Part shown: positions 1-64,000 of the stretch, in pieces | Layout of the letters: every line of letters starts with the position of its first letter | Numbering within the stretch: the first letter of the stretch is position 1 | Notes under the pieces: generated by a model | What the model saw: the letters and a program-made list of their open reading frames with translations, nothing else | What the model was told of the DNA's origin: nothing | Databases searched by the model: none | Source of the DNA: Prorocentrum cordatum | Lineage: Eukaryota | DNA: 64,000 bases | NCBI GenBank assembly: GCA_963575745.1 | Contig: CAUYUJ010000106.1 | Location: 1 to 64,000 of the forward strand | Direction of reading: 5' to 3' | Program-made: the position numbers and the translations under genes

Positions 1-560
1 CCGCCGCCGTCGTCGCCGCCGCCGTCGCCGCCGTCGCCTTCGTCGTCGCCGCCGTCGCCTTCGTCGTCGCCGCCGCCGTCGTCGCCGCCGCCCCCGCACC
101 CCGCCCGCCGCCGCCTTTCCCGCCGCCGCCAGGGCCTGCGGGCCCCAGCCTCAAAATGGGTCCCCGGACCCTTTCGGGGTCCAAGTGCAAAAGTTTTTCG
201 AGCCGCGTCCGACCGCGGCGACGAGGGGGGGCCCAGGGCCAGGAAGCCTCGAACCTCGATCCGCGAGAGTCGAACTTCGAACCTCGGCGTGCATCCCGTT
301 TTCAAAATCAACGAAATCCGCGCAAAATCGGTCCCCAGAACCTCCCTGGGGCGCCTCCGACGCAGTGTTTTGGTCCCGGATCGATTTTGCGACCGTCCCA
401 GGGCCGAAAGCTTCCTCGAACCTCGATGCCCGCTGTCTTCCCCGCCCGTTGGCTCGCGGTGCCCCGGCACCGCATTGCCCCCACGGCAACCCTCCGTGCG
501 GGCCGAGCGCCCGAGCGTCGTGTCGCCCTCGGGGGGTGGCACGACGCTCGGGCGTCGTCG

Positions 561-639
<79 letters not shown>

Positions 640-2084
640 GTCGAGCGGGCCAGCGGGGCGACGAGGCCTCGTCGCACCGCGAACAAGAGGTTCGGCCGTT
701 TTCGGCCTCCGGGGGCCCTCAGAGGGCCCCAGGGCCGTGACCCAAAAACGACTTGGAAGGAAGAGCGCCTCGCCGCGCCGCGAACGAAAATCATGACGGG
801 AGGTTTTCAGCCGCTTTCGGATTCCGAAGGCTCCTTACAGGGCCTTGGGACCGTCAGTAGAAACGGCTGTGACGGAAACCCCCTCCCCCGCGGGCTCCTG
901 GGAGGAGGTGGCCGGGGGTGGCGGCAACGCGACCCCTGAGGATCCGAGACGGCCCGCGAGAACCCCAAAGTGGCTCGGGCTCGGGAATGGATGCTCAGGA
1001 CGGACGAGGAGGGAAGCGGGGCGGAGGATAAGGAGGACAAGAGGGGAGGAAGGAGCAGAAGGTGGAGGAAGAGAAGGAGCGGGAGATTGAAGAAAGCGGG
1101 GAGGACAGGGAGGATGAGGAGGAGCAGGGATCTTCTTCGAGGAGGCGGCGTCGAGCAGGAGGAGGAGGAGGAGGAGGGAGGGAGGAGGACGGGAATATAT
1201 AGAACGGTTAAGAGGAGGAGGAGGAGGAGGACGACGAGGAGGAGGAGGAGGACAAAGACGACGACTACGAGGGGGGACCAAAGCTGACGGTTGATGATGA
1301 TGATGATGGTGACGATGCGGACGATGATGACGATGACGACGGCGACGACGACGATGATGATGATGGTGATGATGATGTCCACGTGCCCAGCTAAATTTAA
1401 AGCGGGTGCAAAGTGCGCGTACTTCTGACATATCTTTAAAAACTGATGTATAATAGGCTCCGGCTTACATGTGTACATATACACACATATGTACAAACGT
1501 ATTTCTATGCATGTACACAAATACATATACGTACGTAAAAACGTGGGCAGACCCGTCCGTTCAAGTACACACGTACACATACATGCACTGCCATGGACAA
1601 AGTCTGCCAACCCGCGCGCGCACGCACACATATGTGTAACCATGCCACAACACTCATGCAGTAGGTTCGCGTCGTGTCGACCGGCGGCGACCCCGCCGCC
1701 GGCGTTCAACGTTGAGCGCCGCCGGCAGCCCAGAATCGCTCGACGTTGAACGATCTGTCGTTGGGGGAACCGCCGATCGTTCAAGGTTGAACGATCCACG
1801 CGGCGTCGGCAACCAACGCCGGGGTCGACACGACGCGGACATGACGTATACATCTAAGTGTGTGCGCACACACATTCGCACATTCATTCACGCATACATT
1901 CGAAAACACATATTCATTCACATGCATCCACATGCGCTTACACGCATACAACTATGCATACTTGTATGTATATGCGAGTGTAGGCATTCGCACAAACACA
2001 CGCTTGCACACATAAACCAAACAGAGTCTTATATACATCCGTATCCATAAGTGCCGCACGGCCGAAAAGGCTCAGCATGTTTTA

Positions 2085-2435
2085 CATAGGGGAGTGGGCG
2101 AACCCACTCCTATAAGTGAAACATATCAGAAATCCAGCCGCGGAGGCTTTCTGTACTGCTCACATAGGCGAGTGGGCCGGCCTACTCCCCTATGTGAACC
2201 ATACCAGGAATCCTCCTGCGGAGGCTGTCTGTACTGGTCACATAAGCGAGCGGGCCAGCCCACTCCCCCATGTGAGCCATGCCGGAAATCTGGCCGCGGA
2301 GGTTTTCCGGTTCTGGTTACATTGGCGAGTGGGCTGGCCCCCCCCCCTATGTGAACCATACCAGAAATCCGGCCGCGCAGGCTTTCTGTTTTTGTCACAT
2401 AGGCTGGTGGGCCGGCCCACTCCCTTATGTGATCC
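2085..2435. repeat. Degenerate ~80-bp-period array of palindromic units (mirrored at ~5175-5530)
   Basis: Five variants of acataggggagtgggccggcccactcccctatgt separated by ~30-bp spacers centred on ccgcgg-like sequence. Confidence 0.85.
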
Positions 2436-3473
2436 GTACCCGAGCTCCGTGCACGAAAGGTGTGCGCGTGCGAGGATGAACGATCGCGCGCGAGCTGCAG
2501 CTCGGCGGTCGCACCTCCTCCTCCTCCTCCTTCCCCGTTTCTCCCCCTCCTCCACCTCATCATCTTTCCGCCCTCACCTCCTTCTCATCAGCACCCCCAC
2601 TCACCCCCTCGTCATTTTAGGAAACGCCAACCAAGAAACTACAAATAACGCATAATCTAAATAAGAAAACGTGCAATCAGAAGGAAATCTGGTCATCAAA
2701 TTACAACGTTGCTCAAAAGAACAAGCCATTCTCAAAACAACATACCGTACACCGTTGTGCAAGCAAACCACAAAACTGCAACCACATGCATGTATGAAAC
2801 AAAACGTTGATCATGAAACCGCAACGTGGTGCAAAACAACAACATAAAAGTAACATCTGATCATACATTTATAACTTGGTGCAAAAAACTCAAAAACAAT
2901 ATTATATCATGAATATACAACGTGGCGCAAAAAACAAGCAAAACAACAATATGTTCATGCATATACAACGCGGCGCAACAAACTCACAAACACAAAGTCC
3001 CGATCATGAAAGCATAACGTGGCGCAACATCTACAATGAAAACGCATGTTTCTAATTCATATTAACCAGTGTTAACGCAAATTCAACATTTAGCATACTG
3101 TAGTGAGTGTCTATGTTAAATCAACTTAAACCAAGGTAAAGTTTAACTTGGGCGAGGTGTTTCGCATAACGTGAGCTTAACTTGAATTAGCCAAGCAAGA
3201 CAAACTTATATCACAAGCCATAACGTTGTACAAGCAAGGTAATTCGTGTTAAACAAATGTTATAAGCTGTATGTGATGCTATACGTGTTTAGGTCGATGT
3301 TGCAAGTGTAACTGTTTGTCGCTGTTATTAAGATGTTATAAGAGGTGATGTGCGGCTTATACATGATTGTGTAGAGGGTATAACTATGTATATCTAGCTA
3401 ACTCCAGTTTAAACCAAAGTTCATCTAAGTACGCGAACCATACCAGAAAGCTAGCCGCGGCAAGATTTCTGAT

Positions 3474-4112
3474 ATGGTTTACATAGGGGAGTGGGCCGGC
3501 CCACTCCCCTATGTAAACCATGAGCGCGCACGCCCGTTGTACGATTCTCGCACAATGTAAACTGGGAGTGCGCGCTCATGGTTTACATAGGGGAGTGGTG
3601 CGGCCCCACTACCCTATGTTAAACCATGAGCGCGCACCCCCACCTTACATCAACTTCGAGGAAGCATGGTGGTTGATGTAAAGTGGGTGTGCGCGCTCAT
3701 GGTTTACATAGGGGAGTGGGCCGGCCCACTCCCCTATGTAAACCATGAGCGCGCACTCCAGTTTTTACATTGTGCAGAGAATCCGTCCAACGGGCGTGCG
3801 CGCTTGTGCGCGCTCATGGTTTACATAGGGGAGTGGGCCAGCCCACTCCCCTATGTAAACCATACCAAATATTTTGCCGCGGCAAGATTTCTAGTATGGG
3901 TTACACAGGGGAGTGGGCCGGCCCACTCCCGTATGTAGATGTAAACCATCTCCAGAATATTTGCCGCGGCAAAGAAGCCGAGCCATGGTTTACATAGGGG
4001 AGTGGGCCAGCCCACTCCCCTATGTAAACCATACCAAATATTTTGCCGCGGCAAGATTTCTAGTATGGGTTACACAGGGGAGTGGGCCGGCCCACTCCCG
4101 TATGTAAACCAT
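3474..4112. repeat. Array of seven ~48-bp palindromes (atggtttacataggggagtgggcc|ggcccactcccctatgtaaaccat)
   Basis: Perfect copies at 3474-3521 and 3699-3746; variants at ~3578, 3816, 3896, 3985 and 4065. Confidence 0.92.
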
Positions 4113-7100
4113 ATCAGCAATCTTGACGCGGCAAGATTCCTGACATGGTTCACATACTTAGATGAATTTTGGTTTAAACTTGAGTTAGCTAGATATACAT
4201 AATCATAACCTCTACACAAACATGTATAAGCCGCACATCCACTCTTATAACATCTTAATAACAGCGACTACCAAATATAACGTAGACCCAATCACTTGCA
4301 ACATCAACATAAGCACGTATAACATCACACAAAGTTTTGATTTGTTTAGCATGAGTTACCGTGCTTGTAAACGTTTATGGCTTGTGATATAAGTTTATCT
4401 TGCTTTGTCAATTCAAGTTAAGTTCATGTTAAGCGAAAAACCTCGCTCGAGTTAAACTTTACCTTGGTTTACTTTGTTTTTAACATAAACCTTTACTAGA
4501 GTATGCTAAATGTTGAATTTGCGCTAACATTGGTTAACATGAATTAGAAAACATGCGTTTTCATTGTGGATGCTGCACCACGTTACTTTTTCATGATCGG
4601 GATTTTGTTTTTGTGAGTTTCGTTTGCGCAGCGTTGTATATGCATGAACATATTTTGTTGTTTTGTTTTTTGCACCACGCTGTATATTCATGATCTGATT
4701 TTTGGAGTTTTTTGCACCAAGTTATACATGCATGATCAGATGTTGTTTTTTTTATGTTGTTGCTTTGCACCACGTTGCGGTTTCACGACCAGAGTTTTGT
4801 TTCATACATGCATGTGGTTGCATTTTGGTTGTTTGTTTGCACAACGTTGTACGGTATGTTGTTTTTGAGAATGGCTTGGTTTTTTTTTTTGAGCAGCGTT
4901 GTAGTTTCATGACCAGGGTTTCTTTCGGATTGCAGGTTTTCTTATTTCGATTATGTGTTATTTGTAGTTTCTTGGTTGGCGTTTCCTAAAATGACGAGGG
5001 GGTGAGTGGGGGTGCTGATGAGAAGGAGGAAGGGCGGAAAGATGATTAGGTGGAAGAGGAGGGGGAGAAACGGGGAAGGAGGAGGAGGAGGAGGAGGTGC
5101 GACCGCCGAGCTGCAGCTCGCGCGCGATCGTTCATCCTCGCACGCGCACCCCTTTCGTGCACGGAGCTCTGGTATGGATCGCATAGTGGAGTGGGCCGGC
5201 CCACTCGCCTATATGACAAATACAGCAAGCCTCCGCGGCCGGATTTCTGGTATGGTTCACATAGGGGGGGCCAGCCCACTCGCCAATGTAACCAAAACAG
5301 GAAAACCTCCGCGGCCGGATATCCGGTATGGCTCACATGGGGGAGTGGGCTGGCCCGCTCGCTTATGTGACCAGTACAGACAGCCTCCGCAGGAGGATTC
5401 CTGGTATGGTTCACATAGGGGAGTGGGCCGGCCCACTCGCCTATGTGAGCGGTACAGAAAGCCTCCGCGGCTGGATTTCTGATATGTTTCACCTGTGGGA
5501 GTGGTTTCGCCCACTCGCCTATATAGAACACATGCTGAACCTTCTCGGCCGTGCGGTACTTATGGATACGGATGTATCTAAGCCTCTGTTCGGTTTATGT
5601 GTGAAAGCGGGTGTTTGTGTGAATGCCTACACTCGCATATACATACAAGTATGCATAGTTGTATGCGTGTAAGCGCATGTGGATGCATGTGAATGAATAT
5701 GTATTTTCGAGTGTATGTGTGAATGAATGTGCGAATGTGTGTGCGCACACACGTAGATGTAGAAGGCAGGTCCGCGTCGCGTCGACCCCGGCGTTGGTTG
5801 CCGACACCGCGTGGATCGTTCAACCTTGAACGATCGGCGGTTCCCCCAACGACAGATCTTTCGACGTCGAGCGATTCTGGGCCGCCGCCGGCGCTCAACG
5901 TTGAACGCCGGCGGCGGGGTCGCCGCCGGTCGACACGACGCGAACCTACCGTATGAGTGTTGTGGTATGCTTACACATATGTGTGCATATGATTGTGCGC
6001 GCGCGGATTGGCAGACTTTGTCCATGGCAGCGCATGTATATGTATGCGTGTACTTGAATGGACGGGCCCGCCCACGTTTTACGTACGTATATGTGTGTAT
6101 ACATGCATAAAAATACGTTTGTACATATGTGTATATGTACACATGTAAGCCGGAGCCTAGTATACATCAACTTTTGAAGATATGTCAGCAATACGTGCAC
6201 TTTGCACCCGCTATAAATTTAGCTGGGCACGCGGACATCATCGCCATCATCATCATCATCGTCGTCGTCGCCGTCGTCATCGTCATCATCGTCCGCATCG
6301 TCACCATCATCATCATCATCATCATCCCTCCCTCCTCCTCCTCCTCCTCCTCCTCCTGCTCGACGCCACCTCCTCGAAGAAGATCCCTGCTCCCCCTCAT
6401 CCTCCCTTTCCTCCCCGCTTCAATCTCCCGCTCCTTCTCTTCCTCCACCTTCTCCTCCCTCCCCTCTTGTCCTCCTTATCCTCCGCCACGCTTCCCTCGT
6501 CCGCCCTGAGCATCCATTCCCGAGCCCGAGCCACTTTGGGGTTCTCGTGGGCCGTCTCGGATCCTCAGGGGTCGCGTTGCCGCCACCCCCGGCCACCCCC
6601 TCCCAGGAGCCCGCGGGGGAGGGGGTTTCCGTCCCAGCCGGTTCTGCTGACGGTCCCAAGGCCCTGTAAGGAGCCTTCGGAATCCGAAAGCGGCTGAAAA
6701 CCTCCCGTCATGATTTTCGTTCGCGGCGCGGCGAGGTGCTCTTCCTTCCAAGTCGTTTTTGGGTCGCGGCCCTGGGGCCCTCTGAGGGCCCCCGGAGGCC
6801 GAAAACGGCCGAACCTCTTGTTCGCGGTGCGACGAGGCCTCGTCGCCCCGCTGGCCCGCTCGACGCGACGACGACGACGACGACGGCGGCGGCGACGACG
6901 ACGACGACCACGACGACGACGACGACGACGATGACGACGACGACGACGACGACGACGACGCCCGAGCGTCGTGCCACCCCCGGAGGGCGACACGACGCTC
7001 GGGCGCTCGGCCCGCATGGAGGGTTGCCGCGGGGGCAATGCGGTGCCAGGGCGCCGCGAACCAACGGGCGGGGAAGACAGGCACGGCGGCGGGCATCGAG

Positions 7101-7429
7101 GTTCGAGGAAGTTTTCGGCCCTGGGACCGTCGCACAATCGATCCGGGACCAACGAACTGCGTCGGATGCACCCCAGGAGGGTTCTGGGCGCCGATTTTGC
7201 GCGGATTTCGTTGACTTTGAAAAGGGGATGCACGCCGAGGTTCGAAGTTCGACTCTCGCGGATCGAGGTTCGAGGCTTCCTGGCCCTGGGGCCCCCCTCG
7301 TCGCCGCGGTCGGGCGCAGCTCGAAAAACTTTTGCGCTTGGACCCCGAAAGGGTCCGGGGACCCATTTTGAGGCTGGGGCCCGCAGGCCCTGGAGGCGGC
7401 GGGAAAGGCGGCGGCGGCGACGGCGGCGG

Positions 7430-8050
<621 letters not shown>

Positions 8051-8325
8051 GGGGATTCCCAGCTCCCGTATGCACCTATTGGGGATTCGGAGCTCTCGAC
8101 GCACGCACAGCCGAGGCTACGGGCCCGACGTGGCCAGGCCTGCAAAAGATTGCAAACGGACACCAGTGTCAGCGATCATCGGTTCAGGGGATTGATCCTC
8201 GACTTCGGCTTGTGAAGGCCGGCTTCGGACTCCGGGGCCCCCAGAAGTCGATCCCGGACGGGAAACTGATCCGAATGCACCCTGGCAGGGGTCTGGGGAC
8301 CGATTTTGAACCGATTTGGGACCGA

Positions 8326-8366
<41 letters not shown>

Positions 8367-9719
8367 ACCAGGAGGGGATTGCGAACCCCCCAATTCGCGG
8401 TGGCCCCGCTGACGGGCGCTGGCGCCCAAAGCCAGTGGACCTCGAAACAGCATCTCACCATGCTCTCCCTCCAGTGGACTTCCTCCCCTTCCATGCTCTT
8501 CCTGATCATCCTCCCCTCTTCCCCCGATGACGACGATGATGACGATGAGGAGGGTGGTGGTACTGATGATGACGGGCTCATCATGATCATCACCATCATC
8601 ATCATCACCATCATCATCATCTTCTTCACCACCAACACCAACACCACCATCACCCTCCACACCATCGTCACACATCATCATCATCATCATCATCGCCCTC
8701 GTCCAATGCCATCACCATCGTCATGATCATCACCACCATCATCAGGATCCATCACCGCAGGGGGCTGATTTCCAAAGCCCCGTTGGCAGGAACAGAAGCC
8801 CCGTTGGCAGGAACAGACGTTCCAGGGATGGCGAGGTCTAATCTGGGTCTGAGTATGACCCCATTCCGCTGGGCCCCCCAGCAGCCCTGGAAAGTGGCGA
8901 CAGTTTCGCAGATCGCAGCCCCGCACAGGGATGACCAGGCAGGAGGCAAACTGACACGCGGCGGCGAGCAAGGTGAGATGCAGGGGGGAAGAGGAAAGGA
9001 GGAACGAGGCGGGAAGGAGGAGGAGACGCGACCGCACTGCTCTATTCAAAACGAGAACCCAACGCAGGGGGGTTGGGAACAAACGCAAACATCCTTCAAA
9101 AGCCAACAGGACGTCGATGATGTTAGCTTCTTCGGGCTTTCCCAAGGGATGTCTTGGAGGCGTCTTGGCCGCCTTTGAGGCTATCTGGAGCTATCTGGAC
9201 TCCGTATTGGGCCGTGTGGGGTGCATCTCGGGGCCATGGCTCTCTAATTGGAGGAAAGGTCTACATGCACATTAGCACCGCAGTGCCGCGTGGCGAAAGA
9301 AGAATGTACACGACCACTTGACCTCTGAGAATCATGAACACGACCGCTGTGGCGGAACCGCTGCGGAGGGTTCCAGGCTCCACCGCGTCGGGCGTCCATG
9401 AAATCCGCCGACCCCTTGGGGGCCTCCAGGCGTGCGAGATTCCCCCCCAATAACCTCACCGGACAAGAACGGGAAGCGTCGCTTTAGCGTCGCTGTAGTC
9501 CACCAAACATGTGGAAAATGCTCTGTTGATGTTACGCCGCGCAGGTATGCCGTGGCGCGCGTGTCGGCGTGCGTCCGGGGTGTGATTTGCTGTGGTCCTG
9601 TGTGTTCTGCCGTGCTCCTGTTCTGCTGTGCTTCTGTGTTCTGCCGTGCCTGTGTGCTCTGTGTGTTCTGTCGTGCTCCTGTATCATGCGGTGGTCGTTT
9701 TGGCGGAGCTTCTGGGCGC

Positions 9720-11710
9720 GCACGGCAGAAAAAGATCAGGAGCACGGCAGAAGAGGCCCCAAGAGCGAAGGAGCACAGCAGAAAAAGACCAGGAACACTG
9801 CGAAATAGACCCGAAGAGCTAAGGAACACGGCAGAATAGGCCCCAAGAACGAAGGAGCACGGCTAAAAAAGATTGAAGCACGGCAGAACAAACCCCAATA
9901 ACTAAAAAGCACGGCAGAAAAAGACCAGGAGCACGGCAGAATAGACCCGACGAGCGGCGGAGTACGGCAGAAAAAGGCCAGGAGAACGGCAAAATATACC
10001 CCAAGAGCTAAGGAGCACGGCAAAATAGACCCCAAAGCGAAGGAGCACGGCAGAAACAGACCAAGAGCACGGCAGAATAGACCCGAAGAGCGAAGGAGCA
10101 CGGCAGAAAAAAAACAGGAGCACGGCAAAATAGGACCGAAGAGCTAAGGCGCACGGTAGAAACAAAACTCAGGGGCACGGCAGAATATGCCCGAAGAGCT
10201 GCCGAGCACAGCAGAAAAAAGACCATGAGCACGGCAGAATAGACCCCAAGAGCCAAGGAGCACGGTAGAGTAGGCCCCAAGAACGAGAAAAACGCCAGAA
10301 AAAAAGACCATGAGCACGGCAGAATAGACCCCACGAGCTAAGGAGCAAAGCAGAAAAAGACCGAAGCACGGCAGAATAGGCCAGAAGAGCCAAGGAGTAC
10401 GACAGAAAAATACCAGGAGCACGGCAGAATAGACCCGAAGAGTGAAGGAGCACGGCAGACTAGACCCCAAGAGCGAAGGAGCACGACAGAAAAAGACCAT
10501 GAGCACGGCAGAATGGACCCCACAAGCTCAGGAGCATGGCAGAAAAATACCAGGAGCACAGCAGAATAGGCCCCATGAGCGAAGGCGAAAGGCATAATAG
10601 ACCCGAAGAGCGAAGGATCACGGCAGAACAAAAACGATCAGGAGCACAGCAGCATAGGCCCCAAGAGCGAAGGCGCACGGCAGAAAAAGACCAGGAGCAC
10701 GGCAGAATAGACCCAAAGAGCAAAGGAGTGCGGCAGAATAGACCCCAAGAGCGACGGAGCAAGGCAGAACAAAACAGGAGCACGGCATAACAGACCCCAA
10801 CAGCTAAAAGGCACGGCATAAGAGGGCCCAAGAGCGAAGGAGCAGCAAAACAGACCAAGACCAGGAGCACGGCAAACTAGACCCCAAGAGCTAAAGAGCC
10901 CGGCATAATGGGCCCCAAGAGCAAAGGAGCACGGAAGAAGAAGACCAGGAACACGGCAGAACAAACCCCAATAACTAAAAAGCACAGCAGAAAAAAAAAC
11001 AGGAGCACGGCAACATACACCCCAAGAGCTGAGGAGCACGGCAGAATAGACCCAAGAGCGAAGGAGCACGGCAGAAAACAACCAGGAGCACGGCAGAATA
11101 GACCCCACAGCTGAGGAGCACGTCAGAAAATAGACCAGGAGCACGGCAGAATAGACCCGAAAAGCGAAGGAGCACAGCAGAACAAAAACCAAGAGCACTG
11201 CAGAATAGGCCAGAAGAGCTGCCGAGCACGCCAAAAAAGAAACGGAAGCACGACATAATAGGCCAGACGAGCCAATGAGTACGGCAGAATAGGCCCCAAG
11301 AGTGAAACAGACACCAGGAAAAGACCATGAGCACGGCAGAATAGACCCCAAAAGCTAAGGAGCACGGCAGAAAGAAAGACCAAAGCACGGCAGAATAGGT
11401 CCGAAGAGTGAAGGAGTACGACAGAAAAAGACCAGACTGAAGAATAGGCCAAAAGAGCGCCCCAAGAGCGAAAAAGACGCCAGCAGAAAGACCATGAGCA
11501 CGGCAGAATGGACCCCAACAACTCAGGAGCACGGCAGAACAATACCAGAAGCACGGCAGAATAGGCCCCATGAGCGAAGGCGCACAGCAGAAGAAAAAAA
11601 AACAGGAGCACGGCAGATTAGACCCCAAGAGCTAAGGAGCATGGCAGAAGAGGCCCCAAGAGCGAAGGAGCAAGGCAGAAAGAGACCAGGAGCACGGCAG
11701 AATAAACCCT
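9720..11710 (+). repeat. Degenerate purine-rich minisatellite, core ggagcacggcagaa, ~55-bp two-part unit (duplicate at ~54365-56350)
   Basis: Dozens of gagcacggcagaa cores alternating with tagaccccaagagc and aaagacca linkers. Confidence 0.9.
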
Positions 11711-13221
11711 AAGACCGAACGCGTATGTTTGATAATATCGATGTTACGAACATATCAATGTTGTGAGGATGTCTCAGGCGAAATCACATTTTGGGGTCGT
11801 CTCGAGGGCGATCCTGGGGGTCAGATTGGGGCTAATTTGGGGCCCTTTGGGGCCGTCCTGATGCCCTCCAAAATCATTGCAGTGCGATGTTAGACACCCT
11901 CATTTTTTGAGGAGCTGTCCAGGCGTGTCTCGAGGGTCTGTGGGGTCTCTCTTGGCCTGTCTGAGCGTTCTCTTTGATTGTCTTGGGGCTCTCTTGGCCA
12001 GTCTCGGGGCCTCTTCGGGCGCTCTGGGGGCCCTCTGGGCGCCTCTTGGGGGCCTCTTGCGGGTCTCTCGGGCCGCTTTGGGGGTCCACTGGGGGGCCTT
12101 CGGAGGCTCTCTTGGGCCGTTTTGAAGCCCTCCGTGAGCGATTCCAAGATGATGCTGGTTCGGAGTCCCCTCCGGAGCCGATGTTTTGAGGATGTCTCGA
12201 GCGAAACAACCATTTTCTGCGGCTGCCGCGCCCCTCCCGATTTTCTGAGGATGTCCCGAATAACAGCGCAATTCTTTATATGATAGGTAGTAAAACAACT
12301 TTTCCAACATATCACTTTTTGAGGATGTCTCGGGCGAAACGCTTTGACATTTTTCAACATCCCGATGTTCTGAGGATGTCTCGAGCGAAAACGATGTTTA
12401 ACAGAAAACGTCTTAAACGATAGCCTCCAGCATCTCTATTTTCGGAGGACGTCTCGAGCGAAATCGCTTTTTGGGGGGCATCCGCCAACGAAAATCCCGG
12501 TGCAATCCCGCACACCATATAGTAAGAGATTTTGAAAAACATGATGCAGATTCAGCCAGAACGTCCAGCTCGCTTCTCGTACCTCGAAGACGCTTCCCGT
12601 CAACCCGGTGCAGCGCCAAACCCTATATAGTAAGAGATTTGAATATATAGTGCAGATTCAGCCAGAACGTCCAGCTCGCTTCTCGTACCTCGAAGACGCT
12701 TCCCGTCATCCGCCAGGCCTTGATCATGGAGCAATCCCGAGCCCTTCCCCCCTCAGACTCCCCCCAATAAAAACATTTGAATCCGGAGTTTCGGTCTTCA
12801 GTGAACCCGACGATCCGCTCTGATTGCTAACATGGGCTGCGGGCCCCATGGAGACGGGACTCCCGCCTCAGACTTCCTCGCTATTCGCTCACAGGCTAGC
12901 CCCCCCCTCTGAGACATCCTCACGATTTGTACCCATGGGGTGCTCAAGTGCTATGCCTCCCAGAGTGCGCCGATGGCCCGCTCGGATTACTAACGTAAGC
13001 TGCTGGCGCAATAGTGAGGACGCGCCCGCTGGAAACTTCCTCCCGAACTCAGATACGCATGGTGAACGAGTGCGTGCGTGCGTGAGATGCTGATGACGAT
13101 GATGCTGATGGTTGTGATGATGATGTTGATGTTGTTGATGATGATGGTGATGATGATGATGATGGATGGATGGAGATGGTGGTGGTGGTGGTGGTGGTGA
13201 TGGTGATGGTGATGGTGATGG

Positions 13222-13253
<32 letters not shown>

Positions 13254-13870
13254 AAGAATGCGTGAATGAGTGTGATGACGGGGTGGGCTGGTGGGTGCGT
13301 GATGATGGTGGCGAGGATAACGATGGCGATTATGATAAGGAGGAGGATAATGATGAGGATGCTGATGCTGATGATAATCCCACCAGCTCCCTGTGCGCGA
13401 GTGATATAGGGGATACCTTCTGTTCAACCCCCTTCTTCCCCTTCGGAAAGGGGTTTGCCCCTCCCCCTACCCCCTGCCCCTGGGCCTGGATGGGGGAGGG
13501 GTGGGGGGCGATGGGCTGGGGCGTCCTTTTCGGTCCGTGGGAAGGTCATGTTGTGACACCCCTCGCGAGGATCGTGGGCCGGAGGGGGTGGACTGCAATA
13601 AATGATGCCCCCTTCTTTGATCGATGGCCTCGAAGACGGCCCCGAGAGACCTCCAAGACGGACACTTCGAACCTTCGGCTCCAAGACGCCCCCAAGGTGC
13701 CCCAGGGACCCCCAGGAAGCCCCCAAGAAAAACAAAGGGGTCGGCGATATGGCGTAAGCCTAAGGATCAGCGGGGGGTGCTGGGGCTTGTAGAGCTAGCT
13801 CGCACGCGTGGCACGGGCCCCCGATTTATGATATATAATGGGTGGAAGCGAGCGATGTTAGCTCGAAATG

Positions 13871-14463
13871 TTAGCTCGCAAACGCAGCATGAGCATCCGA
13901 CTTAATTCGCATGTCGAGGAGCGTGAGGGAACGTTTGCACCTCTCGTCCGGGGATGATGCCTCTGAATGATCGTCGATGCCGAGGATACCCCCGACCGCG
14001 TGACCAGCATTGCTCAAGTGGCGGACATAGAAATTCAGGTAATCTTCCCCGTCGCGCGTGCGGCCCCACGCCACCTTCAGCTCAACTTTGCCGAACCACC
14101 TCCATGGCTGGCGCTGATCATGGTGGCTAGCCAAATACCTGAAGCCATTCGTCTGCTGCTTATTAGCCCACGCACCAGTGATGTTGAGCGCCTTGATGTA
14201 CATGTCGGTCGCGCAATGTGCATGTCGGTCGCTTTGCACCTCCGCACCCACGCGAAGAAGAATCTCATCTGGGCCACATCTTTGCGGAATATTGATGAGC
14301 ACGTGCTTGCCGGTCCGTGCGATGTCAAAGCTCTGACCAAACATGTTCCGCATGTGTGGGTCACCAATGGCGCTGCCGGATGCGTCAAAGAACTGCGTTG
14401 GGCTGATCCACTTCTCGGGTGTCCAAGTGGCCCAGCTGAAGGGGTGCCCACTCAGGGTGTCCG
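13871..14463 (-). CDS. Haloperoxidase-like gene, segment 3: end of domain 2 plus C-terminal GDPH-motif (VWD-like) domain
   Basis: FSWATWTPEKWISPTQFF aligns with domain-1 LDWATWTPDHWIRPSAYY; followed by AIGDPHMRNMFGQSFDI...GGILGIDDH; stop at 13871-13873. Confidence 0.8.
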
Positions 14464-15517
14464 AATCCCACACGCCCTCTGGGCGTAGGTGGTTTAGGGA
14501 GCTTCCTCTTCCCCTTCGGGGAGGGGTTAATCCCTCCTCCCACCCCCTCCCCCGGACCTGGACGGGGGAGTCCGCGACGCGTTGGAGCGTCCAATACGGC
14601 CTCGGCGAGGAAGCCAAAATCATTGGTTTCACTAAGGTTTTGGCCCCATGTTGGCCTCCTGAGGGGGGGGAGCTAATTGAGCCCCCCCCCTTATGTGATC
14701 GATCTCCTCCAAGATGGCCCCAAGAGGCGCCCAGGAGGCCCCAAGAGGCACTGCGATGGCCCCATGTGGCCCCAAGAAGCCCCAAGAGGCCCCCAGGATG
14801 CCCCCAAGAGGCTCCCAAGAGACCACCACGAGGCCCCAAGAGACCCCCCAGAGGCATCCAATACGCTCCAAGAGGCCTCAGCGAGAATGCCCAAATCACT
14901 GATTTTACTAAGGTTTTGGCCACATTTGGGCCTCCTGGGGGGGGGGGCACTGCTTCAGATGACTCCACGAGCGCCTGGGAGAGCCCAAGATGACCTCCAA
15001 GATGGCTCAAGATATCCCAAGATGCCTCAAGATGGCTCCCACGATGCTCCAAGAGGCCCCAAGACCGCTTCAAGACGACTCCAAGTGGCCAAAGAGCTCC
15101 CCTCCCCCAGTTGGCCCCGATTCTTCCAAAACCTCACGAAAATTCATGTTTTGGGCTTGCTCGCCTTTTCGCTTTCGATGGCCATCCGAGGCTTCAAGGT
15201 GACTCCAAGATGGCCCAAGAGGTCTCCAAGGGCGCTCCCAAGGCTCCCAAGAGCGCTTCAAGAGGGCCCCAAGAGGCGCCCAGGAGGCCCCAGGAGGCCC
15301 CAACAGGCGCCCCAGAGGCCTCCACGAGGCCCCCAAGAGACCCCCAAGAGGCCCAAGACGCTCTGAGAGGCGTCCGGGACCGCCAGGAGGCCCCCAAGAT
15401 GCTCCAAGAGGCCTCCACTGGGGTTCCTTCCTCTGTGTGCTGCCCACTTCCCTGATCGAGGCACTTCCTCTGGGCATCGTTTCTGGATGGGCTGGCGGGG
15501 TTGCGCGAAGCGTCTAG
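14464..15517. mobile_element. 1054-bp AAT-bounded non-autonomous insertion (or non-canonical intron) in the haloperoxidase CDS
   Basis: AAT at 14464-14466 and 15518-15520; precise removal gives TTC AAT T|CG GAC (F-N-S-D) in frame; interior is ccccaagagg-type low-complexity repeat. Confidence 0.8.
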
Positions 15518-16129
15518 AATTGAACGACTGGATCTTGGCTGCGGCGCGCGCCCTGATCGCGGATGCGGATGCCGCGTCGCAGCCGTACGTCTCGGCCAAG
15601 AAGTCGGGCAACTTCGACTCCACGATTCTCCGCCCGAGCGCCAAACCAGCGCGGTTATCCGTCGCATAGTGCACGCCCGCGAAGGTGCGGAAGAACGCGA
15701 CAGAGAAGTCCAGGAGCCGCACCTCCTCGCGCTGCGCGGGGGTGAGGATGGCAACGACGTCCAACCACGAGGATATGCTGGAGGCGGCGGAATGCATGGC
15801 GGGCCAGGCCGGGTGCACAGGGCAGCCCTCGGTGTACGCGGTGAAGTCTTCGGCGCTGTTCAGAGGCTTGGCGGCCACGAAGTCGGCCATCATCTGCTTG
15901 GCGCGCATGGAGGCACCGGGAAGCTCGCCCTGGATGATTCCGTAAGCGACCTCCTCGGGTCGCGCGCGACCGACAGCCCACTTGCTCGCGAAGCAGGCGG
16001 GCGACACCTCGGCGATCGCCCAACCGATAATCCTTCCCAAAGCCACCGGGCCGTTAACAAACTCGACACGGCTTGCGCAGCTGGGCTGGTTGAAGATGTC
16101 CGGGTCCAGCGTCAGCGACATGCTCTGCA
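15518..16129 (-). CDS. Haloperoxidase-like gene, segment 2: catalytic half of domain 2
   Basis: KWAVGRARPEE, HPAWPAMHSAA and RTFAGVHYATD match the three PAP2/vanadium-haloperoxidase motifs; 612 bp, open. Confidence 0.88.
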
Positions 16130-17799
16130 AATTCGCCGGCCCAACGGGCCAGAGGAGTGCTAAGATCTCCGGCAACGGTTTAATAATATTCTACTTCGCG
16201 CGCGAGTGGCGGCCCCTTGGGGTCCCCGGACGAAAAGTACCCCGGCCGATCCCCGGCGGATCCCCGGGCGATCCCCTGCCAGGTCTCCCAGAAAGCTTCA
16301 GGGGAAGACAATTTTTCGACACCCCTCACGAGGATCGTGGCTTCCGAGGGGGGAGCCGCAATCGATCACCCCTCCTCTCGCCCCCGCGAGCTTCCCAAGA
16401 GGCTCCAGGGGCCCCCGAGACGCCGCCAAGGAGCTCCAAAAGGCCTCCAAACAGCTCCCAAGAGGCCCTTAAGAGCCCCACAAGAGGCTTCAAAGCCGCT
16501 CCCATGTGCTCCCAAGAGGCCCCATCCGCCCAAAAAAGCGTTTCTAAGAGGCTCCACCCGCTCCCCAGAGCCTCCCAAGAGGCTCCACGGGCCTTCAAAA
16601 CGCCGCCACGCAGCCTCAAAAACCCTAAAGAAGCCCCCAAGAGGTCCCCAAGACGCCCCCAAGAGGCCCCACAGGCTTCCAAGACGCTCCCGAGACGCCT
16701 GCCAAGATACTCCTGCGACGCCGAATTCACGTCGAGCCGAAACGGCGCACCGCCGAATCGTGAGCGAGAGTTCTTTTTGCTGCGGCCCCTCTTGCCCTGG
16801 CTTCATGAAGTCACACCCTCTCTACGCTCTACGCGTTCTCGCGCTCCCCTCAGTGGTTCCAGCGCCCCGCCGACGGATCAGCGACAGGCCCCCGATAGCG
16901 AGATCGCACGCTCCCTGGGCGGGGTGGGCGAGCGGAGGTCGACGCATCCCCGCCTGAGCCTAACTATCCCCCGCCTCTGCCATCGCTCGGACGACCCTTC
17001 CCCGGTGCACTGCTTGGTTTCGCGTGTGTCTTTCCTCAGGAGGATCTTCTGGAGGTGGCCTCGCCGCTCTTTCTGGGTAGGTCCCCCTCGGATTTTCCAG
17101 GGCGTCCGGACCTCAATCCTGGAATTGGTGGCAAAATGCCCACATCTCCGATCCTTAAGTCCCAAATTGAGAGTAACGAAACTGCCACATGGATATAGCC
17201 TGAAAAGGTCTCACATTTTCGACATCCGTGGACGGCGCACTCAAATGCGGCGCAGGTTTCCTGGAGCTGGCCTCGCCGAAGCAGAAGCACACGGCCGAGC
17301 GAGGCCGAGCCCCTCGACGTCGCCGCTGGCCGGTGCGCCTCCGGACCAGGGGCTCTCCAGCGTGCTCCGGGGGAGACGGGGGGCACGGGTCTTGCTAGCC
17401 ATCGCTCGGACGTCCACTCCCCGTCTACTCGTCGGCTTCGCGCGCTTACTCTTCGCAGAGTGGTCCAGGACACTCCTCGATGGCCCTCGTCGAGTAAAAA
17501 TGTACACGCCCGAGCGATGCCAAATGAGACCAAGATGGCGCCGCTCGCTTGCTGCCAACAAGGGGCTGCCGACTCCACACGCGCGTGCACACGCACACAC
17601 AAAAGCAGGCACAAGCAGCATTCACAGGCTTTTTGCGCCATTGGCCGAGTGACGTCACACCACGGCGAGAGCCGTAGAGTGGGCTACAAAAACTGGCCGA
17701 ACTCGAGCGCGCACACACAAGAAAGCACACTCACGAGCACACACACACACGACACACACACACACACACACACACGACACACACACACAACAACACACA

Positions 17800-17862
<63 letters not shown>

Positions 17863-18660
17863 TGGCGGCGCGCACAAGGGGGTGGAGGGAGGGGGGAGGG
17901 CTTCGTAGGAAGCTGTTTCTTAGAAGGCGCCGGCCTTATATCTACAGATCAGGCCCGCACCTTCTAAGAAGCAGGGGTGCTTCTAAGAAACCCTCCCCCC
18001 TCCCCCCCCCTCCGGGCGCCGCCCTCGAGGCTCCCCAGAGAGCCCCAAGGGCCGCAACGCCGACAACAGCCCTCCAAGATGGTTCAAGAGTGCTCCGAGA
18101 TGCCACGCGCTCGCTTCAAGACGTCCAAGATGGCTCCCAGACGCCCCAACAGGCCCCCAAGAGGCGTCCCAAGAGGGCATTAAGAGGACAAAATCGTGAG
18201 ATTCCTTTGGCAAAACGTATATTTTTAGCAGATTCGCCACTTGAGCTTTCGCAACGTCAAAAGCGGCCCAACAGGCCCCCAAGATCGCCCAAGACGGCCC
18301 AAAAGGCCCCCAAGAGAGCCCAATACCGCCCCAGAGGGCCCCAAGACGACCCAATAGGCCTCCAAGACAACCCAAGAGGCCCCCAAGACGGCTCCAAGAG
18401 GTGGTGCAGACGGGAGACCCGCACGGATATTTCGAGACCTCGGCCCCGAGAGGCCCCCAGGAGCGCCCAAGAGGCCCTCGAAAGGCTCCCAAGAGGCCCC
18501 AAGAGGCCCCCAAGAGGCCCTAAGATGCCCCTGCGAGGCCCTCAGGAGGCCCCCACGAGGCCCCCAAGCGGCCCCAGGAGGCCCCCAAATGCCCTCCCAA
18601 GCACGCAAGCAAGTGCCAGCGATGCTACAATATGGGCCGGCGGAATGAGCGAAGCGATTG
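16130..18660. mobile_element. 2531-bp AAT-bounded insertion (with nested repeats) in the haloperoxidase CDS
   Basis: AAT at 16130-16132 and 18661-18663; removal gives ATG GAT TAT T|TG CAG AGC ATG (MDYLQSM), collinear with domain-1 TSYLSSM; the 17400-17540 portion is homologous to 28459-28585. Confidence 0.82.
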
Positions 18661-20542
18661 AATAATCCATGACCTGCTCCGTCGGAAAGAACGGGGGGAA
18701 GTCAGCTCGGACGCGTTGGGCAGATTGCTCCATCGTATCTCCGTCGAAGAGTGGATGCACCGACATGATTTCTTCTGTTCTGCGGTTTTGAATCCTCAGA
18801 AGCTGGGCTGCCGCCACCTCCTCGAACTCCGCCCAAAATCTACTCTTGTCGGCGGCGTCTGCGTCGTCCGCGTGCGTCGGCTTGAATGCAACATTCGTGT
18901 CGAAACCCAAGTCGGCAGCGACTTGTGCAAATGAAACGTTCGCGCCCAAGTGGGACACAGCAGCCTGGACCTGGTCGTTACCGTGAAACCCGCGGACGCT
19001 GACGGCGGCGGTCTCCCTCAAGCTGTCGGAGGCTCCGCCGCTCCGCGGGTAACATGCGCCTTCAGCAGCTTTTTCAAAACGATACTCGGTGCACCCGTCG
19101 TTGCCCGCCAGCGCCCTCCGTTGGGCGGCTCGCGGGCTGCCGCGGGATCCTCCGGCCCGCAGCGCCACAGACGGCTTCGCAATAGCCGCAATCGTATCTG
19201 TGGAATACAAGGATGCTCCGCTCTGGCTCTTGGGCAGGACGCGATCCGCTTGTCGGCGTCGGAGTGAGGAGTAGTACGCGGAGGGGCGAATCCAATGGTC
19301 GGGCGTCCAAGTTGCCCAATCCAGAACCTCCATCGACGCGATCTTGGTCTGCACATGCGACCTGATCGTGGCCTTGCTGGCGGCGTCGCAACCGTACTTC
19401 TCCGAGAGGTAGTCCGGCAACTTCTCCCTCACGATCCTCTGGCCGAGCGCCAGGCCGGCACGGTTGTCAGAATCGTAGTGAACGCCTGCGAACGTGCGGA
19501 AGTAAGCAACAGAGTAATCCAGGAGTCGCACCTCATTACGCTGCGCTGGGGTCAGGAGGGCCACGACGTCGAGCCAAGTCGACAGAGAGGAGGCCGCCGA
19601 ATGCATAGCCGGCCAAGCTGGGTGCACGGGGCACCCTTCTGAATAGGCGGTAAAAGACTCGCGCGTAGTCAAGCCCATGCCGTCCACCATCGCCCTGACG
19701 TTGGCTGGGGCCTGGCTCAATCCCCCCTGGCTGAGGTTGTACGCAACCTCCTCGGGCCGCGCGCGGCCGACGTACCACTTGCACCCGAAGGCGGCGGGCG
19801 ACACCTCTGCGATCGCCCAACCGATAAGCCTCCCCAGAGCCACCGGGCCGTTCACAAACTCGACCGTGCTCGTGCAACTGGCCTGGCCGAAGATTTCCGG
19901 GTCCATTGTGAGCGCCATGCTGCTCAAATAGCTCGTGATCTGCTCCGTAGGAAACTGCGTGGGGAAGTCCGCACGGACGCGCTGGGCGGACTGCTCCATC
20001 GTGTCCCCGGCGAAGAGCGGATGCACGGACATGATATCCCGAGTGAGGGTCCCGTTCCTCCTCAGAAGTTGGGCCGTCACCACATCCTCGAACTCATTCC
20101 AGAAGCTGGCCTGGTCTGTTGCGTCCGCGTCGTCCGCATGCGTCGGCCTGTACGCGGCGTTCGTATCGAAGGCCAGATCCGCTGCAAGGTGGCCAAACGA
20201 AACGCTATCTCCCAAGTAGGACACTGCGCGCTGGACCTGGTCGTTTTCGAAGCCACGGACGCTGACGGCGGCGGTGTCAGCGAGGCTGTCAGAAGCTCCG
20301 CCATCCCTTGGATAGCACGCAGACGGGGCAGCCTTGGCGAATCGGAACGTGCTGCAACTGTCGGTGGCCTCCTGGCGCGAGGGAAGGAAAACCTGTAAAA
20401 GTTGAATGTCCTGCGCACTGACGTTGTCACCTTGCTGGGCGCGACTTTCCCACAGTACTTGGCCGCACACGTAACAAGTCAGCAAATTCTGGATAAGGAG
20501 TGCGCGGTGGCGTCCGTGCATGATGAAAAGCATGTGGGTCAT
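18661..20542 (-). CDS. Haloperoxidase-like gene, segment 1: leader, complete vanadium-haloperoxidase-like domain 1, linker, N-half of domain 2
   Basis: KWYVGRARPEE, HPAWPAMHSAA, RTFAGVHYDSD; internal repeat DSCSTFRFAKAA vs DGCTEYRFEKAA. Start codon uncertain; a possible acceptor TTTTACAG at 20393-20400 is an alternative. Confidence 0.88.
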
Positions 20543-20567
20543 CGTCGTGGTGTCGAACCGGAAGTGG

Positions 20568-20578
20568 CCTGAGCCAAA
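20568..20578 (-). other. Probable relic dinoflagellate spliced-leader fragment
   Basis: Minus strand CAG|TTTGGCTCAGG, 10/11 match to the SL 3' end TTTGGCTCAAG, 25 nt upstream of the ATG at 20542. Confidence 0.55.
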
Positions 20579-20959
20579 CTGATGCCCCCGAGTAACGCCA
20601 GCTTCGTGTTACCAAAGCCAGAATCTGCAGTAACGTACGCTTGGTGTGCCAAATACAAAATTGCGCGGCCAGGTTCGCGCTCCCGAGGCCAGAATCCCTC
20701 GTAACATACACATACACAAAATTCGCGCTCCCAAGGACAGAACCCAATTGAAATGCACTAGAATTGCGCCCCCGGAGCCAGATCCCGTCCTAATGTACGA
20801 CTGCGGCGTGCACGGCCGAGCGTACGAGTACGGCTACGTACGGCTACTAGTACGACTGCGGCGTGCACGGCCGAGCGTACGAGTGCAGCTACGTACGGCT
20901 ACTAGTACGCCCCGCGGTTGTACTAGTAGGAGGAAGTAGGCCTACTAGTACGACGACCG

Positions 20960-22620
20960 GGCTAAGCAAGCCTATTCTGAGTGTCCCAGGCATGCCCGCG
21001 CGCGTGCGATCGCCGCGCCTCGTCGCAGCAGGGCCTGTCGCGTCGGCGAAGAGGAATTGGCATGTTGGCTGGGGAAGCCCAAATGCAGAACTGGCGCGAA
21101 CAACTTCTGTTTTGAATTCAGCATGCGGCTTCCTGGTTGCAGCTGCGCTGCCCAACGGCCCGGGCGCGCCCGTTCGCGCATTCGCGCGTCCGCGCGCCGT
21201 GTCTGGTCATAGCAGGTTATGTTCTGTCGGAATAAAGAAAGCAGCATGTTGGCTAGGGAAGCCCATGGGAAGCCTTAGCGCGAAAAGCTTTGGTTTTGAC
21301 TTCAACATGCGGTTTCCTGCGCCAGACAACAATGTCCGAGAACTCGGGCATGCCCGTGCGCGTGCGCGCGCCGCGTCTTGCCACGTCAGGTTCTGTTTTG
21401 TCGGAATAGAGAAGTCGGCGCGTTGGCCGGGGAAAACCCAAGGCCAGACTTAGCTCGGAAAGCGCCGGGCTTGACCTCAACATGCGGTTTCCTTGATCGG
21501 ACTGCATTGTCGACCGGCCCGGGCATGCTTGCGCGAGCGCGTGCGCGCGTTTCGCGCCTGTGCATCCCAAGTTCTGTTTCTGGTCGAAGCTGAGGAGTCG
21601 GCATGCTGGCGGGGGAAATTCAGGGGACAACTTAGCGAGAACAACTTTGGTTTTGGCTTGAACGCGCAGTGTCACGGTTCGAGCCGCGTTGTCGCTTAAC
21701 CTGGGCATGCCCGCGCGCGGGCGCGCGCGCACGCGCTGTGTTTCTTGTCGCATCAGCTTCTGCGTGGTCGGAATAAAGGAATCGGCATGTTGGCCGGGGG
21801 CGCCCGAGTGACCCCTTAGCGCGAAATCGTGTTGTTTTGACTTCCACATGCATCTTGCCTGCTTCGCATCTTATTGTCGAACAGCCTGGGCATGCCCGCG
21901 CGCGCGCCGTGGCTCGTAATGGCAAAGTACTGTAACAATGAAGTTGAGAAGGCGACATGTGGGCTGGGGAAGACCATAGGAAGTCTTAGCGCCAAAAACT
22001 TTGGTTTGAGATTCAGCATGCGGTTTCCTCCGCCGAACCGCATTATCCAACAGCCTGGGCATGCTCGCGCGCGCGCCGTGTCTTGCAACGCCAGGGTCTG
22101 CATTGTCGGAATGAAGAGGTCGCCATGCTGGCCGGGGAAATCCAAGGGGAACCTTAGCGCGCAACGCCTCGGTTTTGACTCCAACATGCAGTGTCCTGGT
22201 TCGAACCGCATGGTCGAACGGCCTGGTTATGCCCGCGCGCGCGCATGCGCACGCGCGCCGCGTCTTACCGCATGCGCACGCGCGCCGTCGTGGGAATAAA
22301 GAAATCGGCGCGCTGGCTGGGGAACTTTCTCCAGGGGCGCCTCAGCGCAAACGCGTTTGGTGTTGACTTCAACTTGTCCTTTCTACATTGAATCGCATGT
22401 TCCAGCGGCCTGGGCAGACCCGCGAGCGCGCCGCGCTCCGTGCATTGTGACGGCGGGTTCTGCGTTATCGGCACAGAGATGTAGCCGTGCTGGGGTTGGA
22501 AGCCCAAGGGGCGCATTAGCGCTGGATGTTATGCCTGTGGCATCAACTTGAAAGTGCTCCCTTTCGAAGCGCACTTGCCGCGTCGCCAGGGCGCGCCAGC
22601 GCGCGCGTGCGCGCGGTTTC
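20960..22620 (+). repeat. Highly degenerate ~175-bp tandem repeat
   Basis: Recurring gggcatgcccgcgcg...gtcggaata...ggcatgttggccgggg...cttagcgcgaaa...ttttgacttcaacatgc; gggcatg-type starts near 20989, 21346, 21521, 21703, 21888 and 22057. Confidence 0.8.
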
Positions 22621-25530
22621 TTTTGGTTTCGCAGGAGTCGCTGCGCTGTCGGAATCAGGGGATATCAATTCTTCTCTGGTGAATGCATGCGCGGGGCGAG
22701 CGGGTGGGTGGGCGGGCGGGCTGGTCGCGGGGGAGGGAGGGGGGCCGCGGCGGTTCGGCGCGCAGGGTGTTTGATATTGACATAATTCGCAAGTTGTCAA
22801 TCTTTCCGCATGCGGGTTGCGCCCCTTCTGGCCGCGGCGTGACCGCGCGCGCGCATTCGCGACCCATGGCATCGCAAATGCGGGCTTGTTGCGGGCGCGA
22901 GGTTGCCCGCGCTTGCGCGAGAAACTCGGGAGAGGCGGGGGCGGGGGGGGCGGGGGCGCGGGGGGGGGACTCAGCGCAAATCGAAGAACGCCATGCTGAG
23001 TTCTGCGCGTTGGGCGTGCAAGTCGACGAGCTCCATTTCCGGTGCTCGCCACCGCGCGCGCGCGCCTTGTGCTCTGACATTGCGGGCGTTGCTCATTAGG
23101 AAAGTGTGACTTTGGCGCGGGCCGCTCGAGCGATGCGGTAGCTCCCGCCAATCGTTCGTTCTGTCAACGCGCGGGCCTCGCGCGCTGGCGACTTCGCCGA
23201 GTTCCCTCGGCGATCGCGCGCGCGTGCCTGGGCGCTCAGTGGCCTAGCAGGATGGCTTCTGCGCGTGGTGTCCTGAGAAGGTCGCTGTGTCGGCTTGGCC
23301 CTGCACGGTCGGCGCGCCAAGAATTCCGCGGTGGCGCCTGGGAAGTTTGTGAGACCCCAGCGCGCACCATATGCAGTTCTACTGGAAAGCGTGGCGTTCG
23401 CATGCATATCTCGCTGGCCAGCGCTAGGGATTACCCGCATGCGTGCGCGCCGTGCCTCGGCGCGGCACGTTTTGCATGGTCGGAATTGGAGCGTAACCAT
23501 GTCGGCCCCGGGAACCCGGGAGACCTATGGGCGCGCGCAACGCTAGCGCGTTGAACGCGCTGTGGGCGCACGGGCGTCGCCTGGGCGCTCGCGCGCGCGC
23601 GCTGTCTTGGCATGCTCGGATTTGCGCTGTCGGAATCTGACAGTCGCCATGCCGGTTTGGGTAACTGGCAACAACTCGCTGCGACAAGCCATTCGCGCCG
23701 CCTCATTGTAAGGGCACGTCCGCGAGCGCGGGCGCGCATGCGCATCATGTGTCTTGGCATGGTGAATTCTGTATTGTCGGGATACGAAAGTCGCCATGAT
23801 GGCTTGGAGAACTTGGACGATCGTGAAGCGCGCTCCGCTTGAATGATGCATTGCACATACGGTGACGATTGGAGCGCAGCGTAAGGCTCGCCTGCACGCG
23901 CATGCGCTCGCGCACTCTGTCGCGGCTGGCATGTCGGGTGCGCGCACTCACGCACGGAAGCGGCGCGCACCGCAAAGCTGCCACCGCCCCCGTGGGCGCA
24001 GCCGCCGCGGGCGCGCGCCATGGGGAAGCGCCCGCGCAGGGCTTCGGCCGCCGAGTCGGCGGCTTCGCCAGCACCGGAAGCGCCCGTGGTTGCGACGCCG
24101 GAGGCAGCCGCCTCGACGTCCTCGGCGGCGCCCGCAGCCGTGGCGGCGCCCGATGGGTCGGCGCGGCGGCGCCCTGGCGGGCGTGACGGGTACACCATCG
24201 CCAAGGAGGCCCTCGCGGTGCAGCGGGCCCGGGCAGCCGACGCCGAAGACTGGGCCACGGCCGCCGAGAACGGCGGAGGAGGCTGGACGGCGCGCCGCTG
24301 ACGCTGAGCAGCGTGCTCTGGTGGCCGAGGAGCGCGCCCCGTCCGCCGAGCGGCGCGCCTCGGCCGCCAAGGAGAAGGTGGCGTCCGCCGAGCTGCGGGT
24401 CGCGGCCGCGCTGTCACGCGCGGTGGCGGCCGAGCAGAACGCCGCGGGCGCCCGCAGTGCGGCCGCTGACCCGCGCGCGGAGGCCCCCATACATCACTGT
24501 CATCTTGTGCTACAGCTTCGCGACATCAGGCCACCAAAGCGGTTCTTGGCCGCGTACTCGGAAGGCGAACTCCGTGCGCGTGGCCGGTGGCCGCCAGCAT
24601 GAGGTCAGCAATTGATTTCAACGCACACGTCCCCGCCCCTGCCCCTGTCCTCGTGCTGCGGGAACTATGTGGTGCAAGCTCTGCGGCGCAAGCTACGTGG
24701 TGTAAGCTCTGTGGTGTAAGTGCCGTAGTGCAAAGCTTATCGAAGAAACTGCCCTGCGCAAACAAAGTGGTGCAAGCGTTGTGGTGCGAGCTATGTGATG
24801 CAATCGGCATGGTGTAATCTGTGTGGCGCAGGCTACATGTCGCAATTTACGTGGTGCAAGACTTGCGTCACCATCCCAGTGGCACAATCTGGGCGTGGCA
24901 AACAGTGTGGCGCAATCAATGCGGCGCAAACACATAGACCCCAAAGCCTTCTCCTTCCTCCCTCCCCCTCTTCCTCCTCCTCTTCCTTCTCCTCCTCCTC
25001 CTCCCCCTCCTCCTCCTCCTCCTCCTCCTCCTCCTCCTCTAGCCCACCAACATGTCATCTTCATCAAACTTCGTGGCCTTCCAATCCAGGGGACCTCCGC
25101 AAGACCGCGACCGCGGCAGGGACCCGCGCTTCCCAGGACCCGCTTGGCCTTCCAGGGAGGCCCGCTGGGCCACGGCAGGGTATTTCGGCACCATGTAATG
25201 CCTCAGGTTTCGTGCCCTTCGGGCGCACCCGGACTGGGTAGTCGAAGCGAATCTGGCGCCAGACGGCCGCAAACCATACACACGAAAGAAGATGGCGGGC
25301 AAGAAAACCATATTGAGAAGGTCAGCATCAGACTGGGCTGCGCCCGACTGGCGCCGGATTGGAATTCACAGGAGACTGATGCCGGATTGGCCCCGGCGCC
25401 TCAATCCAACCTGACCGGCTGACCTTCGACTACCCAGCCGGAGTGCAAAACTGCAAACCCGCACGGCGCTCCTCGTGGCCTGCCGGGGGCGCACGACGTG
25501 GGACCCCGCAGTGCAAACTTCGTTTTGAAC

Positions 25531-27510
25531 ATGCCCACCGCCCCGGCTGTGCCTCCCAGTGTGGGGGGCTCCGCCGGGGACTCTGCGGTGTTGACGACCT
25601 CCCAGGTGCAGGCGGTCTCCGAGTGGAGGGAATCGCTGGAAAGGTACTCCAGATTTCGTAATAAAAGGGAGGGGGTCTGGACCCTCCAAGACAAGCCATT
25701 TCAGACCTCCCCCGTGGGAGAACCCTCCAAAACATCGTCCCCAGACCCCCCAGGCCCTCCAAGACAGCCTGGAAGAGACCCCCCCCCGAAATGAGACCCC
25801 CCCCTCCCTTTATTACGAAATCTGGGGTACGGGATTGACGAAAACCCTGTCTACAAGTTCACCGAGAGTGCTTTTCGCGTGGATGGAGAACTCGAGCCCC
25901 GTGCTGCAGGAGTGCGTGTCGGTGGAGCCATGCCTGCGAGATTTAAAGGGGGGATTCTCGTTAACTCCGACGCTCGGGGCCGCACTCACATTCTCCTCGA
26001 GGGGTTGACCCGCTTTTCGGAGGAGCCGCCCTCGGAGGCGGACGTGTTGTTGGAGGAGTGGCAAGCAATGAGATCAGGCGGTACGGTACGCAGGGCGAGA
26101 GCACCCTGTCCAGGGCCACTGGAGTTGTGCATGGCTGGAAAGGCGTCGGTGGCAAGACCTTCGCCGTGGCCATCGACAGCGACGTCGACGACGTCACCAT
26201 CGAGTGGGAGGAGCACGGAGAAGTTCAGCAGCTGCGCGGTGCTTGCAACCGCGCCCGTTGTTTGCACAGATATATGTTGGCTTTGAAGCTCCCTGCGGCA
26301 GCAGAGGAGGTACTGGGATCCTGCCTTCAGGCGGCAGCCGATGCTTTCTGCTGGATTGGACTGCTTCGGGATGCCGCAGATCGCGGACGCCGACACCGTC
26401 GAGCTTTCCATCGCAATGTCCAAGATGTTCTTCGACAACAAGGTGTTCGACAAATTTGAAATCCTTGCACGAATCTTCGGTGGGCGGCAGGTGGAGACTG
26501 CCGAGTGGCCGTGCGCCGTGAGCTTAGAATTGTTAAAGCAAGTGTCTGATGCAGTTCCGGAGTCCAGTTTCGAGATCTCTATGGGGAAGTTCAGTTTCGA
26601 GCAGCCCGCGGGCGCGCCGAACCCAGTGAATGTCACCTCGAAGGATGCGTTCTTGAAGTTTTGCGAATTGCAGACGTCGATGTCGCAGGCCATGCTCACG
26701 TTCGCATACCTCCGCCAGCGTATCGTTGGGAAACTGTCCGACGGGTGTGTCCGCGAGCACATGTTGAAGATCGAGGTGGAGAACGCTGTTGCCTTCATTC
26801 GTTCTACTCTGAGCGGCACCATCGAGAAGCTCAGCAATGGCTACTACCAGTGCGTTGACGACGCGGAAGGGTTCTCCAACTTGCTCCTTCCCACGAGCTC
26901 CTGCACCGAGTGGCTGGCGCGGGTGAGGGCGTTCATGCCTCGTGTGTGCGGGGCTTTCTTGGACAGAACTGTTCGTGAGATCGGCGCCGTGGCACCTTCA
27001 GTGACCAAGTGCACGCCCGCCTACGACCACATCGTCACCAGCGATACGATTTACATGGCCCTTGCGAAGAAACAACTCGTTGGGTGGCCTTCAAGGGGTG
27101 CCCTGGGTGACAACATTGTCAAGCTGTTCGACCTGATGACAGCAGTGGCCAGGATCCACACGGAGTGGGCCTTGGGGCCGCCTGCGTTGACAGAGGATGC
27201 ACGGTACAAGGATATCCTGGATTCCGCCGACAAGGTGTTCAACAAAGGCAAACAAGCCTTGAACATCCTCAGGGCGATGGATATTATGTTCGACAACGGG
27301 GGCACGGGTAAGGGCAAGAACTCGCAGGACGAGGCCATCGACCCGGCCAAGTTCCTGGAGGCGAAACGCAGTGCATTGCCAACACATGTGGCCAAAGCGA
27401 TCGAGAAGAAGATTGAGGCCGACAAGGCTAAGGCCCCGCACAAGGCGAAGACTGCGGCAAAGACTGCAGCGAAGCCGAAGCCAGGCCCAAAAAAGGAGCA
27501 GGCAGCCTGA
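25531..27510 (+). pseudogene. Disrupted gene for a protein of unknown function (intact 389-aa 3' portion at 26341-27510)
   Basis: Protein-like, non-repetitive ORF pieces join after removing the MITE at 25647-25829 and a 5-bp duplication at ~26084; a further frame change is needed at ~26290-26345. Confidence 0.55.
25647..25827. mobile_element. 181-bp MITE, Tc1/mariner-like (TA target duplication)
   Basis: ta|ctccagatttcgtaataaaagggaggggg ... cccctccctttattacgaaatctgggg|ta; ~30-bp imperfect TIRs. Confidence 0.88.
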
Positions 27511-30500
27511 TTCCACTTTCTCATGCGGGCGACGCGCGTCGCGCGAGTAGTGATGCGGGCCCTGGCGCGCGATGTGCATTGCAGGCAACGTGGGTGTTCG
27601 CGAAGGCGGACGCATCTCAGGCAATGCATCTGGCGGGGGGGCCCGTGAGTGGCATTTTGTTATGTTAAATGTTTTCGGATGGAATTGCCCGCAGTTTATC
27701 TCCCCAGATGTGCGCGGCGAGCTTGGCACGCCCCATGCCGCGCACAACGTGGGTTCTGGGGATAGTTTGATTTTTGTAACCCGATCGCAAGTTGAAAATC
27801 GATTCCCGCGTCGGCCGATGCGTCTGCGCGATCGGGCCGTTCGCATGGGGGCGAACATTCTGAGCATTTGCGCAGATCTCGGAAGCTACTGCGGGGGGGG
27901 CCCGTGCTGCAGAGCCGTCGTTTTGCGGCTACCTGAAGAGCTTCGCCGCTTGTGCAGCCGCCCCCGTGTCCACCCCAGGGCCGAGCGTCCGATCGCGGAG
28001 TGCTTGTGTAAAGCGCCCGATCGCGCAGCATTCCAGCGTGAAATTGGCTGACTGGTCGACGGAATGGTTCACTGTTTGACTGGTTGATCGGTCTGGCTGG
28101 TTGGCTGGCTGGCTGGTTGGATGACTTGTTGATTGGTCGATTCATGGACTGTCTCATCGGTGGCGCTTCGCAGATTGGTTCTCTGGGGCCGCGGGGTGGG
28201 GGCCCAGGAGGGGGCGGCGGAAGGCGAGGGGCGCGCCGACGTGGGGGGGTCACTCAGGGGGCGACGGGCACGTCGGAGGCGACGAGGGGGGCGGGAGCGG
28301 GCCCGGCGAGAGGCAAGGGAACCGGCGAGAGGGCAGGGCGAGGACGGGGCCACCTGCACGGAGGGCGCCGTCGAGCGGCCGCCTGGGGCGGACAGATCCT
28401 GCCCCCCCCAGCAGCGCCCGCGTCCGAAGGACTAGGTGCGTGGAGGTGACCTTGCCGTCGCTCGGACGTCCACTTCCCGTGCATTTGTCGGTTTCGTGCG
28501 TGTGTTTTTTGCTCGATGGTCCAGGATGGTCCTCGATGGTCGTCGCCGAGAAAGAAGGCACACGTCCGAGCGATACCAAGTGACAGGCGCTCCCAGACGA
28601 ACGAGGACAGTGCCAGAGGGATGGGGCGAAGTGCGGCCTGCCGCAGTCTCTTCGGCATCGCGGCCCAGGAAGCGCGCCCCCTCCGCAGTTCAGAAGGTCG
28701 GGGCCCGGGGATCGCGGGCCCCGCGGAGCGGGTGACGGGTCGTGGCTCGGGGTGCGCGGGCCAGCCCCGCGAGGGCGCAGGTCCATGGGGCGTTGCGCCG
28801 CACCACAGCTCTGGTTTGGAAGCCCGAAATAGGCACGGAAAAAATGGGTACAATGCCCAACAGCAAATGTTGTCGCAAACCAGCAGCGGCCGCTGTTGGG
28901 CAGGCGGCCTTCTGTCTCGAATGGACACAGGCCGCGGCGGCGTGGACAGCGAGTCCTGTTCAAAATGAGCAAGAACTGCTGATGGGCATTGTACCCATTC
29001 TTGCCGTGCCCATTTCGGGCGTCCAGATCTGGGAGCGCAGGCCCGTTGCTTCTCACGAAGATCTCAGCCGCGGGTGCGCGCCCCCACGGTCTCTCACCGG
29101 GGGGCGTCTTTGCCTTCGGGGCGCGGGCTCTGCGCGTGCAGGGCGGCTCTGGGACGGCAAGAGGCGGGGCCACGTCTCGCGGAGGGGGGCGTCACTCTTG
29201 CTCTGCACGGGAGGGCGCGACCTGCGACCGCGTCGCTCGGGGGGTGCTGGGCCGCGTGTCTCGCCCGGGCGGCCGAGTCCCGCACGCCCCATCGAACCTC
29301 ACCATGCACAGTTGAAAGGACAACGGGGTGCAACGTTCCGACCTCCGCATCGCGGAAACGAAGCAAGCTTCGGCAGGTCGTTGCAAGAAGAGCGCCTGTC
29401 TTTGCAAGTATCCGATGTTCACCCACCCACTGACAACATGCTCAGCACCTGGCGCAATGCAGTGTCGCAGCCTGGTGCCCCCGAAGCTGGGCTCGGGGGT
29501 CGGGCCTCCTAATCAACGGTTGGTTACGGACATCTGTAGTGGCGGCCAGCCGACGACAGAGAGAGACGGAGGCACCTGCACCAGTGACAGCAGGGCAACC
29601 GAGCAAAAACATCATTCCTCCCCCTCCTCCCCCTCCTCCCCCTCTGCCTCGTCCTCTTCGCGTGACGGGAGGGGGCGGCACGGGAGCAACAAGCATGGAA
29701 GGCTTGCTCCTCCTCCTCGTCTTTCCCTCCCCCATCGTACGTCCAGGGACCGCCTGGCCAGAGCGAGCGACACGGTCATGCGGCATCGAGGGCGTGTCCC
29801 CTCATCGCCCGTGCACGCCTCTTTCGCGCCTGTCCCGGAAGCCCTCTCGCTGCACCTTGGTGCTGCTCTTTGTGCTCGTCCTTTCGCTGTTCCTTCCATC
29901 CGCCTCCTGCCCGTTGCCTTCGCTCCGTCCTCGTGCCTGGTTGCATCGATGGAGATCGCAAGGTTCACGTGACTGGCCCAGCGAATGACAGGAGCGTGGC
30001 TTGGCGCCTCCCGACAGCACAGTGAAGTCTATGCTGGCACTGTGCGCGCGCCAAACACGCGCGCACAGTGACCGCGCTGATATGAACTGCAGAACGCACA
30101 TCAATATACAGATTGCGCGCTCCAGTGAATTCTCAATGCGACGTTCACGCCTCCTCTAGAAGCAGAGGGGGAATCGTTCCCAATTCAGGAGGCCGCAGGA
30201 CGCCCAGGACAGGCCCCAGGGATCCCCAGGAGATTCCCAGGAGGCTCCCAGGAGGCCCCGGGCGGCCCCCTATCAGAACGTGTCAAGTTAATACACATCT
30301 GGTGCCGATTCGTTGATTTTTTCTGCTCTTGTGCCCCCCCCCATTTTGGGGGGCCAAGACGGCCACATGTTAGATATCCCCCCCTGGGAGCCCCAAGAGG
30401 CTTCAGGAAGCCCCAGGTGGGGTCCAGGAGGCCACAGGAAGCCCAGGAGGAAGCCCTGGGAGGTCCCCAGGAGGCCCCAGGAGGCCCTTGCAACTCGGAG

Positions 30501-30794
30501 CTCTGAGACGCCGCGCTCGAGGTGGTCCAGCCCGTTTCGCCTGAGACTTCCTCGCAGCACGTTTCGCCCGAGACATCGTCGCAACTCTGGGGTCCGAGAT
30601 GCCGCGCGCGAGGTTGTCCAGCCCGTTACGCTGGAGACATCCTCGCAACTCTGGGCTCCGAGATGCCGTTCGGGATGAAGAGGGGGTGGAGGAGGAAGAA
30701 GAGGAGGAGGAGGAGGAGGAAGAGGAGGAGGATGAGGAGGAGTGGGCTTAAAATCCCTGTTTGGGGATACTGCGCTCCGGCTAGAATTTCAGCC

Positions 30795-31976
30795 TTTCCT
30801 GACATGAACGGGAAGCGCGTGAAAGGGAAGAGCTGCGCAAGAACTTGCAGCATCATCGCGATCAAATGTAATGTAGGCGAGCTCCCCAAAAGCTCACAAG
30901 GGATACGTATGGACACGTGCCCCCCGAACGTTCACAAGCATATTCCTGAGTATGCTCCTCACTCTTCCGCGTGAGGAGGACGACGGCGAAGACGACTACC
31001 AGGGGAGGAGGGGGAGGAGGAGGAGGCGGAGGAGGAGGAGGAGCAGCAGCAGCAACACATATGGTGAACTTAAAACAAATAGGGTCGCCATCAGGCCCCA
31101 GGGGGCCCACGGGGCATGGAATCCAACCTTCCTTATCGGATTTTGGATAGCCCCGTAAACCTCACAGGACCAGGAGATGTCCAATCCAACCTTCCTTATC
31201 GGAATTTGTCTTCCTCGTAAGTTGGAGGAGGAGGAGGGGCAGGAGGAGGAAGAGGACGAGGAGGAAGAACAGGAGGAGGAGGAGGAGGCAATTTTTGGAG
31301 GATGTCTCGAGCGACACGCTATGCTTTTAATAAAACTGTTGAAAACCCATGGGTTGCTTCAATAGTTTCGCCTTCGAGGACCCGTCCGAAGGCAATGTTT
31401 GGAAGATGTCTCTAGCGAAACGCTCTGTTCTGAATAAAACCCACGGGATTTTCAATAATTTCGCTTCTTGGGCAATCTTGGAGGTCATCCGAGATCGATC
31501 CGAAAAGATGCCTTGCAAGAGCTCTTGGCGCATCCCATTTTTTCGAGGATGTCTCAGGCGAAACGCCCATGTTCGAGGATCCGAAAATTAGGCGAGCGAT
31601 TTCAAGATCTCCATGTTTGGAGGATGTCTCGGGCGAAACGCCCATGTTTAGCAACCTACGTCTTAAGATACGACCCCCAACTTCAGGATTAGGCGAGGAT
31701 GCCTCGAGCGAAACGCTCATCTTGGGAACCGTTTCCTGACATGAACAGGACGCGCGTGAAAGGGAAGAGCTGCGCAAGAACTTGCAGCATCATCGCGATC
31801 AAATGTAATGTAGGCGAGCTCCCCGAACGCTCACAAGGGATACGTGTGGACACGTGCCCCCCGAACGTTCACAAGCATATTCCTGAGTATGCTCCTCACT
31901 CTTCCGCGTGAGGAGGACGACGGCGAAGACGACTACCAGGGGAGGAGGGGGAGGAGGAGGAGGCGGAGGAGGAGGA

Positions 31977-31990
<14 letters not shown>
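30795..31990 (+). repeat. Direct duplication of ~260 bp (30795-31052 and 31732-31990)
   Basis: tttcctgacatgaac...gaagagctgcgcaagaacttgc...gaggagcagcagc occurs twice. Confidence 0.85.
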
Positions 31991-32007
<17 letters not shown>

Positions 32008-32574
32008 TGGAGGGGGCGGAGGCCGAAATGGCCGTTTCGCCTGAGACATTATCTAACAATTTGGGTGTATGAAGTGTTGTTTCAAGCTTTTTTCAAAGCG
32101 ATCTCGGATGAACTCCAAGGTGGCCGAAGAAGGCGAAATTGTTGAAAAATCAGTGGATGTTCACCTTTTTTGTTAAAACACTAGCATGTCGCTTGAGACA
32201 TCCCACAAACATTGCCCTCGGGGGGGCCCTCGATACCATCAGGTTTCCTCCTCATCCTCCTCTTTTTTTCCTTTTTGGAAGTCGCGCTGTCTTGGCCTGT
32301 TTTTTCCCCAATCAGAGCTTGCTTCTGTAGGGGTCCTAGCGGATTCATATGGTTAGGTTAGGTTTGTCGCCGATTTTCGCTGCACGCCCGGGTGCCCGGG
32401 TGCCCGGGGGTGCCCGGGGCCCGGGTGCCCGGGGGGGGCCGTGCCCGGGTGCCTGGGCGTGCCCGGGGCTGCCCGGGGGTGCCCTATTAGCCCTATAGCC
32501 CTATAGCCCAATAGCCCTATAGCCCTGCAACTCTATAGCCCTATAGCGCTATAGCCCTGACTGGGTTTTCTTTT

Positions 32575-32620
<46 letters not shown>

Positions 32621-33420
32621 ATAAGTTATCCCAGTGCGACCCTACCTAGGAGTTGGAGCATCTAGGAAAGCAACATCTACATCTACACCGACAGCTACCT
32701 TAATATCTACACCTGCATCTACATCTACATCAACACCAACAGCGAGACTCACATCTACATCTACATCAACACCTACATCTACACCTACATCTACATCTAC
32801 ATCTACATCTACACCTACATCCACATCCACATCTACACCTACATCTATGCTATGCTATGATATGCTGCGCTATGCTATGCTATGCTATGTTATGATTTGC
32901 TTTGCTGCGCTATGCGCCTTATCCTCTTCCTCCTCCTCCTCTTCCTCCCTCTCCTCGTCCTCCTCCTCCCCCTCCCTCTCCTCGTCCTCCTCCTCCTCAT
33001 CCCTCTCCTCGTCCTCGTCCTCGTCCTCCTCATCCTCCCCTTTCTCCTCCTCCTCCTCCTCTTCCTCCTCTTCCTTGAGTCTGTCTTGGGCTGTCTAGTT
33101 TTACAAGCTCCGTGGACGTCTCTATTTTTCGAGGAGTCTCTAGCGAGAACCCAATCCTCCTGGGACCCTCTTGGGACGCCCCTTGGGCGCCTCTTTGGGG
33201 CCTCTTGGGCCGCCTTGGGCGGTCTCGGGCTCTCTTGGAGCGCTCTTAGGCCGCCTTGGGGGGGAAACCCGAAACACATGCAACAACCCTATGGAAAACT
33301 GCCAAACACAGGGGGGGGACCCGAAAAACATGCAAAAACCCGAGGGGCAACTGCCCCAAACGGGGGGGGGGAACCCAACAAACATGCAAACGCCCCAGGG
33401 AAAACTGCCAAAAACGGGGA

Positions 33421-34030
33421 ACCTTTCTGGACAAGAACGGGAAGCGCCGCTTCTCTGAGCTTGCGTGCGCACGCGCAGGGCTTTGCACACAACGTGGAAT
33501 GTGTGCACATGGGGTTGGTCGTCGCTGGGCTTCCCTAAACGCCCAGATGGTTGCCATGAGTAGCTTGCGTTGAGTGGTTGCCTCTGGTTGGGTTGGTCAG
33601 ATGCTGCGCGTGGCCTGTATGCGTGTGTGCGTGCGTGTGCTTGTGTGTGCGTGTGCAGGTGCGTGTGCGGCTGTGTGCGTATGCGTGCCTGCGTCTGCGC
33701 GCGTATGCAGTATGTGTTCTGGGGGGGGCGGGACGGGGGGGTGTGCGGTGTGCGTGCCGGGTGTGTGCTGGGCGGGCGGGCGGGGGGGGAGTACGGTGGG
33801 CGTCCGTTTTAAACCGCATGGCCGTTTTAACGTGATGACGCTAACGAGGATGATGACAATGTGATGATGATGCCGACGATGATGATGATAGTGGTGATGA
33901 CGAGGATGATGATGAAGACGCTGAAGGGTATCTTGGACCGTCTTGCAGTGCTCTTGGAGATTCTGGGAGCCCTCGTGAGCCCCTCTTGGACCGTCTTGGT
34001 GATGATCATGATGATGATCATGAAAATGGC

Positions 34031-34084
<54 letters not shown>

Positions 34085-34085
34085 C

Positions 34086-34150
<65 letters not shown>

Positions 34151-36109
34151 AGGGTATCGTCTTGGAGCATTATTGGACAGTCTTGGAGCCCTCTTGAGCC
34201 CTTCTCGGACCGACTCGTTTCGCAAGCTCCCTGGATGTCACCGTTTTTCGAGGATGTCGCGAGCGAGAGACCCATTTTGAACTGAAGACGTCTCGAAGCA
34301 GCTCGTCCACTATCACATTTGTTCGAGGATGTCTCGAGCGAGAGCCTCATTTCTAAGATTTCGACGAATTCGCGAGATCCCTGGAGATCTCATTTTCTCG
34401 AGGATGTCTCGAGCGGGAGCCTCACTTTTGACGTAAAGCGTCTTAGAACAAGTCCTTCAAGATCCCACTTTTTATAAGATGTCTCGAGCCAAACGGCCGT
34501 TTTGGGGGGAACCTTTCCGGACAAGAAGGGGAAGCGCCGCTTCTCTGAGCTTGCGTGCGCACGCGCAGGGCTTTGCACACAACGTGGAATGTGTGCACAT
34601 GGGGTTGGTCGTCGCTGGGCTTCCCTAAACGCCCAGATGGTTGCCATGAGTAGCTTGCGTTGAGTGGTTGCCTCTGGTTGGGTTGGTCAGGTGCTGCGCG
34701 TGGCCTGTATGCGTGTGTGCGTGCGTGTGCTTGTGTGTGCGTGTGCAGGTGCGTGTGCGGCTGTGTGCGTATGTGTGCCTGCGTGAGAGCGTGTATGCAG
34801 TATGTGTTCTGGGGGGGGCGGGACGGGGGGGTGTGCGGTGTGCGTGCCGGGTGTGTGCTGGGCGGGCGGGCGGGGGGAGGAATACGGTGGGCGTCCGTTT
34901 TAAACCGCATGGCCGTTTTAACGTGATGACGCTAACGAGGATGATGACAATGTGATGATGATGCCGACGATGATGATGATAGTGGTGATGACGAGGATGA
35001 TGATGAAGACGCAGAAGGGTATCTTGGACCGTCTTGCAGTGCTCTTGGAGATTCTGGGAGCCCTCTTGAGCCCCTCTTGGACCGTCTTGGTGATGATCAT
35101 GATGATGATGATAATGGCATGATAATGGTGATGATGATGATGATGATGATGACGATGATGAAGATAGGGTATCTTGGACCGTCTTGGAGCATTCTTTGAC
35201 AGTCTTGGAGCCCTCTTGAGCCCTTCTCGGACCGACTCGCTTCGCAAGCTCCCTGGATGTCACCGTTCTTCGAGGATGTCGCGAGCGAGAGACCCATTTT
35301 GAACTGAAGACGTCTCGAAGCAGCTCGTCCACTATCACATTTGTTCGAGGATGTCTCGAGCGAGAGCCTCATTTCTAAGATTTCGACGAATTCGCGAGAT
35401 CCCTGGAGATCTCATTTTCTCGAGGATATCTCGAGCGGGAGCCTCACTTTAGACGTAAAGCGTCTTAGAACAAGTCCTTCAAGATCCCACTTGTTATAGG
35501 ATGTCTCGAGCGAAACGGCCGTTTTGGGGGGGAACCTTTCCGGACAAGAACGGGAAGCGCCGCTTCTCTGAGCTTGCGTGCGCACGCGCAGGGCTTTGCA
35601 CACAACGTGGAATGTGTGCACATGGGGTTGGTCGTCGCTGGGCTTCCCTAAACGCCCAGATGGTTGCCATGAGTAGCTTGCGTTGAGTGGTTGCCTCTGG
35701 TTGGGTTGGTCAGGTGCTGCGCGTGGCCTGTATGCGTGTGTGCGTGCGTGTGCTTGTGTGTGCGTGTGCAGGTGCGTGTGCGGCTGTGCGTATGTGTGCC
35801 TGCGTCTGCGCGTGTATGCAGTATGTGTTCTGGGGGGGGCGGGACGGGGGGGTGTGCGGTGTGCGTGCCGGGTGTGCTGGGCGGGCGGGCGGGGGGAGGA
35901 ATACGGTGGGCGTCCGTTTTAAACCGCATGGCCGTTTTAACGTGATGACGCTAACGAGGATGATGACAATGTGATGATGATGCCGACGATGGTGATGATA
36001 GTGGTGATGCCGAGGATGATGATGAAGACGATGAAGGGTATCTTGGACCGTCTTGCAGTGCTCTTGGAGATTCTGGGAGCCCTCGTGAGCCCCTCTTGGA
36101 CCGTCTTGG

Positions 36110-36159
<50 letters not shown>

Positions 36160-36530
36160 GTGATGATAGGGTATCTTGGACCGTAAAGGAGCATTCTTGG
36201 ACAGTCTTGGAGCCCTCTTGAGCTCTTCTCGGACCGACTCGTTTCGCAACCTCCCTGGATGTCACAGTTCTTCGAGGATGTCGCGAGCGAGAGACCCATT
36301 TTGAACTGAAGACGTCTCGAAGCAGGTCGTCCACTATCACATATGTTCGAGGATGTCTCGAGCAAGAGCCTCATTTTCAAGATTTTTCGACGAATTCGCG
36401 AGATCCCTGGAGATCTCACTTGTTTGAGGATGTCTCGAGCGGGAGCCTCACGTTTGACGTAAAGCGTCTTAAAACAAGTCCTTCAATATCCCACCTTTTA
36501 ATAGGATGTCTCGACCGAAACGGCCGTAAA
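33421..36530 (+). repeat. Three tandem copies of a ~1.0-1.1 kb unit
   Basis: Units start at 33421, 34511 and 35534 (accttt..ggacaagaa.gggaagcgccgc), each with a (gat)n tract of different length. Confidence 0.92.
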
Positions 36531-37254
36531 GGGGGGAATCCGCCATTCGACCCACCCCGCCCGACCCCCAGCCCGTGGTCCCTCGCGTCTCTGTTCTTTA
36601 TTAACTCGTAGGAAGCATGGCCTAAGAAACTCCCACCACCTTCTCGTTCCGAGAAGGCGCTTCCCGTCATCCGCCAACCAAAAAGCATTTGCGATGAGGC
36701 GGCCATGGTCCCTCGCGTCTTAGTTCTTTATTCAATCTTAGAAAGTTTGGCCTAACAAACTGCCAACACCTTCTCGTTCCGAGAAGGCGCTTCCCGTCAT
36801 CCGCCAGGTCCCCGACCACGAGGCGGCGCCGCGCGTCCCCCCCAGACCCCCCCCCCAGTTGATACTGCCTCTGGCCGAGAGATCGTCCATCGCGCGACTT
36901 GTCGAGTCTTAGCGCGCTTCCCGTCATCCGCCAGGTCCCCGACCACGCGGCGGCCCCCCGCGTTCCCCCCAGACACCCCCCAATTGATTACTGCGTCTGG
37001 CCGAGAGAACGTCCATCGCGCGGCTCTTCGAGTCTTAGCCCGCTTCCCGTCATCCGCCAGGTCCCCGACCATGAATGCCTCCCGCGCGCTCCCCCCCAGA
37101 CCCCCCCCCCCTTTGCAAACAATCCCTCTGGGCACACAGACGTCCATCGCGCGACTCTTCGAGTCTAAGCGCGCTTCCAGACATCCGCCAGGTCCTCGAT
37201 CACGAGTGCCTCTCGCGCGTTCCCCCCCCCCCCCAGACCCCCCAGTTGATAATT

Positions 37255-37935
37255 ACCCCAGTGCGACCCTACCTAAAAGTTGGAGCCCCTAGGAAAGCAG
37301 CATTAGTTGCTATGCTATGCTATGCTATGCCATGCTATGCTGCGCTATGCTATGCTATGATATGCGATGATATGCTATGCTATGCTATGATGCGCCATGC
37401 TATGATATGATAGGCTATGCTAAGCTATGCTATGCCATGTTGCGCTGTGCTATGCTAAGCTATGATATGCTATGCTATACTAAGCTGCGCTCTGATATGA
37501 TATGCAATGATGTGATGTGCTATGCTATGCTATGCTGCGCTATGCTATGCTATGCTATGCTATGTTGCGCTATGTTATGCCATGCTGTGCTGCGCGGTGC
37601 TATGCTGTCCTGTGCTGTGCTGTGGTATGCTATGCTATGCTGTGCTATGCTGGGCTTTGGTATGCTATGCTGTGCTATGCTATGCTAAAGCTCGGCGAAG
37701 CTACGATGAAGGTAAGCTAAGCTAAGATAAACCTGAGCTAAGATGAAGCTAAGCTAAGCTAAGATGAAATAAGCTAAGCTAAGATGAGATAAGCAACGCT
37801 AAGCTAAAGAAAGGTAACTGGGGGAACCGCGGGGCGGATACTGGGGGAACCGCCCGGGGCGGGCCCCACTGCCCGGCCCTTTAAGCTTACCGGATAAGAA
37901 CCATTCTAGGCAGAGCTTAGGTAGGGAAAAAGATT
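37255..37935 (+). mobile_element. ~680-bp ATT-bounded non-autonomous element with internal (tatgc)n/(taagc)n
   Basis: ATT at 37252-37254 and 37933-37935; the same 5' end cccagtgcgaccctaccta..agttggagc recurs at ~32630. Confidence 0.65.
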
Positions 37936-40900
37936 CTCCCGCACGCAGCGCAAGCGATCAGGTCCCGGAGGCGGGCGCGCGGTGCGCGCGCGGCGACCCG
38001 TAAAGGGTGACGGGGCGCCGCGCCCAAGCCGTGCGGCGCCCTCAGACGACCTCGTCCAACGAGGCCATCTGGACGGCCAGGTGGCCGTAGCAGCGCCGCA
38101 GGCCTGCCTGAGTAAGGCGGGGAGGGGGGGAGGGGGCCGAGAAGCTGCAGGACCTGAACGGGCGCGAGCGGCAAGGAGAATAGAGAAGCGCATTCTCCCG
38201 CACGCAGCGCAAGCGATCAGGTCCCGGAGGCGGGCGCGCGGCGCGCGCGCGGCGACCCGTAAAGGATGACGGGGCGCCGCGCCCAAGCCGTGCGGCGCCC
38301 TCAGACGACCTCGTCCAACGAGGCCATCTGGACGGCCAGGTGGCCGTAGCAGCCATACCCAGGCTCAAAGCCCTTGCGAAGTGACAAGGTTTTGGCGGGC
38401 GGCCGCGAGCAGAAGGGGCCACGCAGTGGGGCCACAGTTCAGAAAGGAAGCGACAAGGAAGTCGCTCGCGCCATCGAAGTAGGTGACACGGGCCCGAGCG
38501 GCATCAGGCAAGGCGGAAAGCATCGCGGCGGAAGCATCGTCGTGCAAGAAGCGCTCCGCGCTAGACGCCTGGCGCCAGCGACTACGCCAGAAGATACGAC
38601 CAATATCTTCTGTGGCCGTATGAAAGTCTGTCGCGCCTGAGCCGCGGGGGCAAGCAGGGGTCAAGTGGAACCCCGCTGGCGTCTCGGCGAGCGGTACGCC
38701 TAACGCCAAAAGTAAATGGTTCCACCGAGTACGGAAGCCGCTTTGACCAAAGGTCGACAGAGGATCGGTGGGACCCAAATGCCGAAAGACCATCTCCAAA
38801 ACCCGAACCACCGCTTTGTCAGAGCACCAGGCGTGCTGTGGCGGGTAAGACATGCTGCTCACTGGATCGGGAATGGTCATCCAAGCGTTGCCTGAGGACT
38901 CAAGGCAATCCGAAGGCAACAAAAGGTCACAGCGACGGGCTGACAGCAGCTCGTCGGGCTTCAAGGACATCGTGAACCCTGCCAGCAGCAAGGCGGCCAT
39001 GACTGGCCAGTCCCAAGTGAAACAAACTGCCACCATAGCGCGCAAGAGCGCTCGTGGCATTGGCGGCCGAAGGCGAGGTGGCTGAGACCGCTTCCAGGCC
39101 CTCGCCACTCCCCACGCCTCGGTGAGAAAGGGCTTCCAATGAGGGAGACGTGCCTGGACGCCTATGATCGCGTGCACCAGGATGTTGAGCGGGAAACCTG
39201 CGTCGTGCAGCCACACGCCGAACGTTGCGAGGAACCTCGACAGCAGGATCCCACTACGATACAGCGGAAGTGGCGCCACCCCTGCGTCCTCGGCGCACCA
39301 CAATTCGAACGCGTAGAGAGCTCTTTTGCGCCGATCGCCGGCCGAAGTCAGAACAGCGCCTGACCAGGGAGCGCTGGGAGGCTCCGTCTCTGCCGCCCTG
39401 CGGCGGCGGCGGCGCGCGGGGTGGGGGACTCGCCGAGGCCAGGCAAGGGTGGCACTCTCGTCGCGATGCCGCGCCGGCTCAGCCTCGCTGTGCAAGCCCG
39501 TACCAACCCTGGCCTCCGCCTCGGCGGCGCTGTCCACCTCCGCGAGGGCAGTTGGCGCTGCCACAGGCGAGGGCGAGTACGCCGCCGCCTCAGGGAATCC
39601 AGCGGAGGCGGCCTCTCTGACGCAATCAGCAAGACGAGAGCGGGCGATGCGCATCGCATCCTTGCGCCGCTCGAGCTCGGCTAAGAGCGTCTGCATTCGC
39701 TTCGCCAGCTCTCCCGCGCTCTCGCCAGTCTCTTCGCCTGTTCCCAGCATAACCTCGGTGAGAGCGGCCTCGGCAGCGGCGACCGAGGATAGGAATCGCG
39801 CGCGAGCGCGCCGGTCGGCACGCGCGCGCCGCGCAACCGCGGCCGCTGGGCCAGCGACTCGGCTGGTGCGCATCGCAACCGAGGTAGCGCACGCCCCGTC
39901 TTGGGGCAGGCCTCGAGCCGCGCGCGCAGAGGGCTCCAAGGAGTCGAGAAGGTGTGGCGCAGCCGCCAACGCGTCTGAGCCCTTCTCGTGCGCGGCTCCG
40001 CTAGGTTGGGGGAGATCCGCGCTATCAACGGGCGAGTCCACCGACAGAAGTGCGGCGCGAGGCGCGGCCGCGGGGCCAAGAGACCTCGGACTGGCCCCGG
40101 CACGGGGTGCGGCCTCAAGCATGGCGAAGGAGGCGGCGGCGGGCCCCGAGGCCGCGGGTATGCGCGCAAGCGCGTTCGGCCGCAATCGATCCGCAGGAAC
40201 CCGCATGGGTGCACCGTCGACGCGTAATGCTGGTGGCGCACTGGCGGCGCGAGCAGGAGGGCCCATGCTGATCCTGGCGCCCCGCGCCGAGAATGCGCCA
40301 ACCGGCAAGCTCCCGGAGCTCGCCGAGCCGGTGACCGTGGGCGGGTCGCGAGCTCCGGAAGCGAGGTCGCAAGCGGGGTCGCTGCCGGAGCCGCGCGGCG
40401 GCGGAGCGGCCGCGAAGCGGGCGGCTGGGCCAGCCGAGCGGGTGCTCGCGCGAGCGCCCCGCGGCGGCGGTGCGCGGCGAGAGCCCCGCGGCGACGCCAC
40501 TGGCGGCGCGTCCTGCGAGTCCGACTGGCGTCGCGGGGCGCGGTCGGAAAAAGTATGCGGAACGCGGGCGCCGTCCCCCGGCGCAAGCGGCGCGTCGCGC
40601 CACTTCGAGGTGCTGCCGAGCCGGGCGCTGCTGGAGGGGGCACCGGGCGCGCCTGCTCCAAGGCCCGGGCTCCAGGAGCGCGAAGGCAAAGGCTCACGCC
40701 CCTCGTCCGCCGACGCGGCGGCGCGATGGCGCGCGCAAGGCTGGCCCCACAGCGCGAAATTGGCAGTGCGCCTGGCCCTACGACCCGGGGGCGGCGCGGC
40801 CGCGCCAGGCGCCGAGAGCAGCGCCGCGGGCGCGCGAGCAGCGCGCGCACGACGGGGGCGCTCAGCGCGAACCGTTTCCGCTGGACGAGCTGGCCGATGG

Positions 40901-43900
40901 CGCCTTCCGCGCGAAGAGCAGGGCGCCGAGGGAGTCCCAGAGGCGGAGGCCCCGAAATCCGGCCGTGCTCCGCCCAGCTCGGGCTGCAAGCACTGGCAGG
41001 CGCCGGCGGCGCGCCCGTCTGGCCACGGCCGCGCTCTTGCATATAGGCGCGGGCCCGCACGAACGCCTCCGCGGCAAGTCCCGTGCTCCCGTTCCTGGCA
41101 AGGTAGGGTTCCCGCTCCCGGCTGGCAACGAGAAGCCTCGCCAAGCAGGAGCGACTTCGCGTCGCAGAACCTGGGCCAGAGGGGAGAGGCGTCCGCGCGG
41201 TCCGATGCGGACAATGGGCGATGGCGCGCCCTGTCCGGGCGGTGCGGCGTGGCCAACCGCCGGAACTGGCGTTCCATGGCCGACCGGTCGGCACCCGGTT
41301 TGAGCTGAAGGAGCTCGCGCGCCGTCCGCACCTTTGCAACCTTGGCGGGTCGCTTGGGATCGGTCCGGGCGGCGAGCCTCGGCCTGGCCGCCGAAAGCTG
41401 GGCGGGCGCGCCGGGCGGGCCAGCGGCAACGGGGGCCGCACCCGGCCTGAAGGGCGCTTCGAAAGGCGACGCGCCCTGGGAGGCTTCATGGGGAAGCGCG
41501 GAGAGCTCAGCGGCACCTTCGGCGCTCCTTCCCCCGAGGCATCCGCCGCCCACCGCGGGAGAGGCGTTCCGCCTAGGAATCTCTGGAGCCTCGGCTTGCG
41601 CTGGGTCGGGCTGCGGAAGCGTGCCGGGAGCTTCGAGAAAAACCGGCGCCTCGACCCCAGTTGCGGCGGCCGCGCTTGCAAACCATGCGTCGGCCGCGGG
41701 GGCGGGCGAGAGAGGGGGACGTGCCGCCAGACCATGGGCGGCCCGGGCATTCCCCCGCGCAAGGAGCCCCTGTGCTAGGACTAGCGCGGCGAGCCGTCCC
41801 CATAGGCAAGTGGGGTAGGGAGAATGCGCGTCAGCAAGTGCGACCCAATCGAACCTACCGAAATCGCCCGCCTCAGCGTCGACCAGCCACGCAGGAGCCT
41901 CCCTGGAGGGGGGGCGCACAGGCCGATTCCTGGTGGGGTCATCCGCCCTGTGGACGTCGGTGGGCACATAGAGGCCACCCATGTATAAGCCACCGCTCAA
42001 GATGTAAGGCAAAGCCGTGCTGAGGACATGGGAAAGCCCTGGAGAGCTGCTGCGACCGTGGGCGGCCGCGCCCAAGGCGACCTTAGAATCGAGCAGCACA
42101 GGGATCCGAGAGTCCGGCATGCGAACGCAGCAGTACTTGCACAGACTCTTGAAAACAGTGGCCTCCAGGATGTTGATGTGACGCGGCATTCGAAATTCCC
42201 ATTTATAGGCCAGGCGGAAGTGCAGCGCTTCCGACAGTTCGCTTATCCAGTGCGGCGCGACTGGGGGCTCAATGGAAGGGAGCCCCAAATCGCGATGCAG
42301 CTGGGTGAGCTCGGGGCCTAATGGGACTCCCCGGTCCAGCACGGCAAGCAAACTTCGGTTGTGGAGGACCGTGTGCCACCCTCCGTGCTCAGACCGGCGC
42401 CACAACTCTTGGGAGAGATGTGGACTGATCGAGGAGCGGACCACTCCCCCCCAGCCGAGGGAGGCGTCCGTGCCGAACACTTCGGGGGAGTAGCCCGCGC
42501 GAAGGTCGGTAATGGCGACAAAGGCCAGGTAAGTGCAGGCTAGCAGCTCGTCGCGAACGGAGACGGGGAGCTCGTATTCGAACCTATCTTCCGTCGACAA
42601 CGACGACAGGAAGTTGTAGACGTGCGTGAAAATCGACAGCATGGGCCTGCGAAAGAGAAACACTTGCACCCAACATCCGACGAGCGACGCTAGCACCGCG
42701 CGGGTCGAATGACCGAGGTACACTTGGATGAGGGTTAGCCGGCACAGGGCCACGGTGCGCACAGGAGGCGCGCACACGATGCCTATCCGACCCTCCACCT
42801 CGGCACCGACCACGACCTTATGAGTCGCGCCACGGGTCCGCTTACCAGGGTGCTGGACCAGCCCCACGCGAGGGTAGCCGCGGTCGCACGCAGCAAACAC
42901 CTCCTTATCACGACGATTTGGGTCGTCGGGGCGGGGAGCTAGGCCATTCCAGGACAGCTTCTGGAAGCCCGTGTGATCGTCGATGTTCAACATCTCGACG
43001 AAATGGCCACGCGGAAACGGAGTCCTGTGCACAGCTTGCTCATGGGGGCGAAGAGCCCCGAAGCTGCGAAGGACACCCTCGTGCGCAGAGTTTGCGATTT
43101 CCACGGCCATGTTGTCGCCCATAGCCAGCGCGTTCAAGCACGGGGAAACATCCACGCCCTCGAGGTCAGGGCGCCACGCATTGAATGCCTTGAACCGCGC
43201 ACTGGGCAGCCGCACGCGGAGGGCATTGCGCTTCGCTCGAGCTGGTGGCACCTTAAAGGTGTAATAGAACTCGCGTAAGTCATCGCATGACACCACCAAC
43301 CACTCGCCTGCAGCGAGACCCATGCGGCAGAGCAGGAAACCCTGCCCAAGGCGCTGAGTGCTGGAAGAAATGCTCTGACAGCGACTGTTCACCACCGTGG
43401 GATTAAGAATCAGCCGATCGTACTCGCTGTCCTTGGGGACCCTGAACGCTCCGCAAGCCTCATCCCAAGCCAGGTCTGAGGTGGGAGTCAAGTACAGGGC
43501 GCCGCAGGAGTCCCACTTCCGAAGAAGCTCCCACAGCTGATCACGGTCCATGTGGACGCGGGCCCCCGGGAGGCCCGATGGCCACTCGGCCGACGGAAGA
43601 CGCATGGTTTCGGGGTCGTGAAAAGCTTTGCGGACCCGCGCGTCGGCGAGGAAGGGAGTGGGATCAAACGTCGGAGAATAATCCCACTTGATGCGGGACG
43701 CCCTGACTCGGAGGTCGAAGGGCTCAGACTGGGTGGAGTCCCAGCCTGCCGCTGAAGCCAACGATCCAGGCACAGGAGGCGCGCTGGACGGGCATTGCCG
43801 CATGGGGGCGGGCACCTGGGAAGAGGAGGTGAAGGAAGCCTCGATAGCTGCAACATGGGTGGCCAGGCCATGGAGCGAGACTTCAGTGGCGTCGAACTTG

Positions 43901-46900
43901 GAGAAAGCCCGACCTAAGTCGCTCTTGCCGCCGCGGGCAAGGCGAACTGCGATCCGACACAACCGCTCGAGGCGGTCGCGAGTACCCTCCTGGCAGGGCG
44001 TGGCCGCTGTGCACACATGGGCCTCGATGGGAGCGAGGCTGGGATGGCCCAAGGTGAGCCAGTTTAGCGCAACAACGGCGTGCTGTGCTAAGGTGCGCGC
44101 TGCGCGCCTCAAGCGCCACCGCTCGCGCGCGCGACCCGTCAAGGTTACAGGAGGCGGCGGCAGAGAAGGCGCTGGAGGGCACGGCCAAGGATCGCGGGGA
44201 GGCGGCTCCAACACGTACGAGCCGTCCCGGGCCGACGCGCTGAGGGAGGTGCGGGTGAAAGACGACAGAGAACAACGAGCACCCATCCCAACCTGAGCTA
44301 AAGCAGCAGCCCAATGGGTGATATCGATGTTCGCGCCAGGAAACAGGCGCAGCAAGGCAGAAAGGTCAGCGACAAAGGGCGCGACCTTGGGAAAGGAAGG
44401 CGTGGTGCCGGTAGGTGCAGACGGCCTCGAATCCCCCGCGGACAAGTCAACGCGAGAGGCTTCGGAACTGGCAGCGGCCCCTGAGGACAGGTCAACTCGA
44501 GGGGCCGGTGGCACGGTAGCGACCCCGGAGGACGAGTCGACTCGAGGGGGGTTCCCACTGGCAACAGAACCGATGGAAGCGACGGGCGGTGCGCCTGAGT
44601 CCCCGTCGGAAGGGGCTTCGGCAGCACGGTGAAAATTGCCAAAATGGCCACTCGGCCCTGAAGGGGAGCCAGGGGTAGAGCGAGAGTCGCGACAGCGGCA
44701 CGAACTCCTCCCTGCGGGGCCGCAACAGCATCGCTGGAGGAGCGCGTGCCTACTCTCACGGCCTCGCTCAGCCCAGGCACGCCTGGCAGCAGCAGCGTCG
44801 TCGCTTACAGCGACTCGCCGCTGCGTGAACCCTCGGCCGGTGCACGCAGCTCGCGTGCGTCCACCCCTGTGGTGGGATGCGCCGCCGTGGAGGGCGGCTC
44901 CGCCGGCGGCCTGGGAGCCGGCGGAACGGGCGCGGCAAGGGCCTGCCGCCACCCGCACCAGGTCACGCGACACGGGGGGGGCTTGATCCCCGTGAGGAAC
45001 CATGCGGTTCCGAGGTAGCCGCGGCCCCCCACCAGCTGGACGATGAACATGCACCGCTGCAGCGCCTCCCGCTGGCAGATGAAAGCCAGATCGAGAGCCC
45101 TCTGGGGCGCCTCGGCAGGCAGCCCCAGTGCGTCCCCTGCGACCCCCTCGGCGGAGCCGGCGACCGCAGCGGGGTCGGCCCGCCCAAGTGGCGGGGGGAC
45201 GCGCGCGGGAGGGGCAGGCGGGAGCGCCTGCGGAGGGGCGTTCGACCGAGCCTTCCCCCACGCTGAGACGAGCGCCGAAGCTGGGGTCCCAGCGCGCAGC
45301 TGGACGCGATGAGGTGGCGCAGGTGCCCTGGCCAACGTGGCCGCGATCCCGAATGGCTGAAAACCCAGACGAACCGCCACGTCGGCGAAGGGCTGGAGCG
45401 CCTCTAGCCTCGCGGAGGGCGCCCCCAGAGCGACGCGAGGCACACGGCCGTGACGGCGGCTCCAGCCCTGGTGGGGGCAGGAAGCCTGGAAGACACGGCG
45501 AAGTGGCCATAGGACAGCTTTGCGGCGGCGTGCCCAAATCGCGAGCTGCGGCGGGGGCTGAGGGATCGGTGCGACCCGTGCTCTGTGGCGCCGAAGCAGC
45601 GGCGCCCGGCAGGCAGGTACCAGCTACCCCGAAACCATCTGCAGCAGCAGCAGAAACATGTCGCGTAGCGCCTGACAACAAGGGGGCCGACACTGGCAGG
45701 GACGCGGGGTCCGTCGACGCCGAGGTTGGATTCCCGAGTAGCCCGAGCGAGTGCAAGATGGCGTGGGCGCTCGCACGGGAGGCACTGACCGCAAGCGGCT
45801 CCCTTGGAGGCAGGGGTGAGGCCCCTAGGCAGGGGATCGCCGACTGCCCACTTCCGCTGTCAGGAAAAGGAAACCCAACCGCGGCGTCGGTCGCGCAACG
45901 GTTGTGCGGCGGCGGCACCCGAGCGCCCGCCTCCAGGCTAGCGAGGCAGGGAGATGGCCCCACCTGCCAGACCGCAGGGCCCGACAGCGCCTCAAACCCA
46001 GGTGGCGGGTGGAAGGGCAACACTGTCGAAGCGCCCCCTGGCGTAATCGCTGGCGCTAGTGCCGGCGGAAGCGCAGGCGTCGGTGCTGCCGCCGTCTGTG
46101 CTGGCGTCAGGGCTGGCGTCGGCGCTGGCCTCGGTGCTGGCGTAGGCGCTGGCGCTGGTGCCGGCGTAAGCGCAAGCGTCGGTGCTGACGCCGCCAGGTG
46201 CTGGCGTTGATGCTGACGTCGGTGCGGCGCTGGCGCTGGTGCTGGTGTAAGCGCACGCGTCGGTGCTGCCGCTGTCCGTGCTGGCGCTCGTGCAGGCATC
46301 GGTGCCGGCCTCGGCGCAGGAGGAGGCGCTGGCGCTGGTGCCGGCGTAAGCGCAGGCGTTGGTGCTGCCGCCGGCAGTGCTGGTGTTCGTGCATCAAAGC
46401 CAGGCGGTGGGCCCATCCGCCAAGCACGCGGCTGTAACGGCGACTCCAACCCAGGGGGGGGCCGGAAGCTGGCGCGAGTCGGCGAGGCGGCTCTGGGACT
46501 GCTCCGCGGTGGCCCTGTGCGCTCGGCACGCGTCTGTGACGGCGGCTCCAACCCTGAAGGGAGCTGGAGTCCCGAAAGCGAGGGCAAAGCTGCCTTGGGA
46601 CCGTCTCGCGGCGGGGTGCTAAGCTGGTTAACTGCGGTGGCGGCTGGGGGAGCGGTACGAACCCCTCCCTGCGGGGCCGCAACAGCATCGCTGGAGGAGC
46701 GCATACCCACCCCCTCCAAACCGCCAGAATCCACAGCGTCCGCCGCTACAGTAGGCGGGGGAGGCACCGCGCGCGACAGCTCGTGGGTGATTGCCAAACG
46801 AACAGAGCTCCCGCCCCGCCTGGTTTCGACAACCGACGGCTCCGACCCTGGAGGGGGCCGAAAACCCGCGGGAGCGGGCGAGGCGGCCAGAAAACTTGCT

Positions 46901-48024
46901 CGCGGCGGGCGGCCAGACTGGTGAGCCAGGCCGACGGTTGAGTGGGCGGCACGACCCCTCCCCTGCGGGGCCGTAGCAGCATCGCTGGAAGGGCGCATGC
47001 CAACCCCCTCAAATCCGCTGGGTCCCGATCCGCCCGAAGGGCCCTGGGCGCGCGCGCGCCTGTCGTTGCCCACGCGAGGGAAACGACGCCGCGAACGGCA
47101 GCTGAGCCATGGCGAAGCGGCGACTGGAGGGGGAGGAGTAGAGGGGGAGTGGAGAAAGAGAGGGTCCACCGACTCCGACTCCTCCGTCCTGGACGCCGTT
47201 ATCTTCGCGCCGGTGGCCTCTCCGCCTGTTGCCGGGCGGGCGGTGTTCCGAGAGGCGGCGGCGACACTCGTGGCGCGAGCAATAGACCGTTCGGCGGCGG
47301 GCGGGCTCGACCCTTGAGTGGCGCCGGCAACGGGCGTAGCGCGAGCACTCTTCTTCCGGGCCGATGGCGCGGCCTCCTCGTGATGCGAGGGAACTCCACC
47401 TCCTACTCCTCTCCTCAGATGGGCGTCCGCTCCGGGGTCCAAGGGGAAGAGGCAAGAGGAAGGAGGGGAGTTTTGTAGCGGCGAAAGGGAGGCAGGCGCC
47501 ATCGGATGCCGAGCCTGCGGGACGGGGCTCAGAAGCCAGCGTCACACGAGCAGCAGCTGCGGCAGGCGCGGGAGGAACCCGCGAGCAGGTCAGACGCCTG
47601 CCTGGACGGCCTGGCTGGGGCCACGCCCAGATGACACGGGCGCGCACTGCCAGGGGGGCAGCGGCGCCCGAGCGGAGAGTGTGCACACTCGCCGCTGCCG
47701 GGTGCCCACAGGAGGCAGCCGGCCCACCCCCACCCGAGCTCTGACTGGCGGGGTGAAAGAGCGACCCCGAACCAGCCAGATCACGGAGGAAGCGTTGGGA
47801 CCCCTGCCTGCGGCAGTGGCCCAAAGCAGCTCGTAGCCCAGCAAGTAGAACACCGCCGCGTAGGTGAAGAGGAACCTGCGCGGCGGTGGCAACCGCAAGC
47901 CCCCTGGCGCCCTGGCCGCGCGCGCGCGCGGCGGGGGGAGCGGGGGGCGAGAAGAGCAAGCTTGGGGCCGAGAAGCTGCAGGACCTGAACGGGCGCGAGC
48001 GGCAAGGAGAATAGAGAAGCGCAT
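37933..48024 (-). mobile_element. Full-length tyrosine-recombinase retrotransposon with split direct repeats (PAT/Ngaro-like A1-ORF-B1-A2-B2)
   Basis: 61-bp repeat at 47964-48024 and 38133-38193; 162-bp repeat at 38192-38353 and 37933-38094; the host repeat gttgataat|ccctctgg is split around the inserted block. Confidence 0.92.
38365..47502 (-). CDS. Retrotransposon polyprotein, 3045 aa: low-complexity N-terminus, reverse transcriptase (~43560-42780), RNase H (~42490-41930), J-domain-like segment, tyrosine-recombinase-like domain (~39350-38540)
   Basis: RT: GAFRVPKD..DRLILNP, DDLREFYY, LAMGD, NIDD; RNase H: TDAS, HINILE, LLDSKV, ADDPTR; YR-like: LKPDEL..RRCDL, PRGSGAT, RSRW. Confidence 0.9.
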   Translation of the reverse strand: MAPASLSPLQNSPPSSCLFPLDPGADAHLRRGVGGGVPSHHEEAAPSARKKSARATPVAGATQGSSPPAAERSIARATSVAAASRNTARPATGGEATGAKITASRTEESESVDPLFLHSPSTPPPPVAASPWLSCRSRRRFPRVGNDRRARAQGPSGGSGPSGFEGVGMRPSSDAATAPQGRGRAAHSTVGLAHQSGRPPRASFLAASPAPAGFRPPPGSEPSVVETRRGGSSVRLAITHELSRAVPPPPTVAADAVDSGGLEGVGMRSSSDAVAAPQGGVRTAPPAATAVNQLSTPPRDGPKAALPSLSGLQLPSGLEPPSQTRAERTGPPRSSPRAASPTRASFRPPPGLESPLQPRAWRMGPPPGFDARTPALPAAAPTPALTPAPAPAPPPAPRPAPMPARAPARTAAAPTRALTPAPAPAPHRRQHQRQHLAASAPTLALTPAPAPAPTPAPRPAPTPALTPAQTAAAPTPALPPALAPAITPGGASTVLPFHPPPGFEALSGPAVWQVGPSPCLASLEAGARVPPPHNRCATDAAVGFPFPDSGSGQSAIPCLGASPLPPREPLAVSASRASAHAILHSLGLLGNPTSASTDPASLPVSAPLLSGATRHVSAAAADGFGVAGTCLPGAAASAPQSTGRTDPSAPAAARDLGTPPQSCPMATSPCLPGFLPPPGLEPPSRPCASRRSGGALREARGAPALRRRGGSSGFSAIRDRGHVGQGTCATSSRPAARWDPSFGARLSVGEGSVERPSAGAPACPSRARPPATWAGRPRCGRRLRRGGRRGRTGAACRGAPEGSRSGFHLPAGGAAAVHVHRPAGGGPRLPRNRMVPHGDQAPPVSRDLVRVAAGPCRARSAGSQAAGGAALHGGASHHRGGRTRAACTGRGFTQRRVAVSDDAAAARRAWAERGRESRHALLQRCCCGPAGRSSCRCRDSRSTPGSPSGPSGHFGNFHRAAEAPSDGDSGAPPVASIGSVASGNPPRVDSSSGVATVPPAPRVDLSSGAAASSEASRVDLSAGDSRPSAPTGTTPSFPKVAPFVADLSALLRLFPGANIDITHWAAALAQVGMGARCSLSSFTRTSLSASARDGSYVLEPPPRDPWPCPPAPSLPPPPVTLTGRARERWRLRRAARTLAQHAVVALNWLTLGHPSLAPIEAHVCTAATPCQEGTRDRLERLCRIAVRLARGGKSDLGRAFSKFDATEVSLHGLATHVAAIEASFTSSSQVPAPMRQCPSSAPPVPGSLASAAGWDSTQSEPFDLRVRASRIKWDYSPTFDPTPFLADARVRKAFHDPETMRLPSAEWPSGLPGARVHMDRDQLWELLRKWDSCGALYLTPTSDLAWDEACGAFRVPKDSEYDRLILNPTVVNSRCQSISSSTQRLGQGFLLCRMGLAAGEWLVVSCDDLREFYYTFKVPPARAKRNALRVRLPSARFKAFNAWRPDLEGVDVSPCLNALAMGDNMAVEIANSAHEGVLRSFGALRPHEQAVHRTPFPRGHFVEMLNIDDHTGFQKLSWNGLAPRPDDPNRRDKEVFAACDRGYPRVGLVQHPGKRTRGATHKVVVGAEVEGRIGIVCAPPVRTVALCRLTLIQVYLGHSTRAVLASLVGCWVQVFLFRRPMLSIFTHVYNFLSSLSTEDRFEYELPVSVRDELLACTYLAFVAITDLRAGYSPEVFGTDASLGWGGVVRSSISPHLSQELWRRSEHGGWHTVLHNRSLLAVLDRGVPLGPELTQLHRDLGLPSIEPPVAPHWISELSEALHFRLAYKWEFRMPRHINILEATVFKSLCKYCCVRMPDSRIPVLLDSKVALGAAAHGRSSSPGLSHVLSTALPYILSGGLYMGGLYVPTDVHRADDPTRNRPVRPPSREAPAWLVDAEAGDFGRFDWVALADAHSPYPTCLWGRLAALVLAQGLLARGNARAAHGLAARPPLSPAPAADAWFASAAAATGVEAPVFLEAPGTLPQPDPAQAEAPEIPRRNASPAVGGGCLGGRSAEGAAELSALPHEASQGASPFEAPFRPGAAPVAAGPPGAPAQLSAARPRLAARTDPKRPAKVAKVRTARELLQLKPGADRSAMERQFRRLATPHRPDRARHRPLSASDRADASPLWPRFCDAKSLLLGEASRCQPGAGTLPCQEREHGTCRGGVRAGPRLYARARPWPDGRAAGACQCLQPELGGARPDFGASASGTPSAPCSSRGRRHRPARPAETVRAERPRRARAARAPAALLSAPGAAAPPPGRRARRTANFALWGQPCARHRAAASADEGREPLPSRSWSPGLGAGAPGAPSSSARLGSTSKWRDAPLAPGDGARVPHTFSDRAPRRQSDSQDAPPVASPRGSRRAPPPRGARASTRSAGPAARFAAAPPPRGSGSDPACDLASGARDPPTVTGSASSGSLPVGAFSARGARISMGPPARAASAPPALRVDGAPMRVPADRLRPNALARIPAASGPAAASFAMLEAAPRAGASPRSLGPAAAPRAALLSVDSPVDSADLPQPSGAAHEKGSDALAAAPHLLDSLEPSARAARGLPQDGACATSVAMRTSRVAGPAAAVARRARADRRARARFLSSVAAAEAALTEVMLGTGEETGESAGELAKRMQTLLAELERRKDAMRIARSRLADCVREAASAGFPEAAAYSPSPVAAPTALAEVDSAAEAEARVGTGLHSEAEPARHRDESATLAWPRRVPHPARRRRRRAAETEPPSAPWSGAVLTSAGDRRKRALYAFELWCAEDAGVAPLPLYRSGILLSRFLATFGVWLHDAGFPLNILVHAIIGVQARLPHWKPFLTEAWGVARAWKRSQPPRLRPPMPRALLRAMVAVCFTWDWPVMAALLLAGFTMSLKPDELLSARRCDLLLPSDCLESSGNAWMTIPDPVSSMSYPPQHAWCSDKAVVRVLEMVFRHLGPTDPLSTFGQSGFRTRWNHLLLALGVPLAETPAGFHLTPACPRGSGATDFHTATEDIGRIFWRSRWRQASSAERFLHDDASAAMLSALPDAARARVTYFDGASDFLVASFLNCGPTAWPLLLAAARQNLVTSQGL

Positions 48025-49640
48025 CCCTCTGGACACACGGACGCCCATCGCGCGACTCTTCGAGTCTTAGCGCGCTTCCCGTCATACGTCTTAAGATAAG
48101 ACCCCCAACTTCACGATGTTGTGAGGATTTCTCGAGCGAAACGCTCATTTTGGGAATCCGCCACGTCCCCGACCACGAGTGCCTCCCGCGCGTTCCCCCC
48201 CCCCAGACCCCCCCCAGTTGATACTGCCTCTGGCCGAGAGAACGTCCGTCGCGCGACTCTTCGAATCTTAGCGCGCTTCCTGTCATCCGCCACGTCCTGC
48301 GCCCCGAGGCGGCCCCGCGCGTTCCCCCCCCAGACCCCCCCCAGTTGATAAAAAGAGGCCTCTGGGCACACAGACGTCCATCGCGCGACTCTTCGATTCT
48401 TAGCGCGCTTCCCGTCATCCTTGACATTTGTCATCATCCCGATTTTCTGAGGATGTCTTGAGCGAAAACGTAATTGTTATCAAAAACGTCTCAAACGATA
48501 GTCTCCAACATCTCCATGTTCGGAGGATGTCTCGAGCGAAATCGCTGTTTCGGAGAATCTGCCAACGAAAAGAGTGTATATATTGTGACAAGTATCGTGC
48601 ACCTGAGGGAGTTCCACCTGAGGCCCCTCAGACAGGCTTGGCTGAGGGTCCCCCCGCCCATGCCGGCGCACCCCTCGCAGTCATCGCGTCCCACAAGGAG
48701 ACCCACTTAATTACGCCACCAGAGACGAGGTTCGCACAGGGGCACACCCCTCACGCGGACGGTGCCCCGCAAGTATATGCATTTGTGGCACCAGATGGGA
48801 GCTTCATATCATCGCCTCGCTCGCTTCGGCACACTTCTCACACGGACTGGGGCCCGCAGGGACGTCAACGGACGGCCCCAAAGACAAGGTTCGCATCCCG
48901 CCATCCCACCTACTTCGGCACAACTCGCACACGAAGCGTGATCATGGTCCACAGGGATCTCCACGCACGGCCCCAGTGGTAGGGTTCGCGCTGCGCCCCC
49001 CCCGCCCCGGCCACTGCGGCACACCCCATCACGTGGATCGTGCCCACAAGGAGCACCACCTAAAGGCCTGGAAGGTTCGTACAACGCCCCCCCTGCCCAT
49101 GTCACGCGAATCATGCCCCAGAATAGGCATCCTTGCATGGCGTCCCCGCGCCCATTTCGGAACATGCCTGGCACGGGGCGTGCCCAGAGAAGGTCCACCT
49201 CTCGGTGGGCGTGTTCGCGCGGCCCTTCACGCGGATCGTGCCCCACAAAGAGTTTCGCACACCCGTGCACGCGTGCCCCGCGGCAACCATCTTTCCGCAT
49301 TGCCCTGGCCTCTTTGGCTGTCTTAGAGCGTTCCTGGCCCGTCGGACGCTGCTGGAAGTCGTCGTTGAGGCTCGTCGTCGCTGTCTTCGAGCCCGCTTGG
49401 AGCGCTTCGGGACTGTCTTGGAGGCAATATCAATCGTTTTGAGTCCTCTTGGGCCGTCTTGGGGCCCTCGTGGGGCCGTCTTTGGGGCTTCTTGGGCCGT
49501 CACAGGGCTATCGTGGAGGCCTCTTGGGCGCTCTGAGGGCGATCTTGGGAGCCTCTGAGGCCATCTGTACCGTCGGCAGGCCGAACAAAAAAATAGCCTG
49601 GCGAAGGACCCAACCATATGCAGTTGTGAATGCCGCAATT

Positions 49641-51364
49641 GTGCTGGGTGGTGGCGGACGCATGCGGGCGGTGCCACTGGGGCCTTCGGTGGAGCTCCCT
49701 ATGGGGCCACGAAACGCTGTACTGGGTGGGCGAGACGCGGTCAGCAAGGGCTGTGCTGCGTGGTGGCGGACGCATGCGAGCGGTGCCACTGGGGCCTTCG
49801 GTGGAGCTCCCTATGGGGCCACGAAGCGCTGTACTGGGTGGGTGAAACGCAGGCAGGGAGCAAGGGCTGTGCAGGGTGGTGGCGGACGCATGCGGGCGGT
49901 GCCGCTGGGACCTTTGGTGGAGCTCCCTATAGGGCTACGAAGCGCTGTTCTGGGTGGCTGGGTGGTGGCGGACGCAAGCGGGCAGTGCCACTGGGACCTT
50001 TGGTGGAGCCCCCTATGGGGCCACGAAACGTGCGAGGGGTGTGCCAGAATGGGGTGTGGAACCGCATGCCAGCGCAGCCACTGGGGCCTTCGGTGGAGCT
50101 CCCTATGGAGCCACGAAACGTGTGAGGGGTGTGCCGAAATGGGGGGTGGAACCGCATGCGAGCGCAGCCACTGGGCCTTCGGTGGAGCTCCCTATGGGGC
50201 CACGAAACGTGTGAGGGGTGTGCCGAAAAAGGGAGTGGAACCGCATGCGAGCGCAGCCACTGGGGCCTTCGGTGGAGCTCTCTATGGGGCCACGAACCGT
50301 GTGAGGGGTGTGCCGAAATGGGGGGGGGAACCACATGCGAGCGCAGCCACTGGGGCGTTCGGTGGAGCTCCCCATGGAGCCACCCACGAAGCGTGTGAGG
50401 GGTGTGCCGAAATGGGGGGTGGAACCGCATGCGGGCGCAGCCACTGGGGCCTTCGGTGGAGCTCCCTATGGGGCCACGAAACGTGTGAGGGGTGTGCCAG
50501 AATGGGGGGTGGAACCGCATGCGGGCGCAGCCACTGGGGCCTTCGGTGGAGCTCCCTATGGGGCCACGAAACGTGTGAGGGGTGTGCCAGAATGGGGGGT
50601 GGAACCGCATGCGGGCGCAGCCACTGGGGCCTTCGGTGGAGCTCCCTATGGGGCCACGAAACGTGTGAGGGGTGTGCCAGAATGGGGGGTGGAACCGCAT
50701 GCGGGCGCAGCCACTGGGGCCTTCGGTGGAGCTCCCTATGGGGCCACGAAACGTGTGAGGGGTGTGCCAGAATGGGGGGTGGAACCGCATGCGGGCGCAG
50801 CCACTGGGGCCTTCGGTGGAGCTCCCTATGGGGCCACGAAACGTGTGAGGGGTGTGCCAGAATGGGGGGTGGAACCGCATGCGGGCGCAGCCACTGGGGC
50901 CTTCGGTGGAGCTCCCTATGGGGCCACGAAACGTGTGAGGGGTGTGCCAGAATGGGGGGTGGAACCGCATGCGGGCGCAGCCACTGGGGCCTTCGGTGGA
51001 GCTCCCTATGGGGCCACGAAACGTGTGAGGGGTGTGCCAGAATGGGGGGTGGAACCGCATGCGGGCGCAGCCACTGGGGCCTTCGGTGGAGCTCCCTATG
51101 GGGCCACGAAACGTGTGAGGGGTGTGCCAGAATGGGGGGTGGAACCGCATGCGGGCGCAGCCACTGGGGCCTTCTCCCTATGGGGCCACGGTTGCCCCGT
51201 GCCACTGGGGCCTTCGGTGGAGCTATGGGGCCACGAACGTGTGAGGGGTGTGCCAGAATGGGTGGGAGGGGGGGAGGGGGGAGGAGGGAGGGAGGAAGGA
51301 GGCGGGACCGCGGGGCACCGTCTCTTCAAAACGAGGACCCAACACCACAGGATGGTTGGGAATT
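49641..51364 (+). repeat. AATT-bounded element made of a 90-bp tandem array (~8 identical units at ~50412-51172)
   Basis: Lines 50461, 50641, 50821 and 51001 are identical; aatt at 49637-49640 and 51361-51364. Confidence 0.9.
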
Positions 51365-51539
51365 ACCCTGCGACGTACCCAACCCACGTGCATCAAGTGG
51401 CAAGAGGAGTAGGCCAACATTAGCAGGAACAACGATAATGTAGGCGATGTGAATTGCTGTGCAAACTACATGGGATGCGCACGCATTGCACGGCCCACAG
51501 GACGACGATCGAAAGAACGAGGATTAAAGCCCCAGGCTC

Positions 51540-53570
51540 GCGTATGACGTCACTCCGCTGGGCCACCCAGCAGCCCTCGAACGTGGTGACAATTTCGCAG
51601 ATCGCAGCCCCCCAAAGATGGCGAGGTCTAATCTGAATCCGAATATGTCCCTACTCCGCTGGGCCCTCCAGCAGCCCTCGAACGTGGCGACAGTTTCGCA
51701 GATCGCAGCCCTTCGGGGATGGCGAAGTCGAGCCTGAGTCTGCGTAGGACCCACTCCGCTGGCCCCCCAGCAGCCATCGAAAGTGGCCACGGTTTCGCAA
51801 ATCGCAGTCCCCCAAGAATGGCGAGGTCGAATCTGAGTACCCCATTCCGCTGCCCCCCCCCCCCCCAGCAGCCATCGAAACTGGCGACAATTTCGCAAAT
51901 CGCAGCCCCCCCCCCAACGATGGCGAGGTCTAATCTGGGTCCCCGTGGGGGCTCACTCCGCTGGTCACCCCAGCAGCCCTCGGAAGTGGCGACAAATTCG
52001 CAGATCGCAGCCCCCCAGAGATGGCGAGGTCTAATCTGAGTCCCCGTGGGGCCTCACTCCGCTGGGCCCCCCAGCAGCCCTCGAAAGTGGCGACTGTTTC
52101 ACATCACAGATCGCAGCCCCCCCAGGGATGGCGAGATCTAATCTGAGTCCCCGTGGTGCCTCACTCCGCTGGGCCCCCCAGCAGCCCTCGAAAGTGGCGA
52201 CAGTTTCACAGATCGCAGCCCCCCCAGGGATGGCGAGGTCTAATCGGAGTCCCCGTCCCCGTGGGGGCTCACTCCGCTGGCCCCCCCCAGCAGCCCTCGG
52301 AAGTGGCGACAATTTCGCAGATCGCAGCCCCCCCCCAGAGATGGCGAGGTCTAATCTGAATCCCCGTGGGGCCTCACTCCGCTGGGCCCCCCAGCAGCCC
52401 TCGAAAGTGGCGACGGTTTCACATCACAGATCGCAGCCCCCCAAGGATGGCGAGATCTAATCTGAGTCCCCGTGGTGCCTCACTCCGCGGGGCCCCCCAG
52501 CAGCCCTCGAAAGTGGCGACAGTTTCACAGATCGCAGCCCCCCCAGGGATGGCGAGGTCTAATCTGAATCCCCGTGGTGCCTCACTCCGCTGGACCCACC
52601 AGCAGCCCTCGAAAGTGGCGACAGTTTCACAGATCGCAGCCCCCCAGAGATGGCGAGGTCTAATCTGAATCCCCGTGGTGCCTCACTCCGCTGGACCCAC
52701 CAGCAGCCCTCGAAAGTGGTGACAGTTTCACAGATCGAAGCCACCCCCAGAGATGGCGAGGTCTAATCTGAGTCCCAGTGGTGCCTCACTCCGCTGGACC
52801 CACCAGCAGCCATCGAAAGTGGCGACGGTTTCACAGATCGCAGCCCCCAGAGATGGCGAGGTCTAATCTGAATCCCCGTGGTGCCTCACTCCGCTGGACC
52901 CACCAGCAGCCCTCGAAGTGGCGACAATTTCACAGATCGCAGCCCCACCAGGGATGGCGAGGTCTAATCTGAATCCCCGTGGTGCCTCACTCCGCTGGAC
53001 CCACCAGCAGCCCTCGAAAGTGGCGACAGTTTCACAGATCGCAGCCCCCCACAGATGGCGAGGTCTAATCTGAATCCCCGCGGTGCCTCACTCCACTGGA
53101 CCCACCAGCAGCCCTCGAAAGTGGCGACAGTTTCACAGATCGCAGCCCCCCCCCAGAGATGGCGAGGTCTAATCTGAATCCCCGTGGTGCCTCACTCCGC
53201 TGGACCCACCAGCAGCCCTCGAAAGTGGCGACAGTTTCACAGATCGCAGCCCCCCAGCCCCCAGGGATGGCGAGGTCTAATCTGAATCCCCGTGGTGCCT
53301 CACTCCGCTGGACCCACCAGCAGCCCTCGAAAGTGGCGACAATTTCGCAGATCGCAGCCCCACCAGGGATGGCGAGGTCTAATCTGAATCCCTGTGGTGC
53401 CTCGCTCCGCTGGACCCACCAGCAGCCCTCGAAAGTGGCGACAGTTTCACAGATCGCAGCCCCCCCAGGGATGGCGAGGTCTAATCTGGGTCTGAGTATG
53501 ACCCCACTCCGCTGGGCCCCCCAGCAGCCCTGGAAAGTGGCGACAGTTTCGCAGATCGCAGCCCCGCACA
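51540..53570 (+). repeat. ~101-bp tandem array, about 20 units
   Basis: gatggcgaggtctaatctgaatccccgtggtgcctcactccgctgg...gaaagtggcgacagtttcacagatcgcagcccc repeated. Confidence 0.93.
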
Positions 53571-56500
53571 GGGATGACCAGGCAGGAGGCAAACTGACAC
53601 GCGGTGGCGAGCAAGGTGAGATGCAGGGGGGAAGAGGAAAGGAGGAACGAGGCGGGAAGGAGGAGGAGGAGACGCGACCGCACTGCTCTATTCAAAACGA
53701 GAACCCAACGCAGGGGGGTTGGGAACAAATACAAACATCCTTCAAAAGCCAACAGGACGTCGATGATGTTAGCTTCTTCGGGCTTTCCCAAGGGATGTCT
53801 TGGAGGCGTCTTGGCCGCCTTTGAGGCTATCTGGAGCTATCTGGACTCCGTATTGGGCCGTGTGGGGTGCATCTCGGGGCCATGGCTCTCTAATTGGAGG
53901 AAAGGTCTACATGCACATTAGCACCGCAGTGCCGCGTGGCGAAAGAAGAATGTACACGACCACTTGACCTCTGAGAATCATGAGCACGACCGCTGTGGCG
54001 GAACCGCTGCGAAGGGTTCCAGGCTCCACCGCGTCGGGCGTCCATGAAATCCGCCGACCCCTTGGGGGCCTCCAGGCGTGCGAGATTCCCCCCCAATAAC
54101 CTCACCGGACAAGAACGGGAAGCGTCGCTTTAGCGTCGCTGTAGTCCACCAAACATGTGGAAAATGCTCTGTTGATGTTACGCCGCGCAGGTATGCCGTG
54201 GCGCGCGTGTCGGCGTGCGTCCGGGGTGTGTTTTGCTGTGGTCCTGTGTGTTCTGCCGTGCTCCTGTTCTGCTGTGCTTCTGTGTTCTGCCGTGCCTGTG
54301 TGCTCTGTGTGTTCTGTCGTGCTCCTGTATCATGCGGTGGTCGTTTGGGCGGAGCTTCTGGGCGCGCACGGCAGAAAAAGATCAGGAGCACGGCAGAAGA
54401 GGCCCCAAGAGCGAAGGAGCACAGCAGAAAAAGACCAGGAACACTGCAAAATAGACCCGAAGAGCTAAGGAACACGGCAGAATAGGCCCCAAGAACGAAG
54501 GAGCACGGCTAAAAAAGATTGAAGCACGGCAAAACAAACCCCAATAACTAAAAAGCACGGCAGAAAAAGACCAGGAGCACGGCAGAATAGACCCGACGAG
54601 CGACGGAGTACGGCAGAAAAAGGCCAGGAGCACGGCAAAATATACCCCAAGAGCTAAGGAGCACGGCAAAATAGACCCCAAAGCGAAGGAGCACGGCAGA
54701 AACAGACCAAGAGCACGGCAGAATAGACCCGAAGAGCGAAGGAACACGGCAGAAAAAACAGGAGCACGGCAAAATAGGACCGAAGAGCTAAGGCGCACGG
54801 TAGAAACATAACTCAGGGGCACGGCAGAATAGGCCCGAAGAGCTGCCGAGCACAGCAGAAAAAAGACCATGAGCACGGCAGAATAGACCCCAAGAGCCAA
54901 GGAGCACGGTAGAGTAGGCCCCAAGAACGAGAAAAACGCCAGAAAAAAAGACCATGAGCACGGCAGAATAGACCCCACGAGCTAAGGAGCAAAGCAGAAA
55001 AAGACCGAAGCACGGCAGAATAGGCCAGAAGAGCCAAGGAGTACGACAGAAAAATACCAGGAGCACGGCAGAATAGACCCGAAGAGTGAAGGAGCACGGC
55101 AGACTAGACCCCAAGAGCGAAGGAGCACGACAGAGAAAGACCATGAGCACGGCAGAATGGACCCCACAAGCTCAGGAGCATGGCAGAAAAATACCAGGAG
55201 CACAGCATAGGCCCCATGAGCGAAGGCGAAAGGCATAATAGACCCGAAGAGCGAAGGATCACGGCAGAACAAAACCGATCAGGAGCACAGCAGCATAGGC
55301 CCCAAGAGCGAAGGCGCACGGCAGAAACAGACCAGGAGCACGGCAGAATAGACCTAAAGAGCAAAGGAGTGCGGCAGAATAGACCCCAAGAGCGACGGAG
55401 CAAGGCAGAACAAAACAGGAGCACGGCATAACAGACCCCAACAGCTAAAAGGCACGGCATAAGAGGGCCCAAGAGCGAAGGAGCAGCAAAGCAGACCAAG
55501 ACCAGGAGCACGACAAACTAGACCCCAAGAGCTAAAGAGCCCGGCATAATGGGCCCCAAGAGCAAAGGAGCACGGAAGAAGAAGACCAGGAACACGGCAG
55601 AACAAACCCCAATAACTAAAAAGCACAGCAGAAAAAAAAAAGCAGGAGCACGGCAACATACACCCCAAGAGCTGAAGAGCACGACAGAATAGACCCAAGA
55701 GCGAAGGAGCACGGCAGAAAACAACCAGGAGCACGGCAGAATAGACCCCACAGCTGAGGAGCACGTCAGAAAATAGACCAGGAGCACGGCAGAATAGACC
55801 CGAAAAGCGAAGGAGCACAGCAGAACAAAAACCAAGAGCACTGCAAAATAGGCCCGAAGAGCTGCCGAACACGCCAAAAAAGAAACGGAAGCACGACATA
55901 ATAGGCCAGACGAGCCAATGAGTACGGCAGAATAGGCCCCAAGAGTGAAACAGACGCCAGGAAAAGACCATGAGCACGGCAGAATAGACCCCAAAAGCTA
56001 AGGAGCACGGCAGAAAAAAAAACCAAAGCACGGCAGAATAGGTCCGAAGAGTGAAGGAGTACGACAGAAAAAGACCAGACTGAAGAATAGGCCAAAAGAG
56101 CGCCCCAAGAGCGAAAAAGACGCCAGCAAAAAGACCATGAGCACGAAATAATGGACCCCAACAACTCAGGAGCACGGCAGAACAATACCAGAAGCACGGC
56201 AGAATAGGCCCCACGAGCGAAGGCGCACAGCAGAAAAAAAAACAGGAGCTCGGCAGATTAGACCCCAAGAGCTAAAGAGCATGGCAGAAGAGGCCCCAAG
56301 AGCGAAGGAGCAAGGCAGAAAGAGACCAGGAGCACGGCAGAATAAACCCTAAGACCGAACGCGTATGTTTGATACTATCGATGTTACGAACATATCAATG
56401 TTGTGAGGATATCTCAGGCGAAATCACATTTTGGGGTCGTCTCGAGGGCGATCATGGGGGTCAGATTGGAGCTAATTTGGGGCCCTTTGGGGCCGTCTTG

Positions 56501-57836
56501 ATGCCCTCCAAAATCATTGCAGTGCGATGTTAGACACCCTCATTTTTTGAGGAGCTGTCCAGGCGTGTCTCGAGGGTCTGTGGGGTCTCTCTTGGCCTGT
56601 CTGAGCGTTCTCTTTGATTGTCTTGGGGCTCTCTTGGCCAGTCTCGGGGCCTCTTCGGGCGCTCACGGGGCCCTCTGGGCGCCTCTTGGGGGCCTCTTGC
56701 GGGTCTCTCGGGCCGCTTTGGGGGTCCCCTGGGGGGCCTTCGGAGGCTCTCTTGGGCCGTTTTGAAGCCCTCCGTGAGCGATTCCAAGATGATGCTGGTT
56801 CGGAGTCCCCTCCGGAGCCGATGTTTTGAGGATGTCTCGAGCGAAACAACCATTTTCTGCGGCTGCCGCGCCCCTCCCGATTTTCTGAGGATGTCCCGAA
56901 TAAAAGCGCAATTCTTTATATGAGAGGTAGTAAAACAACTTTTCCAACATATCACTTTTTGAGGATGTCTCGGGCGAAACGCTTTGACATTTTTCAACAT
57001 CCCGATGTTCTGAGGATGTCTCGAGCGAAAACGATGTTTAACAGAAAACGTCTTAAACGATAGCCTCCAGCATCTCCATTTTCGGAGGACGCCTCGAGCG
57101 AAATCGCTTTTTGGGGGGCATCCGCCAACGAAAATCCCGGTGCAATCCCGCACACCATATAGTAAGAGATTTTGAAAAACATGATGCGGATTCAGCCAGA
57201 ACGTCCAGCTCGCTTCTCGTACCTCGAAGACGCTTCCCGTCAACCCGGTGCAGCGCCAAACCCTATATAGTAAGAGATTTTAATATATAGTGCAGATTCA
57301 GCCAGAACGTCCAGCTCGCTTCTCGTACCTCGAAGACGCTTCCCGTCATCCGCCAGGACATGATCATGGAGCAATCCCGAGCCCTTCCCCCCTCAGACTC
57401 CCCCCAATAAAAACATTTGAATCCGGAGTTTCGGTCTTCAGTGAACCCAACGATCCGCTCTGATTGCTAACATGGGCTGCGGGCCCCATGGAGACGGGAC
57501 TCCCGCCTCAGACTTCCTCGCTATTCGCTCACAGGCTAGCCCCCCCCCCTCTGAGACATCCTCACGATTTGTACCCATGGGGTGCTCAAGTGCTATGCCT
57601 CCCAGAGTGCGCCGATGGCCCGCTCGGATTACTAACGTAAGCTGCTGGCGCAATAGTGAGGACGCGCCCGCTGGAAACTTCCTCCCGAACTCAGATACGC
57701 ATGGTGAACGAGTGCGTGCGTGCGTGAGATGCTGATGACGATGATGCTGATGGTTGTGATGATGATGTTGATGTTGTTGATGATGATGGTGATGATGATG
57801 ATGATGGATGGATGGATGGATGGATGGATGGATGGA

Positions 57837-57920
<84 letters not shown>

Positions 57921-58537
57921 AAGAATGCGTGAATGAGTGTGATGACGGGGTGGGCTGGTGGGTGCGTGATGATGGTGGCGAGGATAACGATGGCGATTAT
58001 GATAAGGAGGAGGATAATGATGAGGATGCTGATGCTGATGATAATCCCACCAGCTCCCTGTGCGCGAGTGATATAGGGGATACCTTCTGTTCAACCCCCT
58101 TCTTCCCCTTCGGAAAGGGGTTTACCCCTCCCCCTACCCCCTGCCCCTGGGCCTGGATGGGGGAGGGGTGGGGGGCGATGGGCTGGGGCGTCCTTTTCGG
58201 TCCGTGGGAAGGTCATGTTGTGACACCCCTCGCGAGGATCGTGGGCCGGAGGGGGTGGACTGCAATAAATGATGCCCCCTTCTTTGATCGATGGCCTCGA
58301 AGACGGCCCCGAGAGACCTCCAAGACGGACACTTCGAACCTTCGGCTCCAAGACGCCCCCAAGGTGCCCCAGGGACCCCCAGGAAGCCCCCAAGAAAAAC
58401 AAAGGGGTCGGCGATATGGCGTAAGCCTAAGGATCAGCGGGGGGTTCTGGGGCTTGTAGAGCTAGCTCGCACGCGTGGCACGGGCCCCCGATTTATAATG
58501 TACAATGGGTGGAAGCGAGCGATGTTAGCTCGAAATG

Positions 58538-59130
58538 TTAGCTCGCAAACGCAGCATGAGCATCCGACTTCATTCGCATGTCGAGGAGCGTGAGGGAGCG
58601 TTTGCACCTCTCGTCCGGGGATGATGCCTCTGAATGATCGTCGATGCCGAGGATACCCCCGACCGCGTGACCAGCATTGCTCAAGTGGCGGACATAGAAA
58701 TTCAGGTAATCTTCCCCGTCGCGCGTGCGGCCCCACGCCACCTTCAGCTCAACTTTGCCGAACCACCTCCATGGCTGGCGCTGATCATGGTGGCTAGCCA
58801 AATACCTGAAGCCATTCGTCTGCTGGTTATTAGCCCACGCACCAGTGATGTTGAGCGCCTTGATGTACATGTCGGTCGCGCAATGTGCATGTCGGTCGCT
58901 TTGCACCTCCGCACCCACGCGAAGAAGAATCTCATCTGGGCCACATCTTTGCGGAATATTGATGAGCACGTGTTTGCCGGTCCGTGCGATGTCAAAGCTC
59001 TGACCAAACATGTTCCGCATGTGTGGGTCACCAATGGCGCTGCCGGATGCGTCAAAGAACTGCGTTGGGCTGATCCACTTCTCGGGTGTCCAAGTGGCCC
59101 AGCTGAAGGGGTGCCCACTCAGGGTGTCCG
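58538..59130 (-). CDS. Haloperoxidase-like gene copy 2, segment 3 (GDPH domain)
   Basis: Near-identical to 13871-14463; K>N and I>M plus synonymous differences seen. Confidence 0.8.
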
Positions 59131-60186
59131 AATCCCACACGCCCTCTGGGCGTAGGTGGTTTAGGGAGCTTCCTCTTCCCCTTCGGGGAGGGGTTAATCC
59201 CTCCTCCCACCCCCTCCCCCGGACCTGGACGGGGGAGTCCGCGACGCGTTGGAGCGTCCAAAACGGCCTCGGCGAGGAAGCCAAAATCATTGGTTTCACT
59301 AAGGTTTTGGCCCCATGTTGGCCTCCTGAGGGGGGGGAGCTAATTGAGCCCCCCCCCTTATGTGATCGATCTCCTCCAAGATGGCCCCAAGAGGCGCCCA
59401 GGAGGCCCCAAGAGGCACTGCGATGGCCCCATGTGGCCCCAAGAAGCCCCCAAGAGGCCCCCAGGATGCCCCCAAGAGGCTCCCAAGAGACCACCACGAG
59501 GCCCCAAGAGACCCCCCAGAGGCATCCAATACGCTCCAAGAGGCCTCAGCGAGAATGCCAAAATCACTGATTTTACTAAGGTTTTGGCCACATTTGGGCC
59601 TCCTGGGGGGGGGGGGCACTGCTTCAGATGACTCCACGAGCGCCTGGGAGAGCCCAAGATGACCTCCAAGATGGCTCAAGATATCCCAAGATGCCTCAAG
59701 ATGGCTCCCACGATGCTCCAAGAGGCCCCAAGACCGCTTCAAGACGACTCCAAGTGGCCAAAGAGCTCCCCTCCCCCAGTTGGCCCCGATTCTTCCAAAA
59801 CCTCACGAAAATTCATGTTTTGGGCTTGCTCGCCTTTTCGCTTTCGATGGCCATCCGAGGCTTCAAGGTGACTCCAAGATGGCCCAAGAGGTCTCCAAGG
59901 GCGCTCCCAAGGCTCCCAAGAGCGCTTCAAGAGGGCCCCAAGAGGCGCCCAGGAGGCCCCAGGAGGCCCCAACAGGCGCCCCAGAGGCCTCCACGAGGCC
60001 CCCAAGAGACCCCCAAGAGGCCCAAGACGCTCTGAGAGGCGTCCGGGACCGCCAGGAGGCCCCCAAGATGCTCCAAGAGGCCTCCACTGGGGTTCCTTCC
60101 TCTGTGTGCTGCCCACTTCCCTGATCGAGGCACTTCCTCTGGGCATCGTTTCTGGATGGGCTGGCGGGGTTGCGCGAAGCGTCTAG
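59131..60186. mobile_element. AAT-bounded insertion, duplicate of 14464-15517
   Basis: Same junction sequences ccg|aatcccacacgccc and gcgaagcgtctag|aat. Confidence 0.8.
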
Positions 60187-60798
60187 AATTGAACGACTGG
60201 ATCTTGGCTGCGGCGCGCGCCCTGATCGCGGATGCGGATGCCGCGTCGCAGCCGTACGTCTCGGCCAAGAAGTCGGGCAACTTCGACTCCACGATTCTCC
60301 GCCCGAGCGCCAAACCAGCGCGGTTATCCGTCGCATAGTGCACGCCCGCGAAGGTGCGGAAGAACGCGACAGAGAAGTCCAGGAGCCGCACCTCCTCGCG
60401 CTGCGCGGGGGTGAGGATGGCAACGACGTCCAACCACGAGGATATGCTGGAGGCGGCGGAATGCATGGCGGGCCAGGCCGGGTGCACAGGGCAGCCCTCG
60501 GTGTACGCGGTGAAGTCTTCGGCGCTGTTCAGAGGCTTGGCGGCCACGAAGTCGGCCATCATCTGCTTGGCGCGCATGGAGGCACCGGGAAGCTCGCCCT
60601 GGATGATTCCGTAAGCGACCTCCTCGGGTCGCGCGCGACCGACAGCCCACTTGCTCGCGAAGCAGGCGGGCGACACCTCGGCGATCGCCCAACCGATAAT
60701 CCTTCCCAAAGCCACCGGGCCGTTAACAAACTCGACACGGCTTGCGCAGCTGGGCTGGTTGAAGATGTCCGGGTCCAGCGTCAGCGACATGCTCTGCA
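60187..60798 (-). CDS. Haloperoxidase-like gene copy 2, segment 2
   Basis: Translation identical to 15518-16129. Confidence 0.87.
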
Positions 60799-62448
60799 AA
60801 TTCGCCGGCCCAACGGGCCAGAGGAGTGCTAAGATCTCCGGTAACGGTTTAATAATATTCTACTTCGCGCGCGAGTGGCGGCCCCTTGGGGTCCCCGGAC
60901 GAAAAGTACCCCGGCCGATCCCCGGCGGACCCCCGGGCGATCCCCTGCCAGGTCTCCCAGAAAGCTTCAGGGGAAGACAATTTTTCGACACCCCTCACGA
61001 GGATCGTGGCTTCCGAGGGGGGAGCCGCAATCGATCACCCCTCCTCTCGCCCCCGCGAGCTTCCCAAGAGGCTCCAGGGGCCCCCGAGACGCCGCCAAGG
61101 AGCTCCAAAAGGCCTCCAAACAGCTCCCAAGAGGCCCATAAGAGCCCCACAAGAGGCTTCAAAGCCGCTCCCATGTGCTCCCAAGAGGCCCCATCCGCCC
61201 AAAAAAGCGTTTCTAAGAGGCTCCACCCGCTCCCCAGAGCCTCCCAAGAGGCTCCACGGGTCTTCAAAACGCCGCCACGCAGCCTCAAAAAACCCTAAAG
61301 AAGCCCCCAAGAGGTCCCCAAGACGCCCCCAAGAGGTCCCACAGGCTTCCCAGACGCTCCCGAGACGCCTGCCAAGATACTCCTGCGACGCCGAATTCAC
61401 GTCGAGCCGAAACGGCGCACCGCCGAATCGTGAGCGAGAGTTCTTTTTGCTGCGGCCCCTCTTGCCCTGGCTTCATGAAGTCACACCCTCTCTACGCTCT
61501 ACGCGTTCTCGCGCTCCCCTCAGTGGTTCCAGCGCCCCGCCGACGGATCAGCGACAGGCCCCCGATAGCGAGATCGCACGCTCCCTGGGCGGGGTGGGCG
61601 AGCGGAGGTCGACGCATCCCCGCCTGAGCCTAACTATCCCCCGCCTCTGCCATCGCTCGGACGACCCTTCCCCGGTGCACTGCTTGGTTTCGCGTGTGTC
61701 TTTCCTCAGGAGGATCTTCTGGAGGTGGCCTCGCCGCTCTTTCTGGGTAGGTCCCCCTCGGATTTTCCAGGGCGTCCGGACCTCAATCCTGGAATTGGTG
61801 GCAAAATGCCCACATCTCCGATCCTTAAGTCCCAAATTGAGAGTAACGAAACTGCCACATGGATATAGCCTGAAAAGGTCTCACATTTTCGACATCCGTG
61901 GACGGCGCACTCAAATGCGGCGCAGGTTTCCTGGAGCTGGCCTCGCCGAAGCAGAAGCACACGGCCGAGCGAGGCCGAGCCCCTCGACGTCGCCGCTGGC
62001 CGGTGCGCCTCCGGACCAGGGGCTCTCCAGCGTGCTCCGGGGGAGACGGGGGGCACGGGTCTTGCTAGCCATCGCTCGGACGTCCACTCCCCGTCTACTC
62101 GTCGGCTTCGCGCGCTTACTCTTCGCAGAGTGGTCCAGGACACTCCTCGATGGCCCTCGTCGAGTAAAAATGTACACGCCCGAGCGATGCCAAATGAGAC
62201 CAAGATGGCGCCGCTCGCTTGCTGCCAACAAGGGGCTGCCGACTCCACACGCGCGTGCACACGCACACACAAAAGCAGGCACAAGCAGCATTCACAGGCT
62301 TTTTGCGCCATTGGCCGAGTGACGTCACACCACGGCGAGAGCCGTAGAGTGGGCTACAAAAACTGGCCGAACTCGAGCGCGCACACACAAGAAGCAGGCA
62401 CAAGCGCTCGCAGGCAGGCGCACACTCGCGAGCACACACACACACACA

Positions 62449-62499
<51 letters not shown>

Positions 62500-63401
62500 G
62501 CGCGCGCGCACACACACATACACACACGCACGCACACACACACACACACAGACACAGACACAGACACAGACACAGACACACACACACACACACACACACA
62601 CACTGGCGGCGCGCACAAGGGGGTGGAGGGAGGGGGGAGGGCTTCGTAGGAAGCTGTTTCTTAGAAGGCGCCGGCCTTATATCTACAGATCAGGCCCGCA
62701 CCTTCTAAGAAGCAGGGGTGCTTCTAAGAAACCCTCCCCCCTCCCCCCCCCTCCGGGCGCCGCCCTCGAGGCTCCCCAGAGAGCCCCAAGGGCCGCAACG
62801 CCGACAACAGCCCTCCAAGATGGTTCAAGAGTGCTCCGAGATGCCACGCGCTCGCTTCAAGACGTCCAAGATGGCTCCCAGACGCCCCAACAGGCCCCCA
62901 AGAGGCGTCCCAAGAGGGCATTAAGAGGACAAAATCGTGAGATTCCTTTGGCAAAACGTATATTTTTAGCAGATTCGCCACTTGAGCTTTCGCAACGTCA
63001 AAAGCGGCCCAACAGGCCCCCAAGATCGCCCAAGACGGCCCAAAAGGCCCCCAAGAGAGCCCAATACCGCCCCAGAGGGCCCCAAGACGACCCAATAGGC
63101 CTCCAAGACAACCCAAGAGGCCCCCAAGACGGCTCCAAGAGGTGGTGCAGACGGGAGACCCGCACGGATATTTCGAGACCTCGGCCCCGAGAGGCCCCCA
63201 GGAGCGCCCAAGAGGCCCTCGAAAGGCTCCCAAGAGGCCCCAAGAGGCCCCCAAGAGGCCCTAAGATGCCCCTGCGAGGCCCTCAGGAGGCCCCCACGAG
63301 GCCCCCAAGCGGCCCCAGGAGGCCCCCAAATGCCCTCCCAAGCACGCAAGCAAGTGCCAGCGATGCTACAATATGGGCCGGCGGAATGAGCGAAGCGATT
63401 G
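60799..63401. mobile_element. AAT-bounded insertion, duplicate of 16130-18660
   Basis: Same termini; differs mainly in the (ca)n tract. Confidence 0.8.
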
Positions 63402-64000
63402 AATAATCCATGACCTGCTCCGTCGGAAAGAACGGGGGGAAGTCAGCTCGGACGCGTTGGGCAGATTGCTCCATCGTATCTCCGTCGAAGAGTGGATGCA
63501 CCGACATGATTTCTTCTGTTCTGCGGTTTTGAATCCTCAGAAGCTGGGCTGCCGCCACCTCCTCGAACTCCGCCCAAAATCTACTCTTGTCGGCGGCGTC
63601 TGCGTCGTCCGCGTGCGTCGGCTTGAATGCAACATTCGTGTCGAAACCCAAGTCGGCAGCGACTTGTGCAAATGAAACGTTCGCGCCCAAGTGGGACACA
63701 GCAGCCTGGACCTGGTCGTTACCGTGAAACCCGCGGACGCTGACGGCGGCGGTCTCCCTCAAGCTGTCGGAGGCTCCGCCGCTCCGCGGGTAACATGCGC
63801 CTTCAGCAGCTTTTTCAAAACGATACTCGGTGCACCCGTCGTTGCCCGCCAGCGCCCTCCGTTGGGCGGCTCGCGGGCTGCCGCGGGATCCTCCGGCCCG
63901 CAGCGCCACAGACGGCTTCGCGATAGCCGCAATCGTATCTGTGGAATACAAGGATGCTCCGCTCTGGCTCTTGGGCAGGACGCGATCCGCTTGTCGGCGT
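63402..64000 (-). CDS. Haloperoxidase-like gene copy 2, segment 1 (partial; continues beyond the window)
   Basis: Translation matches 18661-19259. Confidence 0.85.

What the first reader, a model, noticed from the sequence alone, without database searches (positions are those of the whole stretch)
14464..18663. Two structurally matched, non-GT-AG insertions whose precise removal rebuilds an intact enzyme gene
Seen: the uninterrupted domain 1 fixes the first junction exactly and brackets the second. Both insertions (14464-15517 and 16130-18660) lie in the same orientation and are flanked by an AAT direct repeat. In the mRNA sense they run CAATCG...GAATT and CTAGAC...GGATT, with no GT/GC/GA-AG at those positions. 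Removing each with one AAT yields a 3087-nt stop-free ORF. Their termini share an architecture despite different sequence: a left 5-bp stem with 3-nt loop (GGCCC-AAC-GGGCC versus CGCCC-TCT-GGGCG); a right subterminal tract complementary to the left end (tgggccggcggaat versus aattcgccggccca; weaker in the shorter insertion); then GCGAAGC 5-6 nt from the right end. Known: GCGAAGC forms an exceptionally stable DNA mini-hairpin; end-paired non-canonical introns occur in euglenids and Amoebophrya; asymmetric subterminal IRs plus a hairpin typify Helentron/Helitron2 non-autonomous elements. Inference: this is an element family that is either spliced non-canonically, excised precisely from DNA, or simply inactivating.
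Basis: partly seen in the sequence, partly recalled or inferred. Interest (0 to 1): 0.85.

Follow-up and report, generated by a model that had tools for sequence, protein, structure and literature searches.

The report
Transposon insertions erased exactly from mRNA
Two transposon-like insertions that break an enzyme gene of a Prorocentrum-like dinoflagellate are missing, to the base, from its transcripts although they lack normal splice signals, so they act as a hidden, unconventional kind of intron.

Summary
A minus-strand gene (13871-20542) for a two-domain PAP2-superfamily protein is interrupted by E1 (1054 nt) and E2 (2531 nt). Removing each with one copy of its flanking repeat gives a 3087-nt frame. 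The repeat is really 4 nt: GAAT/GAAT for E1, AAAT/GAAT for E2. Both predicted joins appear exactly in contigs of public runs, including two RNA-like runs whose letters match the window's own second gene copy, which also carries both elements. No equivalent cut register gives GT/GC/GA..AG. E2 belongs to a real mobile family: 13 metagenome contigs (12 distinct sites) share its right end followed by AAAT in 8 of 12, and two complete copies share its left end. A 94%-identical Prorocentrum cordatum protein is uninterrupted at both joints, so empty sites exist. Best reading (0.68): non-autonomous, RAAT-targeting, hairpin-ended transposons removed from pre-mRNA together with one target-site copy, as in Amoebophrya introner elements but here in a core dinoflagellate. 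Main rival (0.2): transcripts come from an unseen empty paralogue. The matched architecture is only partly real, because E1's ends do not pair above chance. GCGAAGC lies on the non-transcribed strand, which points to a role in transposition rather than splicing.

The parts
18661..20542 (-). Exon 1 of the PAP2-superfamily gene: start codon at 20540-20542, all of domain 1 and the first part of domain 2. The low boundary is ambiguous by 3 nt.
   Evidence: Open frame. The P0225 alignment starts at this Met. An X1 contig covers 18661-20475 in one piece. Pfam PAP2 scores 22.6 bits, below the 27.2 cut-off.
16133..18659 (+). E2 proper, a non-autonomous element. It runs from left end TCGCCGGCCCAACGGGCCAGAGG to right end GGCGGAATGAGCGAAGCGATT. 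The interior holds 10-11-nt CCAAGAGGCC arrays, a CA microsatellite and a nested palindrome.
   Evidence: Family ends defined from 12 distinct sites and 2 complete copies. Tandem arrays. No Pfam family in 8 ORFs scanned. Skipped exactly in contigs of X1, X5, X9 and X20.
16129..16132 (+). Left target-site copy of E2 (AAAT). This is the copy kept in the transcript.
   Evidence: (joint from 16129, ambiguous by 3).
18660..18663 (+). Right target-site copy of E2 (GAAT). Its G at 18660 is removed with the element.
16134..16143 (+). E2 left arm (CGCCGGCCCA) of the terminal/subterminal inverted repeat. Its partner is TGGGCCGGCG at 18633-18642.
   Evidence: 0 of 2000 shuffles reach 10 nt. (duplex -43.3 kcal/mol against -29.5 +/- 4.3).
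16138..16150 (+). E2 left subterminal hairpin GGCCC-AAC-GGGCC.
18649..18655 (+). E2 GCGAAGC, 4 nt before the element's last base. It lies on the strand opposite to the mRNA.
   Evidence: It is part of the 21-mer used as the search pattern, so its presence in all 13 contigs is by construction.
15518..16129 (-). Exon 2, the PAP2 core of domain 2. Both boundaries are ambiguous by 3-4 nt.
   Evidence: Pfam PAP2 scores 28.5 bits against a 27.2 cut-off. It is joined on both sides in X1 and X5 contigs.
14467..15516 (+). E1 proper, a non-autonomous element. It runs from left end CCCACACGCCCTCTGGGCG to right end GTTGCGCGAAGCGTCTA. The interior is mostly CCAAGAGGCC arrays.
   Evidence: The 5 ORFs scanned gave only one sub-threshold DUF1148 match, taken as noise. 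Skipped exactly in contigs of X1, X5 and X9.
14463..14466 (+). Left target-site copy of E1 (GAAT). The right copy is at 15517-15520.
   Evidence: (ambiguity of 4).
14472..14486 (+). E1 left subterminal hairpin ACGCCC-TCT-GGGCGT.
   Evidence: DNA fold z -3.38, 1 of 200 shuffles. (RNA fold z -2.31, 4 of 200).
15505..15511 (+). E1 GCGAAGC, 5 nt before the element's last base.
13871..14463 (-). Exon 3: a C-terminal region with no Pfam family, plus the stop codon at 13871-13873.
59131..60186 (+).
60799..63401 (+).

Best explanation
E1 and E2 are insertions of non-autonomous DNA transposons into the coding sequence of a two-domain PAP2-superfamily gene of a Prorocentrum-like dinoflagellate.

Both landed in an A/T-rich RAAT site, which is now duplicated at each end. 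Both carry a GC-rich triloop hairpin 5-6 nt inside the left end and GCGAAGC 4-5 nt inside the right end. E2 also has a 10-13-nt left-terminal/right-subterminal inverted repeat.

The gene is still transcribed through them. The element plus exactly one copy of the target-site repeat is then removed from the pre-mRNA, which restores the pre-insertion reading frame. Because no cut register has G[T/C/A]..AG, the cut points must be set by something other than the usual splice-site dinucleotides. The most likely cue is the element's own end structures bringing the two repeat copies together, as proposed for Amoebophrya introner elements.

Shown: the insertions, the repeats, the family, the empty form in a relative, and the exact joins in transcripts. 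Inferred: that the joined transcripts come from filled copies, that removal acts on RNA, and how the ends are recognised. GCGAAGC sits on the non-transcribed strand, so I assign it to transposition (a single-strand DNA hairpin) and not to splicing.
For: (1) Exact joins. 14462->15517 (skips 1054) is seen in X1 (depth 171.8), X5 (133.3) and X9 (9.45). 16129->18661 (skips 2531) is seen in X1 (125), X5 (113.8), X9 (9.01) and X20 (6.94). That is four studies for E2 and three for E1.

(2) X1 and X5 behave as RNA. Exon bins reach depths up to 187 (X1) and 247 (X5). The element bins that their contigs join across have depth 0 to 15.5 (X1) and 0 to 8.1 (X5). In X9 the same repeats reach 2,247 to 75,695 over exon depth of about 9.

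(3) The X1 joined contig carries the letters of window copy 2 at 13830, 13833, 13904, 13931 and 14306, all 5 of the 5 listed sites. Copy 2 carries both elements, as does copy 1.

(4) X5 also has a contig running from exon 2 for 20 nt into an E1-like end (loose end at 15498), so a filled copy is transcribed.

(5) The joined frame is the ancestral one. The E2 joint lies in a gap-free conserved block in domain 1 and in 20 homologues. The 1018-aa Prorocentrum cordatum protein P0225 is 951/1015 identical with no gap and contains both junction peptides.

(6) No canonical termini exist in any register.

(7) Mobile family. 13 metagenome contigs, 12 distinct sites, share E2's right end, followed by AAAT in 8 of 12 and by A-rich bases at the next two positions. 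The complete copies L010 (1042 nt) and L012 (775 nt) have the same left end and AAAT on both sides.

(8) No transposase-like Pfam family was found in 13 ORFs of E1/E2.

(9) Precedent. Amoebophrya non-canonical introns have 3-5-nt direct repeats over the boundaries and 8-20-nt inverted repeats (PMC7789003, sections 10 and 11 read).
Against: All runs were laid as assembled contigs, not reads. X1 and X5 are only guessed to be RNA by the tool.

X20 is the only run on record as RNA. Its joined contig is of the divergent type (26 other letters in 833), which in X9, probably DNA, is also joined. It therefore says nothing about splicing.

An uninterrupted form exists in a relative (P0225, X9), so empty copies of this multi-copy gene are real. 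X1 shows a second exon-2 type at 15975-15987 (104.2 of 210.9 depth) that neither window copy has. At least one more expressed copy therefore exists, and its state is unknown.

The two window copies show no exon-specific conservation. E1 differs at 0.19% and the exons at 0.28%.

E1 lacks end-pairing, so a structure-based mechanism has no common inverted repeat to rest on.

The mRNA-sense 5' ends are not predicted to fold (z -0.93 and +1.21).

RNA-like contigs also hold E2-type ends at other loci (loose ends), so removal is not universal, or some precursor RNA or DNA is present.
Confidence: 0.68

Rival explanations
1. The filled copies are dead or silent. The joined transcripts come from another, uninterrupted paralogue of this multi-copy gene that was not in the window.
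For: An uninterrupted form exists in Prorocentrum cordatum (P0225). It also appears at normal exon depth in X9, which looks like DNA. X1 expresses an exon-2 type absent from both window copies. The cluster of P0225 holds 16 member sequences, so the family is multi-copy. There is no exon-specific constraint between the two filled copies.
Against: The X1 joined contig shares the copy-2 letters at 5 of 5 listed sites, and at these sites only those letters are seen in X1. Copy 1 and copy 2 both carry both insertions, so a copy nearer to copy 2 than copy 1 is should be filled too, unless gene conversion or excision intervened. The known empty form differs by about 3% (17-20 other letters per roughly 550-670-nt piece), unlike the X1 and X5 joined contigs (0-6). 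X5 holds an exon-2-to-E1 junction contig, so a filled copy is transcribed.
Confidence: 0.2
2. The elements are cut out of the DNA precisely (transposase-mediated seamless excision or site-specific recombination between the two RAAT copies) in part of the cells or gene copies. The repaired copies are the ones that are transcribed.
For: The product is exactly the pre-insertion sequence, the hallmark of seamless DNA excision. Subterminal hairpins at both ends, a fixed short target and no terminal inverted repeat resemble single-strand-DNA (HUH-type) transposons, which excise seamlessly (recalled knowledge, not tested). GCGAAGC sits on the non-transcribed strand. X9 holds both a joined form and an E1-exon 2 junction contig (15472-15555, depth 6.06).
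Against: Both assembled copies are filled. In X9 the joined form is the 3%-divergent type rather than the window type, which fits an old empty allele better than recent excision. No transposase was found. No DNA run of the window's own strain was available.
Confidence: 0.06
3. Artefact: either a mis-assembly that placed repeats inside an intact gene, or reverse-transcriptase template switching between the short repeats.
For: The interiors are highly repetitive. Short direct repeats at apparent non-canonical introns are typical of template switching (recalled knowledge).
Against: The two copies agree on both insertions to the base. An independent run (X9) holds the E1-exon 2 junction with 0 differences. 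The joined form is the only form at depth 125-172 in X1 and 114-133 in X5, from two studies, which a sporadic artefact over 1-2.5 kb and 3-4-nt repeats would not give.
Confidence: 0.03

Closest known systems
Introner elements / non-canonical introns of Amoebophrya sp. A25 and A120 (Farhat et al. 2021, PMC7789003)
   Same: Introns without GT-AG. Direct repeats of 3-5 nt overlap the exon/intron boundaries. Inverted repeats of 8-20 nt link the two intron ends. The elements are repeated in the genome and no transposase lies inside (sections 10 and 11 and discussion passages read). E2 meets all of these.
   Different: The host here is a core, free-living dinoflagellate lineage (best named hit Prorocentrum cordatum), not a syndinean parasite. 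The elements are 1.05 and 2.53 kb, whereas that study analysed only 40-1000-nt introns averaging 120-240 nt. The inverted-repeat motifs described there (TTA..., TAT...) are not those seen here. E1 has no inverted repeat. The right end carries GCGAAGC plus a 4-5-nt tail. The target is a fixed RAAT.
Introners of core dinoflagellates (Symbiodinium, Polarella; Roy et al., bioRxiv 10.1101/2020.10.14.339549)
   Same: DNA-transposon-derived introns with 4-nt target-site duplications in dinoflagellate genes, including recent lineage-specific gains (first quarter of the text read).
   Different: There the duplication (GHNN, AGGH) and the element end supply ordinary G[T/C/A]..AG splice sites. Here the duplication is RAAT (ATTY in the mRNA sense) and no register gives such sites.
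'Introner elements' counted in the Prorocentrum cordatum genome (Dougan et al. 2023, PMC10666404)
   Same: Same genus by the named protein hit. Those elements were defined by inverted repeats of 8-20 nt and direct repeats of 3-5 nt within 30 bases of intron ends (passages read). E2 fits that pattern.
   Different: That survey searched annotated introns. The gene models came from a pipeline adapted to G-C and G-A donors (passage read), so introns such as E1 and E2 would probably not have been modelled. Its supplementary tables were not read.
Helitron2/Helentron-type non-autonomous elements
   Same: E2 has a 5'-terminal sequence complementary to a 3'-subterminal tract, followed by a short hairpin motif and a short tail, with no terminal inverted repeat at the very ends. 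The definition of the family is recalled and comes from no call.
   Different: A 4-nt flanking repeat is present in E1, L010 and L012 and nearly so in E2, whereas helitrons make none (passage in PMC12130899). No Rep/helicase partner is known. E1 lacks the asymmetric inverted repeat. The target is RAAT rather than a T-T or A-T dinucleotide.
Nonconventional introns of euglenids and MITE-derived non-canonical introns of the tunicate Fritillaria
   Same: Removal without GT-AG, short repeats at the borders and end-pairing, with a transposon origin discussed. This is recalled. Only search listings of related reviews were seen.
   Different: Unrelated lineages and different sequence motifs. No comparison was run here.

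Membership tests
Introner elements sensu Farhat et al. 2021 (non-canonical, repeat-bounded introns) | Removed from transcripts (RNA-supported junction) | tested here: met
   Exact joints appear in contigs of X1 and X5 (RNA-like), X20 (RNA on record) and X9. Caveat: these are contigs rather than reads, and an empty paralogue is not excluded.
Introner elements sensu Farhat et al. 2021 (non-canonical, repeat-bounded introns) | Boundaries other than GT-AG | tested here: met
   None of the 5 (E1) or 4 (E2) equivalent registers gives GT/GC/GA..AG.
Introner elements sensu Farhat et al. 2021 (non-canonical, repeat-bounded introns) | Direct repeat of 3-5 nt overlapping the exon/intron boundaries | tested here: met
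   E1 has GAAT/GAAT. E2 has AAAT/GAAT, with 3 perfect bases.
Introner elements sensu Farhat et al. 2021 (non-canonical, repeat-bounded introns) | Inverted repeat of 8-20 nt between the two intron ends | tested here: inconclusive
   E2 meets it: 10 nt perfect, reached by 0 of 2000 shuffles. E1 does not: 4 nt, reached by 1973 of 2000 shuffles.
Introner elements sensu Farhat et al. 2021 (non-canonical, repeat-bounded introns) | Repeated in the genome as a family | tested here: met
   The E2 family has 12 distinct sites in 13 metagenome contigs and 2 complete copies. The bins holding the ends of both elements have mean depth 1,182-4,649 in X9 against about 9 on exons. No whole genome is held, so copies inside genes could not be counted.
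Spliceosomal introners of dinoflagellates (Roy et al.) | Splice sites G[T/C/A]..AG supplied by the target-site duplication and/or the element end | tested here: not met
Spliceosomal introners of dinoflagellates (Roy et al.) | Transposon insertion with target-site duplication creating the intron | tested here: met
   4-nt RAAT repeats flank the elements. The empty form is seen in P0225 and X9.
Helitron2/Helentron non-autonomous elements | No target-site duplication; insertion at a fixed dinucleotide | tested here: not met
   A 4-nt repeat lies on both sides in E1, L010 and L012, and is one base off in E2. An element-borne terminal AAAT cannot be told apart from a duplication with these data.
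Helitron2/Helentron non-autonomous elements | 5' terminus complementary to a 3'-subterminal tract, followed by a hairpin | tested here: inconclusive
   Present in E2, absent in E1. The nearest-neighbour fold does not predict the GCGAAGC hairpin. Its special stability is recalled from the literature.
Helitron2/Helentron non-autonomous elements | Autonomous partner encoding Rep/helicase with the same ends | not testable with these tools
   No genome is held. No such domain was found in the window ORFs scanned: 35 of the 98 ORFs of at least 180 aa, plus 9 more.
PAP2 superfamily (Pfam PF01569), for the host gene | Profile match above the curated cut-off | tested here: met
   Exon 2 scores 28.5 bits against a 27.2 cut-off. 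Domain 1 scores 22.6, below the cut-off. The uninterrupted relative P0225 scores 39.5 bits with two stretches. No solved structure matched by sequence.
Ciliate-type internal eliminated sequences (DNA elimination) | Germline-only DNA removed from somatic DNA of the same cell line | not testable with these tools
   No DNA run of the window's strain was laid. Against this reading: the frame is open in the standard code, the window is about 60% G+C, and the closest named protein is from a dinoflagellate.

The most novel reading that the evidence does not exclude
A hidden class of introns exists in core dinoflagellates. Hairpin-ended, RAAT-targeting transposons carry their own excision signal and are erased from the transcript together with one target-site copy. 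The pathway would not read splice-site dinucleotides: either an endonuclease-plus-ligase route or a strongly re-tooled spliceosome guided by element structure. Such elements could colonise coding sequence at no cost. Annotation pipelines restricted to G[T/C/A]-AG would systematically miss them and would call their host genes broken.
Probability: 0.2. Interest if true: 0.9.

Novelty: new variant of a known kind. Interest (0 to 1): 0.72.

Why it matters
In the papers I could search, intron boundaries other than G[T/C/A]-AG are described in dinoflagellates only for the parasite Amoebophrya (PMC11453091 passages; searches).

If kilobase-sized transposons are removed exactly from transcripts of a free-living, culturable, bloom-forming dinoflagellate, three things follow. 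First, gene models in these very large genomes are incomplete wherever such elements sit. Second, transposons have a route into coding sequence that costs the host nothing, which bears on how introns arise. Third, the unknown mechanism behind Amoebophrya-type introns becomes testable in an organism that grows without a host.

The find also gives a concrete, searchable signature: a RAAT duplication, a left triloop hairpin, and GCGAAGC plus a 4-5-nt tail.

Tried and rejected
(1) Exon-specific conservation between the two window copies. Exons differ at 5/1801 sites and non-exon sequence at 100/8628 (Fisher p 2e-4). But E1 differs at only 2/1054, and the whole gene body is uniformly similar. This is not evidence of selection on exons.

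(2) More family members in the window. GCGAAGC next to AAT occurs only at E1, E2 and their duplicates. A fuzzy search with all four ends found nothing else in the window or the loci.

(3) E1 against E2. Only the CCAAGAGGCC arrays align, not the termini.

(4) Rfam over the whole window gave no match.

(5) Earlier notes of this scan returned nothing by place, words or sequence.

(6) Viral contigs gave 0 matches for either E2 end.

(7) Organism guesses.
- Amoebophrya was dropped. Its published inverted-repeat motifs differ and the named hit is Prorocentrum.
- Emiliania/haptophyte was dropped. PMC4028052 (passages read) describes GC-AG introns only, and one search points elsewhere.
- One result runs against a single-organism picture. 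The ribosomal protein S14 next to an E2-type end on contig L013 has its best named hits in ochrophyte stramenopiles (Rhizochromulina 92%, Heterosigma 90%), with no dinoflagellate name among the 120 listed. Names are sparse in that library, so this is left unresolved.

(8) Ciliate-type DNA elimination is unlikely: the frame is open in the standard code, the window is 60% G+C, and the named hit is a dinoflagellate.

(9) Reverse-transcriptase template switching is unlikely (see rivals).

(10) Folding of the GCGAAGC/GCUUCGC ends. Neither the RNA nor the DNA nearest-neighbour model predicts a hairpin there. The tools cannot judge the literature claim of special stability.

(11) X1 and X5 have no cover on 20548-21000, and X9 has little cover on 16692-17414. 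I noted this but did not use it as evidence.

(13) Supplement search of PMC7789003 for the motifs: one file is held, with no occurrence of GCGAAGC, GCTTCGC or GGCCGGCG. The figures that show its motifs are not held.

Full report
WHAT IS THERE

The minus strand of 13871-20542 encodes a protein with two tandem PAP2-superfamily domains. Pfam PF01569 scores 28.5 bits on the second domain's core and 22.6 bits, below the cut-off, on the first. Two blocks interrupt the frame: 14464-15517 (E1, 1054 nt) and 16130-18660 (E2, 2531 nt). Deleting each with one copy of its flanking repeat leaves a 1050-codon stop-free stretch.

The joint left by E2 falls in a block that is gap-free in domain 1 of the same protein and in 20 homologues. 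The joint left by E1 falls in a linker of variable length.

THE REPEATS AND THE ENDS

The flanking repeat is 4 nt, not 3. E1 has GAAT/GAAT and E2 has AAAT/GAAT. In the mRNA sense none of the five (E1) or four (E2) equivalent cut registers starts with GT, GC or GA and ends with AG.

- Both elements have a perfect GC-rich hairpin with a 3-nt loop 5-6 nt inside the left end. Such a hairpin occurs at about 2% of window positions (184 of 9138).
- Both have GCGAAGC 4-5 nt inside the right end. The heptamer itself is no more frequent in the window than chance (22 occurrences against about 15 expected), so the signal is its position.
- E2's left terminus pairs with a tract just before GCGAAGC. The perfect match is 10 nt and is reached by 0 of 2000 shuffles. 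Duplex energy is -43.3 against -29.5 +/- 4.3 kcal/mol.
- E1 has no such pairing: 4 nt, reached by 1973 of 2000 shuffles, and -27.2 against -28.6 +/- 4.4.
- Apart from 10-11-nt CCAAGAGGCC arrays in their interiors, E1 and E2 do not align.
- Among the 13 ORFs of the two elements that I scanned, the only Pfam match was DUF1148 at 16.9 bits, below its cut-off of 25, which I take as noise.

THE LOCUS IS DUPLICATED

Region 8822-19259 recurs at 53465-64000, where the window ends, at 98.4-98.6% identity. Both insertions sit at the same places in the second copy (E1 99.6% identical, E2 96.2%). The insertions are therefore older than the duplication.

Divergence between the copies is low over the whole gene body, elements included (E1 0.19%, exons 0.28%, upstream DNA about 1.4%). 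This comparison says nothing about selection on the exons.

TRANSCRIPTS

A search with exon 1 found 22 runs holding part of it. I laid four of them on 13800-21000. Both predicted joints are present exactly.

| Joint | X1 | X5 | X9 | X20 |
|---|---|---|---|---|
| 14462->15517 (skips 1054) | depth 171.8 | 133.3 | 9.45 | not seen |
| 16129->18661 (skips 2531) | 125 | 113.8 | 9.01 | 6.94 |

The tool only guesses that X1 and X5 are RNA. They behave as RNA: exon bins reach depths up to 187 (X1) and 247 (X5), against 0 to 15.5 (X1) and 0 to 8.1 (X5) on the skipped element bins. X9 has 50 million records and depth 2,247-75,695 on the same repeats over a uniform exon depth of about 9. I read X9 as genomic DNA.

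The X1 joined contig carries the letters of window copy 2 at all five listed sites where the copies differ (13830, 13833, 13904, 13931, 14306). Copy 2 is filled. X5 also has a contig that runs from exon 2 for 20 nt into an E1-like end before diverging (loose end at 15498), so a filled copy is transcribed.

THE EMPTY FORM

The joined contigs of X9 and X20 differ from the window by about 3% (17-20 other letters per piece). They share a 1-nt insertion at 13918.

The best named relative of the exon-2 protein is a 1018-aa 'unnamed protein product [Prorocentrum cordatum]' (P0225, 95% identical over exon 2). It is 951/1015 identical to the joined window protein with no gap. It contains both junction peptides and has the altered C-terminus expected from that 1-nt insertion.

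The pipeline that produced the published P. cordatum gene models was adapted to G-C and G-A donors (PMC10666404, passage read). I therefore infer that P0225 comes from an uninterrupted genomic copy, the same type that X9 shows.

This has three consequences:
- Empty sites exist in a close relative, which marks E1 and E2 as insertions.
- X20, the only run on record as RNA, is of the empty type and is no evidence of splicing.
- A rival reading has to be taken seriously: the window-type joined transcripts might come from an unseen empty paralogue.

Against that rival stand the copy-2 letters in X1, and the fact that copies 1 and 2 both carry both insertions. For it stands a second exon-2 type in X1 (104.2 of 210.9 depth at 15975-15987) that neither window copy has.

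Of 26 listed differences between the window type and the divergent type, 17 are synonymous and 9 are not. The gene has therefore been under constraint somewhere along these lineages. The post-insertion branch cannot be separated out.

THE E2 FAMILY

A scan of metagenome contigs with 21 bases of E2's right end gave 13 contigs, representing 12 distinct sites.

- The sequence up to ...GCGAAGCGATT is shared, the last 21 bases by construction of the search. The next four bases are AAAT in 8 of 12 sites, with GAAT, AAAG, GAAG and AATA once each.
- The two bases after that are A in 9 and 8 of 12 sites. Beyond them the flanks are unrelated.
- L010 (1042 nt) and L012 (775 nt) are complete copies. They have E2's left end (TCGCCGGCCCAACGGGCCAGAGG...) and AAAT on both sides.
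- Loose ends show further copies of both E2 ends at other loci in X1 and X20. One has AAAT before the left end and one has AAT after the right end.

E2 is thus a member of a non-autonomous family of variable length with conserved ends and a strict A/T-rich target in a 60%-G+C genome. Whether the right-hand AAAT is a duplicated target or the element's own last four bases cannot be told from these data.

In X9 the four bins that contain the element ends have mean depths of 1,182-4,649 against about 9 on exons. This suggests hundreds to thousands of copies of both kinds of ends. That figure is a rough inference from bin means.

HOW IT MOST LIKELY WORKS

Step 1 (shown): transposon insertion into RAAT inside the coding sequence, leaving a repeat at both sides.

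Step 2 (shown for X5, inferred for X1): transcription runs through the filled gene.

Step 3 (shown as a product, inferred as a process): the element and exactly one repeat copy are removed from the RNA. For E2 the copy kept is the left AAAT, because the G at 18660 is absent from the joined contigs.

Step 4 (inferred): the cut points are set by element structure rather than by splice-site dinucleotides.

In the mRNA sense the 3' ends of both introns carry a stable hairpin (-15.1 and -15.0 kcal/mol, with 4 and 12 of 200 shuffles as good). In E2 the inverted repeat brings the two repeat copies together. The 5' ends are not predicted to fold.

GCGAAGC is on the strand opposite to the mRNA, so the transcript carries GCUUCGC. 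I therefore assign GCGAAGC to transposition, as a hairpin in single-stranded DNA. This fits the overall look of the ends: subterminal hairpins, no terminal inverted repeat and a fixed short target. That look recalls rolling-circle and HUH-type elements, but the resemblance is recalled knowledge and no enzyme was found.

COMPARISON WITH WHAT IS KNOWN

The closest description is the introner elements of Amoebophrya A25 and A120. These are non-canonical introns with 3-5-nt direct repeats over the boundaries and 8-20-nt inverted repeats, repeated like transposons, with an unknown splicing mechanism (PMC7789003, sections 10 and 11 and discussion passages read). E2 meets every feature. E1 lacks the inverted repeat.

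The differences are the host, the size, the motifs and the fixed RAAT target.

Introners of Symbiodinium and Polarella also make 4-nt duplications but use them to build G[T/C/A]..AG sites (bioRxiv 10.1101/2020.10.14.339549, first quarter read). That defining feature is not met here.

A 2024 review states that boundaries other than GT/GC/GA-AG reach up to 67% in Amoebophrya and mentions none for core dinoflagellates (PMC11453091, passages read). My searches found no report of such introns in Prorocentrum or other core dinoflagellates. The library does not hold subscription journals, and I did not read the supplements of PMC10666404 or PMC12130899.

VERDICT

The best reading is an Amoebophrya-like, transposon-derived non-canonical intron pair in a core dinoflagellate (confidence 0.68). 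Expression from an unseen empty paralogue is the main rival (0.2). I rate it a new variant of a known kind, with interest 0.72.

Noticed in passing
window 8822-19259 and 53465-64000: A segmental duplication of at least 10.4 kb at 98.4-98.6% identity, about 44.65 kb apart and cut off by the window's end. Divergence is about 1.4% upstream of the gene and 0.2-0.4% across the gene body including the elements, which suggests homogenisation of the gene region.
   Followed up: partly
window 13379-13500 (and on to about 13860): Just downstream of the stop codon lies an E1-like left end (AAT then CCCACC...). It is followed by the same G-rich hairpin segment as E1 (83% identical to E1 positions 44-107) and by CCAAGAGG-type repeats. 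No GCGAAGC right end is present. The divergent transcript type (X20) stops matching the window at 13860, next to a 9-nt direct repeat GTTAGCTCG (13857-13865 and 13870-13878).
   Followed up: partly
window 17864-18023, inside E2: A nested palindromic segment with arms of 31-33 nt at 79-84% complementarity and an inner 27-nt pair. It looks like a small inverted-repeat element inserted in E2. A CA / GCAC microsatellite lies at 17704-17862.
   Followed up: no
window 38368-47541, minus strand: An uninterrupted 3058-codon open frame with no Pfam family at E <= 0.001.
   Followed up: no
window 49640-53576, 33416-36538 and 1-7515: Large tandem arrays with periods near 90-100 nt (49640-53576) and about 1 kb (33416-36538). 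There is also an inverted duplication of 1-3521 against 4065-7515 at 90-92% identity.
   Followed up: no
E1/E2 interiors and window 11970-12132, 28451-28583, 33158-33260, 49438-49562: Degenerate 10-11-nt CCAAGAGGCC arrays recur across the window. They reach depth 75,695 in run X9 over exon depth of about 9, so they form a very abundant genomic repeat.
   Followed up: partly
loci L001, L004, L005, L011, L013 and the window: In all six cases where a long open frame lies beside an E2-type right end, the frame is on the strand opposite to the element's GCGAAGC strand, and the element lies inside the frame or downstream of it. Only L013's frame (ribosomal protein S14) was checked as a real protein, so the bias is unverified.
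   Followed up: partly
locus L013:35-481: The ribosomal protein S14 next to an E2-type end has its best named hits in ochrophyte stramenopiles (90-92%) rather than in a named dinoflagellate. The host of that contig is therefore not settled.
   Followed up: partly
window 15975-15987: Run X1 shows two exon-2 types at about equal depth. One matches the window. The other has three changes shared with X5, X9 and X20. At least one further expressed gene copy therefore exists in that strain.
   Followed up: partly
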